Positions 1-64,000 of a stretch of 64,000 nt of DNA are shown here, one piece after another. Source of the stretch: Tubulanus polymorphus (taxonomy: Eukaryota; Animalia; Nemertea); assembly GCF_964204645.1 (NCBI RefSeq), contig NC_134033.1, positions 9,556,655-9,620,654 on the forward strand, given 5' to 3'. The number at the start of each line of letters is the position of its first letter. The stretch's first letter is position 1. The translations under genes were made by a program, and so were the position numbers. The notes under the pieces were generated by a model, which made no database searches, was not told the origin of the DNA, and was given only the letters and a program-made list of their open reading frames with translations.

Positions 1-1075
1 GAAAATTGGGTCGATCTGACTCAAGATGGCCGTCCTATGACCTTTTTAGTGCCCAAAAATGTCAATTTTGGCCAGAATTCTAGGTCCTGTAGCTTCCTAC
101 TGGTTTGCCATTTCTCATTGCAATTGCTGATGGGTATTCTTTAGAGAGGGATGTTTTATACCTGGGACAGGTATTTTGATCAGACAATTATGACGCAATT
201 GGCGGCCATCTTGGTGTCATCAGTACTCATTCGTAGGTGGGAAAAAGTTTTTCCACATTAAATTGATACCTAAGCATATTGTGTTACTATATTCAATTGG
301 AAAGTTGTAGCCCATAACGTGTTCTATGATTTTGGTGAGTTTCAAGGTCATTGGTTTTTGTATGTGGCCATCAGGGGGCGTTGAATAATACAATAACTTA
401 GTATCGCTATATTATATTTGTACCAAGGCATATTTTGTTACCATGATCAATTGCAAAGTTGTAGTTCATGACATCGTCTATGATTGTGGTGAGTTTTTAA
501 GGACATTAGTTATTCCATATAGTCACCAGGGGGCGTTGAATAGTAGAAAAGCTTAGTTTTTCCTTATTAGATTGGTACCTAGGCATAGTTTGTTACCATG
601 ATCCATTGTTAAGATGTAGTTCATGACATCGTCTATGATTGTGGTGAGTTTTTAAGGACATTAGTTATTCAATATAGTCACCAGGGGCACTGAATAGTAG
701 AATGGCTTAGTATTTCCTTATTAGATTGGTACCTTGGCATATTTTGTTACTATGATCAATTGCAAAATTGTATTTCATGACATGTACTACGATTGTGGTG
801 AGTTTTAAGGTCATTGGGTTTTGCATATGGTCTCAAGAGGGCGTTGAATAGTAGAATAACTTAGTATTTCCATATTAAATTGGTAACGAGGCATATTTTG
901 TTATCACAATCAATTACAAAATCATAGCTGCTCACATGTTCTATGATTGTGGTGGGTTTCAAGGTCATTGGTTTTTGTATATGGTCACTAGAGGGCGTTA
1001 TGTATTTAAATTGTTAGATAGTTGAGCATTTGAAACCACTTCCCAAGTGAGCATGGAGTCCCTGGACCCCTAGTT
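1..1075 (-). mobile_element. Non-autonomous Helentron/HINE-like repeat (partial) with about 154-bp internal tandem repeats
   Basis: About 5 tandem units (caccagggggcgttgaatagtag-like at about 370, 524, 679, 832, 986). Positions 1-330 are the reverse complement of about 48650-48978, inside the insert in copy C. The minus-strand start AACTAGGGGTCCAGGGACTCC resembles the AACAAGAGCCCCAAGGGGCAC start of that insert. Confidence 0.55.
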
Positions 1076-1530
1076 TGGTTTTGTCGCCCGCGACAATTCA
1101 TTATTTTGGTTTTGTCGCACGCAACAATTCATTATTTTGTTTTTGCCGTCCGCGACAATTCATTATTTTGGTTTTATCGCCCGCGACGATTCAATATTTT
1201 GGTTTTAACGCCCGCGACAATTCATTATTGTGGTTTTGTCGCCCGCGACAATTCATTATTTTGGTTTTGTCGCACGCAACAATTCATTATTTTGGTTTTA
1301 TCGCCCGCGACAATTCATTATTTTGGTTTTATCGCCCGCGACGATTCAATATTTTGGTTTTAACGCCCGCGACAATTCATTATTGTGGTTTTATCGCCCG
1401 CGACAATTCATTATTTTGGTTTTATCGCCCGCCACAATTCATTATTTTTGTTTTGTCACCCGTGACAATTCAATATTTTGGTTTTGTCACCCGCGACAAT
1501 TCATAATTTTGGTTTTGTCGCCCGTGGTTT
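1074..1530. repeat. 31-bp minisatellite (ttttggttttgtcgcccgcgacaattcatta)n, about 14 copies
   Basis: Directly visible tandem array; explains the three repetitive overlapping ORFs. Confidence 0.95.
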
Positions 1531-1559
1531 TGTCGGAACATTAAGCTTTTTGGTCGAAC

Positions 1560-1900
1560 AGTGTGTTAAGGTCGTTTTGGAAATTTACTCGGTCTGGTAT
1601 ATTTTGGATTACTGTGTATGTCATTTGTCAGGAGATTAAACAGAAGACGACTTAGGATACTACCTTGCGTGACTCCACTAGTTAGACCGTCTCATTCCAA
1701 GATGAGGCGTTCCGTTGATTTCGGTTACAAGTTTCCGTTCAGAGATAACTGCTGAGCCATTTGGGCGACCTATCATTGATACTGTTTCCTAATAGCCTGT
1801 TTAGTAACGGCTGATGTTGAGCCTTATGAAATGCTTTGTTGAAATCCACCGTTGAACAGGATTCTAAGACTGTGCAGAAAACCCGTTATCGCTGCTTTGC
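1560..1900 (-). pseudogene. Degenerate non-LTR (CR1/L2/Jockey-type) reverse transcriptase fragment
   Basis: Minus-strand translation gives VDFNKAFHKAQHQPLLNRL..KWLSSYL..SGVTQGSILSRLLFNL, matching the LINE RT motifs DFxKAFD and GVPQGS. Confidence 0.75.
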
Positions 1901-1909
1901 AGCTATATT

Positions 1910-2737
1910 TCAAATAAAGATTTTAGAGCAAAAATTGGAACAATGGGTGGATTAGGAATATTATATACTAAAGAATTTGGAAAAATAATGGCAAATTCAG
2001 ATATTAGAACACTAAATTGGAATGAATTACCAAAATATTATAATAATATACAACAACAAAACAATAATGGTTGGGTTAATTTCATTTTAGAAAATAGTGA
2101 AGGTTTTACTAAAGCTGGAATACAAAGAATAAATCAATCTATTAGAACTTATTTGATATGTATTCTAGGTGCGCAAGTTGAAACAAGATCCCCAATAATT
2201 GGAAATGATAACACTTCATTTGATGCGCAGAAACAATTCAAAGTATTATTTGAAGATTCAATTCATAATGATAAAAATAGATCTATTCCAGAAAACATTG
2301 TAAGATATCAAAATTATTTAGATAAATCACATATTAGATTAAATTATTGTATAGGCCCTAATCTATTAATTATTTCTAATGATTTAGTATTAAAGATGGG
2401 AAACATAATTGGTTACAATAATCTAATTAGAACTGCAACAATAAATAATTCATTTGGATTAAATGATATAAATAAAAAGATAATTACTGCTCCAAAATTA
2501 ATGGAAGGTGAAAAAAATAAAAAACATATTCAATCAACAGAAACTAAAACTAAGAATATTAAATTGGATAATGATTCTAAAATAAAAGATTACAATACAT
2601 CAGAAAATATAAAAACTGATATTATTCAACATGATATAATTAAACTAAATGATGATAATAAATCCCATGAAAATACTAAATTAGCTATAACTTGTATAGG
2701 AATTGTAATCGGAGGAATATTATATTTTAAATTTTAA
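1910..2737 (+). pseudogene. 5'-truncated homolog of the 460-aa C-terminally anchored Polinton protein (copy A)
   Basis: Near-identical to the C-terminal parts of 21339..22721 and 46240..47226; C-terminal hydrophobic helix. Confidence 0.85.
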
Positions 2738-2753
2738 TTTTTTTATTATATAA

Positions 2754-4199
2754 ATGGCAAAAGTAGATATTCCATTGGATCCTTTAGATGAACCTGGCAT
2801 AACTGATGAACAACAACCTGATTTTAGTGAAACAAGTTTTAATGATAATAATGAGCCAGAATATAATAATAATTTACCAGAAGTTGTTCCTGGTTCTAAA
2901 GCCCCATCAACAGATGAATATATTAGAGGAGCTAAATCGAGAATAGATATTCAAAATGAAGTACCAGAATTAGAAAAAAAAATTAAATTATGAAAATTTA
3001 AAAGATGATTTTAAACCAATGTTAAAAAGATCTGGTTTCAATATAACAAATAAAGGTATGGATTATTTAGTAGAAGATTTGAAATATTTAAATGGCGATT
3101 ATTATTGGAAATTGAAAGGCAACTATTATTTTAAGATTTCAAATCTTAAAAGTAACGATAAAATAATAACACAATCAACTTTTAATTTATTTAAACCAGA
3201 TAGAATTAAGAAAATCATTAATGATGTTATAACTGATGTTACACAAAAAGAAAGAGATGATAATATGAAAGAATTTAAACAACGAAATGCTAAATTTTTT
3301 AAGATAATTAATGAAAAAAAGACAAAAACAATTCCTATATAAGATGATAATTCCAAAACTAGTAAAATGAAATCAAACACTGAAGTTCAAACTGAAAAAC
3401 TTTTACCGGATGGATTACTTGATGCAACAGATCAAGAATTAGAAGATTTAAATATATTTTCTGATGAAGCAATTAGAGAAATTATTAGTATGAGAAATGA
3501 AGCTGATAAAATTGCACATAATAAAAGTATAAGAGATATTAAAATTAGTACTTTAGAAAAAGAATTAACTGATAAAAATAAAGAGATAGAACAACTAAAG
3601 TATGATTTAGACCATCAAGCAATTGGTGAAATGGAATATAATCAAAAAGAATTACGTTTAGAAAAAGAATTAATAATTTAAAAGATAATTTAGAAGTACT
3701 GAAAGGTGAAAGAGATATATTATTAAAAGAATATGGTAATAATTTTAAAAGATTAAAAGATGTTTTTAAAAGTTTGTTGATAAAACCAGATTCTGAAATA
3801 TCATTGAAAGATAGAATAAAATTATTATTCAAATTAGAAGGAATAACAATTCTTTCAATTCTAACAGCTGTAACTATGTTATTTACAACAATTGGTTTAG
3901 CTATATCAAATTCACTGAAATCTACTCCTACTCCCAATAAACCAGATAAACCCCCAGATAATAATTCTATACAAGATAAAGTTAAGGATGGTTTACAGAA
4001 ATTAGCAAAATATTTATGGGAACTATCAAAGAAATCTGCTGCAGCATTGCCAGGAGTTATTGCATCAATTGTTGGTTTCATATTGAAATCTGCAGGAAAC
4101 ATTATTAACTTTGCTGCTGAACATATTATTTTATTCTTAATTACAGTTGTAAGTGCAATTATATTTGGGTTAGTAAATATGATTTCAAAAAATAAATAA
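2754..4199 (+). pseudogene. Acidic/coiled-coil protein with C-terminal membrane domain, frameshifted (copy A)
   Basis: Fragments 2754-2993, 3019-3342, 3367-3681 and 3774-4199 are colinear with 44789..46222 and 22738..24430. Confidence 0.85.
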
Positions 4200-4219
4200 T
4201 TAATTTATTTGTTAAATAA

Positions 4220-5469
4220 ATGATTGGGAGTTATATCAATCCTTCTAAGAATCATAGAATATCTAAATGCTATTAAAGCAGAAAGATCACATCATATAAT
4301 TACTCATAACCCTTCTTATATTAATCCTGATGAAACTTTATATGTTAGAATCCCTAGATTAACACAAAATACTTTTTATGTTCCAAATAGTATTTATTTA
4401 TCAGCCGATATAAAAGTAACCGGTAATAATGATAATTATGTTGTTGATAATGTTGGGAGATATTTGATTAAAAAATTATCAATAAAGATTGGACCAGAAA
4501 CAGTTTTCTCATTAGATGATTATAATTTATTTATGCATTATAAAGATTTATGGTAAACTAAAGAAAATAGAAATAATATGATATTTCAAGGCATCCAATC
4601 AGAAAACCAAAATAAATTAAGATCAGAAGCACATAATGCAATATTAACTAATGCTGTAGATAAATTGATAAAAAGTATATATGGAAGCAAATATAAAATT
4701 CCATTAGACTTTGAATTGATAAATAATAATGCACCTTTATATAAATATGCAATTCAAGAAGACGTTATATTCGAAATAACATATACTCCTGTAAATGAAA
4801 TCGTAATATCTAGCGTTAATAAAGATATGAGTTATAAATTATCGAATATATGTTTAGAATATGATACAGTAACTGATGAAAATATTTTCAAGTATAATTC
4901 AAACTAAATACAATCAAGGATTTTCATTATTATATGATTATATTGATAAATTTAAAACTGTAACTATCAATGCAAATGATGAAATAATTAATGAGAATAT
5001 TAACTTCCCAAGAAGATCTATTAAAGGTATATTAATATTCCTTATCATTGCAACATATACTAATGGTGCAATAAATGTTGATAATTATTATAATCCTGAA
5101 ATAACAAAAGTAGAAATAACTATTGAAGGAATAGCAAATAAAATATTTTGTCAAGGAATGAGAATGATTGATCAATGGCCAGAAATTAGAAAACATTTTA
5201 TGAATGAAAAAGTAAAATCATCTGAAAATTGTAATATTAATCAAATTGATTATTATACCGGTAATAAATATGCATTATGGTTAGATTTTAGAACAACAGA
5301 GGATAATTCATTACATGGTTCTGGAAAAAAATTACAAAACACTAAAGATGGAATACAATTATTCATGACAAAGAATAAAGGAATCAAAAATTTTAAAATG
5401 CACATTTATATTATATCTGACGCGCAATTGAATATTGTAAATTCTCAATTGAATAGTGTTATGTATTAA
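4220..5469 (+). pseudogene. Major capsid protein (putative double jelly-roll), disrupted (copy A)
   Basis: Three fragments totalling about 410 aa; beta-rich; NP..I.P.ETLYVRIP and NVGRYLIKKL.IKIG motifs; Polinton context. Confidence 0.75.
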
Positions 5470-5501
5470 AATTTTAACTATAATAAAAATATATATAATA
5501 A

Positions 5502-6372
5502 ATGAAAGGAGGTAAAGTATATAAACATATTCCATACATCGATACACATGAAAATAATGATGGTTTATATTATGTAATACCTTGTAATATAGCTTTGATA
5601 TTTGATCCTATTTTCAAAATTTATAAAACTAAACTTATAGAAATCGATTATAATAAAAGTGAAGTTGTTGATAATTTAAGTAATGTAATTGATAATAATG
5701 TAATACCTTCTACATCTAATAATGCAATACCTTCTACATCTAATAATGTAATACCTACTACATCTATTAATGTAATACCTTCTACATCTAATAATGTAAT
5801 ACCTTCTACATCTAATAATGTAATACCTTCTACATCAAATAATGCAATAATATTAAATGTTAGTGAAAATAGAAATTATTGTGATTATTGTAAAGGTGAA
5901 TTTTCAAACGCTCCATCAAATTGGAATAATCATATGAATACAAATTCACATATTACTAATGTTATAAAACGTGTTGGTTTAAGAGAATTTTTAGAACACC
6001 CATTTAGATATGTTACAAAGTTTGTTTCAAATCAAAAAGTAAATGGTAAAGAATTATATGAAGATTTTTATTATTAGCAACGCCTAATAAAGATGAATTA
6101 GATTTAACCGATGCTATTAAATTAGAATCAAACATTGTAAATGAAATATTAGGAGCAAACACTAATAAAGATAATAATGAAAATACAGGAAAGCGCATTG
6201 ATAATAAAGATTCTATGAAACTTAAATCAGAAAATAAAGATATAGTTGAGATGACTAATAAGTATATCAATAAACCAATTATTTATGAAGATACGGTAGA
6301 GCATTTGAATAAATTGTTAGGGTCTGATAGTGAAAGTGATTCAGAAAGTGATTATCTAACACTCAAAAAGTA
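5502..6372 (+). pseudogene. Protein with (NNVIPSTS)n repeat and C2H2-like zinc finger, frameshifted near 6065 (copy A)
   Basis: CDYC...HMNTNSH motif; 24-bp tandem repeat at 5693-5843; homolog of 25755..26714. Confidence 0.75.
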
Positions 6373-6718
6373 ATAAAGGTTGAAAATTGTATAAAATAAT
6401 AGTAAATAAAAAAGGGGGTTTTAAGTATTAAGGTATCTAATACGTATTTAATACATATCTAATACATATCTAATACGTATCTAATACGTATTTAATACAT
6501 ATTATTTGAAAATACCTTAAATTATATTTCTTTTTTAAATTTATATTGAAACCTCAGTAATAATAAATAACCTTTATTATTTTCAAACTTATTCATATAT
6601 TAGTTGAAAAAAATAAAAATAAATTGATTGAAAATTATATGAATAATATTTATTTTAAAAATGGGGTTTTAAGTATTAATGTATTTAATACGTATTAGAT
6701 AGATAGATATATAAATAG

Positions 6719-7330
6719 TTATTTTATAAACTTATATTCATAGGGAAATTGTAATCTCAGTAATAATTTTGAACCTTTATTATTCTTTAATTTATTCATA
6801 TATTCATCATGTAATTCAGTAGGTATAATTTGATTTTCTTCCAATGATTGTTGCATAGATTTTCTATCTTTATTGTAGAATAAAACTAGAAGTCTTATAT
6901 TCTCCCTTAAGTCTTTAACAATTGAATTATATTTTTGATTTAAAACCCATGTTGTTATCCAAAAATGTCTCCCAGAGAAAGCTAAATAACATAACTCACT
7001 TTCTCTCACTTTTGAATCATGTAAATTTGCGCAATCATCTACAATGAATAATGTATTTGATCCTTTATAAGTATCAATTGCTATTTTAATACAATTATCT
7101 AAATTTTCTTTTACTGTTTTAGGGTCTAATATAATAAACTTTTTTATCTTAACTATATCTCTATTATATGTTTTATTCATTTCATAAGTAGGACAAAATA
7201 ATATTATATTATCAAAATGATTCTTATAAATAGTTTCTAACAAATCTAATATGAAATGTATTTTACCACAATTGGTTACTCCAGTAACTAACATATTATG
7301 CGGTTCGAATATAAATAAATCTTTATTCAT
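6719..7330 (-). CDS. A32/FtsK-HerA-like genome packaging ATPase (copy A)
   Basis: Walker A GVTNCGKI (the usual T/S is I), Walker B LFIVDD, GRH arginine finger and VLNQ motif. Confidence 0.9.
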   Translation of the reverse strand: MNKDLFIFEPHNMLVTGVTNCGKIHFILDLLETIYKNHFDNIILFCPTYEMNKTYNRDIVKIKKFIILDPKTVKENLDNCIKIAIDTYKGSNTLFIVDDCANLHDSKVRESELCYLAFSGRHFWITTWVLNQKYNSIVKDLRENIRLLVLFYNKDRKSMQQSLEENQIIPTELHDEYMNKLKNNKGSKLLLRLQFPYEYKFIK

Positions 7331-8552
7331 TTATTCTTTTAATTTTACTAGATAAAATCCATTCATTAAATTTATCATCGTATCCTTTATATTTCACCAA
7401 AGAATACTTTTTTCCTTTAAGAGTTTTTGTTTTCAATACTTTTTCTATTTTGTATTCTATTTCATCTGGATTTGGTACAAGTGATAATTCTTGTTCATAG
7501 AAATAACCTAATATTTCTTCATCTTTTAGATCTTCTAGTTTATAAACAAAAGGTTTAGTTAATATGATCTTTTTAATTTTAAATATTTCTTCTGTAAAAT
7601 TAGGGGTATAACCTTTATAAAAGGTTTTTCTATATTTAGATATTCTTACGTGTTGTCCAATTTTGAATCTAGGTTCACCGAAATCATGTGTAACAAACGC
7701 GCCATATAAATTATTCCAAAATATTTCTTCTGTAAAATTAGGGGTATAACCTTTATAAAAGGTTTTTCTATATTTAGATATTCTTACGTGTTGTCCAATT
7801 TTGAATCTAGGTTCACCGAAATCATGTGTAACAAACGCGCCATATAAATTATTCCAAACTATTTCCGAATTATCTTCTTTTCTAGCTTGTATAGGTTTCA
7901 TATTTATAGAACTATTTTTAGAATTATTATAACCTTTCACTAAATCATCTAATACATCGATATATTTATATGTTTCATTAGCAGTAAAATATTTCCACAT
8001 TCTAGTTTTCAATGTTTTATTAAATCTTTCTATAATAGATGCTTTTTTATCTGAGTGTGTTGAAATATATTCTACATCGTTATCAGATAATAGTTTTTTA
8101 AAATGTTTGTTATGAAATTCCTTACCTTCATCAAATTGTATCTTATCTGGAATAGCTTCTTTAAATATAGATTTAAAGGCATTTGTCACTTCTATTCCAG
8201 TTTTATTTTTGATTGGAATTGACCATGCGCATCTACTGAATATGTCTATAACATTTAATATCCAGAAATATCCTTTATTATGTTCCTCTAAGTTCTTCAT
8301 GTCAATTAAATCTGCTTGCCATTGTTGATCGATATATGAAACCATAACTTTTCTTGTTAAATAAGTTTTATCCATTTTCTTGTGTATTTGATATGTTGGT
8401 TGATTTTGTAACCGTGATTTTAATTCACTATATTTTATATCACCATTTTCATTATCAGATTTAATGTTATTCCATAATTCTGAAACGTTAGAATATGATA
8501 CTTCACTTTCTGGGTGATAATATAACTCTCTTAAATATTCTTCTTTTTTCAT
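7323..8552 (-). CDS. Retroviral-type (rve) integrase with C-terminal chromodomain and a 46-aa internal duplication (copy A)
   Basis: DDE motifs WQADL, FDEGKEF, ERFNKT; chromodomain YKIEKVL..LVKYKGY..FNEWI. Confidence 0.95.
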   Translation of the reverse strand: MKKEEYLRELYYHPESEVSYSNVSELWNNIKSDNENGDIKYSELKSRLQNQPTYQIHKKMDKTYLTRKVMVSYIDQQWQADLIDMKNLEEHNKGYFWILNVIDIFSRCAWSIPIKNKTGIEVTNAFKSIFKEAIPDKIQFDEGKEFHNKHFKKLLSDNDVEYISTHSDKKASIIERFNKTLKTRMWKYFTANETYKYIDVLDDLVKGYNNSKNSSINMKPIQARKEDNSEIVWNNLYGAFVTHDFGEPRFKIGQHVRISKYRKTFYKGYTPNFTEEIFWNNLYGAFVTHDFGEPRFKIGQHVRISKYRKTFYKGYTPNFTEEIFKIKKIILTKPFVYKLEDLKDEEILGYFYEQELSLVPNPDEIEYKIEKVLKTKTLKGKKYSLVKYKGYDDKFNEWILSSKIKRINE

Positions 8553-8558
8553 CTTATT

Positions 8559-8927
8559 TTAATCCATTAATAATAATTTAGATTTAGTTTCAATGACTTT
8601 ATGATTTGACTTATTTTCTGGTATGATAGGTTTATTGTCATTGGAATCATATTTATCATCAGATTTGAATTTTGATTTATATATTACACCAGATAATATA
8701 ATAACTGTTACTAATCCAATTGTAATATATGATTTATAATTACTTCCAGCATTAGAAGAATTAGATGGATTATTATTTGAATCAATATCAGATAAAGTCT
8801 GCGATTCATTTATATCAGTTAATTTCTTTTTCTTAGCTTTTTTTAATTCTGAAGATCTTTTACCTAATTCTCTTGCCCATATAATTTGTTTCTCGGATCT
8901 AGGCTTCTTCTTAACGCTATCACTCAT
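8559..8927 (-). CDS. Small basic protein with one transmembrane helix (copy A)
   Basis: K/R-rich N-terminus, hydrophobic YITIGLVTVIILSGVIY; conserved in copy B (28230..28574). Confidence 0.75.
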   Translation of the reverse strand: MSDSVKKKPRSEKQIIWARELGKRSSELKKAKKKKLTDINESQTLSDIDSNNNPSNSSNAGSNYKSYITIGLVTVIILSGVIYKSKFKSDDKYDSNDNKPIIPENKSNHKVIETKSKLLLMD

Positions 8928-8932
8928 TTATT

Positions 8933-10649
8933 TTAGTTAATTTTTGTTCTGATTCATTTTCTGTTTCGCCGTTTGGTTGTAGTACATCTGTTTCGTTCTT
9001 CCCTGATTTATATTCCATAGGCTTGATGTTCGAAAATGTAATGACGCCAGTAGAAATTAATGTCATAACCGATCCTAATTGGAATGAAGCATAACCAACC
9101 CATTTTTTGACGCCTTATAAAACGTTACCATTATGAAACTTAAACAATGTTAACCATTCAGCGTCATTTTACAAACGACAACCGTAAATCGATGTGCAAA
9201 ACGTCACAGGTTTATGTGTACACATACAAGCTATTTGGCAAAATATTATTGATAAAGATGTAGAATGGCTCCCTGTGATTATATAATGACCTCTATTTGA
9301 ACGTCGAAATGTTATACTGCATTGAATATCATGATAAGAGGTATTGTAATAGTAAAGGATGTATGATTATATCAGGAGCGGCAGGCATAAATAGAAATGA
9401 TAAGTAAATCGGATTAGTCGGTTAAATGGCGGATGTATACACGATTTGGAAGTCTGATATAAAAGTCAGACCCTGACATGGGGATGCTAGTGGAATGACG
9501 AAGCTATCTACGATCTGAGTAGGGCCGGCGTGAATTTCATCGGCGGCTACAAGCGGTCTATATAAAAACGTGTAAACAAATAATTTCAATATTCAAATGT
9601 TTTAGAAAATATGTTCGATATTAGGGGTATGCAGGTTTCATGAGATTAGCAATCTATAATAGCATAGCTGTCATATACGGCTCCGCGTCCACTGATGGCA
9701 TGTGTATAAGGTGACAATTCAATTCAATACTTTATTGATCCTTATTACATTGAAATTCCGGGATGAAATTCCCAAATTCAATAAAGTTACAAATTTTAGA
9801 ATAAGAAAATACAAAATACAAGACGCATGGGTAATTCATACAGAATAACATGAATAAGTTATTTAAATGACGATGTCAACCCAGACTCAAGTCTAGGATA
9901 TCGAGTGACAGCCAAACCGGGCCCCGGGACCGGGCCGGCTGGCTACACGATATGCTCGAAGTCATGATGAAGCAGACATCAGAAGAGCTCTTTGTTCAAC
10001 CATGGAGGCAATGAAGTTGCAGACCAGCTTAGAGCAAAAGTGAATCGAAGTCGGTCACAAGTTGACAATTTTTTTTTAATTAGACCAGTCGAAGACTGTA
10101 TCATCGCCAAATCTCATAATTCCCCAAATTTCTTAAAACTTCGATTTCAAATTTGCAATTCCACATTAGCTTATCCCAGAAATTCTACATTTTTTCGCAG
10201 GCGTCAAATAATTTATTAAAGTTTATTTTCTTGTTTAATTCAGTCATAACTAAATAGTCATTTTTCAAATCACTATATAATTTATTTTCATCATTAATTG
10301 GTATTAACTGGTAACATAACTTTGAATAACATTTGACAATACCATCTGAAATAGAATCATTTATTCTAGCTAATCTAGCTTCTTCATAAATCTTAAAATA
10401 TTTTATTACTTTATCGGGTTTCATAGCATCTAATTCTTGAAAAGTAATTATTTTCCCGATAAACTGATTACATTTTCCGCCAGCAATTAATAATTCTAGA
10501 TGGTGTTTACAATATAAATAGTATTCATAATCAATATTACAATTAACTTGAGCACAATTAGTTACAACTGTATCTTTATTATCACTTATACCCAAATCAT
10601 ATAATGTTTTTTCAATATCAATACTATTCTTACTCGATTTCTTTGACAT
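8933..10649 (-). pseudogene. 195-aa conserved Polinton protein split by an insertion (copy A)
   Basis: 10649-10236 plus 9107-8933 reconstitute the homolog of 28580..29167. Confidence 0.85.
9108..10235 (-). mobile_element. Helentron/HINE-like non-autonomous insertion (about 1.1 kb)
   Basis: Absent from copy B; inserted in a T-run with no TSD; minus strand starts AACAAG; subterminal inverted repeat tttgacgcct (9106-9115) / aggcgtcaaa (10199-10208). Confidence 0.6.
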
Positions 10650-10957
10650 TTATATTAGAGAAAAAAGCGAAAAAAATATAAGTATTATAAAATGATACCA
10701 GTATCTCTTTAGATTAATACTAGCTTAGTTAAAGGTAAAGAATTTTAGTATTAGTTATTGTTTTTTTAGTATTTTTTATTTGTGATATAAAGTATTCTCT
10801 TTTGGAAAGAATTGTAAAAGAAAATATCAAAAATTAAAATAGAAATAATGGCTAGTTGAAGTTATTGTTTTTTTAATATATTTTATTTGAATTCTATTTG
10901 ATATCTCACTACTTTTGTTTATCTATTAGGAGCAGTAATTATAACTGTCCAGATAAG

Positions 10958-11569
10958 TCATTTCGGATCCTTGATATCAAATTCCTCAACGTATTGTTCA
11001 TTATTTGGATCATTGTTCCATTGATCAATAAATTTCTTTGCCTTTGTTAACTGTTCTAAATATAACTGTAAATCTAGTTTATTAGATTTGATTTGATTTT
11101 CTTTCTTTTCTAAAGGCCTTAAATTTTTCCAACCCCAAATAAGTTTTTTATTGTATTCATCATTCATGTTAAATTTAGATATTGGTAACACGTGATCAAT
11201 ATGGTAATAATCCCCGTAATTATCTATATTCATTTTATCATCGAATTGAAATATAATCCATGATTTGAGAAATTCATTTGAACAACCCAATAGATTAGAT
11301 AATGTTTCTGAATGTGTTTCTTTGTTGAATAATTGTGTTAATCTAGATCTTAAGCATTGTTTCAATCTAAAATTAAGATCTGTTTGATATCTTTCTCTCA
11401 TATATTCTGCCATATAATAATTAAAATGTTCTATATTATCTTCTCGGTATTGTTTGGTATATAGTTTAAAACAAGTTTTACAGCAATATTGAAAACCATC
11501 TTTGCTAATCTTACGCTTACTAAATTCTGTTAAAGCTAATTTATCTAATTCACATTTAGAACACTTCTT
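10958..11569 (-). pseudogene. HNH endonuclease, 3' part (copy A); the 5' end lies at 36945-37012
   Basis: HIDHVLP..NLRPL..EN..KSNK motif. The N-terminus MEPEQPQTINIT is found on the far side of the CACTA element and matches 43355 onward. Confidence 0.9.
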
Positions 11570-12879
11570 CCCAAGTAGCGCTGTGATGTCAGAATGACAT
11601 CATAATTACGTCATACCTTGATGTCAGGATGGCATCATATCATGATGTCAAATTGATATCAGAGTTGCTCATAGGAATGATGTCATATTAATGTCATATC
11701 ATGATGTTATTCTGACGTCTTTTTGATCCAAAATGATGTCAATATGACATTGATTTTGATGATCAGAAATACGTCATTTTGATGTCCCTTTTTAAATCAT
11801 TTAATTGATGAAAATATGACATCATTCCGACGTTCCATTTGCAACCATTGATTTATTGATTCCACTTATCCAAACAAAATCCTTAAAAGGTGTGAATCCT
11901 CAGTAATTGAGCCCACTCATTAAAAACTACTGAAAAGAATCTTATGGTGAATTAAGGTAAATCGTAGGCTTAATAGCACATTTTATTTTTTTTTACAAAA
12001 AATTAAGGCGATGGAATAAGAAATAATCCCGTCATCAAAAAGTGAACATATTCGTGTACATGGATTCTACAGTTATAGAATTATTGCTGATTTTTCGATA
12101 CTTAGCCATTTACATTTCGATACAGCTTACAGCTTTACAGTTACAGTTATTTTAAAATGAATATCTCTTTAGATTATACATACGTTACAAGGTTAAAAAT
12201 TGTTGTACTAACCTCTACTCTTTTCAAAGTATCTAAAAAAATAACAAATTTTTTATTCACTTAAATCTAAACCCTGCTCTCTTGTAAGCTACGTCTTCAA
12301 TTTCATAAACTGTACATAAATATATTGACTCAGTTTATACATAATATTTTATTCACAACATTATTTTTTAAAGACTTTACTACATATTTGCTCCTTCATC
12401 AGTCAAATTATGCGAGAAATTCCACATTCCGAACAAAAATTGATTAGTCCTATTATCAGAATTACTTTGGTATATTAATCAAACTCCCAAGTTACTTATG
12501 CCCAAAAAGGAGATGACATTTATGGATTTCAATTCTACTGTTAACTCCACGTATCTTGAATCAAAGAACTCGGAAAACCGAATTAGTCGGACTAATTTAC
12601 AATACTTTCAGAAGCAATACATGTACAAATATTAATTCAACATTTACGGTTACTTGGCATATTCGTCTGACAAAAAAATGGCGGTCCTGAAAGATTTGAT
12701 TTAAAGCGTAGTCTACTAACCTGACGTTAATTAGATATGAAAATGACAAATGTTCTACGGGTTAAATCGAAGAAACATCCTCATTGGTCCGATCAAATGA
12801 TCATTATAACTGGTTGAAATTCATAGAATACAACTGTAGATAAAAGAAAACCTTTCAACTACATACACATCGAGAATAC

Positions 12880-13150
12880 TAGCTTAGTTTTCAAGAAAAC
12901 GTCAACATTTAAAACAGATCCTGAAACCTCAAGCAGAATTAAACTAAAAAGTAGTCTCTTTTGATATCTAGCTAGTTTTCAAGAAAACGTCGACATTCAA
13001 AACAGATTTTGAAACGGATTTAAGCAGAATTAAACAAAAATGTAGTCTCTTTTGAAATTTGCTAGCTAGTTTTCAAGCGAAACGTCAACATTTAAAACAG
13101 ATCTTGAAACAGTTTTAAATAGAATTAAACAAAAATGCAGTCTCTTTTGA
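12880..13150. repeat. Three tandem copies of an about 90-bp unit inside the CACTA element
   Basis: tagttttcaagaaaacgtcaacatt...gtagtctcttttga repeated three times. Confidence 0.85.
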
Positions 13151-13544
13151 AATTGTTGGTAGAGAGTTTAAAAAATCATAAACTCATAAAGGCAAAACAC
13201 CACATAAGATTTCATTTTTAAATAAGTATATAGGTTGATTAATAACAGATGTTTTCTGGAACATTTTTTCCCTTGTCAGATTAGAATGCGGCTGAATTCA
13301 TACTAATACATGTATTCAGATTATGTACATGACTATTGATTACCTCAAGTTGAGTTTATTTATAAAATTACCGAATAGAATTTGATTTAAACACTGAGTT
13401 AGAATTATCTAAAGACGTTAAGCATGAACTATGAGCCGTGTTAATGTTCCAGAAATGTTTCGTGATGAATAAATTTATGAAATTTAATCATTTGAAAATG
13501 AGCTCTTTCGTGGTGTTTTCTCTCTTATATGTAACATACTAAAT

Positions 13545-14343
13545 CTAATTATTGATGTCGATCTCCTGCAGTGCGTTGTTTCTTTTGGCGCTCGCCTTTA
13601 CGCGGTCTGGGGCGTATCTCAGCCAGTCCTTCATTGATATCGATCCTGGTGTGCTGGTTTCCACCGCGCTGTACTGTATCTGAATCGAAAGAAATTTTGT
13701 TCATACATCTGTTCAATAAAATATATGAATAAAAGAATCGGGAAAAACAGAACTACATACCTATAATGACCTTGGAAAGCCTTGTCGAGTTAAAGGCTGT
13801 TTTCGGAGCTTTCCCCAGCCAGTTGAATTCTGCTGCTAGTTTGTTGGAAAGCAGGGTCTTCATAATTGACTTTGTGGAATCTTTAGTCGTTTGCGCAGAA
13901 TACAAACTAAGGTACCCTATCTAGAACATAAAAAGATTGGTTTACACATAGGTTTATTTCTTCATTTCTAAGCAGCTCCAACGTTAATACAGAACCTTGA
14001 ATTTTATGATAATAATCACTTACCAGCCCTTCTCTGATAACCTGGTCGCCAAGTCTCCCCTCAAGCCTATCGAATTGCGTTTTCTCATCAAGAGGTAGAT
14101 CTATGTCGTCCGGTAATTTGGCTACTTCCGTTCGGTCCTGTTTTGTCAGCCTAGCGAGTGCCTTACTTTGGCGCTTTTGTTCTGATTTTACTTCGACCAA
14201 AAGCTCCAAAATTTTATCAAGTTTCCTTTCTAAAAGAAATAAGTATTTGTAAAAATGTAATGGATTTGATCGGAGTTTGATCAGTCAAATGAGAAATTAT
14301 CTGCATACTTACCAACTGATACAGAACTTGTACTGGTATCAAC
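13545..14343 (-). pseudogene. CACTA accessory gene (DUF4806-like), 3' exons
   Basis: Spliced pieces LPDDIDLPLD..LEGRL, IMKTLLSNKLAAEFNWLG and KDWLRYAPDR; continues the exon interrupted by copy B. Confidence 0.65.
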
Positions 14344-14806
14344 AGTAATAGGGATAATAGGCTTTCAGGCCAAAGGTCGAACGGTCGAGCTCGTAAAAAA
14401 TGAAAAACATAAAAATAATAACAATTTCTACTTGAATTACTCGCGAAACTCATAAAAATGAAAAATAAATTCTCACACGCTCGAATTTATTTTTCATTTT
14501 TATGAGTTTCACTCCTAATTCAAGTAGAAATTGTAATTATTTTTATGTTTTTCATTTTTACTCACCCGCCCGTTCAACCTTTAGCCTGAAAGCCTATTAT
14601 CCCTATTACTCTTAAAATATTCATATATATATGAATAACATTTAAATCATTGAACTTCTAAAATCAATTTTAATAAAAAATATAGTATTAAAATGGAAGC
14701 AAATAAGTACTACTGCCCAACATGTAATATCGATATAGACAAGTCTCAAAAAGCAAGACACAATAAAACTAGAACACATTTAGAGAATAAATTGAAACTA
14801 GAATAT
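14344..14806 (+). repeat. Left TIR of copy B (463 bp), including a fold-back hairpin at 14344-14610 and the first 38 codons of polB
   Basis: Reverse complement of 31974-32436; no mismatches noticed by eye. Confidence 0.95.
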
Positions 14807-17800
14807 AAGGATGATATATTAGAAACTAAATTAGAAGAATTAAAGAATGAAAAAGAAACATACAAATGTGATACATGTAATCAATTATTCAGTGATAAAA
14901 GATATTATAAAGAACATTTAAAATCTATAAGTCATATTAGAAATAAGAATAATGATATTTTAGGTGAAGATTATTTTGATAATGATAACGATAAGAAACA
15001 GAAGACAATTAAAAGAATAAAAAATAAATTAAACAATAAAAGACCATACATGGAAGATGTAAGAAATTATATTAATTCATTAGATAATAAAAAATATATA
15101 GAGATAACCGAAGCATTTAAAAGTGATATTGGTCCAGCAGCTATCGAGTTTAAATTTCATAAAGGAAAAACATTAGAAGAAAATAAAAAACATTTAGAAA
15201 ATATGAAAGAAATAATAAAAATAATTACAGATGTTGAATATCCTAAAATTAGTATATCAGTTAAAGTAAAGTTTATAAAATCTGAAGATAAACCAATATA
15301 TAATATAAATTCTCATTCACAACATATTATATCTAAACAACATATAGATGATAAATTAAATAAATGTTATAATGAAATAAAAACTAAAATAGAAGAGAAA
15401 TATTTTGAAGGATCTGGTTTAATATTTGATGAAATAATATTTATAACTTTACATGTTTATAACACAAAATATAATAAGTTAACTAAATCAAAACCAATTG
15501 ATGAAAATAATTTATCATATTATAAAGATGATAGTATAAATGGAACAAGTTATATTAAATTACCATTTAAAACTAATGGTGTAATAAATATACAAAATGA
15601 AGATGATAAATGTTTTCTATGGGCTATAATAAGTTGTTTACATCCAGTTGAAGATTATAATAAACATACTTATAGATTAACTCATTATAAACAATTTGAA
15701 AATAATTATAAGATAGATAAGTATCCTGTTAGAATTAAAAATATTCCAAAAATAGAAAGAGATAATAATCTTAAAATAAATGTATTTGATTTAATTAAAT
15801 TACCAAATACAAAAGGAAATAATATTAAACATTATACATTAGAACCTTTATACCTATCAAAAGATAATGATTCAAATAATGTTATAGATATACTATATTA
15901 TGAGAATCATTATATGTGGATTAAACAAATCGATTTATTTTTTAGAACAGAAAGTGATCACCATAATAAAATATATCTATGTAGAAAATGTTTACATAGA
16001 TTCAGTAATGAAAGTACATTATTAAATCATAAACAACTATGTGATAATCATGATTATTGTAAATTAGTTTTACCAAATGAAAAAGATAAAATATTAGAAT
16101 TCAAAAAATATGATTACAAAAATAAAGTACCATTTGTAATATATGGAGATTTTGAATCATTAAATAAAGAATTAACAGATAAAGATAGAAAAGATATATA
16201 TTATAAAAGAAAGAAATTAAATTCTAATGAAAGTGATTATTCAGAAGAACCACCAAAAACAAATACAATTAAAAAGATTGATCAATCAGCTGCAGCTTTC
16301 GGGTTATATATAAAATCTGATTATCCAGAACTAATTGAAAGTGAATATTATCATTATAGAAATGAAAATGTTATTAATCATTTTTGTGACTTATTAATTG
16401 AATATGAAATAAGATTTAGTAAATTATTGAATACAAATAAAGAAATAATTATGACAGAAGAAGATTTGCGTTTGCAGATAAATGTTATTATTGTGAAAAA
16501 CTATTTAATTATAAAGATAAAAGAGTAAGAGACCATGATCATTTGAATGGTAAATTTAGAGGCGCTGCACATGAGGTTTGCAATTTACAAGCCAAAAAAG
16601 TAAATTTTGTCCCCATTATATTTCACAATTTATCGGGGTATGACGCGAATTTATTCATTAAGCAACTGTGTCATAAAATAGAAGAAATTAATAATGAAAT
16701 AGAAATATTAAATTCAAATAAATCAAAAGATAAAATACCAACTTATAAATTTAGAATGTTAGCTAAAACATCTGAGAATTATATATCATTCCAATTTGGT
16801 TGTCTAAGATTTATAGATTCATATAGATTTTTAAATAGTTCATTAGATAACTTATCAAAATCATTAATTGATGATGAATTAAAGATATTAAAAGAATATT
16901 ACCCAAATTATGATGATTTTAAATTAATGAGATATAAAGGTGCAATTCCATATTCTTTCTATAAAAATCATAATGATTTTAAAATAACTGAATTATTGAA
17001 AGAACAATTCTATGATGAATTAAAAAATGAATATGTTAAAGATGTAGTATATAATAGAACATTGAATATTTGGAATCATTTCGAAATTAAAAATCATGGA
17101 CAATTAGTAGATTTATATTTAAAATCAGATGTATTATTATTAACCGATATATTCGAAAGGTTTAGAGATGTAAACCTAAAATATTTTAATATTGATCCTT
17201 GTCATTGTTATTCATCACCAGGATTAACATGGGATTGTGGATTAAAATTTACAAATATAAAAATGGATTTGTTAACAAATATAGATCAATTACTATTATT
17301 TGAAAAATCTATAAGAGGAGGTGTTTCAGGTGTATTAGGTGATAGATATTTCAATGTAAATGATAATCCTGGATATAAATTATTATACATAGATGCAAAT
17401 AATCTTTATGGTTGGGCAATGATGGAACCACAACCTTATGGGATGTTTGAAATAACTGAAGTTTTACAAATTGATAAATTTGATTGGAAGAAAAGAATCC
17501 TAGATATTGCAGATGATTCAGATACTGGTTACTTCTTTGTTGTAGATTTAGAATACCCTGAAAATATTAAATTTAAATCTAGAAATCTAGCATATTGTCC
17601 CGAACATAAAACTGTTAAACATGAAGAATTATCAAATTATCAAAAAAGAATTAAACCCGATAATCATATTCATACAGAAAAGTTAATGGTAACTCAAGAA
17701 GATAAATATAATTATGTAGTACATTATAGAATGTTGAAGTTCTAAAAAAAGTACATAGATATATTTCATTTAATCAATCTAAGTGGTTAGAAAAATATAT

Positions 17801-18695
17801 AGATTTTAATACTACACAGAGAACTGAAGCTAAAACTGATTTTGAGAAGGATTACTTTAAACTAATGAACAATGCGTTCTATGGAAAAACATGTGAAAAC
17901 ATAAGAAATAGAAATGATATTGAGTTAGTTAGTAATGGTAAAAGAATTAGACATTTGCAATCATATCCGAAATTCAAAGGTAATAGAATATTCGATGAAA
18001 ATTTAGCTGCAGTTAAATTAAAAAGAACTTCTATGAAGTTCAATAAACCTATTTATGTTGGAGCTGCAGTTTTAGAAATTTCAAAGCTATTGATGTATGA
18101 ATTCTATTATAATGTATTGCAACCCCATTTTGGGGAAAAACATATAGAAATCTTATATCTAGATACAGATTCTTACATATTAAAGATAAAAAGTGATAAC
18201 ATAACAAAAGACTTAAAAATATTAAAACACCATTTTGATTTCAGTAACTATCCAAAAAATCATGAATTGTTTAGCAATGATAATAAAAAAGTTCCCGGTA
18301 AATTCAAAGATGAATTAGGTGGTGAAGAAATGATAGAGTTCATAGGTATTAGATCTAAAATGTATTCATATAAAACTAAAGAACATGAAGCTAAAAAGTT
18401 AAAAGGAATAACCAAAAATGTAGTAGAAAAGAATATTCATTTTAAAGATTACATCAATTGTATATTTAATGAAGAAGTTAGAAAACATAAAATGAAATGT
18501 TTAAGATCTGAAGATCATGAAATGTATATTGAAGAGATAGAGAAGATAAGTCTAAACCCATTTGATGATAAAAGATATATTTTAGATGATGGAATCCACA
18601 CAGTCGCCTATGGTTGCAATTTAGATGAATATATAAAATTCAAAAGAGAAGAAACAAAAGAAAATGAGATTATGAAAAGGATTCTAACGTGTTAA
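14693..18695 (+). pseudogene. polB: Protein-primed family B DNA polymerase (copy B), broken by two small deletions
   Basis: Exonuclease motifs YGDFES and FHNLSGYD; polymerase motifs YIDANNLYG, K.MNNAFYGK and YLDTDS; N-terminal zinc fingers; EndoVII-like CYYC..RDHDH..G..H..CN insert. Deletions near 16465 and 17740 relative to copy C. Confidence 0.97.
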
Positions 18696-18723
18696 TAAAT
18701 TTCAATAAAAATTTGTATAATAA

Positions 18724-19065
18724 ATGGAGAGTAAACAAGTACACAGTGAATTCTTAGATAGAATTAAAGATACCACAAATGTAAAATCTGTAGATTATAA
18801 ATTCAAAAAACTAACTGAGTTAACAATTCACAAGAAATATTTAATTACAAATATTGTTACAGTTACTAACAAATATGGAGATAAATTAGTTATACACTTA
18901 GAATATGAAGGATTAAAAGGAAATACACATAAATTCAGAACTTATTTACCAGATAGATTTCATAGATTATCAAGTGAAGATCTAGAAGAATTATGTTCTG
19001 GAGATTTCTATTTCGTATACAAAGGTAAGAATGAAAAAGGGCACCACGATATTGATTTTGAATGA
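18724..19065 (+). CDS. Small conserved protein, possibly OB-fold nucleic-acid binding
   Basis: Conserved in B, C and D next to polB; pattern FKKL.EL....KY.I......NKYG..L...L....YLPDRF. The fold is an inference. Confidence 0.6.
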   Translation: MESKQVHSEFLDRIKDTTNVKSVDYKFKKLTELTIHKKYLITNIVTVTNKYGDKLVIHLEYEGLKGNTHKFRTYLPDRFHRLSSEDLEELCSGDFYFVYKGKNEKGHHDIDFE

Positions 19066-19080
19066 AAATATGTAAAATAA

Positions 19081-19840
19081 ATGGCGGAATTAAAAGAATA
19101 CAGAATATTTGTTGATTCTAGAAAACTTACAAATTATAAATCTCATAATTTATTAGTACAATTAGATAGAGAATTCAAGAATTGTGTAGATTTAAAATTA
19201 GTAAATATAAGTTTATGTAATTCTTTTTATAATATATCGAATAAAACTATTGAACATAATACTTTTTTAATTCATATTAGAAATATAAATAAATGGTTTC
19301 ATCTATTTCTAAGACCAGGATTATATAATTTAGAAACATTATCTCAAGAAATTAATCGTAGAGCACGGTTGAAAATTAGAAAAGATGATAAATTTTTAAT
19401 AAGATTTATAAAAAGTGATAGCTCAAATAGAATTAAAATAAAGATATTTGATGAAAGTCAACATGCATTTATGGTAAAAAAAACCTATAGCTAAATTGCT
19501 AGGAATTGAACCAGATGTTGTTACAGTAAACGTAGAAGGTATTTCAAATATAATACCTTTTACACATTTTTATATTTATTGCAATTTAATTGACCCAACA
19601 AAAACATTTGAAGCAACTAAAGATACAACATGTAATTCTAGTATATTAAATATTTTACCATTAAAAAATGTTAAAGAATTTGGAACGCAAATAAATTATA
19701 ATTTAACAGAATGTGATTTCAAACCATGCATTCCTCATTTTAATAATTTTAGATTAGAAATTAGAAATCATAATGGATACTTAATTGATTTAAATAATTT
19801 CCCTGTAATTTATGAATTAGTTATAAGATGTAAAGAGTAA
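19081..19840 (+). pseudogene. Minor capsid (penton-like single jelly-roll) protein, one frameshift near 19480
   Basis: IFVDSR, SFYNI, PGLYN, YIYCNLI and IDLNNFP motifs typical of Polinton/PLV minor capsid proteins; homolog at 52068..52822. Confidence 0.8.
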
Positions 19841-19856
19841 TTTTTTTATTATATAA

Positions 19857-20198
19857 ATGAATATAACTGTTGGACCGAGTATATGTTTTGGGTTTGATTT
19901 TAAACATGGTAAAGAAATGAGAATTAAACTAAATGATGTAATTACTGATATAAAAAGTAAATCATTTAACAATGCATCAATGATTGATAAAGAAAAGTAT
20001 AATATAGAAAAAGTAATTGATTTAATTAAATCACCTTTAGAATATTATGAATTAAATGAAGATGGAATTATTGAAGATATCAAAAACATATTATCCAAAA
20101 TATATGATAATCATAAAAGTAGTAATGAAATAAATGTTGAATTAATCATAAATAAGTTAACTAAATATTTTGATGATAGTAATTTTTTTGATAAATAA
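19857..20198 (+). CDS. Hypothetical Polinton protein (113 aa)
   Basis: Homolog in copy C (51719..52051); TAAATG start. Confidence 0.7.
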   Translation: MNITVGPSICFGFDFKHGKEMRIKLNDVITDIKSKSFNNASMIDKEKYNIEKVIDLIKSPLEYYELNEDGIIEDIKNILSKIYDNHKSSNEINVELIINKLTKYFDDSNFFDK

Positions 20199-20420
20199 AT
20201 GAGTGGTAATAAGTGGATAATAACTTGATTATATAATGGCGCATTATTATCAGTTGGAACTGTTGGTTATTCAATGGTATTAAAAAAAGTATTCAAAATG
20301 GGAAGTGTTAATGTTGATAGATTTGATATCAATGATATTCTAAAATTAACATTAGCAGTTACTTTATCTAATTTAACTATTGATTATTTAGAAAAACAAA
20401 AATATATTCCTCCCATATAA
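20199..20420 (+). pseudogene. Small hydrophobic 73-aa protein with an internal TGA (copy B)
   Basis: Intact homolog at 51472..51693 in copy C. Confidence 0.75.
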
Positions 20421-20445
20421 ATGCATAATTTTTTTTGCTAAATAA

Positions 20446-20868
20446 ATGGCTTCTGCAATTATAACTATTATAGGATCAGCAATTGTTAACGCTTTAGCAT
20501 TTACTGGTGGTGGTTATTTATTTAAACATATTGATAAAAATAGTTCATTAGGAGAACAAAGAAGACATAACTTAGCGTTAGAGAAATACAATAAAGCTGC
20601 AGAAGAATATAGAGAAAAGAGACAAAACTATATGGATTACATCAATAAAGAATTATATGATCAGAAGATTTCACATAGAGATTTTCAATCAGTTGATGAT
20701 GCAATGAGTTTATATAACACAGTAACCAATAAAGAAAAATTACATCTATACAAACCTAAATTATCAGATTATTATACCCCAAGTAAAGAACAACAGAAAT
20801 ATGAAATAATTTGGATTTTAGGTGGAACTGTTATTGTTATATTTGTAGCGTATAAGTTTACTAATTAG
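20446..20868 (+). CDS. Putative membrane protein (hydrophobic N- and C-termini, central coiled coil)
   Basis: MASAIITIIGSAIVNALAFTGGGYLF and IIWILGGTVIVIFVAY; homolog in copy C. Confidence 0.8.
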   Translation: MASAIITIIGSAIVNALAFTGGGYLFKHIDKNSSLGEQRRHNLALEKYNKAAEEYREKRQNYMDYINKELYDQKISHRDFQSVDDAMSLYNTVTNKEKLHLYKPKLSDYYTPSKEQQKYEIIWILGGTVIVIFVAYKFTN

Positions 20869-20887
20869 TAATTTTTTTTCTAAATAA

Positions 20888-21322
20888 ATGGAAGATAAAG
20901 TTGATAGTATTGATATTATTCCTCATGATATAAATAAAACTAAATTAAAAATATATTTAGAAAAACAAATATTAGAATTTGAAAGTGACTTAAAGATAAA
21001 AAAGAAAAAATATTTAAAAAGTAAAATTATATATTATTTGATTATAAGTGGTTCGGTTACAATTAGTTCTGTAATAACATTTCTAGCAATATTCAGTCCA
21101 TTAACACCTTTAGCTATATCAATTGGTGTATTAGGATTAAGTTCAAGTGTTTTAACTGGTATAAGTTCAAAATTAAATATAAAAAGTAATAAAGAAAAAA
21201 TAAAATCTAATATAAAAGAAATTAATAAATTAAAGAATACACTAGATTATATAATAAGTTTAAATGGTCATATAACAGTTGAAGAACAAGATAAATTATT
21301 AAAAGAATTAATAAATTATTAA
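20888..21322 (+). CDS. Two-TM hairpin membrane protein flanked by coiled coils
   Basis: About 45-aa hydrophobic stretch IIYYLIISG...VLTGI; homolog in copy C. Confidence 0.8.
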   Translation: MEDKVDSIDIIPHDINKTKLKIYLEKQILEFESDLKIKKKKYLKSKIIYYLIISGSVTISSVITFLAIFSPLTPLAISIGVLGLSSSVLTGISSKLNIKSNKEKIKSNIKEINKLKNTLDYIISLNGHITVEEQDKLLKELINY

Positions 21323-21338
21323 TTTTTTAGTTATATAA

Positions 21339-22721
21339 ATGGGGTTTCCAAAAGCTTTCCGATATAATAAATCAATTAAATATAATATTCCAGCAATAGA
21401 TTTTAATAAAGATATTACATATAGAAATGAAGTTTTAGATTCATTAACTAATTTAGAAATTTATGTTACTGAAACTAATAATTTTAATGCAAAGATGGAA
21501 AATATATTTCATGTATATTTAATTAATTTTAAAAAATTGAAATATGAAAAACAATGGTTATTAAAATCTAATATGAAGTATTGGCAGAATCAATTAAATT
21601 TTGCTGTTTATTGTGCAACAACAGGATGTGGAATAAGTTGGAATGATCATTTGAATAATTCTAAATATAAATTAATTCAAAGTTTATTTAGATTTCATAC
21701 ATACTTTCAAATCAGAATAATATTAAATGAATTAGAGTGTGCTTTACCAGGATCTAGGTATTTCAAAGAATTGGATAATAATATTAATTTATCAAAGTTT
21801 TATAAAATTTGCAATGAATTTAATATAGATATAAATAATTCTGATTTTAGAACAAAAATTGGAACAATAAGATCACTTCCTTGCCCTAAAAAGATTGCAG
21901 AATATTGTGCACTTCCCATACCATCTAATAGTTTTTATAATATCTATAATAAAAAATTAGGTTATGGTAAAATAGAAACAAAGGATTTAGAAACATTAAA
22001 TTTCAATAAATTACCAAAATTTTATGATAATTTAAAACAAGAAAACAATAATGGTTGGGTTTATTTTATTTTAGAAAATAGTGAAGGTTTTACTAAATCA
22101 GGTATAGAAAGAATAAATCAATCTATTAGAACTTATTTGATTTGTATTCTAGGATCACAAGTTGAAACAAGATCACCGATAATAGGAAATTTAAATACAT
22201 CATTTGATACACAAAAACAATTTAAAGTTTTATTTGAAGATTCCATACATAATGATAAAAATAGATCGATTCCAGAAAACATTATAAGATATCAAAATTA
22301 TTTAGATAAATCTCATGTAAGACTTAATTATTGTATAGGCCCTAATCTATTAATTATTTCTAATGATTTAGTATTAAAGATGGGAAACATAATTGGTTAT
22401 AATAATCTAACTAAAACCGCAACAATAAATAATTCATTTGGATTGAATGATATAAATAAAAAGATTATTACTGCTCCAAAATTAATGGAAGGTGAAAAAA
22501 ATAAAAAACACATTCAATCAACAGAAACTAAAACTAAGAATATTAAATTAAATAATGATTCTAAAATAAAAGATTACAATACTACAGAAAATAATAGAAC
22601 TGATAAAATTCAACATGATATAATTAAACTAAATGATGATAATAAATCCCATGAAAATACTAAATTAGCTATAACTTGTATAGGAATTGTAATCGGAGGA
22701 ATATTATATTTTAAATTTTAA
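21339..22721 (+). CDS. 460-aa conserved protein with C-terminal membrane anchor (putative virion protein)
   Basis: Intact ORF; WQNQLNFAVYCATTGCGIS motif; present in A, B and C; ends in LAITCIGIVIGGILYF. Confidence 0.8.
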   Translation: MGFPKAFRYNKSIKYNIPAIDFNKDITYRNEVLDSLTNLEIYVTETNNFNAKMENIFHVYLINFKKLKYEKQWLLKSNMKYWQNQLNFAVYCATTGCGISWNDHLNNSKYKLIQSLFRFHTYFQIRIILNELECALPGSRYFKELDNNINLSKFYKICNEFNIDINNSDFRTKIGTIRSLPCPKKIAEYCALPIPSNSFYNIYNKKLGYGKIETKDLETLNFNKLPKFYDNLKQENNNGWVYFILENSEGFTKSGIERINQSIRTYLICILGSQVETRSPIIGNLNTSFDTQKQFKVLFEDSIHNDKNRSIPENIIRYQNYLDKSHVRLNYCIGPNLLIISNDLVLKMGNIIGYNNLTKTATINNSFGLNDINKKIITAPKLMEGEKNKKHIQSTETKTKNIKLNNDSKIKDYNTTENNRTDKIQHDIIKLNDDNKSHENTKLAITCIGIVIGGILYFKF

Positions 22722-22737
22722 TTTTTTTATTATGTAA

Positions 22738-24430
22738 ATGGATGTAGAAGGTGGAGAAGATATTCCATTGGATGACATGGGAAATAATAATGAAGGATAT
22801 ATTGATAATGATTATAATGATGCAGAACCTAATATTGATAATGATGATGAATCAGCATATAATACTAATTTAGGTGAAGATGATGATTATGATGATGATG
22901 ATGATCCCGAATTACGTGAAAAATTAAATAAATATTTAGAAGCTCCTGAAAGGGGTAGAATTTCAACTAGAAGAGAAAGAAAAGAATTAATGGAACTATT
23001 AGAAAAACAACAAGAAAAATATCCTGATGAACCTATGGAATTATATTAAATGAAATCTAGAGTAACAGATACAATTGTTAACGAATTATTACCATCAGAT
23101 GTAACAGATGAAATTGATACTGAAGGTGTTGTAGAACAAATTTTTAAAGATGACCCATATTTCACAAATAATTTAGAATTTAAAAATGATGCATGGTATT
23201 ATAATCTTGATTTAAATAGGAATATTGTAACAATTCAATTATCTAAAATGGGTCAAGAAAATATTTTTGAACCTGAAATGCGAGCAAGATCTACAATTGA
23301 AAATTCAAAAGGTGGTAGAGAATTTCTCAGAATTATATGGAATGCAATCGATAGAATAAATGAAAAAGAACCAATTCCTAATATTGATATAAACAAATAT
23401 TCACCATTTAAAAATCCAAATCCTACTGATTTTGATCCAGAAATGGAAGAGAATAGAAATCGATTAGATAGATTGAGATCTTCAACACCCGAAACATCGA
23501 GAAGAGACACTCAACAAATTGATAATTATTCAAGTGAATTACAATTAGAAAAACAAATTGATAGATTAAGAGATTCAGAAGAACTAATGAATAGTATATC
23601 AGATACATCTGGTTCTGAAACTGGAATAAATCGACTGCAATATTTACTAGAAAAAGGATTTCTTAATTTAACTGATGAAGAATTAGAAGCATTTCCTGAA
23701 CAAATACGTAGAGAAATTAAAGGTATACAAGTATCAGCTGATGAAATTGCTAATATTAAGATGAGATTTTCTAAAATAACCATGTTAGAAAAAGAATTAG
23801 TTAATGTAGATGAAGAATTAAAACAATTAGATTTAAATAGAAATCATCAATTAAGCTGATTTTGAAAGCAGAAAGTTAGCTTTAGTAAAAGAAATAGATG
23901 ATTTAGAATATAACATAAAATTACAAAAAGAAGAAAGAGATATATTATTAAAATCATATGATCTTAATCATATTAAAAAATTAAAAGTTATTTTTAAAGA
24001 TTTGTTGATTAAACCAGATTCTGAAATATCATTAAAAGACAGAATAAAATTGTTATTTAAATTAGAAGGAATAACAATTCTTTCAATTCTAACAGGTGTA
24101 ACTATGGTATTTACAACAATTGGTTTAGCAATATCAAATGCTTTAAAATCTACTCCCACTCCCAATAAACCAGATAAACCTCCAGGAAATAATTCTATAC
24201 AAGATAAAGTTAAAGATGGTTTAAAGAAATTAGCAAAATATTTATGGGAACTATCTAAAAAATCTGCTGCAGCTTTACCAGGAGTTATTGCTTCAATTGT
24301 TGGTTTTATATTGAAATCTGCTGGGAATATTCTTAACTTTGCTGCTGAACATATTATTTTATTTTTAATTACAGTTGTAAGTGCTATTATTTTTGGGTTA
24401 GTGAATATGATATCAAAAAATATCAAGTAA
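22738..24430 (+). pseudogene. Large acidic/coiled-coil protein with C-terminal multi-helix membrane domain (copy B; stops at about 23047 and 23857)
   Basis: Same-strand consecutive fragments; the C-terminal 142 aa are nearly identical in A and C. Confidence 0.8.
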
Positions 24431-24484
24431 ACCATGATATCAAAAAATATCAAAAAATAAATAATTAATTTTTTTGTTAAATAA

Positions 24485-25722
24485 ATGAGTGGGAGTTATA
24501 TCAATCCTTCTAAGAATCATAGAATATCTAATGCTATTAAAGCAGAAAGATCACATCATATAACCCTTCAAATATTAATCCCGATGAAACTTTATACGTT
24601 AGAATTCCTAGATTAACACAAAATACTTTTTATGTACCAAATAGTATTTATTTATCAGCTGATATAAAAGTAATCGGTAATAATAATAATTATGTCGTTG
24701 ATAATGTTGGAAGATATTTGATTAAAAAGTTAACAATAAAGATTGGTCCAGAAACAGTTTTCTCATTAGATGATTATAATTTATTTATGCATTATAAAGA
24801 TTTATGGTTAACTAAAGAAAACAGAAATAATATGATATTTCAAGGAATTCAATCAGAAAACCAAAATAAATTAAGATCAGAAGCTAATAGCGCAATATTA
24901 ACAAATGATGTAGATAAATTGATAAAAAGTATATATGGAAGCAAATATAAAATTCCATTAGACTTTGAATTGATAAATAATAATGCACCTTTATATAAAT
25001 ACGCAATTCAAGAAGATATTATATTTGAGATAACATTTGCTCCTGTAAATGAAATTGTATTATCTAGCGTTAATAAAGATATGAGTTATAAATTATCGAA
25101 TATATGTTTAGAATATGATACAGTAACTGATGAAAATATTTCAAGTATAATTCAAACTAAATACAATCAAGGGTTTTCATTATTATATGATTATATTGAT
25201 AAATTTAAAACTGTAACTATTAATGCAAATGATGAAATAATAAATGAGAATATTAACTTTCCTAGAAGATCTATTAAAGGTATATTAATATTTTTTACCA
25301 TTGGAACGTATACTAATGGCGCAATAAATGTTGATAATTATTATAATCCTGAAATAACAAAAGTAGAAATAACTATCGAAGGAATAGCAAATAAAATATT
25401 TTGTCAAGGAATGAGAATGATTGATCAATGGCCAGAAATTAGAAAACATTTTATGAATGAAAAAGTAAAATCATTTGAAAATTGTAACATTAATCAAATT
25501 GATTATTATACCGGTAATAAATTTGCATTATGGTTAGATTTTAGAACAACTGAAGATAATTCATTACATGGTTCTGGAAAAAAATTACAAAATACAAAAG
25601 ATGGAATACAATTATTCATGAAAAAGAAAAAGGGAATTAAAAATTTTAAAATGCACATTTATATTATATCTGACGCGCAATTAAATATTGTAAATTCACA
25701 ATTAGATAGTGTTATGTATTAA
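24485..25722 (+). pseudogene. Major capsid protein (putative double jelly-roll), one frameshift near 24562 (copy B)
   Basis: Start MSGSYINPS at 24485 as in copy C; the 334-aa ORF is the C-terminal part. Confidence 0.8.
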
Positions 25723-25754
25723 AATTTTAACTTTAATAAAAATATATATAATAA

Positions 25755-26714
25755 ATGGAAGGAGGTAAAGTATATAAACATATTCCATACATCGATACAC
25801 ATGAAAATAATGATGGTTTATATTATGTAATACCTTGTAATATAGCTTTGATATTTGATCCTATTTTTAAAAATTATAAAACTAAACTAATAGAAATCGA
25901 TAATAATAAAAGTGAAGTTGTTGATAATTTAAGTAATGTAATTGATGATAATGTAATACCTTCTACATCTAATAACGTAATACCTTCTACATCTAATAAT
26001 GTAATACCTTCTACATCTAATAACATAATACCTTCTACATCTGTAATACCCTCTACATCTAATAATGTAATACCTTCTACATCTAATAATACAATAATAT
26101 TAAATGTTAGTGAAAATAGAAATTATTGTGGTTATTGTAATGGTGAGTTTTCAAACGCTCCATCAAATTGGAATAAACATATGAATACAAATTCACATAT
26201 TACTAATGTTATAGAACGTGTTGGCAAAAAAGAATTTATAGAACACCCATTTAGATATGTTACAAAATTTGTTTCAAATAAAAAAGTAAATGGTGAAAAA
26301 ATATATGAAGATTTATTATTAGCAACACCTAATAAAGATGAATTAGATTTAACCGATGCTAATGAAATATTAGGATCAAACACTGTAAATGAAATATTAG
26401 GATCAAACACTAATAAAGATGATAATGATAATGATGCCATAAAGCACCCACATGATAATATAGTTACAGATAAACATATTGATAATAAAGATTCTATAAA
26501 ACTTAAAGTAGAAAATAATGATAAATTTGATTGGATCAATAAGCTTAACAATAAAACAACTATTGATGATTTAGTAAAAAATGTGAAAAAGGTGAAAAAG
26601 GTGAAAAAAAATTATAAAGATGTTGATGTAGATTCGGTAGAGCATTTAAATATGTTGTTAGAGCCGTCTGATAGTGAAAGTGATTCAGAAATTGATTATC
26701 TAAAACTTGAATAA
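25755..26714 (+). CDS. Repeat-containing zinc-finger protein (copy B)
   Basis: (NNVIPSTS)n, CGYC..HMNTNSH and an acidic tail. Confidence 0.75.
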   Translation: MEGGKVYKHIPYIDTHENNDGLYYVIPCNIALIFDPIFKNYKTKLIEIDNNKSEVVDNLSNVIDDNVIPSTSNNVIPSTSNNVIPSTSNNIIPSTSVIPSTSNNVIPSTSNNTIILNVSENRNYCGYCNGEFSNAPSNWNKHMNTNSHITNVIERVGKKEFIEHPFRYVTKFVSNKKVNGEKIYEDLLLATPNKDELDLTDANEILGSNTVNEILGSNTNKDDNDNDAIKHPHDNIVTDKHIDNKDSIKLKVENNDKFDWINKLNNKTTIDDLVKNVKKVKKVKKNYKDVDVDSVEHLNMLLEPSDSESDSEIDYLKLE

Positions 26715-26784
26715 TAAAGGTTAAAAATTGTATAAAATAATAGTAAATAAAAAAGGGGTTTAAATTATTTAAGGTATCTAATAA

Positions 26785-26880
26785 GGTATCAGGTATTAGG
26801 GTATCAGGTATTGGGGTATCAGGTATTAGGGTATCAGGTATTAGGGTATCAGGTATTGGGGTATCAGGTATTAGGGTATC
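26785..26880. repeat. 15-bp tandem repeat (gtatcaggtattagg)n between convergent gene blocks
   Basis: About 6.5 copies directly visible. Confidence 0.9.
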
Positions 26881-26902
26881 TAATACATAGGTATACAAAT
26901 AG

Positions 26903-27229
26903 TTATTTTATAAATTTATATTCATAAGGAAATTGTAATCTCATTAATAATTTTGAACCTTTATTATTTTTTAATTTATTTATATATTCATCATGTAATT
27001 CAGTAGGTATAATTTGATTTTCTTCCAATGATTGTTGCATAGATTTTCTATCTTTGTTGTAGAATAAAACTAGAAATCTTATATTCTCTCTAAAATCTTT
27101 AACAATTGAATTATATTTCTGATTTAAAACCCAAGTTGTTATCCCAAAATGTCTACCAGAGAAAGCTAAATAACATAACTCACTTTCTCTAATTTTAGAA
27201 TCATGTAAATTTGCGCAATCATCAATAAT
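26903..27229 (-). pseudogene. Packaging ATPase C-terminal half (copy B); Walker A half deleted
   Basis: IDDCANL..GRH..VLNQ retained; fused to the integrase tail through a filler sequence. Confidence 0.9.
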
Positions 27230-27258
27230 TTGTTGATTATTCTGTATTCTATTTGTAG

Positions 27259-28226
27259 CTATTTTGTATTCTATTTCATCTGGATTTGGTACTAATGATA
27301 ATTCTTGTTCATAAAAATAACCTAATATTTCTTCATCTTTTAAATCAAACAATTTATAAACAAATGGTTTAGTTAATATTATCTTTTTAATTTTAAATAT
27401 TTCTTCAGTAAAAATTGGGGGTTTAACCTTTATAAAATGTTTTTCGATATTTAGAAATTCTAACATGTTGTCCTATTTTAAATTTAGGTTCTCCAAAATC
27501 ATGTGTAACAAATGCTCCATATAAATTATTCCAAACTATTTCTGAATTATCTTCTTTTCTAGCTTGTATAGGTTTCATATTTATAGAACTATGTTTAGAA
27601 TTATTATAACCTTTAACTAAATCATCTAACACATCGATATATTTATATGTTTCATTAGCAGTAAAATATTTCCACATTCTAGTTTTCAATGTTTTATTAA
27701 ATCTTTCTATAATAGATGCTTTTTTATCTGAGTGTGTGGAAAAATAATCTACATCGTTATCAGATAATAGTTTTTTAAAATGTTTGTTATAAAATTCTTT
27801 ACCTTCATCAAATTGTATCTTATCTGGGATAGCTTCTTTAAATATTAATTTGAAAGAATTTGTAACTTCTATACCGGTTTTATTTTTAATCGGGATACTC
27901 CATGCGTATCTACTGAATATGTCTATAACATTTAATATCCAGAAATGTCCTTTGTTGTGTTTTTCTAAGTTCTTCATGTCAATTAAATCAGCTTGCCATT
28001 GTTGGTCAATATATGAAACCATTACTTTTCTTGTTAAATATTTTTTATCCATCTTTTTATGAATTTGATATGTGGGTTGATTTTGTAACCATGATTTTAA
28101 TTCACTATATTTTATATCACTATTATCGGATTTAATTTTATTCCATAATTCTGAAACGTTAGAATATGATACTTCACTTTCTGGGTTGTAATATAACGCT
28201 CTTAAATATTGTTCTTTTTTCATCAT
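27259..28226 (-). pseudogene. Integrase (copy B); catalytic core intact, frameshift near 27420, chromodomain deleted
   Basis: DDE motifs as in copy A. Confidence 0.92.
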
Positions 28227-28229
28227 ATT

Positions 28230-28574
28230 TTAATCCATTAATAATATTTTAGATTTAGTTTCATTTGACTTATTTTCTGGTATAATAGGTTTATCATCAT
28301 TGGAATAATATTTATCATCAGATTTGAATTTTGATTTATATATTACACCGGATAATATAATAACTGTTACTAATCCAATTGTAATATATAATTTATAATT
28401 ACTTCCAGCATTAGAAGAATTAGATGGATTATTATTTGAATCAATATCAGATTCATTTATATCAGTTAATTTCTTTTTCTTAGCTTTTTTTAATTCTGAA
28501 GATTTTTTACCTAATTCTCTTGCCCATTTAATTTGTTTCTCGGATCTAGCCTTTTTCTTAACTCCATCACTCAT
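28230..28574 (-). CDS. Small basic single-TM protein (copy B)
   Basis: Homolog of 8559..8927. Confidence 0.75.
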   Translation of the reverse strand: MSDGVKKKARSEKQIKWARELGKKSSELKKAKKKKLTDINESDIDSNNNPSNSSNAGSNYKLYITIGLVTVIILSGVIYKSKFKSDDKYYSNDDKPIIPENKSNETKSKILLMD

Positions 28575-28579
28575 TTATT

Positions 28580-29167
28580 TTAGTTAATTTTTGTTGATTC
28601 ATTTTCTGTTTCGACGTTTTGTTGTAGTACATCTGTTTCGTTCTTACCTGATTTATATTCCATAGGTTTGATGTTCGAAAATGTTATAACTCCAGTAGAA
28701 ATCAATGTCATAACCGATCCTAATTGAAATGAAGCATATCCAACCCATTTTTGTAATTCAGTCATAACTAAATAGTCATTTTTCAAATCATTATATAATT
28801 TATTTTCATCATCAATTGGTATTAACTGGTTACATAACTTAGAATAACATTTGACAATACCATCACTTATAGAGTCGTTTATTCTAGCTAATCTTGCCTC
28901 TTCATAAATCTTAAAATATTTTATTACTTTATCGGGTTTCATAGAGTCTAGTTCTTGAAAAGTTATTATTTTTCCTAAGAAGTCCTTAGATTTCCCGCCA
29001 GCAATTAATAATTCAAGATGATGCTTACAATATAAATAGTATTCATAATCTATATTGTTATTAACTTGAGCACAATTAGTTGCAACTGTATCTTTATTAT
29101 CACTTATACCCAAATCATCTAATGTCTTTTCAATATCAATACTATTCTTATTAGATTTCTTTGACAT
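28580..29167 (-). CDS. Conserved 195-aa Polinton protein with a hydrophobic C-terminal segment
   Basis: Intact ORF; homolog split in copy A. Confidence 0.8.
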   Translation of the reverse strand: MSKKSNKNSIDIEKTLDDLGISDNKDTVATNCAQVNNNIDYEYYLYCKHHLELLIAGGKSKDFLGKIITFQELDSMKPDKVIKYFKIYEEARLARINDSISDGIVKCYSKLCNQLIPIDDENKLYNDLKNDYLVMTELQKWVGYASFQLGSVMTLISTGVITFSNIKPMEYKSGKNETDVLQQNVETENESTKIN

Positions 29168-29574
29168 TTATATTAGAGAAAAAAAGCAAAAAAAATATTA
29201 TAAGTATTCTTCAAATGATACTAGATAGTTAAAGTTAAAGAATTCTAGTATTGACTACTGATACTAGCTATTTGAATTTAAAGAATTTCTATTTGAATCT
29301 ATTCAAAATATAAAGTATTCTTTTTGAAAAGAAAGTATTAAAAATATAATAGAATTCACTAGCTAGTTGAAGTTATTGTTTTTTTATTATATTTTATTTG
29401 AATTAGGATTTAATATCTCACTACTATTGTCTATCTATTAGGAGCAGTAATTATAACTGTCCAGATAAGTCATTTCGGATTCTCGATATCAAATCCTCAA
29501 CTGAAAATCAACTCAACGAAACGACTGGTGGAAATATTAATTTATAAACACATATATTTATTATGTAAATTTTA

Positions 29575-29930
29575 GCGATCGATAATAGAACAATGGAGAA
29601 CAATAGAAATGCGGTCCAATCGGACCGGTTATTGCGCAATACACAGTTATATTTTTATTCTGTAAACTACAACATTCAAACATAGAACTGTAACCAATCA
29701 ATATTGAGCAGCTGTTTCAGTCAACAACGATCAATAGTAGAACAATGGAGAACAATAGAAATGCGGTCCAATCGGACCGGTTATTGCGCAACACTTAGTT
29801 AACAGTAAACAATCAATACAGAACAACCGCCGCCATTAACAACGATCAATAGTAGAACAATGGAGAACAATAGAAAAGCGGTTCAATCGGACCGGTTATT
29901 ACGCAATACACAGTTAACAGTAAACAATAC
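29575..29930. repeat. Three copies of an about 65-bp motif containing the hairpin cggtcc-aatc-ggaccg
   Basis: agaacaatggagaacaatagaaatgcggtccaatcggaccggttattgcgcaa at about 29587, 29739 and 29853. Confidence 0.9.
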
Positions 29931-29996
29931 AATATTAAAACAGATATATACAATCGAGATTACATTTTTGATATCTAAGACCTTCAGTATTATAAT

Positions 29997-30725
29997 TTAT
30001 AATTTTGTCCAGAATTCTTTAATTACTGGATTGTTTCCAATCATTTCTTCAATTTCTGGTAAATGTCTTACTACTTCACTAAATGCTAATCCTAATATTT
30101 TGAATTTTTCATATTTTATTAATCTACCTACTCTTCTCAGTTTTCTTTCAAAACCGGCACTGATATCTATGTTCTTTTTAACCCACAGTCCCCAAGAAAT
30201 CCCCTCAGTTTCTTTATCAAACATTGAAAACCCTATATTTAGATAACCCCCGAAAATGATGTGGTCCCATAGGTGATTTGCTTTTCTATTTAATATGGTT
30301 TTATAACTTTTTTTTAAGATATCAGTAATTTCAGCAAATGAAATAACTTCTACACTTTGTATTTCCGGAAAGTTTAAATGTCCTGTGTCAATGATTAATT
30401 TAGATTTTAAAAACTCGTTCAACTCTTCTCCACTCATTTTCTTAGTTTTCGATTCTTTGAGCCCCAACAGCAATTTGAGTCGCGTTGCTGGTAATTTTGG
30501 TAATTGTAGTTCGCGCGGTAATTGTTTATTATGTATTACATCACTCAGAATTTTCACCATTTCTTGATGATAGTCCAAATGTTCTTGTAATGTTTGTGAA
30601 GTTTGTTCGTCAATTACGAGAGTTTCATCCTCCATTTCTATTGATTCCTGAGTTTCACTATCCAGTAGCAATCGTTCCTCATCCGTTGGTTGGCTTAGAA
30701 TTTCTGGTTGATCTTTGTGTTCCAT
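29997..30725 (-). CDS. Accessory protein, 242 aa: acidic N-terminus and helical C-terminal domain (possible DNA binding)
   Basis: Intact ORF only in B; a remnant of its upstream region and 5' end is present in C at about 42420-42690. Confidence 0.65.
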   Translation of the reverse strand: MEHKDQPEILSQPTDEERLLLDSETQESIEMEDETLVIDEQTSQTLQEHLDYHQEMVKILSDVIHNKQLPRELQLPKLPATRLKLLLGLKESKTKKMSGEELNEFLKSKLIIDTGHLNFPEIQSVEVISFAEITDILKKSYKTILNRKANHLWDHIIFGGYLNIGFSMFDKETEGISWGLWVKKNIDISAGFERKLRRVGRLIKYEKFKILGLAFSEVVRHLPEIEEMIGNNPVIKEFWTKL

Positions 30726-31073
30726 TTTAATCTAAAAGATATCGTGAAAATGAATTACTATACTTAAATATGTTTAAAGGTTTCCCTACTTCATAATAAC
30801 TACAAAAAACGGTACTTACATTTAGATTTAGAACTGTAAACTGTGTTTTGAGAGAGAATATCCAATACGTACTATGTATGTGAAAGTTGATTTCTAACTG
30901 CCGACGTGGCGCACGTTCGACCAAACTAATTACTTCTGCACAGATGTTCTTTATGATGAAGTTAATTAATTCTTTAGAATTGAAAACAAGATATATTTGG
31001 CAACATATGTTTTAGTAGTAAGCAAAAGCTATGTATTATATACATACAAAGCTCAAATAGAATTACCAGCTTT

Positions 31074-31757
31074 CTAACCACTGATCAAAACCTCAGAATG
31101 CGGTTGATTCTGTGAAATACTATTCCATAATTCAACAAATGTCTTTGCTTTATCCAGTTGATCTAAATATAACTGTAAATCTAGTTTATTGGATTTAATA
31201 ATGTTTTCCTTCTTTTCTAAAGGTCTTAGATTCTTCCAATTCCAAATAAGTTTTTTATTGTATTCATCATTCATGTCAAATTTAGAAATCGGCAACACAT
31301 GATCAATATGAAAGTATTCACCATAATTATCTATATTCATTTTATCGTCGAATTGATATATTATCCATGATTTGAGAAATTCATCTGAACAACCCAACAA
31401 ATTAGATAGTGTTTCTGAATGTGTTTCTTTGTTGAATAATTGTGATACTTTAGATCTCAAACATTGTTTTAATCTAAAATTAAAATCTGTTTGATATCTT
31501 TCTTTATGATAATTTCTATTATACACTTTAATATATTCTAAATGATTTTCTTTCCATTGCTTATTTTTATCTTTGCGTGTTTCAGTATTATTTTTATAAT
31601 TTTGTTTATCACTTAGTTTACTACAAGTTTTACAATAACTTTGCTTACCATCTTTCTGAGTTTTATAATTATAATATTCCGAGAGTTGTTTTTTTATTTT
31701 ACATTTAGAACATTTCTTATTGTTTATATTTATAGCTTGTGATTGTTCCGGCTCCAT
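31074..31757 (-). CDS. HNH endonuclease with N-terminal CxxC..CxxC zinc ribbon (copy B, intact)
   Basis: KKCSKC..YCKTC and FHIDHVLP..NLRPL..ENIIKSNK. Confidence 0.88.
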   Translation of the reverse strand: MEPEQSQAININNKKCSKCKIKKQLSEYYNYKTQKDGKQSYCKTCSKLSDKQNYKNNTETRKDKNKQWKENHLEYIKVYNRNYHKERYQTDFNFRLKQCLRSKVSQLFNKETHSETLSNLLGCSDEFLKSWIIYQFDDKMNIDNYGEYFHIDHVLPISKFDMNDEYNKKLIWNWKNLRPLEKKENIIKSNKLDLQLYLDQLDKAKTFVELWNSISQNQPHSEVLISG

Positions 31758-31793
31758 TTATTATACATATTTTTATTAAAATTGATTAACATT

Positions 31794-32087
31794 TTAGAAT
31801 CCTCTTCCATTTCTTCGACCAACGTCATCCTTTTTCATTCCTCGCTGCTTTTGATAAGTCAGTTTCGATTCCTTGATATCAAATTCCTCAACGTATTGTT
31901 CATTATTTGGATCATTATTCCATAATTCAATAAATTTCTTTCCCTTTGTTAACTGTTCTGAATATAACTGTAAATATTCTAGTTTCAATTTATTCTCTAA
32001 ATGTGTTCTAGTTTTATTGTGTCTTGCTTTTTGAGACTTGTCTATATCGATATTACATGTTGGGCAGTAGTACTTATTTGCTTCCAT
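31794..32087 (-). CDS. Chimeric ORF: polB N-terminal 38 aa (from the TIR) fused to an HNH C-terminal tail
   Basis: MEANKYY...LKLEY joined to LQLYSEQLTK..WNNDPNNEQYVEEFDIK. Confidence 0.6.
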   Translation of the reverse strand: MEANKYYCPTCNIDIDKSQKARHNKTRTHLENKLKLEYLQLYSEQLTKGKKFIELWNNDPNNEQYVEEFDIKESKLTYQKQRGMKKDDVGRRNGRGF

Positions 32088-32436
32088 TTTAATACTATAT
32101 TTTTTATTAAAATTGATTTTAGAAGTTCAATGATTTAAATGTTATTCATATATATATGAATATTTTAAGAGTAATAGGGATAATAGGCTTTCAGGCTAAA
32201 GGTTGAACGGGCGGGTGAGTAAAAATGAAAAACATAAAAATAATTACAATTTCTACTTGAATTAGGAGTGAAACTCATAAAAATGAAAAATAAATTCGAG
32301 CGTGTGAGAATTTATTTTTCATTTTTATGAGTTTCGCGAGTAATTCAAGTAGAAATTGTTATTATTTTTATGTTTTTCATTTTTTACGAGCTCGACCGTT
32401 CGACCTTTGGCCTGAAAGCCTATTATCCCTATTACT
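31974..32436 (-). repeat. Right TIR of copy B
   Basis: Reverse complement of 14344-14806. Confidence 0.95.
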
Positions 32437-33139
32437 ATCAACGACAGTTCCACAAAGATTTAATGAAGTAGGGGGTGATGGAAGGCGTGGTAAAGAGGGG
32501 CGATTTCTAGGTGTTGAGGTTGATGGCTCAACACGCGGTGAATCAACTCTAGGTGACACGACTGGGGATTCATCACCGGCACTGGATTCTGAGTCCGAAA
32601 AAACTCTAGGATTAGGTCTGAAATGAATATTAAGTAAATTACCCTCTATGATGAGAAAAATAATATGTGAACTATCATATAAATGTTAGATTAGTAGAAT
32701 TTGATTCACATCATTTTGAAAAATTGAAAATACCTTCTGCTGCGCTTTTTTGGGGGAGCATCAATGTCTGTGCTGTAGACATCCGATTGATTTTCGGCTT
32801 TTAGCACCATTTTCCTGGCCTTTCCATAGTCACCTGCAAACCAAAAACAATACAATACATTGAGGAAATTACTCTAGCATCAGAGTAAATACGTCACTAA
32901 ACATTTCACTAATCCCTAATCTTGCTTTACTCACCAGTCACGCCCAGCACTCTTACATTAAACACATTCCAGGATCTAATATTCGCAAAATCGCAGTCTT
33001 TCACCATTTGAGACACCGATTTATTGGTACCAGAAGGTGGCCAAAAGCACTTGGTTTTTCCATCAAATACCCATTTGGTGGGGACGATATCAACTGTTGC
33101 CTCCGACGTAAATTCAACAACGCTGTATTTATTCTCCAT
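32437..33139 (-). pseudogene. CACTA accessory gene, 5' exons (interrupted by copy B)
   Basis: MENKYSVVEF..VDIVPTKW..CFWPP exon, then further short GT-AG-bounded exons; the S/P-rich exon runs into the copy B TSD. Confidence 0.65.
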
Positions 33140-33767
33140 TTTCTGATAATCTGAACAAAACCTGATCAATTATTTCATTATGGGTTAGGTGGAATATACA
33201 AAATCAAACATCTCACTGAAAAAAATGTTACATCTTTTTCATGTATAGAAGTTCTGTGTAAATATAGAAATGAAATGAACAGTGGTTGTGGAAAATCTAA
33301 TAATACTCATTTTGCCATACAATCAATGAGGACTAGCAGACACTACTACACTGTGCCAATATTTTCATAAAAAAGCCTGGATTACCAGTAGACTACGCTG
33401 GTCATTTCTCTCAGTTTCAATGTAATTAACTCTATCTTATCCCTTTCCAAATTAGATATGGAAAAAAGAATAAATCAAAAGCTGTCCGGTCCAAAGGAAT
33501 GGAAATTAAATATAACTAAGTGGAATCTGAACAAATTTTAACGTAAAAAGTACTACTGTCTAATGACGCCATATAGCTGGACATGCTGAGTCCTATTGTT
33601 ACAAAGAATTTGATGATACCTTTTTTAGATTATTCATTCTACGTAAGTTACTAAAATGATCGTATTAAATCAAAGAATCTTTCAACGTTCAGCGATAGTA
33701 AATGGTTTATTGACTTGACTGGCAGCAAAATTTATCATTTTCAAAAACCATGGAGCTTTACATAAAA

Positions 33768-35867
33768 CTAAAACATATTGTGGAGATATGATATGGCTAT
33801 GAAATAATCCTGAGAATTTGTTGGCAAAAGGAGGCACTTCCTTGTAATTGCACTGACAGGTAAACACTTAATACATCCAGTTAGAGTTTTTACTCGAAAT
33901 ATACCAAGCAACTGGGAATCTAGAGGGTAAGTAAACAAACTCCTTCTAATCCTGTATGTTTCATAAACAATTGAGAATGTTTCACCGATTTTCAATATGT
34001 TTCGTATGAGAGCTATTTCACCATGTATCAGTACACAATTGTCAGGTTTACAATTTTTCAATTTATGACCTTTGATCTCAATTTCAGAACCCTGTGTAAT
34101 ATCGTAACTGAAAGGAATCTGTTGTGGTAGTAAAGGACCATTTTTATGGACCTTTTTTAGTTTGGATGTTACATTAACCGTATTTGATTCAAAAGAGGAA
34201 AACAAATCTTTTTCTTTTAAACGACGAATTACTTGTGACAAAGGATTAACTGGTGACCGCACCATTCGTTTAAGCTGGCCTAAGTAGTTTTCGAAAGGAA
34301 AACATGAATAGCCATCGAGCGAACCATATCGTTTAACATCTTCAGCTAGATGGATTAAAGAATGGATATTATAAACCATTGCTTTAGAGCCATAAATGGT
34401 TTCGTAATGCTCTACAAAGAGTAGAATAAGATTGTGTGCATAGTCTGCATGAGACTGACAGAGATTGGTATCTGCTAGTATTCTTACTGCCACAGAATAT
34501 ATTAAGAAATTTTTATAAGTTTGATCAGGAAGATGAGTCAAGGCAATCATTCCAGTATACAAAGTAATCAGGCGAAACTCAGTGGCCTTCCAGTGAGCTA
34601 TTTCTGATAGAGCTCTACCTTTCCTAGCAAATTCAGATGGGATGAATGAATTGAAATTTAGAATTTCAGATGATATAGCTTGAATTACACGACTAGGCAT
34701 ACGAGACATTAATGGACCCATAATCCAATATTTGAGTAGTCTCTTTGTAACTCCAATGCATATAAGATGCATGTAATCTGAAGGAAATTGAGCAACCATG
34801 TCAATGGTCAATTTCAAAAATGGGGAGACACCGTGCAGGTGATGTTCAGCATCAACCTGGCGACGGAAATCTTGATCTCTCCGTAAGGGACAATTGGAAT
34901 CTGTAAACAACATTTTTCCATTCCAGTTTCCAGGAATAGTACATTTACTGCAACCAGAATAACCACTATGCCCTTTTATATGCTTTACAAATGCCAAAGC
35001 TGGGGCATCACAAATAACTGCTGCTACATAAACATAATAAGTTTTATCTTTGTAACTAAAACCAGATTCAAGTTGGTAAATTTCATCGACAAAGGGTATT
35101 AGAAAATCAGTATCTGAAGGCTTTTTTTGGCCGTAAAATAGGCCAGCAATGAATGGTTGACTTACGGTATCATTATTTGTAGGTAAAGTAATTTTACATA
35201 AAACTGGCCAAAACTGTGAGTTAGAACTTTTGAATAGCGGAAGACCATCAATATTCACTTGTAATAACAATTTTTGGTCATCATCTAAATCAAAGTCAAT
35301 TTTATCTAACCAATTACAAATTCCTAATCGTGCCCCGAAGTGATAATATTGACCACTTGATACTGAACTTATATCAACTGTCGAGATATTATATGTTTGT
35401 AATAATGTTCTGGGGTCTGTAGGCAAGGATGGGTGACATGGGCTTAAAATCTTTAATAAAGCGCCTACAGCTACTTGTGTAATATTGTGATCAGTAGCCC
35501 ATTGAGCAAGAGATTTAGACAGCTCTTGGGGTGATTGTTGTTCTTCTGTGTAACTTTCACAGTCGTTAGAAGACAAAGTGTTTATTGATGCAGAAGAACC
35601 ACTTATTTCTGATAATTGATCATCCAGTTCATCAAATGCTATGGGACTTGAATTTCCAAGTCCGTAGCTTGAATCTTCCCCCAATAACTCAGGTGAATTC
35701 GGCAATACAGCACCAAGAGTTACATCATTTTCATCATTGGGAGCATTTACAGAATAAATTTGACTCTGATGTTGAGTAGAATTGGATTCTAAGGAATTTA
35801 CAATTGATGCAACTTCACGCCTAATGCGACGGCGGCGTGTCCAAAACGATGGCTCTTTCTGATCCAT
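33768..35867 (-). CDS. EnSpm/CACTA-family transposase
   Basis: NIDGLPLFKSS, ICDAPA, GCSKC, DYMHLICIGV, WKATEFR, YNIHSLIHL and SCFPFENY motifs; 699-aa open frame. Confidence 0.92.
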   Translation of the reverse strand: MDQKEPSFWTRRRRIRREVASIVNSLESNSTQHQSQIYSVNAPNDENDVTLGAVLPNSPELLGEDSSYGLGNSSPIAFDELDDQLSEISGSSASINTLSSNDCESYTEEQQSPQELSKSLAQWATDHNITQVAVGALLKILSPCHPSLPTDPRTLLQTYNISTVDISSVSSGQYYHFGARLGICNWLDKIDFDLDDDQKLLLQVNIDGLPLFKSSNSQFWPVLCKITLPTNNDTVSQPFIAGLFYGQKKPSDTDFLIPFVDEIYQLESGFSYKDKTYYVYVAAVICDAPALAFVKHIKGHSGYSGCSKCTIPGNWNGKMLFTDSNCPLRRDQDFRRQVDAEHHLHGVSPFLKLTIDMVAQFPSDYMHLICIGVTKRLLKYWIMGPLMSRMPSRVIQAISSEILNFNSFIPSEFARKGRALSEIAHWKATEFRLITLYTGMIALTHLPDQTYKNFLIYSVAVRILADTNLCQSHADYAHNLILLFVEHYETIYGSKAMVYNIHSLIHLAEDVKRYGSLDGYSCFPFENYLGQLKRMVRSPVNPLSQVIRRLKEKDLFSSFESNTVNVTSKLKKVHKNGPLLPQQIPFSYDITQGSEIEIKGHKLKNCKPDNCVLIHGEIALIRNILKIGETFSIVYETYRIRRSLFTYPLDSQLLGIFRVKTLTGCIKCLPVSAITRKCLLLPTNSQDYFIAISYLHNMF

Positions 35868-36944
35868 AAAATGGAGGGGCTATTGCTTATGATTATTCAT
35901 TTAAATTAGAACAGGCCAAAATTTAAAGTGTTGTGCCGAACTATAATCAGCCAACAAGACTCGAACCCACCGGTCGCTCAGCACTGCTTATATAGTGAAC
36001 GCAACACGCCTTACCCCACTCCGACTGCGAGGATGCTTCTAAATCAGTACAATCAAATAGAAATGATACGAATATTTGGAGATACTGCTAGATAGTTAAC
36101 TATACTAATAAATACTGAAGTATGAATAAAATGTTTTTTATCTATGGTTTTAAGAATTTAGTTTCAAAACTCCGCAAATGAAATTGAGGCTTGCAGCAAT
36201 AAAATGTCAATCAAATTCAATTTTAAAAAAGGATCCTGACAAAACAAAAATTACGTCCAATTTAAACGAATTGAATTGAACTGACAAACAACTCGACAGA
36301 ATCCAATAGCTGTGGTTACCGGGTATATAAGACCATTAATCAGAAACGTGAATACGCAACAAAAGCAAAGCATACTTAGGGTAAATTCAATAGAAAACCT
36401 GTTTCTATTGTCTCCGAAGATCGCTCCTTTGTTCGTGTTCACGGTGAATAATGCATCTTATGCGCATGTGCAATAAATAGCGTGCCTCAGCATTGTTATC
36501 GTTGGTTTCGAATCCCATCGATATATTGCCGTAATAAAGATTGATAATCATCTAAATACAAACAACTTTTTTTTAAATAATGTAACACACCTTTATTTAA
36601 ATATAGTTTTTAAAGAATGATCAATAATCGAAAAGTTTTCTACCCATGACCCCATGATGTCGAAATTTCATCGCTAACATACATCATAATGACGTCTATT
36701 CACGATGGAAACTATAACTGAATTTTCACCCATTTAACGACGACATACGGATCATAAAACATCAAAATATATCTTTTAGAATTATTACTCAAATAAAGCT
36801 CCCCATAATTGTCGGAATATTTGTCCCCAATATTTCATTTTCTAACATCGCAATGATGTCAGATTGTCATCATATTCCGACAGTCGGTACGGTCAGATTT
36901 CGACGGATTTCTGACATCATTATGACGTAATGCTGCTACTTGGG

Positions 36945-37012
36945 TTGTAGTATATATTTATAACACCAGTGTTATTCGTAATATTGATAGTTTGTGGTTG
37001 TTCTGGTTCCAT
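36945..37012 (-). pseudogene. 5' end of the copy A HNH gene
   Basis: MEPEQPQTINITNNTGVINIYY; matches 43355 onward. Confidence 0.9.
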
Positions 37013-37240
37013 TTATTATACGTATCTTTTTACTAAATTGATTTTAGAACTTCAATGATTTATATCATGTATTATTTCAATCACACTTTACTAACACTTT
37101 TAATGTTTAAAAATCTAACTCACACAAATATGAATATTGAAATAATGTTGTAAATATATCTATATATCTATTCTATAAGAGCTCGTTAATTACTCGTTAC
37201 TTATATATGTTATTCATTTAAATGTTATTCATATTTTAAG

Positions 37241-37429
37241 AGTAATAGGGGTAATAGGCTTTCATATCAAAGGTTGAAGGGGCGAGTGAGTAAAAAAATG
37301 AAAATAATAATAATTTACAGTTGAATTAGGAGTGTGCGCGACTAATTCAACTGTAAATTATTGTTATTTTCATTTTTTACGAGCTCGACCCTTCGACCTT
37401 TGGTATGAAAGCCTATTATCCCTATTACT
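37241..37429. repeat. Terminal fold-back hairpin at the right end of copy A
   Basis: agtaatagggg...ccctattact imperfect palindrome of 189 bp. Confidence 0.9.
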
Positions 37430-37689
37430 CCCGCCTACCGTAGGCCGGAGAACATGGGCAACTAGCCGGATACGGCTTGCGACGAGTCGGTAGGCGTCGC
37501 GTTGCCGTCCCAAGCCGGCTTATGTCGAACCGATTGAGGAGCAACTGGCGGCCTCTCGTAGGCCGCTAGTTGCCGCTAATCGGCGATAAATTCAGTTGCG
37601 TCGGTAGGCGTCGCGTTGCTTATCGACATAAGCCAGCCTTAAGGCACAGTGACCTCCGAGATAAACTTATCACGCGTGGTATACGGACA

Positions 37690-39470
37690 TTTTACTTCGA
37701 CTATCGTTTTGGATGGAGTCAACAATGCCACCTGGAGATGCAGCTAACCAAGGTCGTTCCTTGTAAATGAAGAGGCCGCACTCTTTAGCTTCCTGAATGC
37801 CTGGATAATCTGAGCGAAATTTCTTTATGGCCACTGATTCATATTTCCGTCCATGACCAATGGGAGCAGAATTTATTTCCTGGCTAACACATCAGGTCTG
37901 AAGCAAGTTTCGTTAAATTTAAGATGGGAGTAGCTTTGCAAAGTCCTCCATATGAGAATGCCGTTAACCGTTTGCTTCTTTCATAAAACCATACTTTATT
38001 TATCGACTGTCTTCTTGTTTTCGACTCTATCTCCCGGATATATTCCTCCGTAACAGACCCATGGGTGAGCTATAAAAATTAAACTGGCTTGATAAGTTTA
38101 ATTAAAGAATATAGAATTGTAAATCTGTGTGCTCAATCTAAGACTAGTTTTCTAGTCATATTTCAGTTTTAGTTGTACCTTTTCACTTTTCAAGAATTCT
38201 TCTTCATCTGTTGAACGACCAAACTGATAATTATTAGTAATTCCATAAGGATTTGCTGGGTAGGACAGCTGTAGAAATGGCATGTCATACTGAAACTAAA
38301 TGTTTGGAGAGAATCATTCATTTGCCGTTATTGGCTCAAAACGTAAAAATAAACCTAAATCATAACTAGGCTACATGTATTTCATTTTTGGGGACAACAC
38401 ACCTGACAGTTCAACGCCAGATTTGTGATGGTATCGATACGATTCAGACGTCTTCTATATTCTACAGGTCTTGGATCATACAACATCTGGGACTGTTTAC
38501 GCATTTCAGCAATATTTGAATCTTTCATAGGACTCCCTCTATAGGCTTTAGCTCTGTGAAATGTTTGCAGCACCTGTTAGATGAAATAAAATGACATAGA
38601 GGTTTCTCGATTGAAGAAAAATATAGTTCCTTTTTATTAGAAAAATCAATCACATTGCACACTGTTTTCATAGAGATTTTAATACTTGCCTGAGTGCATG
38701 TGGTTTCCGTAATGATATCTTTCTCCAACAAAAAACGGCATACGGTACTGTTACAATATGTTTGCAGTGAGCGGTTGGCCCTTGGCCAGCACCACATTCA
38801 CACTGGCTCTCTTCAACGACTCCATCTTTATCAACTTTGACGAGAAGCATTAAAAGATAAAGTTTAAAGTAAACAAAATACCGGTAATTATTTTCTAAGG
38901 TTAATGACCTATGAATCATCAAGTCACCTAGTTTTTGGTGAAGTCATGATAAAGACATCCAATCTCCCTAAGGTAGGATTTATGTAAGTATAACAGTCCT
39001 TCAAAGATTTTCAATATAGAACAAGTCGGTTTTATAGATAGAGAATATAGAAAGAAAAATGTTTTTGATTTAATATAAACAACAGGGATGTACGGACAGA
39101 ACATTTCTACAAACCTTGACATCCACCCTGTATTCCACAGTCCTTTTCATCTCTGCCCACACGACTGCTTTCAAGAAAACTTAATCCGATGCCTTTGCCA
39201 AGCGTTTATAACGTACAAACCTGTTAAGAGAAAAAGAAACATTTGCATGAGGGAAACAACAAATTGTGACCTAAGGATTCGGTTATATGTGTGTTACCTA
39301 CCTTCGCCTGGAGAGCTCTTTACATTTATCGTCAAACTTTTTTATCATACAGAGCGGGTAGGTCAGCGAACATCTCGGAGTGAATGTATTTATAGTAATC
39401 AGCTGATGGCAACGTCATGTGAATTTCCATCTCGGGTTCATTGCTGGTTGTTCCTTGGTTGATCTTGTAA
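37690..39470 (-). pseudogene. Intron-containing SWIM zinc finger plus YqaJ-like exonuclease gene (accessory gene typical of ISL2EU-type DNA transposons), degraded
   Basis: SWIM motif QCECGAGQGPTAHCKH; TCTQ..QTFH; YqaJ motif ECGLFIYKERPWLAASPGGIV near 37720-37790. Boundaries are approximate. Confidence 0.7.
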
Positions 39471-39509
39471 AATTCTAATCTGCATGAGATGAATTTTCTG
39501 ATTTAACAT

Positions 39510-39750
39510 ACTCTCTTAGAACAAAGGGTTCTACCTAAGAACCTTTAGGGGTTCTTGGGCTTGCCTCCGAGGGAGAACCCCTAAAGGTTCTTCAAAGAAC
39601 CTTTTTTGTAGGGTTTATTGAAGAACCCCTGGTAAAGGTTCTTTAAAGAACCATTTCGTATAAAGGGTTCTTGTAAGAATCCCTTTCAATATTATCAAAT
39701 GGTTTTTGGCAGGGTTCTTGGGGGAACCATTTTAGGTATTTTAGGGTTCC
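39510..39750. repeat. Cluster of aagaaccc/gggttctt motifs, probably one end of a CACTA-type element or MITE
   Basis: Starts ctctcttagaacaaagggttct; many direct and inverted copies of the motif; the other end was not found. Confidence 0.5.
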
Positions 39751-41024
39751 TCATTCATTTTTTGACTGCTCAAGGTGTTCATGTTTTGTCCATCCTCTGT
39801 TATGTTTAACTGCTCCCTTAATCCTCATGTGGATAAAAAAACTGATGATTAGAATCGCGCAAAACTAATATCATATAAACATTTTATTATAAAATCTCAT
39901 GAATTAAGATATGAATGATACACATTAAACGATACAAAAATAGTTTCACTAATTGGTTACAAATGTACAATAAGATTGAAAGATGGAGAACTTATTTCAG
40001 TGCGCTAATCGCTTGGTATATTAAATCTGTTTGGAGTTTTCCACATTAAGTCTAAAACATAATGTTCTGAGAATATCAAAGTGTTTTAAAAATTAGTGGG
40101 ATAAGATATAAGATGATATGCTAAACGTATAATATGGCGACTTAAAGCAGGCCACTCCGCTTATTGAGAATCTCTCCACTTTCAATCAATTGTAAGCCAT
40201 CTTCTTAAATAAGTTTGTTTCAACCTGCTGCCACCTTCGCAACCTTTCAACCATAGGACCCGGATGATAGTCGTATATTTCCTGAAATATAAATAATGTT
40301 GAGAACAATTAATGGTGTAACAAACTCGATTATGTTTTGCAATGATGCATACTCTGCGAGTAAATCTCAACACTTTATAATATTACATGCATAAGTTCCA
40401 AATACATTTGTCAATAGAAAAGACAAACGAAGTTAACAGCGAGATTTGATTCAGAAAAATACGAACCTTTTTAACGGTTTTCAATTCTTTCGCATCCTCT
40501 CTCAAATTCCCTGGTAATACGTGAAGCTCTGCTGTTATCATCACATCTGAAAACCAGTGAATATGTAGATTGAAAATGATTATCTTCTATCAAAATACTG
40601 TCACACAACAAAGGCCATGAATCGAGATATACTAACCTGCTTCTGCAATTTCGCTATTTTGAAGCGACACGATTGCCAAATGTACATACTTTGTATATTT
40701 CTTTAATTTTCTTCCGCCAAAGGTCCGAGATTGGAAAAGATCTTTTGCACCACGCTCACATTATGGTCAACTTCCATGGAACAGTTTCTATAACAAAAAA
40801 CGAAAGTGATGGGAAAGTTTTAAACAATAATTATGGCTGATCCGATTCTGAGTCACTCAGGCTTTATGGCCTATATTTTAAATATCACAAATGTTATATA
40901 GTTTCTCAGTGACATCAGCGACACCAGTGTAAAAATCTGACACTACACAGTTTGCCTGAAGTCTTCAGCCCGATCGGTCGACTTTTGTCTGGTGAGCATT
41001 CCGTTTGTCAGTCTTATTTCTTTA

Positions 41025-41442
41025 CCAACTAGTGAGGTTGGGGTTCGCAAGTTTTATGATTTAGATTTTGCGCCAACTAGTGAGGTTGGGCAGTAAAGAA
41101 TTGCGCCAACTAGTGAGGTTGGCAGTTAAGATTTTGCGCCAACTAGTGAGGTTGGACATTTAAGATTTTGCGCCAACTAGTGAGGTTGGGCAATGAAGAT
41201 TTTGCGCCAAATAGTGAGCTTGGGCAGTGAGATTTTGCGTCAACTAGTGAGGTTTGGCAGAAAAGATTTTGCGCCAACTAGTGAGGTTGGGCGGTGAGAT
41301 TTTGCGCTAACTAGTGAGGTTGGGCAAAAAAAGATTTTGCGCCAACTAGTGAGGTTGGGCAGTTAAGATTTTGTGCCAACTAGTGAGGTTGGGCAGTAAA
41401 GATTTGTGCCAACAAGTGATGTTTGACAGAAAAAATTTTGTG
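41025..41442. repeat. About 31-bp minisatellite (agattttgcgccaactagtgaggttgggcag)n, about 13 copies
   Basis: Directly visible. Confidence 0.95.
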
Positions 41443-41474
41443 GCATGCAATGGCTAAAGGGTTAATGGCTTGTG

Positions 41475-42058
41475 AGTAATAGGGGTTTAGTTGTTCTAGA
41501 TCAAAGGTCGAACGGTCGAGCTCATTAAAAAACAAATATTAAAAGTAATTTAAAACTATAATATATTTTCATAGCCGTGTGTATTTTATATTATAACTAA
41601 ATATTTATTCTAAGATATTAATAATTTAAATTTTAAAAGCATTTTAAAATCAATTGGTCGCTCCGCGACCAATTGATTTATTTACAATACACAAATTCAT
41701 ATAATCAAATATATTCAAATAATAATAATTATTATATTATTTAACTAAAATACACACGACTATGAAAATATATTATAGTTTTTAATTACCTTTAATATTT
41801 GTTTTTAATGAACTCGACCGTTCGACCTTTAACCTAGAACAACTAAACCCCTATTACTCTTAAAATATTCATATACATGGATAAAATATAAATGAATAAC
41901 ATATATAAGTAATTAAAAAAGTAGGCTTTCAAGCCAAAGTACGAGAGTACGAGCTCTTATAGAATAGATATATAGATATATTTTAAACATTATTTCAATA
42001 TTTATATTTGTATGAGTTAGATTTTTAAACATTAAAAGTGTTAGTAAAGTGTGATTGA
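41475..42058 (+). repeat. TIR of copy C with fold-back hairpin at 41475-41858
   Basis: Inverse match to 57307-57915, apart from an about 25-bp indel at the hairpin tip and scattered substitutions. Confidence 0.93.
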
Positions 42059-43354
42059 TTTAATACATAGCATTTGCTTATACTGGAACATGATTCTATT
42101 TGAGCCTATATACATTTCATGTAATGAACTATTGAATAAATCTATAAATTCACAGCTGTAACAGCTGTTACTATGACGCCGAGACATATGAGTCATAATA
42201 CTGCAAACGCGTAGAACATTCTAGAAGGTGTACCGGAACTCTGAATAGAGATAACATGGCATAATACTGCAAACGCGTAGAACATTCTAGAAGGTGTACC
42301 GGAACTAGATGACGCGTCATGATAGAAGACGTGTTCATTTCGAATTCGCACCGGAACTGAATGGACGCTGTAACATAACGCTTAGGATATTCTATCTCTC
42401 GAAACGCAATTAGGAGTTTATAGTTTACAATTCTAAATCTAAATGTAAGTACTGTTTTTTGTAGTTATTAGGGCTATTAAATATGAAACCTTTAGATATA
42501 TTTAAGCGTATTTAGTATATCTTTTAGATAGCTAGAGTTACCGCTAATATCTTTTAGGTTAATAAAACGTCATACACATCAAGAAGCGATAGAGAAACTC
42601 TTTCTGACTGAGGAATCAACAGCAATGGATATCGAACCAATAGAAACTGGCGTAGAACCACAAGAATCACAAAAGATCAACGAAGAAACTATATAAGAAT
42701 TTCAAAAACATTAAGACTCCAATGATTAAGTTTAACATTTGTTGATGTAGTTAAATATTTACTGGCAATTGAAAAATGTTTGTAATTATAAATTGTATTT
42801 ATAGAAATCAAATGATGTATTGGAAGAAACGACTGAACATACTTGTATAATGTATTGTGTAAATCTGTTTGGTGAATTTTTATGTTCAGTCGTTTCAATT
42901 ATGATTAGCGCATACGCATTAAGCAAAACCGTCCATAAATGGCCGCATGTGACTGACACATGTAACGCATGTGACGTGGACATGAACGCGTTTGAATTTT
43001 CTATGTTCAGTTGTTTCTATTTTACAGAATGAATATATAATTATGATTAACACATGCACATTAAGCAAAAGCGGACATCAATGGCCGCATGTGACGCATG
43101 TAACGCATGTGTTGTTTCTATTTTACAGAATTTATAGAATGAATATATAATTATGATTAACGCATGCGCATTAAGCAAAAGCGCTCCTGTATGCCCGCAT
43201 GTGACGCGGGTATTGTAACTGGTATGATTTAGATATCAAGGAATCGAAACGACTTATCAAAAGCAGCGAGGAATGAAAAAGGATGACGTTGGTCGAAGAA
43301 ATGGAAGAGGATTCTAAAATATTAACCAATTTAGTAAAAAAATACGTATAATAA

Positions 43355-44002
43355 ATGGAACCAGAACAACCACAAACTATCAATATTACAAATATCACTG
43401 GTGTTATAAATATATACTACAAGAAATGTTCTAAGTGTGAATTAGATAAATTAGCTTTAACATAATTTAGTAAGCGTAAGATTAGCAAAGATGGTTTTCA
43501 ATATTGCTGTAAAACTTGTCTTAAACTATATACCAAACAATACCGAGAAGATAATATAGAACATTATAATTATTATATGGCAGAATATATGAGAGAAAGA
43601 TATCAAACAGATCTTAATTTTAGATTGAAACAATGCTTAAGATCTAGATTAACACAATTATTCAACAAAGAAACACATTCAGAAACACTATCTAATTTGT
43701 TGGGTTGTTCAGATGAATTTCTTAAATCATGGATTATATTTCAATTCGATAGTCAAATGAATATAGATAATTATGGAGATTATTTTCATATTGATCATGT
43801 GTTACCGATATCTAAATTTAACATGAATGATGAACACAATAAAAAACTTATTTGGAATTGGAGAAATTTAAGGCCTCTTGAAAAGAAAGAAAATAAAATC
43901 AAATCTAATAAACTAGATTTACAGTTATATTTAGAACAGTTAACAAAGGCAAAGAAATTTATTGATCAATGGAATAATAATCCAAATAATGAACAATGTT
44001 GA
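43355..44002 (+). pseudogene. HNH endonuclease (copy C), premature TAA at 43463
   Basis: In-frame upstream ATG at 43355; HNH motifs present. Confidence 0.88.
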
Positions 44003-44010
44003 GGAATTAA

Positions 44011-44748
44011 TTAATTAAATTTATCAATATAATCATATAATAATGAAAATCCTTGATTGTATTGAGTTTGAATTATACTTGAAATATTTTCATCAGTTAC
44101 TGTATCATATTCTAAACATATATTCGATAATTTATAACCCATATCTTTATTAACGCTAGATATTCCAATTTCATTAACAGGAGCAAATGTTATTTCGAAT
44201 ATAACGTCTTCTTGAATTGCGTATTTATATAAAGGTGCATTATTATTTATCAATTCAAAGTCATATGGAATTTTATGTTTGCTTCCATATATACTTTTTA
44301 TCAATTTATCTATAGAATTAGTTAATATTGCATTATGTGCTTCTGATCTTAATTTATTTTGGTTTTCTGATTGGATTCCTTGAAATATCATATTATTTCT
44401 ATTTTCTTTAGTTAACCATACATCTTTATAATGCATAAATAAATTACAATCATCTAATGAGAAAACTGTTTCTGGACCGATCTTTATTGTTAATTTTTTA
44501 ATCAAATAACTTCCAACATTATCGACAACATAATTATTATTATAACCGGTTACTTTTATATCGGCTGAAAAATAAATACTATTTGGAACATAAAAAGTAT
44601 TTTGTGTTAATCGAGGAATTCTAACATATAAAGTTTCATCGGGATTAATGTTAGAAGGGTTATGAGTAATTATATGATGTGATCGTTCTGCTTTAATAGC
44701 ATTAGATATTCTATGATTCTTAGAAGGATTGATATAACTCCCACTCAT
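44011..44748 (-). pseudogene. Major capsid protein, 3'-truncated at a deletion junction (copy C)
   Basis: First 244 aa are colinear with the A and B capsid genes. Confidence 0.8.
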
Positions 44749-44788
44749 TTATTTAACAAAAAAATTAATTATTTATTTTTTATCATGT

Positions 44789-46222
44789 TTACTTGATATC
44801 TTTTGATATCATATTCACTAACCCAAAAATAATAGCACCTACAACTGTAATTAAAAATAAAATAATATGTTCAGCAGCAAAGTTAATAATGTTTCCTGCA
44901 GATTTCAATATAAAACCAACAATTGATGCAATAACTCCGGGTAAAGCTGCAGCAGATTTTTTAGATAGTTCCCATCAATATTTTGCTAATTTCTTTAAAC
45001 CATCTTTAACTTTATCTTGTATAGAATTATTATCATTCGGGGGTTTATCTGGTTTATTTGGAGTAGGAGTAGATTTCAGTGAATTTGATATAGCTATACC
45101 TATTGTTGTAAATAACAGAGTTACAGCTGTTAGAATTGAAAGAATTGTTATTCCTTCTAATTTAAATAACAATTTTATTCTATCTTTCAATGATATTTCA
45201 GAATTTGGTTTTATCAACAAATTTTTAAAAATAACTTTTAATCTATTAATATTAAAATCATATGATTTTAATAATGATTTAATTTCTTCTTTTTGTAATT
45301 CTAAATTATCTTTTAAATTATTTATTTCTTTTTCTAAACGTAATTCTTTTTGCCTCTATTCCATTTCATCAATTACTTGTCGTTCTAAATCAGACTTTAA
45401 TTGTTCTATTTCTTTATTTTCATCAGTTAATTCTTTTTCTAAAGTTCTAATTTTAATATCTCTTATACTTTTATTATGCGCAATTTTATCAGCTTCATTT
45501 CTTATACTAATAATTTCTCTAATTGCTTCATCAGAAAATATATTTAAATCTTCTAATTCTTGATCTGTTGCATCAAGTAACCCATTTTGTAAAAGTTTTT
45601 CAGTTTGAACTTCGGTTGATTTAACTTTACTAGTTTTGGAATTATCAACTTCTTTAGGAATTGTTTTTGGTTCTAAATTTTCATTAATTATCTTCAAAAA
45701 ATCATCATTTCTTCGAATAAATTCTCTTCTATTTAGAGTTATCTCTTCTTTTGTAACATCAGTTATAACATCATTATTGATTTTCTTAATTTTAGATTGT
45801 TCTAATTTAATAAAAGTAGATTTTGTTATTATTTTATCGTGACTTTTATTAGAAGAAATCTTAAAATAATAGTTATCTATCAAATTCCAATAATAATCAC
45901 CATTTAAATATTTCAAATCTTTTACTAAATAATCCACACCTTTATTTGTTATATTGAATCCAGATTTTTCTAATATTGGTTTGAATTTATCAGCTAATTC
46001 TTCATATTTTAATTCTTTTTTTGTTATTTCTGTAACTTCATTTTCAGTATTTATCTTTGAACGTGCTTTATCAATATATTCAGGCGTAGGTAAATTAGAA
46101 TTATATTCTGTTTTATTATCATTAACAAAACTTGATTCATTATCATTACAATCATCATCAATATATCCTTCATTATTATTTCCCGTGCCTTCCATTTCAT
46201 AAGCTTCTCCACCTTCTGCCAT
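44789..46222 (-). pseudogene. Coiled-coil/membrane protein (copy C) with in-frame stops
   Basis: Stops at 45356 and 44975; homolog of the A and B genes. Confidence 0.82.
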
Positions 46223-46239
46223 TTACATAATAAAAAAAA

Positions 46240-47565
46240 TTAAAATTTAAAATATAATATTCCTCCGATTACAATTCCTTTACAAGTTAAAGCTAATTTA
46301 GCATTTTCATGGGATTTATTATCATCATCAGTTTTAATTATATCATGTTGAATATCATCAGTTTTAATATTTTCTGTAGTATTGTAATCTTTTATTTTAG
46401 AATCATTATCCAATTTAATATTCTTAGTTTTAGTTTCTGTTGATTGAATATGTTTTTTATTTTTTTCACCTTCCATTAATTTTGGAGCAGTGATAATCTT
46501 TTTATTTATATCATTTAATCCAAATGAATTATTTGTTGTTGCAGTTTTAATTAGATTATTATAACCAATTATGTTTCCCATCTTTAATACTAAATCATTA
46601 GAAATAATTAATAGATTAGGGCCTATACAATAATTTAGTCTTACATGAGATTTATCTAAACAATTTTGATATCTTACAATGTTTTCTGGAATCGATCTAT
46701 TTTTATCATTATGAATGGAATCTTCAAATAATACTTTGAATTGTTTCTGCGCATCAAATGAAGTGTTATCATTTCCAACTATTGGTGATCTTGTTTCAAC
46801 TTGAGCGCCTAAAATACATATAAAATAAGTTCTAATAGATTGATTTATTCTTTGTATTCCAGCTTTAGTAAAACCTTCACTATTTTCTAAAATGAAATTA
46901 ACCCAACCATTATTGTTTTGTTGTTGTATATTATTATAATATTTTGGTAATTCATTCCAATTTAGTGTTCTTATATCTGAATTTGTCATTATTTTTCCAA
47001 ATTCTTTAGTATATAATATTCCTAATCCACCCATTGTACCAATTTTTGCTCTAAAATCTTTATTTGAATTAATATTAAATTCATTACATATTTTATAAAA
47101 CTTAGAAAAATTTATATTATTATTCAATTCTTTAAAATATTTTGAACCTGGTAAAGGACATTCTAATTCATCTAATATTAATTTTATTTGAAAATATGTA
47201 TGAAATCTAAAAAGTGATAACATCAATGGTTAACTTGGTTTATTTAAATGATCATTCCAACTAATTCCACATTCTGTTGTTGCACAATAAACAGCAAAAT
47301 TTAATTGGTTCTGCCAATACTTCATATTAGATTTTAATAACCATTGTTTTGCCTCATTTAAATTTTTGAAATTAATTGTATACACATGAAATATATTTTC
47401 CATCTTAACATTAAAATAATCAGTTTCAGTAACATAAATATATAAATCAATTAATGAACTTAAAACTTCATTTCTATATGAAATATCTTTATTAAAATCT
47501 ATTGCTGGAATATTATATTTAATTGATTTATTATATTGGAAAGCTTTTGGAAAACTATCTACCAT
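46240..47565 (-). pseudogene. Homolog of the 460-aa anchored protein (copy C), one stop at 47230
   Basis: Two in-frame ORFs, 47230..47565 and 46240..47226. Confidence 0.85.
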
Positions 47566-47576
47566 TTATATAATTA

Positions 47577-50500
47577 AACAAGAGCCCCAAGGGGCACAAT
47601 GGCCAGCCTGTCAGATTTGCTTTTTATAAATGATGTAATCTGTGGGTTATATTTATCAATATACACTCCCTGCTCAATATCATTTACCTAGTAAAATCGT
47701 GTGTTAACACAGACAGCAGGAACGAATGTAATATAGAAATACTAAGTTATTGTATTGTTCAACGCCCCCTGGTGGCCATAAAAAAACCAATGAGCTTGAA
47801 ACTCACCTCGATCAGGGGCGGATCCAGACCGTATTAGCCGTATTGCCCAATACGGTCTAGAATTGTTAAGTGCCCTTCGAAATTTCACCGGCAATATTTT
47901 TGACGGCATTATTTCAGCAACCGCTAATTCCGTGTCCGTAATCCGGGCATAATTATAAATTAATCGGTAACATACTGCTGCCGAGAAAGTGAGGAGAGAT
48001 AATCATATTTGTATGGCCTTTAATCATGATAAATTAAATAGGGCACTCTCCTTTTGCAAGGGGCACTCATGCTTTAGATGAGGGCACCTTATCCTTGCCT
48101 TTTCAGGGAGGGCTAAAGGGGCACTCGTACTTTAGAAGAGGGCACTATACGCGGAAAATGTTGAAGAAAAGGGCACTTTTTTGCCTAATTTTTAAAATTT
48201 TAGGGGCACTTTTGGTTTGGAAGATGGCACACGACATGAGGATAAATGTGAAGACGAGGCAATTTTTGCCGATTGTTAACAATGAAGGAGCACTTAGCCG
48301 TATTCTGTATAATTGTTAAGGGGCACTTTTAAAGATTATAGGGGCACTAGGCGAAGTTGGCGACAACCATTCTTTCATGGGTTCGCCAGCTTGATTTTTT
48401 ATTCGCATCTGTTGAAATCTTGTCTCGAATTCGTTTTTTCTGGATTGCTCTGCTAGCCTCTAGTAGCCCTCTAAAAGCCTTTAAATGGTACCATATTTTC
48501 AAAATTTTCCAGACCCCCCTTTAAGGACTTCGCGCCTTTGGCGCTCGCTTTGACCTGGATACTGGGTGTGCCCTAAGATCAGAAAGGTGCCCTTCAATTT
48601 CCTTCCAATACTGTCTACCCATCCCCTTGGATCCGCCCCTGTCGATCATCGAACATGTCATGAGCTACAACTTTCCAATTGATTATAGTAGCAAAATATG
48701 CTTAAGTATCAATTATAATGTGGAAAAACTTTTTTTCCACCTACGAATGAGTACTTATGACCCCAAGATGGCCGCCAGTGCATCATAATTGCCTGGTCAA
48801 AAATACCCTCTCGGATATAAAAGATCCCTTTCCAAAGAATACCCATTACAAATTGCAATGAAACATGGCACACCATTAGAAAGCTACAGTACTCAGGATT
48901 CAGGCCAAAATTGACATTTTTGGGAACCAAAAAGGTCACAGTACGGCCATCTTGAGTCCGATTGACTCAATTTTTCTCATGCCGATGGGCCCTCGGGGAT
49001 ACAAATATATACGAATGATCAAGGTTATTGATAAAAGTGTCTTCAAAATTTCCCTCGAAAACTTCAAAAATGTGTAAAAAGTGCTGATTTTGGCTGCCAG
49101 TCGGCCATCTTGAATCTGACAGGGCCAGTTTTTGGCCTGAAGATGTGTCTAGGGTAGATACACGTATAAAACAAATATCAAGACATTACCTTAAAGCGTC
49201 TTCAAAACTTTGGAACTCTCACGAACTATATAGATGGTTATCTCTCGACCTCAATAGCTTCAAGACCCATTGTATTTAATTGTATTTAACATTTTTCGGC
49301 AGAATAAAATTTGATTGAATTTGCAATTCGGGCACATGGCTAATTAGCATATCAAGGTCATACACCCGATTTGGTAAAACCTTTTTTTCGCGAACCTTGC
49401 GCAATTGTCAAGGATGAATTTTCTGTAGAGCAAATAAAAATTCCTCCCAAACACCAAATCAACTAAAGATTTCATAGAAATCGATCTTGAAATACAATTT
49501 TAAATCTTAAAATAAAACCCGGAAGTAAAACAGTAGACGATACCGCGGATTCACGTGAACACCTGATTTCTGTAAACGAAATGTTGGTTGTGACAAAATT
49601 GTTCTGACGGTTTTAGGTGGTAATAAGTACGGAAACGTAACGACCATGGTTGACTTATTCGATGAAATCAGGCCTATGTGATATCCAAATTTTGACTTTT
49701 TTATTCTCCAGACCTCCCTGATATAGAAATGAAAAATTTTGGTGGTACGAAAGTGCAATCACAGCGCCGACGGGGACAGAGCCGTGTCAGAGATCGGCGG
49801 AGTGAAAATTGAGGTGGACGAACACGAAGAAGTAGGCTATTGCGCTACTTGAATCACGAAAACTCTTGGCGCGGCCCCGACGCTTTTCGTTGATTAAGTA
49901 ATACAAATATCATGCAATGGGTTTTCACAATCTACCGCTGGTATTTACCGGATTTCAATATCACTCCAAAATTCAAAGAAACCTCGAAATATCGAACCGG
50001 AACACTTCCGGTAGATATCCGCGGCTGCCCAACCGGGAAACTTATTTGTTTCAATAGATATTGATAGGATCCATCATCTTCACCCGTCAAGGGATTCGAA
50101 CCCACTAAGCTAAAGCCATGCCAGAATCGGGTCGGGCCAATCACAGCGCTTGTAACAAACCACATTAGGCTTCTGTGGAATTTCCCAGTAAATGGGCCAA
50201 TCAGCGAACACGTAGCGAACGCGGAAGTATTGTCGCGTGTTGATACATGACGTCATGCGCAAAAGCGCCAGTAATGAAATCGCGATAATTCACGTGAACA
50301 GCTGCTGATATTTTCAGATAAACCAATCACAGGGAAGACACAACTTCCTGATTGGCTGATAAAAATTGAAATTTTCCCGATTTATCTTTCGTGAAAAATG
50401 CAGAAAACATTTTTATGAGACCCTATTTCAAAATTCTGCTCGCTACGATTCCGAGAATGGATTACGCTTAAATACGTGATTTGTTCGAATATGCCCTCAC

Positions 50501-50590
50501 TTGGCAAGCAAAAGAGCCTTTTGTGTGGAAACCATGTCATTTAAATTCGCTCCATTTGTATAGTAATAGGCTCAGCCTACGGCTGGCCTA
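47577..50590 (+). mobile_element. Helentron/HINE-like composite insertion (about 3 kb) in an intergenic A-run of copy C
   Basis: Absent from B; starts AACAAGAGCCCCAAGGGGC; ends with the stem-loop ggctcagcctacggctggcc followed by an A-run; no TSD; homologous to 1-1075. Confidence 0.65.
47813..48641. mobile_element. MITE with 14-bp TIR CAGGGGCGGATCCA and 5-bp TSD TCGAT (hAT-like)
   Basis: TIRs at 47813-47826 and 48628-48641; TCGAT on both sides; repeated internal gggcact motifs. Confidence 0.85.
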
Positions 50591-50594
50591 AAAA

Positions 50595-51019
50595 TTAATA
50601 ATTAACTAATTCTTTTAATAATTTATCTTGTTCTTCAACTGTTATATGACCATTTAAACTTATTATATAATCTAGTGTATTCTTTAATTTATTAATTTCT
50701 TTTATATTAGTTTTAATTTTTTCTTTATTACTTTTTATATTTAATTTTGAACTTATACAGTTAAAACACTTGAACTTAATCCTAATACACCAATTGATAT
50801 AGCTAAAGGTGTTAATGGGCTGAATATTGCTAGAAATGTTATTACAGAACTAATTGTAACCGAACCACTAATAATAAGATAATATATAATTTCACTTTTT
50901 AAATATTTTTTCTTTTTAATTTTTAAGTCACTTTCAAATTTTAATATTTGTTTTTCTAAATTTATTTTTAATTTAGTTTTATTTATATCATGAGGAATAA
51001 TATCAATATTATCATCCAT
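50595..51019 (-). pseudogene. Two-TM membrane protein (copy C), frameshifted
   Basis: Homolog of 20888..21322. Confidence 0.8.
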
Positions 51020-51036
51020 TTATCAAAAATTACAAA

Positions 51037-51447
51037 TTAGTAAACTTATCAGCAACAAATATAACAATAACAGTTCCGCATAAAATCCATATTATTTCAT
51101 ATTTCTTCTGTTCATTACTTGGGGTATAATAATCTGATAATTTAGGTTTGTATAGATGTAATCTTTTTTATTTGTTACCGCGTTATATAAACTCATTGCA
51201 TCATCAACTGATCTCTATGTGAAATCTTCCGATCATATAATTCCTCGTTAATATAATCCATATAGTTTTGTCTTTTTTCTCTATATTCTTCTGCAGCTTT
51301 ATTGTATTTCTCTAATGCTAAGTTATGTCTTTTTTGTTCTGTTAATGATCCATTTTTATCAATATGTTTAAATAAATAACCGCCCCCAGTAAATGCTAAA
51401 GCGTTAACAATTGCCGATCCTATAATAGTTATAACTGCAGAAGCCAT
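51037..51447 (-). pseudogene. Homolog of the 140-aa membrane protein (copy C), frameshifted
   Basis: Homolog of 20446..20868. Confidence 0.8.
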
Positions 51448-51471
51448 TTATTTAGTAAAATAATTACGCAT

Positions 51472-51693
51472 TTATATAGGAGGAATATATTTTTGTTTTT
51501 CTAGATAATCAATAGTTAAATTAGATAAAGTAACTGCTAATGTTAATTTTAAGATATCATTTATATCAAATCTATCAACATTAACACTTCCCATTTTAAA
51601 TACTTTTTTTAATACCATTGAATAACCAACAGTTCCAACTGATAGTAATGCGCCATTATATAATCCAGTTATTATCCACTTATTATCACTCAT
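51472..51693 (-). CDS. Small hydrophobic 73-aa protein (copy C, intact)
   Basis: Conserved with 20199..20420; TAAATG start. Confidence 0.75.
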   Translation of the reverse strand: MSDNKWIITGLYNGALLSVGTVGYSMVLKKVFKMGSVNVDRFDINDILKLTLAVTLSNLTIDYLEKQKYIPPI

Positions 51694-51718
51694 TTATTTA
51701 TCAAAAAAATTACTATCT

Positions 51719-52051
51719 TCAAAAATATTTATTTAACTTAGTTATAATTATTTCAACATTTATTTCATTACTAGTTTCATTTGTATATATTTCAATTATT
51801 ATTTTTTTAATATAATCGATGATAAAATCTTCATCTAATTCATAAAATCTTAAAGATTCTCTAATTAAATTAGTAATCTTTTCTACATTTAAAGTTTCTT
51901 TATCTATTGTTTTTTCATACTCAAATGTTGTTTCATTAGAAAATGCAATATTTTTAATATGTGTAATTACATCATTAATGTTAAATTTCATTTCTTTCTC
52001 ATGTTTAAAATCAAACCCAAAACATATACTCGGTCCAACAGTTATATTCAT
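51719..52051 (-). CDS. Hypothetical Polinton protein (copy C)
   Basis: Homolog of 19857..20198. Confidence 0.7.
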   Translation of the reverse strand: MNITVGPSICFGFDFKHEKEMKFNINDVITHIKNIAFSNETTFEYEKTIDKETLNVEKITNLIRESLRFYELDEDFIIDYIKKIIIEIYTNETSNEINVEIIITKLNKYF

Positions 52052-52067
52052 TTATATAATGAAAAAA

Positions 52068-52822
52068 TTACTCTCTACATCTTATAACTAATTCATATAT
52101 CACAGGAAAGTTATTCAAATCAATTAAATATCCATTATGATTTCTTATTTCTAATTTAAAATTATTAAATTTAGGAATGCAAGGTTTAAAATCACATTCT
52201 GTTAAATTATAATTTATTTGAGTTCCAAATTGTTTAACATTTTTAGCGGTAAAATATTTAGTATACTAGAACTACAAATTGTTTCTTTAGTTGCTTCGAA
52301 AGTTTTTGTAGGCTCGATTAAATTGCAATAAATATAAAAGTGTGTAAAAGGTATTATATTTGAGCTGCCTTCTGCGTTTCCAGTAACTGTAAGCGGTTTA
52401 ATTCCTAACATTTTAGCCAGTGGTTTGTTTACCATAAATTTATGTTGTTCATTAGAAATGTTTATTCTTAATTTATTAGTACTATCAATTTTATTAAATT
52501 TAATTTCAAATACAGAAGTGCCCCCGATTTTCAACCGAGCTCTTCTATTAATTTCCTGCGCTAATGATTCTAAATTATATAATCCTGGTTTTAAAAATAT
52601 ATGAAACCATTTATCTTTATTTCTCATATAAATCATAAACCCTCTATGTTCAAAAGTTTTATCCGATATATTATAAAAAGAATTACATAAACTTATATTT
52701 ACTAATTTTAAATCAACACAATTCTTGAATTCTCTATCTAATTGTACTAGTAAGTTATGTGATTTATAATTTGTAAGTCTTCTAGAATCAACAAATATTC
52801 TGTATTCTTTTAATTCTACCAT
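52068..52822 (-). pseudogene. Minor capsid (penton-like) protein (copy C), frameshift near 52243
   Basis: Homolog of 19081..19840, broken at a different position. Confidence 0.8.
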
Positions 52823-52827
52823 TTATT

Positions 52828-53190
52828 TTACATATTTTTTTCGAAATCTATTTCATGGTGCCCCTTTTCATTCTTACCTTTGTATACGAAATAGAAATCT
52901 CCAGAACATAATTCTTCTAGATCTTCACTTGATAATCTATGAAATCTATCCGGTAAATATGTTCTGAATTTATACGTATTTCCTTTTAATCCTTCATATT
53001 CTAAGTGTATAACTAATTTATCTCCATATTTGTTAGTAACTGTATCAATATTTGTAATTAGATATTTATTATGGATTATTAATTCTTTTAACTTCTTAAA
53101 TTTATAATCTACTGATTTGACATTTGAAGTATCTTTTATTCTATCTAGGAATGATTTGTTGTTCTCACTGTGTGCTTGTTTACTCTCCAT
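52828..53190 (-). CDS. Small conserved polB-adjacent protein (copy C)
   Basis: Homolog of 18724..19065. Confidence 0.7.
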   Translation of the reverse strand: MESKQAHSENNKSFLDRIKDTSNVKSVDYKFKKLKELIIHNKYLITNIDTVTNKYGDKLVIHLEYEGLKGNTYKFRTYLPDRFHRLSSEDLEELCSGDFYFVYKGKNEKGHHEIDFEKNM

Positions 53191-53219
53191 TAATAATACA
53201 TATTTTTATTAAAATTTGA

Positions 53220-56200
53220 TTAACACGTTAGAATTCTTTTCATAACCTCATTCTCTTTTGTTTCTTCTCTGTTGAACTTTAGATATTCATCTAAATTACA
53301 ACCATAAGCAACTGTATGAATTCCATCATCCAGAATATATCTTTTATCATCAAATGGGTTTAGACTAATCTTTTCAATTTCTTCAATAAACATTTCATGA
53401 TCTTCAGATCTTAAACATCTCATTTTATGTTTTCTAACTTCTTCATTGAATATACAATTGATGTAATCTTTGAAATGAATATTCTTTTCTACTACACTTT
53501 TGGTTATTCCTTTTCACTTTTTAGCTTCATGTTCTTTAGTTTTATATGAATACATTTTAGATCTAATACCGATGAATTCAATCATTTCTTCACCACCTAA
53601 TTCATCTTTGAATTTACCAGGAACTTTTTTATTATCATTGCTAAATAATTCATGATTTTTAGGATAATTACTGAAATCAAAATGATTTTTTAATGTTTTC
53701 AAATCATCTGTTATGTTATTAGTTTTTATCTATAATATGTAAGAATCTGTATCAAAATATAATATTTCTATATGTTTTTCTCCAAAAAGTGGTTGTAATA
53801 CATTATAATAGAATTCATACATTAGTAATTTTGATATTTCTAAAACTGAAGCACCAACATAGATTGGTTTATTAAATTTCATAGATGTTCTTCTCATTTA
53901 AACTGCAGCTAAATTTTCATCAAATATTCTGTTACCTCTAAATTTAGGGTATGTTTGTAAATGCCTTATCCTTTTGCCATTACTTACTAACTCAATATCA
54001 TTTCTATTTCTAATATTTTAACAAGTCTTACCATAGAATGCATTATTCATTAACTTGAAGAAATCTTTCTCGAAATCAGTTTTAGCTTCAGTTCTCTGTT
54101 TGGTGTTAAAATCTATATATTTTTCTAACCACTTAGATTGACTAAATGAAATATATCTATGTACTTTTTTAGAACCATTCCTTGGTTCAAATAAAACTTC
54201 AACATTCTATAATGTACTACATAATTATATCTATCTTCTTGAGTTACCATTAACTTTTCTGTATGAATAAGATTTTCGGGTTTAATTCTTTTTTGATAAT
54301 TTGATAATTCTTCATGAGTTACAGTTTTATGTTCGGGGCAGTATGCTAGATTTCTAGATTTAAATTTAATATGTTCAGGATATTCCAAATCTACAACATA
54401 GAAGTAACCAGTCTCTGAATCATCTGCAATATCTAGGATTCTTTTCTTCCAATCAAATTTATAATTATTTTCATGTTGTAAAACTTCACTTATTTCAAAT
54501 ACTCCATAAGGTTGTGGTTCCATCATTGGCCAACCATAAAGATTATTTGCATCTATATATAATAACTTATATCCAGGGTTATCATTTACATTGAAATATC
54601 TATCCCCTAATACACCTGAAACTTCTCCTCTTATAGATTTTTCAAATAATAGTAATTGATCTATATTTGTTAACAAATCCATTTTTATATCTGTAAATTT
54701 TAAACCACAATCCCATGTTAAACCTGGACTAGAATAACAATGACAAGGATCAATGTTAAAATATTTTAGGTTTACATCTCTAAACCTTTCAAATATATCA
54801 GTTAATAATAATACATCTGATTTTAAATATAAATCTACTAATTGTCCATGATTTTCTATTTTGAAATGATTCCAAATATTCAATGTTCTATTATAGACTT
54901 AATCTTTAACATATTCATTTTTTAATTCATCATAGAATTGTTCTTTCAATTATTCAGTTATGTTAAAATCATTATGATTTTTATAGAAAGAATATGGAAT
55001 TGCGCCTTTATATCTCATTAATTGGAAATCATCATTATTTGGATAATATTGCTTTAATATTCTTAATTCATCATCAACTAATGATTTTGATAAGTTATCT
55101 AATGAACTATTTAAAAATCTATATGAATCTATAAATCTTAAACACCCAAATTGGAATGATATATAATTCTCAGATGTTTTAGCTAAAATTTTAAATTTAT
55201 AAGTTGGTATTTTATCTTTTGATCTATTTGAATTTAATCTTTCTATTTCATTATTAATTTCTTCTATTTCATGGCATAACTGTTTGATGAATAAATGTGC
55301 ATCATATCCTGATAGATTATGAAATATAACTGGTACAAAGTTAATTTTCTTAGCTTGTAAGTTACAATTCTCATGCGCAGCACCTCTAAACTTTCCATTC
55401 AAATGATCATGGTCTCTTACTTTTTTATCTTTATAATTAAATATCTTTTCACAATAATAACATTTATCTGCAAACTCAAATGCCTCTTTATCTTCTTCTG
55501 TCATTATAATTTCTATATTTTTATTTAACTTTTCATTAAATTTTATTTCATATTCAATTAATAAGTCACAAAAATGATTGATAACATTTTCATTTCTATA
55601 ATGATAATATTCACTTTCAATTAGTTCTGGATAATCAGATTTTATATATAACCCGAAAGCAGCAGCTGATTGATGAATCTTTTTAATAGTATTTGTTATT
55701 GGTGGTTCTTCTGAAAAATCATTTTCAATAGAATTTAATTTCTTTCTTTTATAATATATTTCTTTTCTATCTTGATCAGTTAATTCTTTATTTAATGATT
55801 CAAAATCTCCATATATGACAAATGGAACTTAATTTTGTAATCATATTTTTTGAATTCTAATATTTTATCCTTTTCATTTGGTAAAACTAATTTACAATAA
55901 TCATGATTTTCACATAATTGTTTATGATTTAATAATGCACTTTCAGTTCTGAATTTATGTAAACATTTTCTACATAGATATATTTTATTATCAAAATCAT
56001 TTTCTGATTTAAAAAATAAATCAATTCTTTTAATCCACATATAATGATTCTCATAATATAATATATCTATAACATCGTTTGAATCATAATCTTTTGATAG
56101 GTATAAAGGTTGTAATGTATAATGTTTTATATTGTTACCTTTTGTATTTGGCAATTTGATTAAATCAAATACATTTATCTTTATATTATTATCTCTTTCT

Positions 56201-57243
56201 ATTTTTGGGATATTTTTAATTCTAACAGGATAATTATCTATCTTATAATTATTTTCAAATGGTTTATAATGAGTTAATCTACAAATATTATCTGTTGCAG
56301 GATGTAAGCAACTAATTATAGCCCATAGAAAACATTTATCATCAAAATTTTGTACATTTATTACAGCATTAGTTTTAAATGGTAGTTTAATATAACTCGA
56401 TGCTTCAATATCTGGTTCTTTATAATATGATACATTATTTTCATCATTTGGTTTTGATTTAGTTAACTTATTATATTTTGTGTTATAAACATGTAAAGTC
56501 ATAAATATTATTTCATCAAATATTAAACCTGATCCTTCAAAATATTTCTCTTCTATTTTAGTTTTTACTTCATTATAACATTTATCTAATTTATCATCTA
56601 TATGTTGTTTTGAAATAATATGTTGTGAATGAGAATTTATATTATATATTGGTTTATCTTCAGATTTTATGAATTTAACTTAAGAAGATATACTTATTTT
56701 AGGATATTCAACATCAGTTATTATTTTTATAATATTTTTCATATTTTCTAAATGATTTTATTTTCTTCTAATGTTTTTCCTGTATGAAATTTAAACTCAA
56801 TAGCTGCTGGACCAATATCACTTTTAAATGCTTCGGTTATCTCTATATCTTTTTTATTATCTAATGAATTAATATAATTTCTTACATCTTCAAGTATGGT
56901 CTTTTATTGTTTAATTTATTTCTTATTCTTTTAATTGTCTTATGTTTCTTATCATTATCAAAATAATCTTCACCTAAAATATCATTATTCATATTTCTAA
57001 TATCGCTTTTAGATTTTAAATGTTCATTATAATATCTTTTATCACAGAATGATTGATTACATGTATCACATTTGTATGTTTCTTTTCAATCTTCAATTCT
57101 TCTAATTTAGTTTCTAATATATCATCTTTATATTCTAATTTAAATTTATTTTCTAAATGTGTTTAAGTTTTATTGTGTCTTGCTTTTTGGGATTCATCTA
57201 TATTGATTTTACATGTTGGACAGTAGTACTTATTTGCTTCCAT
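53220..57243 (-). pseudogene. polB: Protein-primed PolB (copy C), multiple frameshifts and stops
   Basis: Colinear with the copy B polB from the ATG at 57243. Confidence 0.95.
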
Positions 57244-57306
57244 GTTAATACTAAATTTTTTATTAAAATTGATTTTAGAAGTTCAATGATTTAAATATGT
57301 ATTTTT

Positions 57307-57915
57307 TCAATCACACTTTACTAACACTTTTAATGTTTAAAAATCTAACTCATACAAATATAAATATTGAAATAATGTTTAAAATATATCTATATATCTA
57401 TTCTATAAGAGCTCGTACTCTCGTACTCTGGCTTGAAAGCCTACTTTTCTAATTACTTATATATGTTATTCATTTATTTTTTATCGATGTATATGAATAT
57501 TTTAAGAGTAATAGGGGTTTAGTTGTTCTAGGTTAAAGGTTGAATGGTCGAGTTCATTAAAAACAAATATCAAAAGTAATTTAAAACTATAATATATTTT
57601 CATAGTCGTGTGTATTTTAGTTAGATAATAGAATAATTATTATTATTTGAATATATTTGATTATATGAATTTGTGTATTGTAAATAAATCAATATGTCGC
57701 GGAGCGGAGCTTCAGCGAAGCGGAGCGACCAATTGATTTAATACAATATGCTTTTAAAATTTAAATTATTAATATCTTAGAATAAATGTTTAGTTATAAT
57801 ATAAAATACACACGGCTATGAAAATATATTATAGTTTTAAATTACTTTTAATATTTGTTTTTTAATGAGCTCGACCGTTCGACCTTTGATCTAGAACAAC
57901 TAAACCCCTATTACT
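57307..57915 (-). repeat. polB-side TIR of copy C with fold-back hairpin
   Basis: Inverse of 41475-42058. Confidence 0.93.
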
Positions 57916-58141
57916 CTTGTGCTAGCTAAGTATATGGCCAGCGAGGCCGGTTACATTTTTGACTAGAATGTGTTACATGTAGTTTGGCCTTGGTTTAAGT
58001 ATGTCTTATTATTAACAGCGAATACTGCTCACAAATTCATACATTTTATTATTGTTATTATTGAGATATCTCAGGCTGCTACACTTGTATTATAGTAAGC
58101 TTTTATCATTGTTATCTGATCGACTGCACGTGATATGCACT

Positions 58142-58762
58142 AAATCTCTTGCCCTTGGATCTTTAGAGGTCTCTGCAGGTCTTTACTTCGGTTCTTTAAC
58201 CCTTGTTTGGCTCAAGCGTTTGGGAATTTCCTCGTCGTTCTCAGGGTGACTCATACCCTAGTGGACTTCACGCGAGTTCGACTGGGGCTTCCCACCCCTG
58301 GTTATATTTTGTATTAATTGACGCAATTCTCTGCTTTCATCTTTATTGCTTATTTATTTTTTTCCTTGGCTACCGGGGTGGGTTTTTGCCCCAGGTCGAA
58401 CTTGCACTGTGGAATCCTACCATCAAGAAGCAGCTGTTCAAACTCACAATTTGGTCAACCGGCAAATTTCTTGCCCATGGATCTTTAGAGGTCTCTGCAT
58501 GTCTTTACCTCGGTTCTTTAACCCTTGTTTGGCTCGGGCGTTTGGGACTTTACTCGTCGTTCTCAGGGTGACTTATACCCTAGTGGACTTTGTTCACGCG
58601 AGTTCGGCCTGGGGCTTCCCAACCCTGGTTATATTTTGTATGAATAGACGCAATTTTCTGCATTTATCTTTATTGCTTATTTAATTATTCTTGGCTACCG
58701 GGGTGGGTTTTTGCCCCAGGTGGAACATACACTGTGGTAGTCTACCATCAAGAAGCAGCTGC
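58142..58762. repeat. Tandem duplication of an about 323-bp unit within the split-repeat element
   Basis: tcttgccc.tggatctttagaggtctctgca...taccatcaagaagcagctg occurs twice. Confidence 0.88.
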
Positions 58763-60230
58763 CTGATTGTTTAGACCTGTGTTTGGATATCTATCGCTTA
58801 CATACACAAGTCCCGTTCTCTCATGACTTTGTAAGTTTAGGGAAGTGAGGTTTGTTGTTAAGCCTATAAGCTTGTTTGGAAATATCTAGACGTCTTCCCA
58901 TCCCTCTCTCTTTTTGTTGATGAGTTTTGGGAGAAGGAGAGAGGCATGAGAAAGGGAAAAAGGATAGATAGTCGCCACATCTGATCATCTGGGTCCCTAC
59001 ATATTCAATCGGAATGGGAAAGTCATTTCCTCCCAATACTCTATAGTGGACGAGTATACATAGGGGGAGTTGATGTCACTGGGGAAACGGATAGTTTCTC
59101 AGTGACATCAGCGACACCAGTGTAATAATCTGACACTACACAGTTTGCCTGAAGACTCGGTGGACGATGAGTCCGTATTGTGGCTGGATGGACCCTCACG
59201 TTTCCCCTCTGGTGTTGACTTACGATCCGCTTTTTGGCTCCCTCCCACCCTCCCTATCTCTAGCTTTCTTGCCTCCATTTACATTCGTCCGCGAAAAGTC
59301 ATTTCCTCCCAATACTCTATAGTGGACGAGTATACATAGGGGGAGTTGATGTCACTGGGGAAACGGATACATTCATTAAATGGTACTTATCAGATATAAT
59401 TCACATATCCGAGCTCGAAATATTCCATCTTACAAAACAACGAAAAGAACGAGTCGTTGTACTGATGCACTATGCACTAAGCGAAGTTTGAATGAGTCGT
59501 GGTGGAAGATAATTATACAACAGTTAGTTGCATGAACAAAGGAATAATTACCTGATCATGTACACAATGGCCCTATAGGCTCGAAACTAGAATAGCACGA
59601 TAATAATTAGGCCCAAAGCATTACGTTACTTTGAATGTTCACTATACTCTATGTTTTTATGGAACAGAAAATTTACAATGACTTCAACTTCAAAACACAA
59701 TTCTCATTTTTGAGCTGCATTAGAACTTTGAATTTACTAGTTCTTTTTAAACCGCACAGTCTATCCAGAAACGCAGAGAGTTTAGAACAGTTTAATTGTT
59801 TTTTAAAGCAATAAATGTTTTTTCCCCTGCCGTCTCTCCATAAAACCTAGTCGATGTCTTAGACTAGCAAATCAAGTTATTCAGTCTCTCTACGTATTGT
59901 TATCACAAGTTAAAGGGGTACACCACACATTTTAAACATACAACATGAAATAAATTTTAATAAAAAACAAATTCTCGCACGCTCGAATTTATTTTTTATT
60001 TTTTACTCACACAACCTTTCAACCTTTAATCTGAAACAACATATATACAATTACTCTAATATTTATATATATGAAAATCATATTTAAATGAAATCAATTT
60101 TAAAATTTGTAAAATAAATGGAGAGGAAACAAGTACACAGTGAGAACAACAAATCTTTTTTAGATAGAATCAAAGATATACCAATGCTAAATCTGTAGAT
60201 TATAAATTCAAAAAGTTAAATGAATTAACA

Positions 60231-60387
60231 ATACCACGATTGATATAACACTATATCCGTGTTGACGCGATGTAGAGAGAATCCCACAATTATAACGATA
60301 AAGTCCGAAAATGTAACTTCGAGATAGTAGTTTATTTCAACGTTTCGACTATATCCTAATAGTCATCTTCAGGAATAAAGTACAGTA
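60231..60387 (-). mobile_element. Short Penelope-like/retrozyme-type insertion
   Basis: Flanked by the duplicated aattaaca (60223-60230 and 60388-60395); contains a hammerhead core. Confidence 0.7.
60331..60379 (-). ncRNA. Minimal type I hammerhead ribozyme motif
   Basis: Minus strand reads TTTATTC CTGAAGA T GACTAT taggat ATAGTC GAAA CG TT GAAATAAA: CUGANGA and GAAA boxes, 6-bp stem II, palindromic ACGT stem III and closing stem I. Confidence 0.75.
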
Positions 60388-60674
60388 AATTAACATTACA
60401 TAAGCAATATTTAATTACTAATATTGAAACAGTTACTAATAAATATGGAGTTAAATTAGGTATTCATTTAGAATATGAAGGAAATAAATATGAATATGAA
60501 TATAAATTCAGAACATATTTACCAGATAGATTTCATAGATTATCAAGTGAAGATCTAGAAGAAGTGTGTACTGGTGATTTCTATTTCATATATAAATGTA
60601 AAAAAGAAAAAGGGCATCATGATATAGATTTCGAATAGTTTAAAATCAATTTTAATAAAACATTTGATATTAAA

Positions 60675-63600
60675 ATGGAAGCAAATAAGAAGTACTACTG
60701 TCCAACATGTAAAACCAATGAAGATAAATCTCAAAAAGCAAGATATGATAAAACTAGATCTCACTTGGAGAATAAATTGAAATTAGATTATTGTAATGAT
60801 ATATTAGAAACTAAATTAGAAGAATTAAAGAATAAAAAAGAAATATATAAATGTGATACATGTAATCAATCATTCAGTAACAAAAGATATTATGAACAAC
60901 ATTTAAAATCCAAAAGTCATATTAGAAATATTAATAATGATATTTTGGGTGAAGATTATCTTAATAAAGATAATGATAAGAAACAAAGCATAATTAAAAG
61001 AATACAAAATAAAATAAATAATAAAAGACCATACATGGAAGGGAAGATGTTAGAAATTATATTAATTCATTAGATGATTAAAAAAGATATTGAAATAACC
61101 GAAGCATTTAAAAGTGATATTGGACCAGCTGCTATTGAATTTAAATTCTATAAAGGCAAAACATTAGAAGAAATTATAAAACATTTAGAAAGCATGAAAA
61201 ATATTATAAAAATAATTACAGACGTAGAATATCCTAAAATAAGTATATCTGCTAAAGTTAGATTTATAAAATCTGAAGATAAACCAATATATGATATAAA
61301 TTCTCATTCACAACATATTATTTAAAAACAACATATAGATGACAAATTAAATAAATGTTATAATGAAGTAAAAAATAAAATAGAAGAGAAATATTTTAAA
61401 GGGTCTGGTTTAATATTTGATGAAATAATATTTATGACGTTGCATGTGTACAATACAAAATATAATAGATTAACTAAATCGAAACAAATTGATGAAAATA
61501 ACTATCAAATTATAAAGTTGATAATATAAATGCATCAAGTTATATTAAACTACCATTTAAAACTAATGCTGTTATAAATGTACAAGATTTTGATGATGAA
61601 TGTTTTCTATGGACAATTATAAGTTATATACATTCTGCAACTGATAATATGTGTAGAGTATCAAATTATAAACAATTTGAAGATAATTATAAGATAGACA
61701 ATTATCCTGTTATATTAAACAAATACCAAAAATAGAAAGAGATAATAATTTAAAAATAAATGTATTCGATTTAATTAAATTACCAAATACAAAAGGTAAT
61801 AATATTAAACATTATAAATTAGACCCTTTGTATTTATCAAAAGATTATGATTCAAATAATTTCATGGATATATTATATTATGAGAATCATTATATGTGGA
61901 TAAAACCAATTGATTTATTTTTTAAATCAAATTCTGATTTTAATAATAAAATATTTTTATGTAGAAAATATATAACTAAATTCAGTAATGAAAGTGCATT
62001 ATTTAATCATAAACAATTATGTGATAATCGTGATTATTGTATATTAATTTTACCAAATGAAAAAGATAATAAATTAGAATTTAAAAAATATGATTACAAA
62101 AATAGAATACCATTTGTTATATATGGAGATTTTGAATCACTAAATATGGAATTAACAGATCAAGATAGAAAAGAAATATATTATAAAAGAAAGAAATTAA
62201 ATTCTAGTGTCATTGATTTTTCAGACCCGCCAAAAAATACTATTAAAAAGATTCATCAGTCAGCTGCAGCCTTTGGATTATATATTGTATCTGATTATCC
62301 AGAACTAATTAAAAGTGACTATTATAATTATCGAGATGAAAATGTTATTAATCATTTTTGTGGCTTATTAATATGAAATAGAATTAAATGAATTGTTAAA
62401 TGAAAATATAGAAATTATAATGACAGAAGAAAAATAAGAATTTGAGTTTGCAGATAAATGTTCTTATTGTGAAAAACTATTCAATTTTAAAGATAAAAAA
62501 GTTAGAGATCATGATCATTTGAATGGAAAGTTTAGAGGCGCAGCGCATGAGAATTGTAACTTACAATCTAAAAAAAATCAATTTTGTTCCAGTTATATAT
62601 CATAATTTATCAGGATATGATGCTCATTTATTTATCAAGCAACTATGTCATAAAATAGAAGAAATCAATAATGAAATAGGAAGATTAAATTCAGATGGAT
62701 CAAAAGATGTTGCTAAAATACCATCTTATAAATTCAAAATTTTAGCTAAAACATCTAAGAATTATATATCTTTCCAATTTGGATGCTTAAGATTCATAGA
62801 TTCTTATAGATTTTTCAGTAGTTCACTAGATAATTTATCAAAATCATTAGTTGATGATGAATTAAAAATAATAAAATAACATAATCCAAATATTGATGAT
62901 TTTCAATTAATGAGATATAAAGGCGCAATTCCCTATTCATTTTATAACTCGCATAAAGATTTTAACATAACTGAATTATTAAAAGAACAATTAGAAAATG
63001 AATATGTTAAAGATGGAGTTTGAAATAGAACATTGAATATTTGGAATCATTTCAAAATAAAAAATCATGGAAAATTAGATTTATATTTAAAATTAGATGT
63101 ATTATTATTAACTGATATATTTGAAAGGTTTAGAGATGTGAATCTAAAATATTTTAATATTGTTCCATGTCATTGTTATTCTAGCCCAGGATTAACTTGG
63201 GATTGTGGTTTAAAATTTACAGATATAAAAATGGATTTATTAACAAATATTGATCAATTACTATTATTTGAAAAATCTATATGGGGAGGTGTTTCAGATG
63301 TATTAGGTGATAGATATTTCAATGTAAATGATAATCCTGGATATAAGTTATTATGGTTGGGCAATGATCGAACCACAACCTTATGGAGTATTTCAAATAA
63401 CTGAAATTTTACAAATTGTTAAATTTGATTGGAAGAAAAGAATTCTAGATATTGCAGATGATTCAGATACTGGTTACTTCTTCGTTGTAGACTTGGAATA
63501 CCCTGAACATAAGAAATTTAAATCTAGAACATAAAAAATTTACATCTAGAAGTCTAGCATACTATCCCGAACATAAAACTGTTACACATGAAGAATTATC

Positions 63601-64000
63601 AAATTATCAAAAAAGAATTAAACCGGATAAGAAGATTGATTTAATTATGTAGTACATTACCGGATGTTAAAATTTTATTTTAAGGAAACAAGGAATGATA
63701 TTTAAAAAAGTACATAGATATATCTCATTCAATCAATCTAAATGGTTAGAAAAATATATAGATTTTAACACCAAACAGAGAACTAAAGTTAAAGCTGATT
63801 TTGAGAAAGATTTCTTCAAGTTAATGAATAATGCATTTTATGGTAAGACTTGTGAAAATATTAGAAATAGAAATGATATTGAGTTAGTTAGTAATGGTGA
63901 AAGCATTAGACATTTACAAACATATCTTAAATTTATTGGTAACAGAATATTTGATGAAAATTTAGCTGCAGTTAAAATGAGGAGAACAAGTATGAAATTG
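60675..64000 (+). pseudogene. polB: Protein-primed PolB (copy D), heavily disrupted
   Basis: Colinear fragments with YGDFES, YHNLSGYD, SPGLTWD and KLMNNAFYGK. Confidence 0.93.

Follow-up and report, generated by a model that had tools for sequence, protein, structure and literature searches.

The ends of the Polinton copies analysed here are long imperfect palindromes, the imperfections of which nearly all favour folding of one strand, so that they are likely to act as single-stranded DNA (ssDNA) hairpin caps. This strand polarity is the main new result of the analysis and the one most worth following.

Polinton copies and their terminal palindromes

Four related Polintons (A, B, C and D) lie within the window (1906-64000), the window being the whole 64-kb stretch of DNA under study. 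Element B (14344-32436; 18,093 bp) possesses 463-bp TIRs that are 100% identical, and element C (41475-57915) possesses TIRs of ~600 bp with 92.9% identity. The right end of element A is at 37429, and no left end of A was found within the 64-kb window. Element D is cut by the window edge, with loss of its outer left end. The 6-bp TSDs of B and C (CTTGTG in the case of C) adjoin the outer ends and abut the outer AGTAAT. The terminal features are as follows.

14338..14343, + strand: left TSD of B, ATCAAC (second copy at 32437-32442)
14344..14806, both strands: left TIR of B, 463 bp, same as the right TIR; holds the first 38 codons of pPolB
14344..14610, both strands: left terminal palindrome of B, 267 nt; the - strand (3'-terminal) folds best as DNA, at -114.2 kcal/mol vs -103.2 for the + strand
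14445..14510, both strands: palindromic tip module of B, a 62-nt gap in the alignment of A; polymorphic in the family
32170..32436, both strands: right terminal palindrome of B, exact mirror of the left one and of the same orientation
37241..37429, both strands: right terminal palindrome of A, 189 nt; tip closed by tandem GA/GA on the 3'-terminal (+) strand
41475..41858, both strands: left terminal palindrome of C, 384 nt; tip GCGGAGC on the 3'-terminal (-) strand
57507..57915, both strands: right terminal palindrome of C, 409 nt; tip with three GCGGAGC and one GCGAAGC on the 3'-terminal (+) strand
~59960..60055, both strands: remnant in D; tandem GA/GA tip and inner arm kept, outer arm lost

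The palindromes that a preliminary description had placed at the left end of B, the right end of A and the left end of C were recovered with the same boundaries, and the remnant that it had noticed in D was identified as a tip and an inner arm only. The mirrored right-hand copies that it had assumed are exact for B but not for C, in which the right palindrome has 409 nt vs 384 on the left. The stems quoted there were likewise found, except that the last quoted pair of A is a wobble. In total, imperfect palindromes are present at all five complete ends of the window (267, 267, 189, 384 and 409 nt). Folded as ssDNA, as had been proposed, these termini reach -66 to -118 kcal/mol, with z values of -22.1 to -27.6 (each against 40 dinucleotide shuffles). 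The stems contain ~13% mismatches, and the outermost 25-27 bp are the most perfect part. AGTAATAGGG occurs 10 times in the window, each time at an outer or inner palindrome end, and the same 10 bases follow the inner end at all five complete ends. According to the alignment, the palindrome of B equals that of A plus a 62-nt tip insertion.

The first 127 nt of the two ends of C are identical, and five differences are found across the matching 113 nt of the inner arm; this hints at homogenisation of outer ends between TIRs. B resides in a 25-kb insertion (~11570-36944) that splits A, has imperfect inverted ends starting with CCC, and is presumably EnSpm/CACTA-like. A 699-aa ORF within this insertion (33768-35867, - strand) has no family match. 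Tandem-repeat arrays were observed in host-side DNA (246-999, 1071-1524 and 41025-41440), and the stretch 2-330 is present again, inverted, in the insertion carried by C (48645-48974).

Strand polarity of the hairpins

Stem positions of the window copies were each counted once, with loops left out and also the AT-rich centre of C (~p113-175), which aligns poorly. Of 13 transitions, 12 are G·T when read on the strand that closes the element with its 3' end, and C·A on the opposite strand (P=0.0017). The sole exception is private to the right end of C. All nine transitions that are not private to one end, i.e. that are present in at least two ends or as a common read variant, have G·T on the 3'-terminal strand (P=0.002). 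The G·T vs A·C counts of non-terminal inverted repeats in the fetched loci, used as a control, were unbiased (12:10, 6:7 and 2:4). In DNA folding, the 3'-terminal strand is 9-11 kcal/mol lower at all four distinct window ends, and RNA energies prefer the same strand in five of five ends, including that of a metagenomic relative, L004.

In A, B and D, the 3'-terminal strand has tandem 5'-GA/5'-GA at its larger bubbles (p48-49, p98-99 and p130-131 of B; p48-49 and p89-90 of A; the tip of D), and C has Watson-Crick pairs in their place at p48-49. The G·T and GA/GA sites of the 3'-terminal strand correspond to C·A and C·T mismatches on the 5'-terminal strand. Tandem GA/GA forms stable sheared pairs in DNA, and the pairs found here would probably adopt this sheared geometry. 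The GA/GA bubbles are not independent observations, as they may all be copies of one ancestral tip. Six C-GNA-G cores were identified on 3'-terminal strands and none on 5'-terminal strands; all are located at tips, in C and L004 only, and the tips of A, B and D have no GNA triloop. The portion of PMC13037366 that deals with GCGNAGC mini-hairpins describes them as exonuclease-resistant and the RNA counterpart tested as much less stable.

Because only the 3'-terminal strand is tuned for folding, a displaced strand would gain one good cap, not two. The single-stranded intermediate suggested in the preliminary description is still the best reading, but a hairpin at each end of the displaced strand, as envisaged there, is not.

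Gene content

The family combines a pPolB with TP and vOTU, an rve integrase, a packaging ATPase, and TIRs flanked by 6-bp TSDs, all of which are hallmarks of Polintons/Mavericks. The genes concerned are listed below, together with those of an associated nuclease and a probable capsid protein.

14693..18695, + strand: pPolB gene of B, in three broken ORFs, with an LF/PAD-like terminal-protein fold and an OTU fold in the first
24787..25722, + strand: probable capsid protein ORF, feature matches 0.95-0.98
26903..27466, - strand: A32-like packaging ATPase piece of B, under the Pfam cut-off
27423..28226, - strand: rve integrase of B, rve E 3.6e-9
31074..31757, - strand: endonuclease VII/HNH-like nuclease adjoining the right TIR; phrog_1035, E 1.6e-15
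5243-5818 of L004, 4941-5609 of L005 and 4178-4846 of L007: nuclease gene in relatives

The pPolB matches PF03175 of Pfam (E 2.3e-10), and C307 and H406 are nearly invariant in its alignment. In the predicted structure of the first piece (pLDDT 84), residues 130-261 match the LF/PAD of Y-family polymerases (Z 8.4, rmsd 3.0, 104 aligned) and residues 292-415 match OTU (Z 7.5, rmsd 3.5, 99 aligned), and the best Foldseek row for this piece is a little-finger domain (E 6.5e-3); a low-quality single-sequence model of the TP region (pLDDT 57) was left out. The Z values are modest, yet both predicted folds are found in the expected order. The TP-vOTU order is presented as the protein-priming architecture of Polinton polymerases in the corresponding part of PMC11071308, and the hairpins thus coexist with a predicted protein-priming polymerase. 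Genes begin just inside both TIRs of B; since the TIR carries the first 38 pPolB codons, the right TIR opens a 97-aa pPolB-like ORF (31794-32087) with the same N-terminus as pPolB.

The ORF at 24787..25722 has no Pfam, PHROG or NCBIfam match, and the clusters that it matches carry capsid Pfams on 10-18% of their members, the recognition value being low. The copy of the A32 ATPase in A (6719-7330) passes the Pfam cut-off (Pox_A32, E 2.3e-10), and the integrase of A (7323-8552; rve, E 2.2e-8) shows an additional weak chromodomain match. The named relatives of the integrase are from marine invertebrates, which makes an animal host probable. No family match for an adenain-like protease or a penton was obtained among the scanned ORFs (Pfam, PHROGs and NCBIfam), and none for an HUH/Rep nickase in 21 ORFs (Pfam) or 14 ORFs (PHROGs), several ORFs carrying no annotation. 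Sequences homologous to the nuclease were identified in A, C, L004, L005 and L007 by tblastn, all close relatives retaining the gene, and no convincing solved structural relative of it was found; its gene lies beside the right TIR in the window and just behind pPolB in the metagenomic loci. A conserved 113-aa ORF is located behind pPolB in B (18724-19065) and between the TIR and pPolB in D (60102-60636, interrupted), L004 and L005. It has three homologues and no structure match, and is by its position a candidate single-strand-binding protein.

Paired changes and distribution in the family

Pairing is kept across A, B, C and L004 by two-sided changes, as the preliminary description had suggested for the window copies. 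Two-sided Watson-Crick changes number 3 to 12 in each comparison, and were found at 3 of 50 positions between A and B, at 12 of 50 between A or B and C, and at 7-12 of 28 in comparisons with L004. Over the first 28 positions, 25-27 sites of an outer arm can pair with the inner arm of the same end, compared with 11-20 when the inner arm is taken from another lineage (A/B, C or L004). Compensatory changes alone are no proof of selection, because hairpin-templated repair also yields them.

The family was further surveyed in one raw Illumina run carrying the same species label but originating from another study, with ~12 of every 100 of its reads being used. An assembly artefact was rejected because 373 reads of B type and 132 of A type from this independent study cross the two loop types. 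The read depth declines from 2602 at the outer end to 2050 immediately ahead of the inner end and 1968 immediately behind it (ratios of 0.79 and 0.96), indicating that an inner arm is present in most of those ends that are similar enough to align; this inner-arm depth and the loop-crossing reads bear out the presence of the palindrome in most family members. In addition, 1560 and 437 reads continue beyond the outer end into DNA of mixed sequence (agreement 0.35), indicating many insertions that terminate at the outer AGTAAT. The short form lacking the tip module (joint 14445-14510) is represented by 121 reads. Reads part from B at 14647 (496 reads) and 14806 (316 reads), as would be expected if two TIR lengths were common among family members. 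Five pairs of outer and inner variants lie at complementary positions and have similar shares: 14354/14600 (0.50/0.58), 14359/14595 (0.41/0.53), 14382/14572 (0.25/0.25), 14408/14547 (0.24/0.18) and 14411/14544 (0.52/0.55). These pairs are unphased, come from the best 40 of 72 variant rows, and may reflect a few subfamilies.

Relatives outside the window were sought by self-comparison of 83 loci, in which 15 inverted repeats were inspected. L004 contains the sole complete AGTAAT-bounded palindrome (257 nt, upstream of pPolB) among the 83 loci. This metagenomic locus is diverged, its pPolB being 69-72% identical in the N-terminal piece; its arms are diverged as well, with C·A at p15 and p27 and a GAA triloop on the 3'-terminal strand. 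The two strands of L004 fold alike as DNA (-69.4 vs -69.5), and its stem shows only a weak bias (A·C 4, G·T 2). L005 begins within such a terminal palindrome, and the loci of the other two close relatives have no upstream DNA. The remaining inverted repeats of the 15 were dropped as non-terminal (internal inversions, other repeats and contig-end fold-backs). No palindrome was found in the upstream DNA of the more distant L008 and L010-L012, the contigs of which may not reach the element end. Long palindromes (218-443 nt) lie near pPolB of distant relatives (L064/L065, 4358-4693; L069, 1-443; L077, 2765-2982) and have neither AGTAAT ends nor strand polarity. A search of viral contigs found neither a match to the 20-base inner-junction pattern nor a locus for the pPolB queries, and integrase alignment led to three distant loci. 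The hairpin ends are a real and conserved feature of a bona fide Polinton family.

Orientation of the palindromes

The palindrome orientation is the same at all window ends. When the inner arm served as the sole reference, outer-type letters were found in 760 of 1727 reads at 14576 and in 919 of 1889 at 14583. When both arms served as reference, they were absent from the best 40 of 72 variant rows (lowest share ~0.15), so that the diagnostic variants fell from 44-49% to less than ~15%, and the host-like loose end behind 14610 was absent from the best 6 of 189 loose-end rows. The flip/flop isomers that the preliminary description had proposed to look for are therefore below ~15% in these reads, vs ~50% for free flip/flop; the estimate refers to integrated copies only and is still compatible with a rare isomer. 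Elements ending at the inner AGTAAT, for which it had also suggested a search, are not among the best loose-end rows either. In an AAV/poxvirus-type flip/flop replicon with hairpin transfer, both isomers are present at comparable frequency, whereas one orientation dominates here.

Possible role of the hairpins

We give about an even chance to the explanation that we consider best, namely, that the outer 190-410 bases of the TIR form an ssDNA hairpin that caps a replication intermediate at its 3' end and is copied end to end through protein priming. pPolB would start at one end and displace a strand, the released 3' end of which would snap back on itself, with no need of the other TIR at a distance of 16-18 kb. 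The cap would be steadied, on the 3'-terminal strand only, by its G·T wobbles, tandem GA/GA pairs and GNA loops, and would protect the 3' end and present it for protein-primed restart. The terminal protein would then prime opposite the extreme 3' end and the polymerase would copy the hairpin end to end, thereby preserving the orientation of the mismatches. Pairing would be kept by selection, probably with the help of hairpin-templated repair, and hairpin length would change via palindromic insertions at the tip. The integrase would act on full duplex ends at the outer AGTAAT. From the strand polarity, we infer that the 3'-terminal strand adopts a single-stranded, folded state in vivo.

Two proposals of the preliminary description fit this geometry poorly. 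The duplex origin that it postulated would not be a blunt duplex: once folded, the 3'-OH is paired to the inner AGTAAT and a 5' tail remains, which would make the fold-back an origin-like duplex and a primer-template junction at once. A local integrase substrate is unlikely because a single strand offers one 3'-OH and concerted integration needs both ends; furthermore, the TSDs and the host-like read ends are at the outer end.

The protective cap is favoured because it keeps the orientation without an extra enzyme. Against it, a paired 3'-OH should be extendable and nothing was found that would keep the hairpin from priming itself, local hairpins should at equilibrium be less stable than the perfect 463-bp panhandle of B, the strands of L004 have equal energies as DNA with a weak stem bias, and RNA energies also pick the 3'-terminal strand in five of five ends.

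The same fold-back geometry would provide a ready primer, and it is conceivable, although unlikely, that the folded 3' end primes the second strand parvovirus-style, that the endonuclease VII/HNH-like protein nicks the old terminus, and that the palindromic 3' overhang is finally filled by Streptomyces-like terminal-protein priming, with the orientation kept. This scheme fits the polarity of the 3' strand, the lack of flip/flop and the retained terminal-protein fold; the nuclease is found in A, B, C, L004, L005 and L007, the palindrome is similar in length to the ~300-nt Streptomyces overhang, and some parvovirus termini are described in a single form in the relevant section of PMC8242256. However, the extra steps that it needs are all conjectural, the nuclease family, with its varying gene position and no solved relative, may be ordinary mobile HNH, and no ORF gave an HUH/Rep match (21 in Pfam, 14 in PHROGs). 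A hybrid of parvovirus-like priming and Streptomyces-like patching, a route not known to have been described for any virus, is quite unlikely to operate here.

The palindromes may also be by-products, without a selected role, of fold-back copying of the end, hairpin-templated repair and strand-biased deamination. Deamination of an exposed strand would produce the G·T polarity with no need of selection, insertions at the tip look like duplications of arm modules in palindromes of variable length (189-409 nt), and the outermost 25-27 bp are the most perfect. We regard this explanation as improbable, since the two-sided changes at p39, p65 and p68 occur inside mismatches persisting at p28-49, which copying from the end would erase, deamination would not give rise to tandem GA/GA or GNA loops, and the architecture is kept in L004 despite its diverged arm sequence. 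Even a by-product of this kind would imply folding of the strand in vivo.

Folding of RNA instead of DNA appears distinctly improbable. Outward transcripts from TIR promoters would fold and terminate transcription, act as decoys for antiviral sensors or yield small RNAs; G·U and tandem GA are hallmarks of RNA too, the 3'-terminal strand folds better as RNA in five of five ends (L004 included), and genes start just inside both TIRs. C-GNA-G triloops, however, are DNA-type stabilisers, with the much less stable RNA counterpart mentioned above (PMC13037366); the stem reaches precisely to the final base of the element and no further, although a transcript would not require this; and no Rfam family was matched at the gathering score, generic miRNA-hairpin matches being far below it. 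Finally, cruciform excision, in which the palindrome would extrude in the chromosome and be cut diagonally by the endonuclease VII-like protein so that the 3' ends leave folded, is very improbable: the arms are AT-rich, a junction-resolvase-like annotation lies beside the TIR and one diagonal cut would leave the tuned hairpin on the element, but ~13% mismatch disfavours extrusion, both strands must fold, the nuclease label is a PHROG annotation only, and no palindrome footprint joined to host DNA at the inner AGTAAT is among the best 6 of 189 loose-end rows.

Comparison with known systems

Animal Polintons/Mavericks, as characterised in sections of PMC8097293 and PMC11071308, share with the present elements a pPolB with TP and vOTU, an rve integrase, an A32 ATPase, TIRs of several hundred bp, 6-bp TSDs, a size of 16-18 kb and a 5'-AGT start; they end in (AGT)2, whereas the elements described here end in AGTAAT and carry long terminal palindromes. 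The main text of the vertebrate and nematode Polinton surveys makes no mention of hairpins or palindromes, and a literature search confined to articles proper found no report of long polar hairpins in pPolB Polintons. Terminal palindromes as such are not wholly new: parts of a recent preprint (bioRxiv 10.64898/2026.07.28.741278) describe palindromes within the TIRs of virophages and one PLV subtype and propose hairpin priming. In Halocafeteria virophages and PLV subtype 4, the palindrome also lies in the TIR next to the TSD, but it measures 52 nt in the figured subtype and occurs preferentially in non-pPolB elements of a protist, compared with 189-409 nt in pPolB elements here. Strand polarity, covariation and an isomer test do not appear in the sections of the preprint considered here. 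Some casposon TIRs hold palindromes as well, according to part of PMC4046053.

In Streptomyces telomeres, as portrayed in portions of PMC4513846 and PMC5449611, the palindromic 3' single strand of ~300 nt is capped by GNA loops closed by sheared G·A and is filled by protein priming, and here, too, GNA loops and G·A pairs are on the 3'-terminal strand. Streptomyces telomeres have several short palindromes, an internal origin, Tap/Tpg and no B-family polymerase, whereas the present elements have one long stem, a pPolB and an integrase, and the resemblance, although the closest of those compared here, is an analogy only. Parvoviruses replicate by a rolling-hairpin mechanism that uses an HUH nickase. 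They have an ssDNA genome without protein priming, and no HUH gene was detected here among the scanned ORFs; their terminal palindromes with mismatch bubbles are similar, and single-form ends are among those covered in PMC8242256. Poxvirus hairpin telomeres are likewise incompletely paired, with structure taking precedence over sequence, but both complementary isomers are present in the account given in part of PMC8956199, whereas one orientation is dominant here and the palindrome is integrated as an open duplex. The adenovirus/PRD1 panhandle model also involves protein-primed strand displacement with TIRs; in the portion of PMC11886824 devoted to it, there is no local end hairpin, and direct evidence for panhandles is said to be still lacking even for adenovirus and PRD1. 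A panhandle is still conceivable for the TIRs described here.

What is known of Polinton replication comes almost entirely from models borrowed from adenovirus. The polar wobbles, tandem GA and GNA loops record in the sequence itself which strand folds as ssDNA in a Polinton with a retained protein-priming polymerase, and suggest convergence with the ends of Streptomyces and parvoviruses. The natural hairpin ends give defined oligonucleotide substrates for distinguishing priming from self-extension, and mismatch polarity is a simple statistic that is usable across Polinton collections.

Follow-up and report, generated by a model that had tools for sequence, protein, structure and literature searches.

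Mavericks/Polintons (Polintoviricetes; the 'adintoviruses' of Starrett et al., PMC8502044) are elements of animal hosts, ~18 kb in length, which encode a protein-primed DNA polymerase B (pPolB), an rve integrase, an A32 ATPase and a double jelly-roll capsid protein and are bounded by terminal inverted repeats (TIRs) and a target-site duplication (TSD). The words 'promoter' and 'helper' occur neither in PMC8502044 nor in the accessible part of PMC11131425. Polinton-like viruses associated with poxviruses are already known from moths: those of Barth et al. (2024, PMC11296320) come from the occlusion bodies of entomopoxviruses, are ~12 kb long and possess a protease and no rve integrase. Promoters and TAAAT are never mentioned in the main text of that paper. 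The mavirus provirophage of the protist Cafeteria is an integrated element with pPolB and integrase whose promoters copy the late promoter of its large helper virus, CroV (TCTA motif); activation, which is induced by the helper, and protection were shown experimentally, according to the accessible part of 10.1101/068312. The cytoplasmic linear plasmids pGKL1/2 of yeast are AT-rich, protein-primed and TIR-bounded and use a TAAA-type initiator (PMC6211774).

Here we describe a Maverick, copy B, which lies with three further copies in a window of 64 kb, the whole stretch of DNA analysed. It shares with described Mavericks/Polintons all the features listed above and differs from them in that no protease is recognised and in a pox-type promoter specific to its clade; our literature searches found no report of such a late promoter in any Polinton. 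Like the moth viruses it is a small preplasmiviricot and a proposed poxvirus parasite in an animal. However, copy B is 18 kb long and has an rve integrase, whereas the moth viruses are defined by ~12 kb and a tyrosine recombinase or no integrase; they are physically linked to their virus, while in the present nemertean host the link is read from promoter sequence. The same applies to the comparison with mavirus, from which copy B differs in its animal host and pox-type motif. Unlike pGKL1/2, which encode their own polymerase and carry an early-type upstream element (PMC6211774), it has a capsid and an integrase.

Copy B (14344..32436, 18,093 bp, 24% GC, AG...CT ends) is a Maverick/Polinton by its pPolB, rve integrase, A32 ATPase, double jelly-roll capsid, TIRs and TSD. 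The left TIR (14344..14806, plus strand, 463 nt), whose first 267 nt form an imperfect palindrome, contains the promoter and start of the polymerase gene polB. The right TIR (31974..32436, minus strand) is 100% complementary to it and holds a second copy of the polB start (97-aa ORF, 32087-31794). The TSD ATCAAC (14338..14343, plus strand) is repeated at 32437-32442; a 6-bp TSD and AG...CT ends are typical of Mavericks/Polintons. The empty-site joint 14336->32436, corresponding to the copy B insertion, was seen in runs X6 and X1, and the Maverick is present at many integration sites in the ribbon worm genome. Copy A (1906..11600, plus strand) is partial and decayed, copy C (41475..57915, minus strand, 6-bp TSD CTTGTG) is inverted, decayed and interrupted, and copy D (59980..64000, plus strand) is partial and ends at the window edge; all four copies are broken, copy B in several genes. 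The host species is probably Tubulanus polymorphus, a nemertean, because one copy B gene equals a RefSeq model of this species letter for letter (residues 1-198 of a 242-aa protein are identical to XP_074657124.1), which bears out the view, taken by an earlier sequence-only reading, that the element resides in an animal. That reading also called it virophage-like; by gene content copy B is a Maverick and probably not a lavidavirus, so that the term names an inferred lifestyle.

On the plus strand, polB (14693..18695; PF03175, E 2e-12) is broken into three ORFs, intact relatives being 81-83% identical. Ten further genes follow, each starting with TAAATG and with a T at position -12 (T-12): a 113-aa ORF with a homologue in locus L001 (18724..19065); a broken, weakly assigned candidate minor capsid gene (19081..19840; DUF5901, E 0.036; best PDB match, E 0.12); a second 113-aa ORF (19857..20198); a broken homologue of a 75-aa gene (20199..20420); a 140-aa ORF hydrophobic at both ends (20446..20868); a 144-aa ORF with a weak SLATT-like two-helix membrane match (20888..21322); a conserved 460-aa ORF without family match (21339..22721); a broken homologue of a 485-aa gene (22738..24430); the major capsid gene, broken near its 5' end (24485..25722); and a 319-aa ORF that contains 24-nt repeats and encodes a C2H2-like zinc finger (25755..26714). 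The major capsid protein is of the double jelly-roll type, as judged from the structure model of its 74% identical relative P0002 (pLDDT 91.9; Foldseek E 9e-17 and TM 0.63 to an iridovirus capsid); the mavirus capsid ranks 44th (E 3e-11, TM 0.50), after iridovirus and PBCV-1, and the named sequence relatives are from bivalve-associated records. The minus strand carries the 3' half of the A32-type packaging ATPase (26903..27229), whose start and 5' half are deleted (in copy A, PF04665, E 2.3e-10, with TAAATG at 7330), a broken rve integrase (27260..28226; PF00665, E 3.6e-9), which in copy A has a chromodomain, and the 242-aa gene (29997..30725, 33% GC). Also on this strand are ORFs of 114 aa (28230..28574) and 195 aa (28580..29167) and an HNH/endonuclease VII-like nuclease (31074..31757; phrog_1035, E 1.6e-15), these three again with TAAATG and T-12. 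PolB and the integrase have no exact TAAATG in copy B. An Ulp1/adenain-type cysteine protease gave no Pfam, PHROG or NCBIfam match, several copy B ORFs being without assignment.

Thus 13 of the 16 gene starts of copy B read TAAATG, at every position that the sequence-only reading had listed, against 47 of 691 non-start ATGs (Fisher p=1.5e-12). A comparison with AT-matched shuffled sequence, which it had suggested, was run: among first-ATG ORFs from 100 dinucleotide shuffles, TAA preceded the ATG in 6.1% of 10,901, and it did so in 2/37 ORFs of at least 40 aa in the host flanks. Its statements that polB (14693) and the 242-aa ORF (30725) start with TAAAATG and that the integrase alone lacks the motif were likewise correct; the integrase start at 28226 is TAAAATATG, unlike in L001 and L003, where it is TAAATG. 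One TAAATG, at 23050, sits within a broken gene and is not among the counted starts. The motif recurs in copies A (6/7 starts checked) and C (9/10), as had been claimed, but in copy D at one of two starts, polB there reading TAAAATG.

Beyond the window, TAAATG marks one capsid clade, with 64/74 starts inside and 1/15 outside; the 64 motif starts were picked by hand and, coming from homologous genes and related loci, lack independence, and the comparison set outside the clade is small. All four sub-lineages of the clade have the motif (SH-aLRT 90, quick tree), including relatives of 40-44% GC in which TAA precedes 2-5% of all ATGs. Six head-to-head gene pairs with 19-72 nt between their ATGs carry TAAATG and T-12 at 12/12 starts. 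These data bear on two explanations which do not involve a promoter. TAA being a stop codon, the motif might be a translation signal, either because an in-frame stop shields the start codon or because stop and restart are coupled on a polycistronic RNA, and the 20198/20199 junction is a true stop-start abutment. It is, however, the sole one in copy B: the distance from stop to next start is 0-54 nt across 13 junctions (two stop coordinates being approximate), and since 12 of the 13 have spacers, the TAA is mostly a second one and not the stop of the upstream gene, so that the motif is more than stop-start overlap, as the sequence-only reading had held. The triplet is always TAA and almost never TAG or TGA, head-to-head starts carry it too, and reinitiation would not predict a fixed T at -12; we consider a translation signal very improbable. 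Alternatively, the next start may overlap a poly(A) signal, AATAAA, that belongs to the gene upstream, or an element of such low GC content may produce TAAATG by chance. Indeed 31/64 motif starts read AATAAATG, but 33/64 have other sequences, no gene lies upstream of a head-to-head start, the ORFs are rich in AATAAA, the motif is kept at 40-44% GC and p is ~1e-12 against chance, which leaves this explanation barely credible. Because the motif persists at 40-44% GC and in the head-to-head pairs, neither stop-start coupling nor overlap with a poly(A) signal can explain it in general.

The second fixed position is T-12, found at 13/13 TAAATG starts of the window versus 19/47 non-start TAAATG, and at 61/64 motif starts of the clade versus 42/121 non-start sites. 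A T at -13 is present in 48/64 clade motif starts, and the longest T-run ends at -9 to -12 in 33/64. The sequence-only reading took the T-runs for poxviral terminators; we depart from it here, because their spacing from the ATG is constant, in head-to-head pairs as well, and they would therefore act like a promoter core. Its identification of TAAATG with the vaccinia late initiator agrees with the accessible parts of PMC11980589, where a G follows TAAAT at the start codon and a T, the 10th nucleotide upstream, is conserved among weaker Ts, and of PMC5294985, where a T-containing core lies 5-7 bp from TAAAT. The '10th nucleotide' equals -12 or -13 depending on the counting origin, so the match is good to within one base; it was scored against published poxvirus wording, and a helper's own consensus may differ. 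TAAATG is also cited as a late start for an insect (PMC3061580) and a fish (PMC4542343) poxvirus. Poxvirus late promoters depend on the RNA polymerase and late factors of the virus. This two-part signal, in which T-12 is joined by a TAAATG spanning the start codon, is likely to function as a late promoter of the poxvirus type: initiator, upstream T among weaker Ts and their distance are those of vaccinia, although here they occur in a nucleus-integrated element without a recognised polymerase, known from its sequence.

Could the host RNA polymerase II (Pol II) read this signal, activated by a factor of the element such as the HTH-like 242-aa protein or an unrecognised TBP/TFIIB-like protein, with no helper at all? 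The element integrates in the nucleus, and the 242-aa gene indeed looks, from its sequence features, like a nuclear, spliced gene transcribed by Pol II. RefSeq models place the last 11 residues of XP_074657124.1 past a GT-AG intron (30131-29712), and a candidate 88-nt 5'-leader intron (GTAAGT...TTTTAG; 30732..30819, minus strand) has both ends conserved in copy C, so that the description of the genes as intronless fails for this one. The candidate donor overlaps a TAAATG with T-12 at 30821, whose ATG is directly followed by a stop codon, and a promoter reading of this site is therefore also possible. Being seemingly nuclear and spliced, the gene might encode a regulator of host Pol II; its structure model is weakly HTH-like (best DNA-binding matches, Z 4.4-4.8). 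Coral polintoviruses, moreover, may carry VLTF3 and are transcribed (PMC11131425, accessible part). Against this, the model of the 242-aa protein consists of helices throughout, which TBP does not, and the protein has no match among the ORFs of loci L001-L025. Pol II starts ~30 nt from a TATA-type box, and a box abutting the ATG would place the start within the ORF. Upstream of -20, no position exceeds 62% for one base, and divergent ATGs are as little as 19-30 nt apart. As for the start context, motif starts have T at -3 and G at +4 in 45/64 (versus 12/49 internal ATGs), whereas a purine occupies -3 in 9/10 clade starts without the motif and in 11/14 starts outside the clade.

A further point against Pol II is the poly(A) signal. 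The ORFs of copy B show no avoidance of AATAAA (74 seen against 72.4 expected; 5.1 per kb), nor do 57 ORFs of the clade (155 vs 164), whereas 10 ORFs outside it do avoid the signal (4 seen, 11.4 expected); the mid-GC subset of the clade shows some depletion (15 vs 21.9, P=0.04). The depletion of T5NT in copy B (6 vs 9.3) is not significant, and A-runs show depletion as well. In yeast, nuclear polyadenylation fragments AT-rich cytoplasmic genes (PMC6211774), a precedent for what ~5 AATAAA per kb of coding strand would entail in the nucleus. Transcription of the whole element by Pol II thus appears unlikely.

We favour instead, at roughly 60%, that the Maverick genes are transcribed by the pox-type polymerase of a co-infecting pox-like virus. 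The promoter match with T-12, its spread over four sub-lineages, the head-to-head pairs, the pyrimidine at -3 with G at +4 and the retained AATAAA argue for this proposal of the sequence-only reading; the 242-aa gene seems not to conform to it. Reading by the RNA polymerase of such a virus is proposed since no gene for such a polymerase could be recognised in the element: RNA polymerase subunits, TBP, TFIIB and VLTF gave no Pfam match in copy B ORFs and open frames, where no gene without assignment exceeds ~490 aa, although a divergent TBP/TFIIB could escape Pfam and structure models cover two proteins. The helper polymerase would read the two-part signal at the gene starts, begin within the AAA, slip and add a short poly(A) leader; with such a start the T at -3 would be absent from the mRNA. 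Reading would take place in the cytoplasmic factory of the helper, where internal AATAAA would be harmless, the spliced 242-aa gene would be left to host Pol II, and, as with mavirus, little expression of the integrated copy would be expected in the absence of a helper. A pattern scan of IMG/VR for the helper gave 10 matches, all unrelated, and nemerteans are absent from the matches listed by a literature search combining them with poxviruses.

The helper could also be something other than a poxvirus, since TAAAN initiators serve the yeast linear plasmid polymerase. A pox-like polymerase might come from a linear plasmid resident in the cytoplasm, from a Maverick of another family or from a large DNA virus that is not a poxvirus: pGKL has poly(A) leaders and its own polymerase (PMC6211774), and in L019, outside the clade, a similar T-run accompanies a TA-run variant. 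Such a source is improbable, as the literature describes exactly TAAATG across the start codon, plus an upstream T, for poxviruses, the late motifs of ASFV, mimivirus and CroV differ, and no polymerase-supplying element of this kind was seen within the window.

Under the poxvirus-helper reading, one may tentatively go further and regard the whole clade of genuine animal Mavericks as integrated poxvirus virophages. They would be inherited with the host genome and set off by their helper, a pox-like virus still to be discovered in marine invertebrates, on which they would live as parasites; they might serve as an inducible defence against viruses, and a small gene transcribed by the host would regulate the latent state. 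With a late promoter of poxvirus type throughout the clade, the transcription of animal Mavericks, and their autonomy versus need of a helper, can be tested. If the proposal is true, TAAATG with T-12 and unavoided AATAAA would constitute a simple sequence test sorting Maverick lineages into helper-read and host-read ones, a pox-like virus of ribbon worms would be predicted, and the mavirus-type provirophage lifestyle would extend from protists to the animal germ line.

Copy B (14344-32436) is a Maverick/Polinton of 18,093 bp, bounded by terminal inverted repeats of 463 nt that are mutually 100% complementary and flanked by a 6-bp target-site duplication. It codes for a protein-primed DNA polymerase B (pPolB), an rve integrase, an A32 ATPase and an HNH nuclease, and its capsid protein has a double jelly-roll fold in the model of a 74%-identical relative (P0002). 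The polB, capsid, integrase and ATPase genes and three other genes are broken, and the window holds three more copies (A, C and D), which are decayed. The flanks are joined without copy B in reads of sequencing run X6 and in one contig of run X1, so an empty allele exists. Loose-end reads at the termini are numerous and agree poorly with each other (434 at the left end, 579 and 492 at the right), which indicates many other insertion sites. Read depth is about 80-900 across copy B versus about 45 in the flanks, a figure that is not a copy number.

Each element end opens with an imperfect palindrome that repeats the terminal sequence inside; in copy B (14344-14610 and 32170-32436) it measures 267 nt and is 87% self-complementary. 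Further end palindromes lie at 41475-41858 and 57507-57915 and a solitary terminal palindrome at 37241-37429; such palindromes could form hairpin ends. The terminal inverted repeat takes in the promoter of polB together with its first codons, and the right end consequently has an ORF of 97 aa (31794-32087) that starts like polB. A 15-nt tandem array (26785-26891) lies between the two convergent gene blocks of copy B. Genes of copies A (9110-10230) and C (47590-50590) are interrupted by unrelated inserted DNA, and an intact transposase-like ORF of 699 aa with a weak DUF4218 match (33768-35867) lies a short way outside copy B.

The sequence-only reading had drawn attention to TAAATG over the gene starts, and this observation is borne out: the motif is found at 13/16 starts of copy B versus 47 of the 691 remaining ATGs (p=1.5e-12) and is kept in copies A (6/7 starts), C (9/10) and D (1/2). 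The comparison with shuffled sequence which it had proposed gives a background of 6.1% for TAA before ATG; among host-flank ORFs the figure is 2/37. Related loci (25, L001-L025) came from a metagenome scan with capsid alignment. The counts exclude L002 and L014, which nearly duplicate L003 and L013, as well as the decayed and weakly matching L021-L025; ORFs on the antisense strand and ATGs lying inside broken genes are likewise excluded. Both L016 and L017, which are absent from the tree, were scored outside and inside the clade (46% and 59% capsid identity, respectively). Inside the capsid clade, window included, TAAATG stands at 64 of 74 hand-chosen starts versus 1/15 outside, and in L001 at 15/15. 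The motif-bearing loci group on a quick maximum-likelihood capsid tree (SH-aLRT 90, not starred) and form four sub-lineages, the capsids of the others being 52-56% identical to the window's. The motif is also present in clade loci of 40-44% GC. It is thus a clade trait. Searching IMG/VR with the capsid, the ATPase and polB returned no relative, and GTDB likewise none.

Some clade members have deoxynucleoside kinase genes (L001:10343-10981, L006:2898-3380 and P0153, fused to polB), of which none was seen in copy B. P0151, a related polB, contains an intein that bears a domain of the homing-endonuclease type (PF14890 and PF14528, precomputed). Outside the clade, head-to-head starts at L019:1837-1875 have a TAAAAATG variant with a similar upstream T-run, from its sequence possibly a related initiator. 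Bacterial names (Bartonella, Thiodiazotropha, Sulfurimonas) on the capsid and polB relatives P0011, P0127-P0134, P0080 and P0150, whose records are short or unplaced, probably reflect contamination of those assemblies.

Alignment of the clade starts on their ATG singles out one upstream position, a T at -12 in 61/64; T at -13 occurs in 48/64 and A at -18 in 77%. The T at -12 is present in all 13 different motif genes of copy B, and at TAAATG sites that are not starts in 42/121. TAAATG with this T has promoter architecture. According to a 2025 review, the vaccinia late promoter has TAAAT and a following G across the start codon, and further upstream, at the 10th nucleotide, a conserved T with weaker Ts around it (PMC11980589). 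This T corresponds to -12 counted from the first A and to -13 counted from the T. Another review describes a T-containing core preceding TAAAT at a distance of 5-7 bp (PMC5294985). TAAATG is used as a late start in an insect poxvirus (PMC3061580) and a fish poxvirus (PMC4542343), whereas the late motifs reported for ASFV, mimivirus and CroV are unlike that of the clade (PMC7163114, PMC5294985). The promoters can be seen to fall into an intermediate-like (A-rich) and a late-like (T-rich) set; as this division does not track gene function and all have the T at -12, it was discarded.

Simpler readings, in which TAAATG is a stop-start overlap or a poly(A) signal, are tested at head-to-head gene pairs, which lack an upstream gene that would need a stop codon or a poly(A) signal. 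In six such pairs, with 19, 24, 28, 28, 30 and 72 nt between the ATGs, TAAATG with T at -12 stands at 12/12 starts. AATAAA is contained in only 31/64 motif starts. Compared with synonymous-codon shuffles, AATAAA is not avoided within copy B (74 observed, 72.4 expected) or 57 clade ORFs (155 versus 164), with a mid-GC clade subset as partial exception (15 versus 21.9); it is avoided in 10 outside ORFs (4 versus 11.4). Motif starts have T at -3, and G stands at +4 in 45/64 of them versus 12/49 internal ATGs; where the motif is lacking, a purine occupies -3 at 9/10 starts inside the clade and 11/14 outside. T at -3 with a kept +4 G would be expected of an untranscribed T, with a slipped poly(A) leader providing the A at -3 that the Kozak rule calls for. 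Polymerase slippage has been described (PMC6211774). Clade ORFs contain fewer T5NT than expected (15 versus 40.3), a stronger depletion than for T5 with other letters (47 versus 63.5). The case for T-runs as terminators is weak and was dropped, since A-runs are depleted too and T5NT in copy B alone (6 versus 9.3 expected) is not significantly so.

The 242-aa ORF (29997..30725, minus strand), downstream of which lies a 115-nt repeat (29576-29934), has RefSeq models 74-97% identical in Tubulanus polymorphus. In XP_074657124.1 the first 198 residues are identical to it and the last 11 lie in the window beyond a GT-AG intron. A capsid search gave no match above 76% identity; RefSeq thus includes a model of the 242-aa gene and apparently none of the capsid, which fits silence of the structural genes and may only reflect repeat masking. 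The gene lacks the exact motif (TAAAATG), is GC-richer and contains a candidate leader intron of 88 nt; both ends of this intron are kept in copy C, and its donor overlaps a TAAATG with T at -12. These features suggest that at least one gene of the element is probably read by the host, and this keeps alive the alternative that Pol II reads the element. The protein model is all-helical with weak HTH likeness; Foldseek matched it to nothing at E<=0.001, and TBP and TFIIB were absent among the VIA matches listed, a remote relation being possible in either case.

The sequence-only reading had further proposed a virophage-like, possibly antiviral element read by the polymerase of a helper. This interpretation is partly supported: motif, spacing and conservation in the clade favour a helper polymerase. 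The helper itself was found neither by scanning IMG/VR for the promoter pattern (in none of the 10 loci obtained did the majority of starts carry the motif) nor among the matches listed in a literature search for nemertean poxviruses. Pfam scans covering copy B (ORFs and open frames), L001 and 37 frames of other loci gave no match to RNA polymerase subunits, TBP, TFIIB or VLTF, and a 460-aa ORF had no usable Atlas match. Run X9 (library type not on record) gave short contigs over the regions of the 195-aa ORF (28580..29167), the 242-aa ORF and the HNH gene (31074..31757, all minus strand), none of which crosses a start or intron; the X7 and X8 contigs matched only briefly and those of X10 and X11 not at all, and nothing is concluded from X7-X11.

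Among the literature matches listed, subscription journals and supplements being outside the scope, none reports TAAATG promoters for a Polinton or is a promoter study of animal Polintons, and TAAAT occurred with maverick, adintovirus, virophage or polintovirus in none of the best 25 of 136 matches. The available text of PMC8502044, PMC11131425, PMC11071308 and 10.1101/2024.03.23.586382 contains no promoter analysis. Polinton-like viruses associated with entomopoxviruses have been described, with promoters unmentioned in the main text, and differ from copy B in size and integrase (PMC11296320); a poxvirus hyperparasite is therefore no new category. The model for helper-read genes is mavirus, activated by CroV via a shared late promoter (10.1101/068312). 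We consider it most likely (roughly 60%) that the genes of the element are likewise read by a pox-type helper polymerase. This polymerase would transcribe them in a cytoplasmic factory from a putative start site, with a slipped poly(A) leader, and without its presumed helper the element would be latent.
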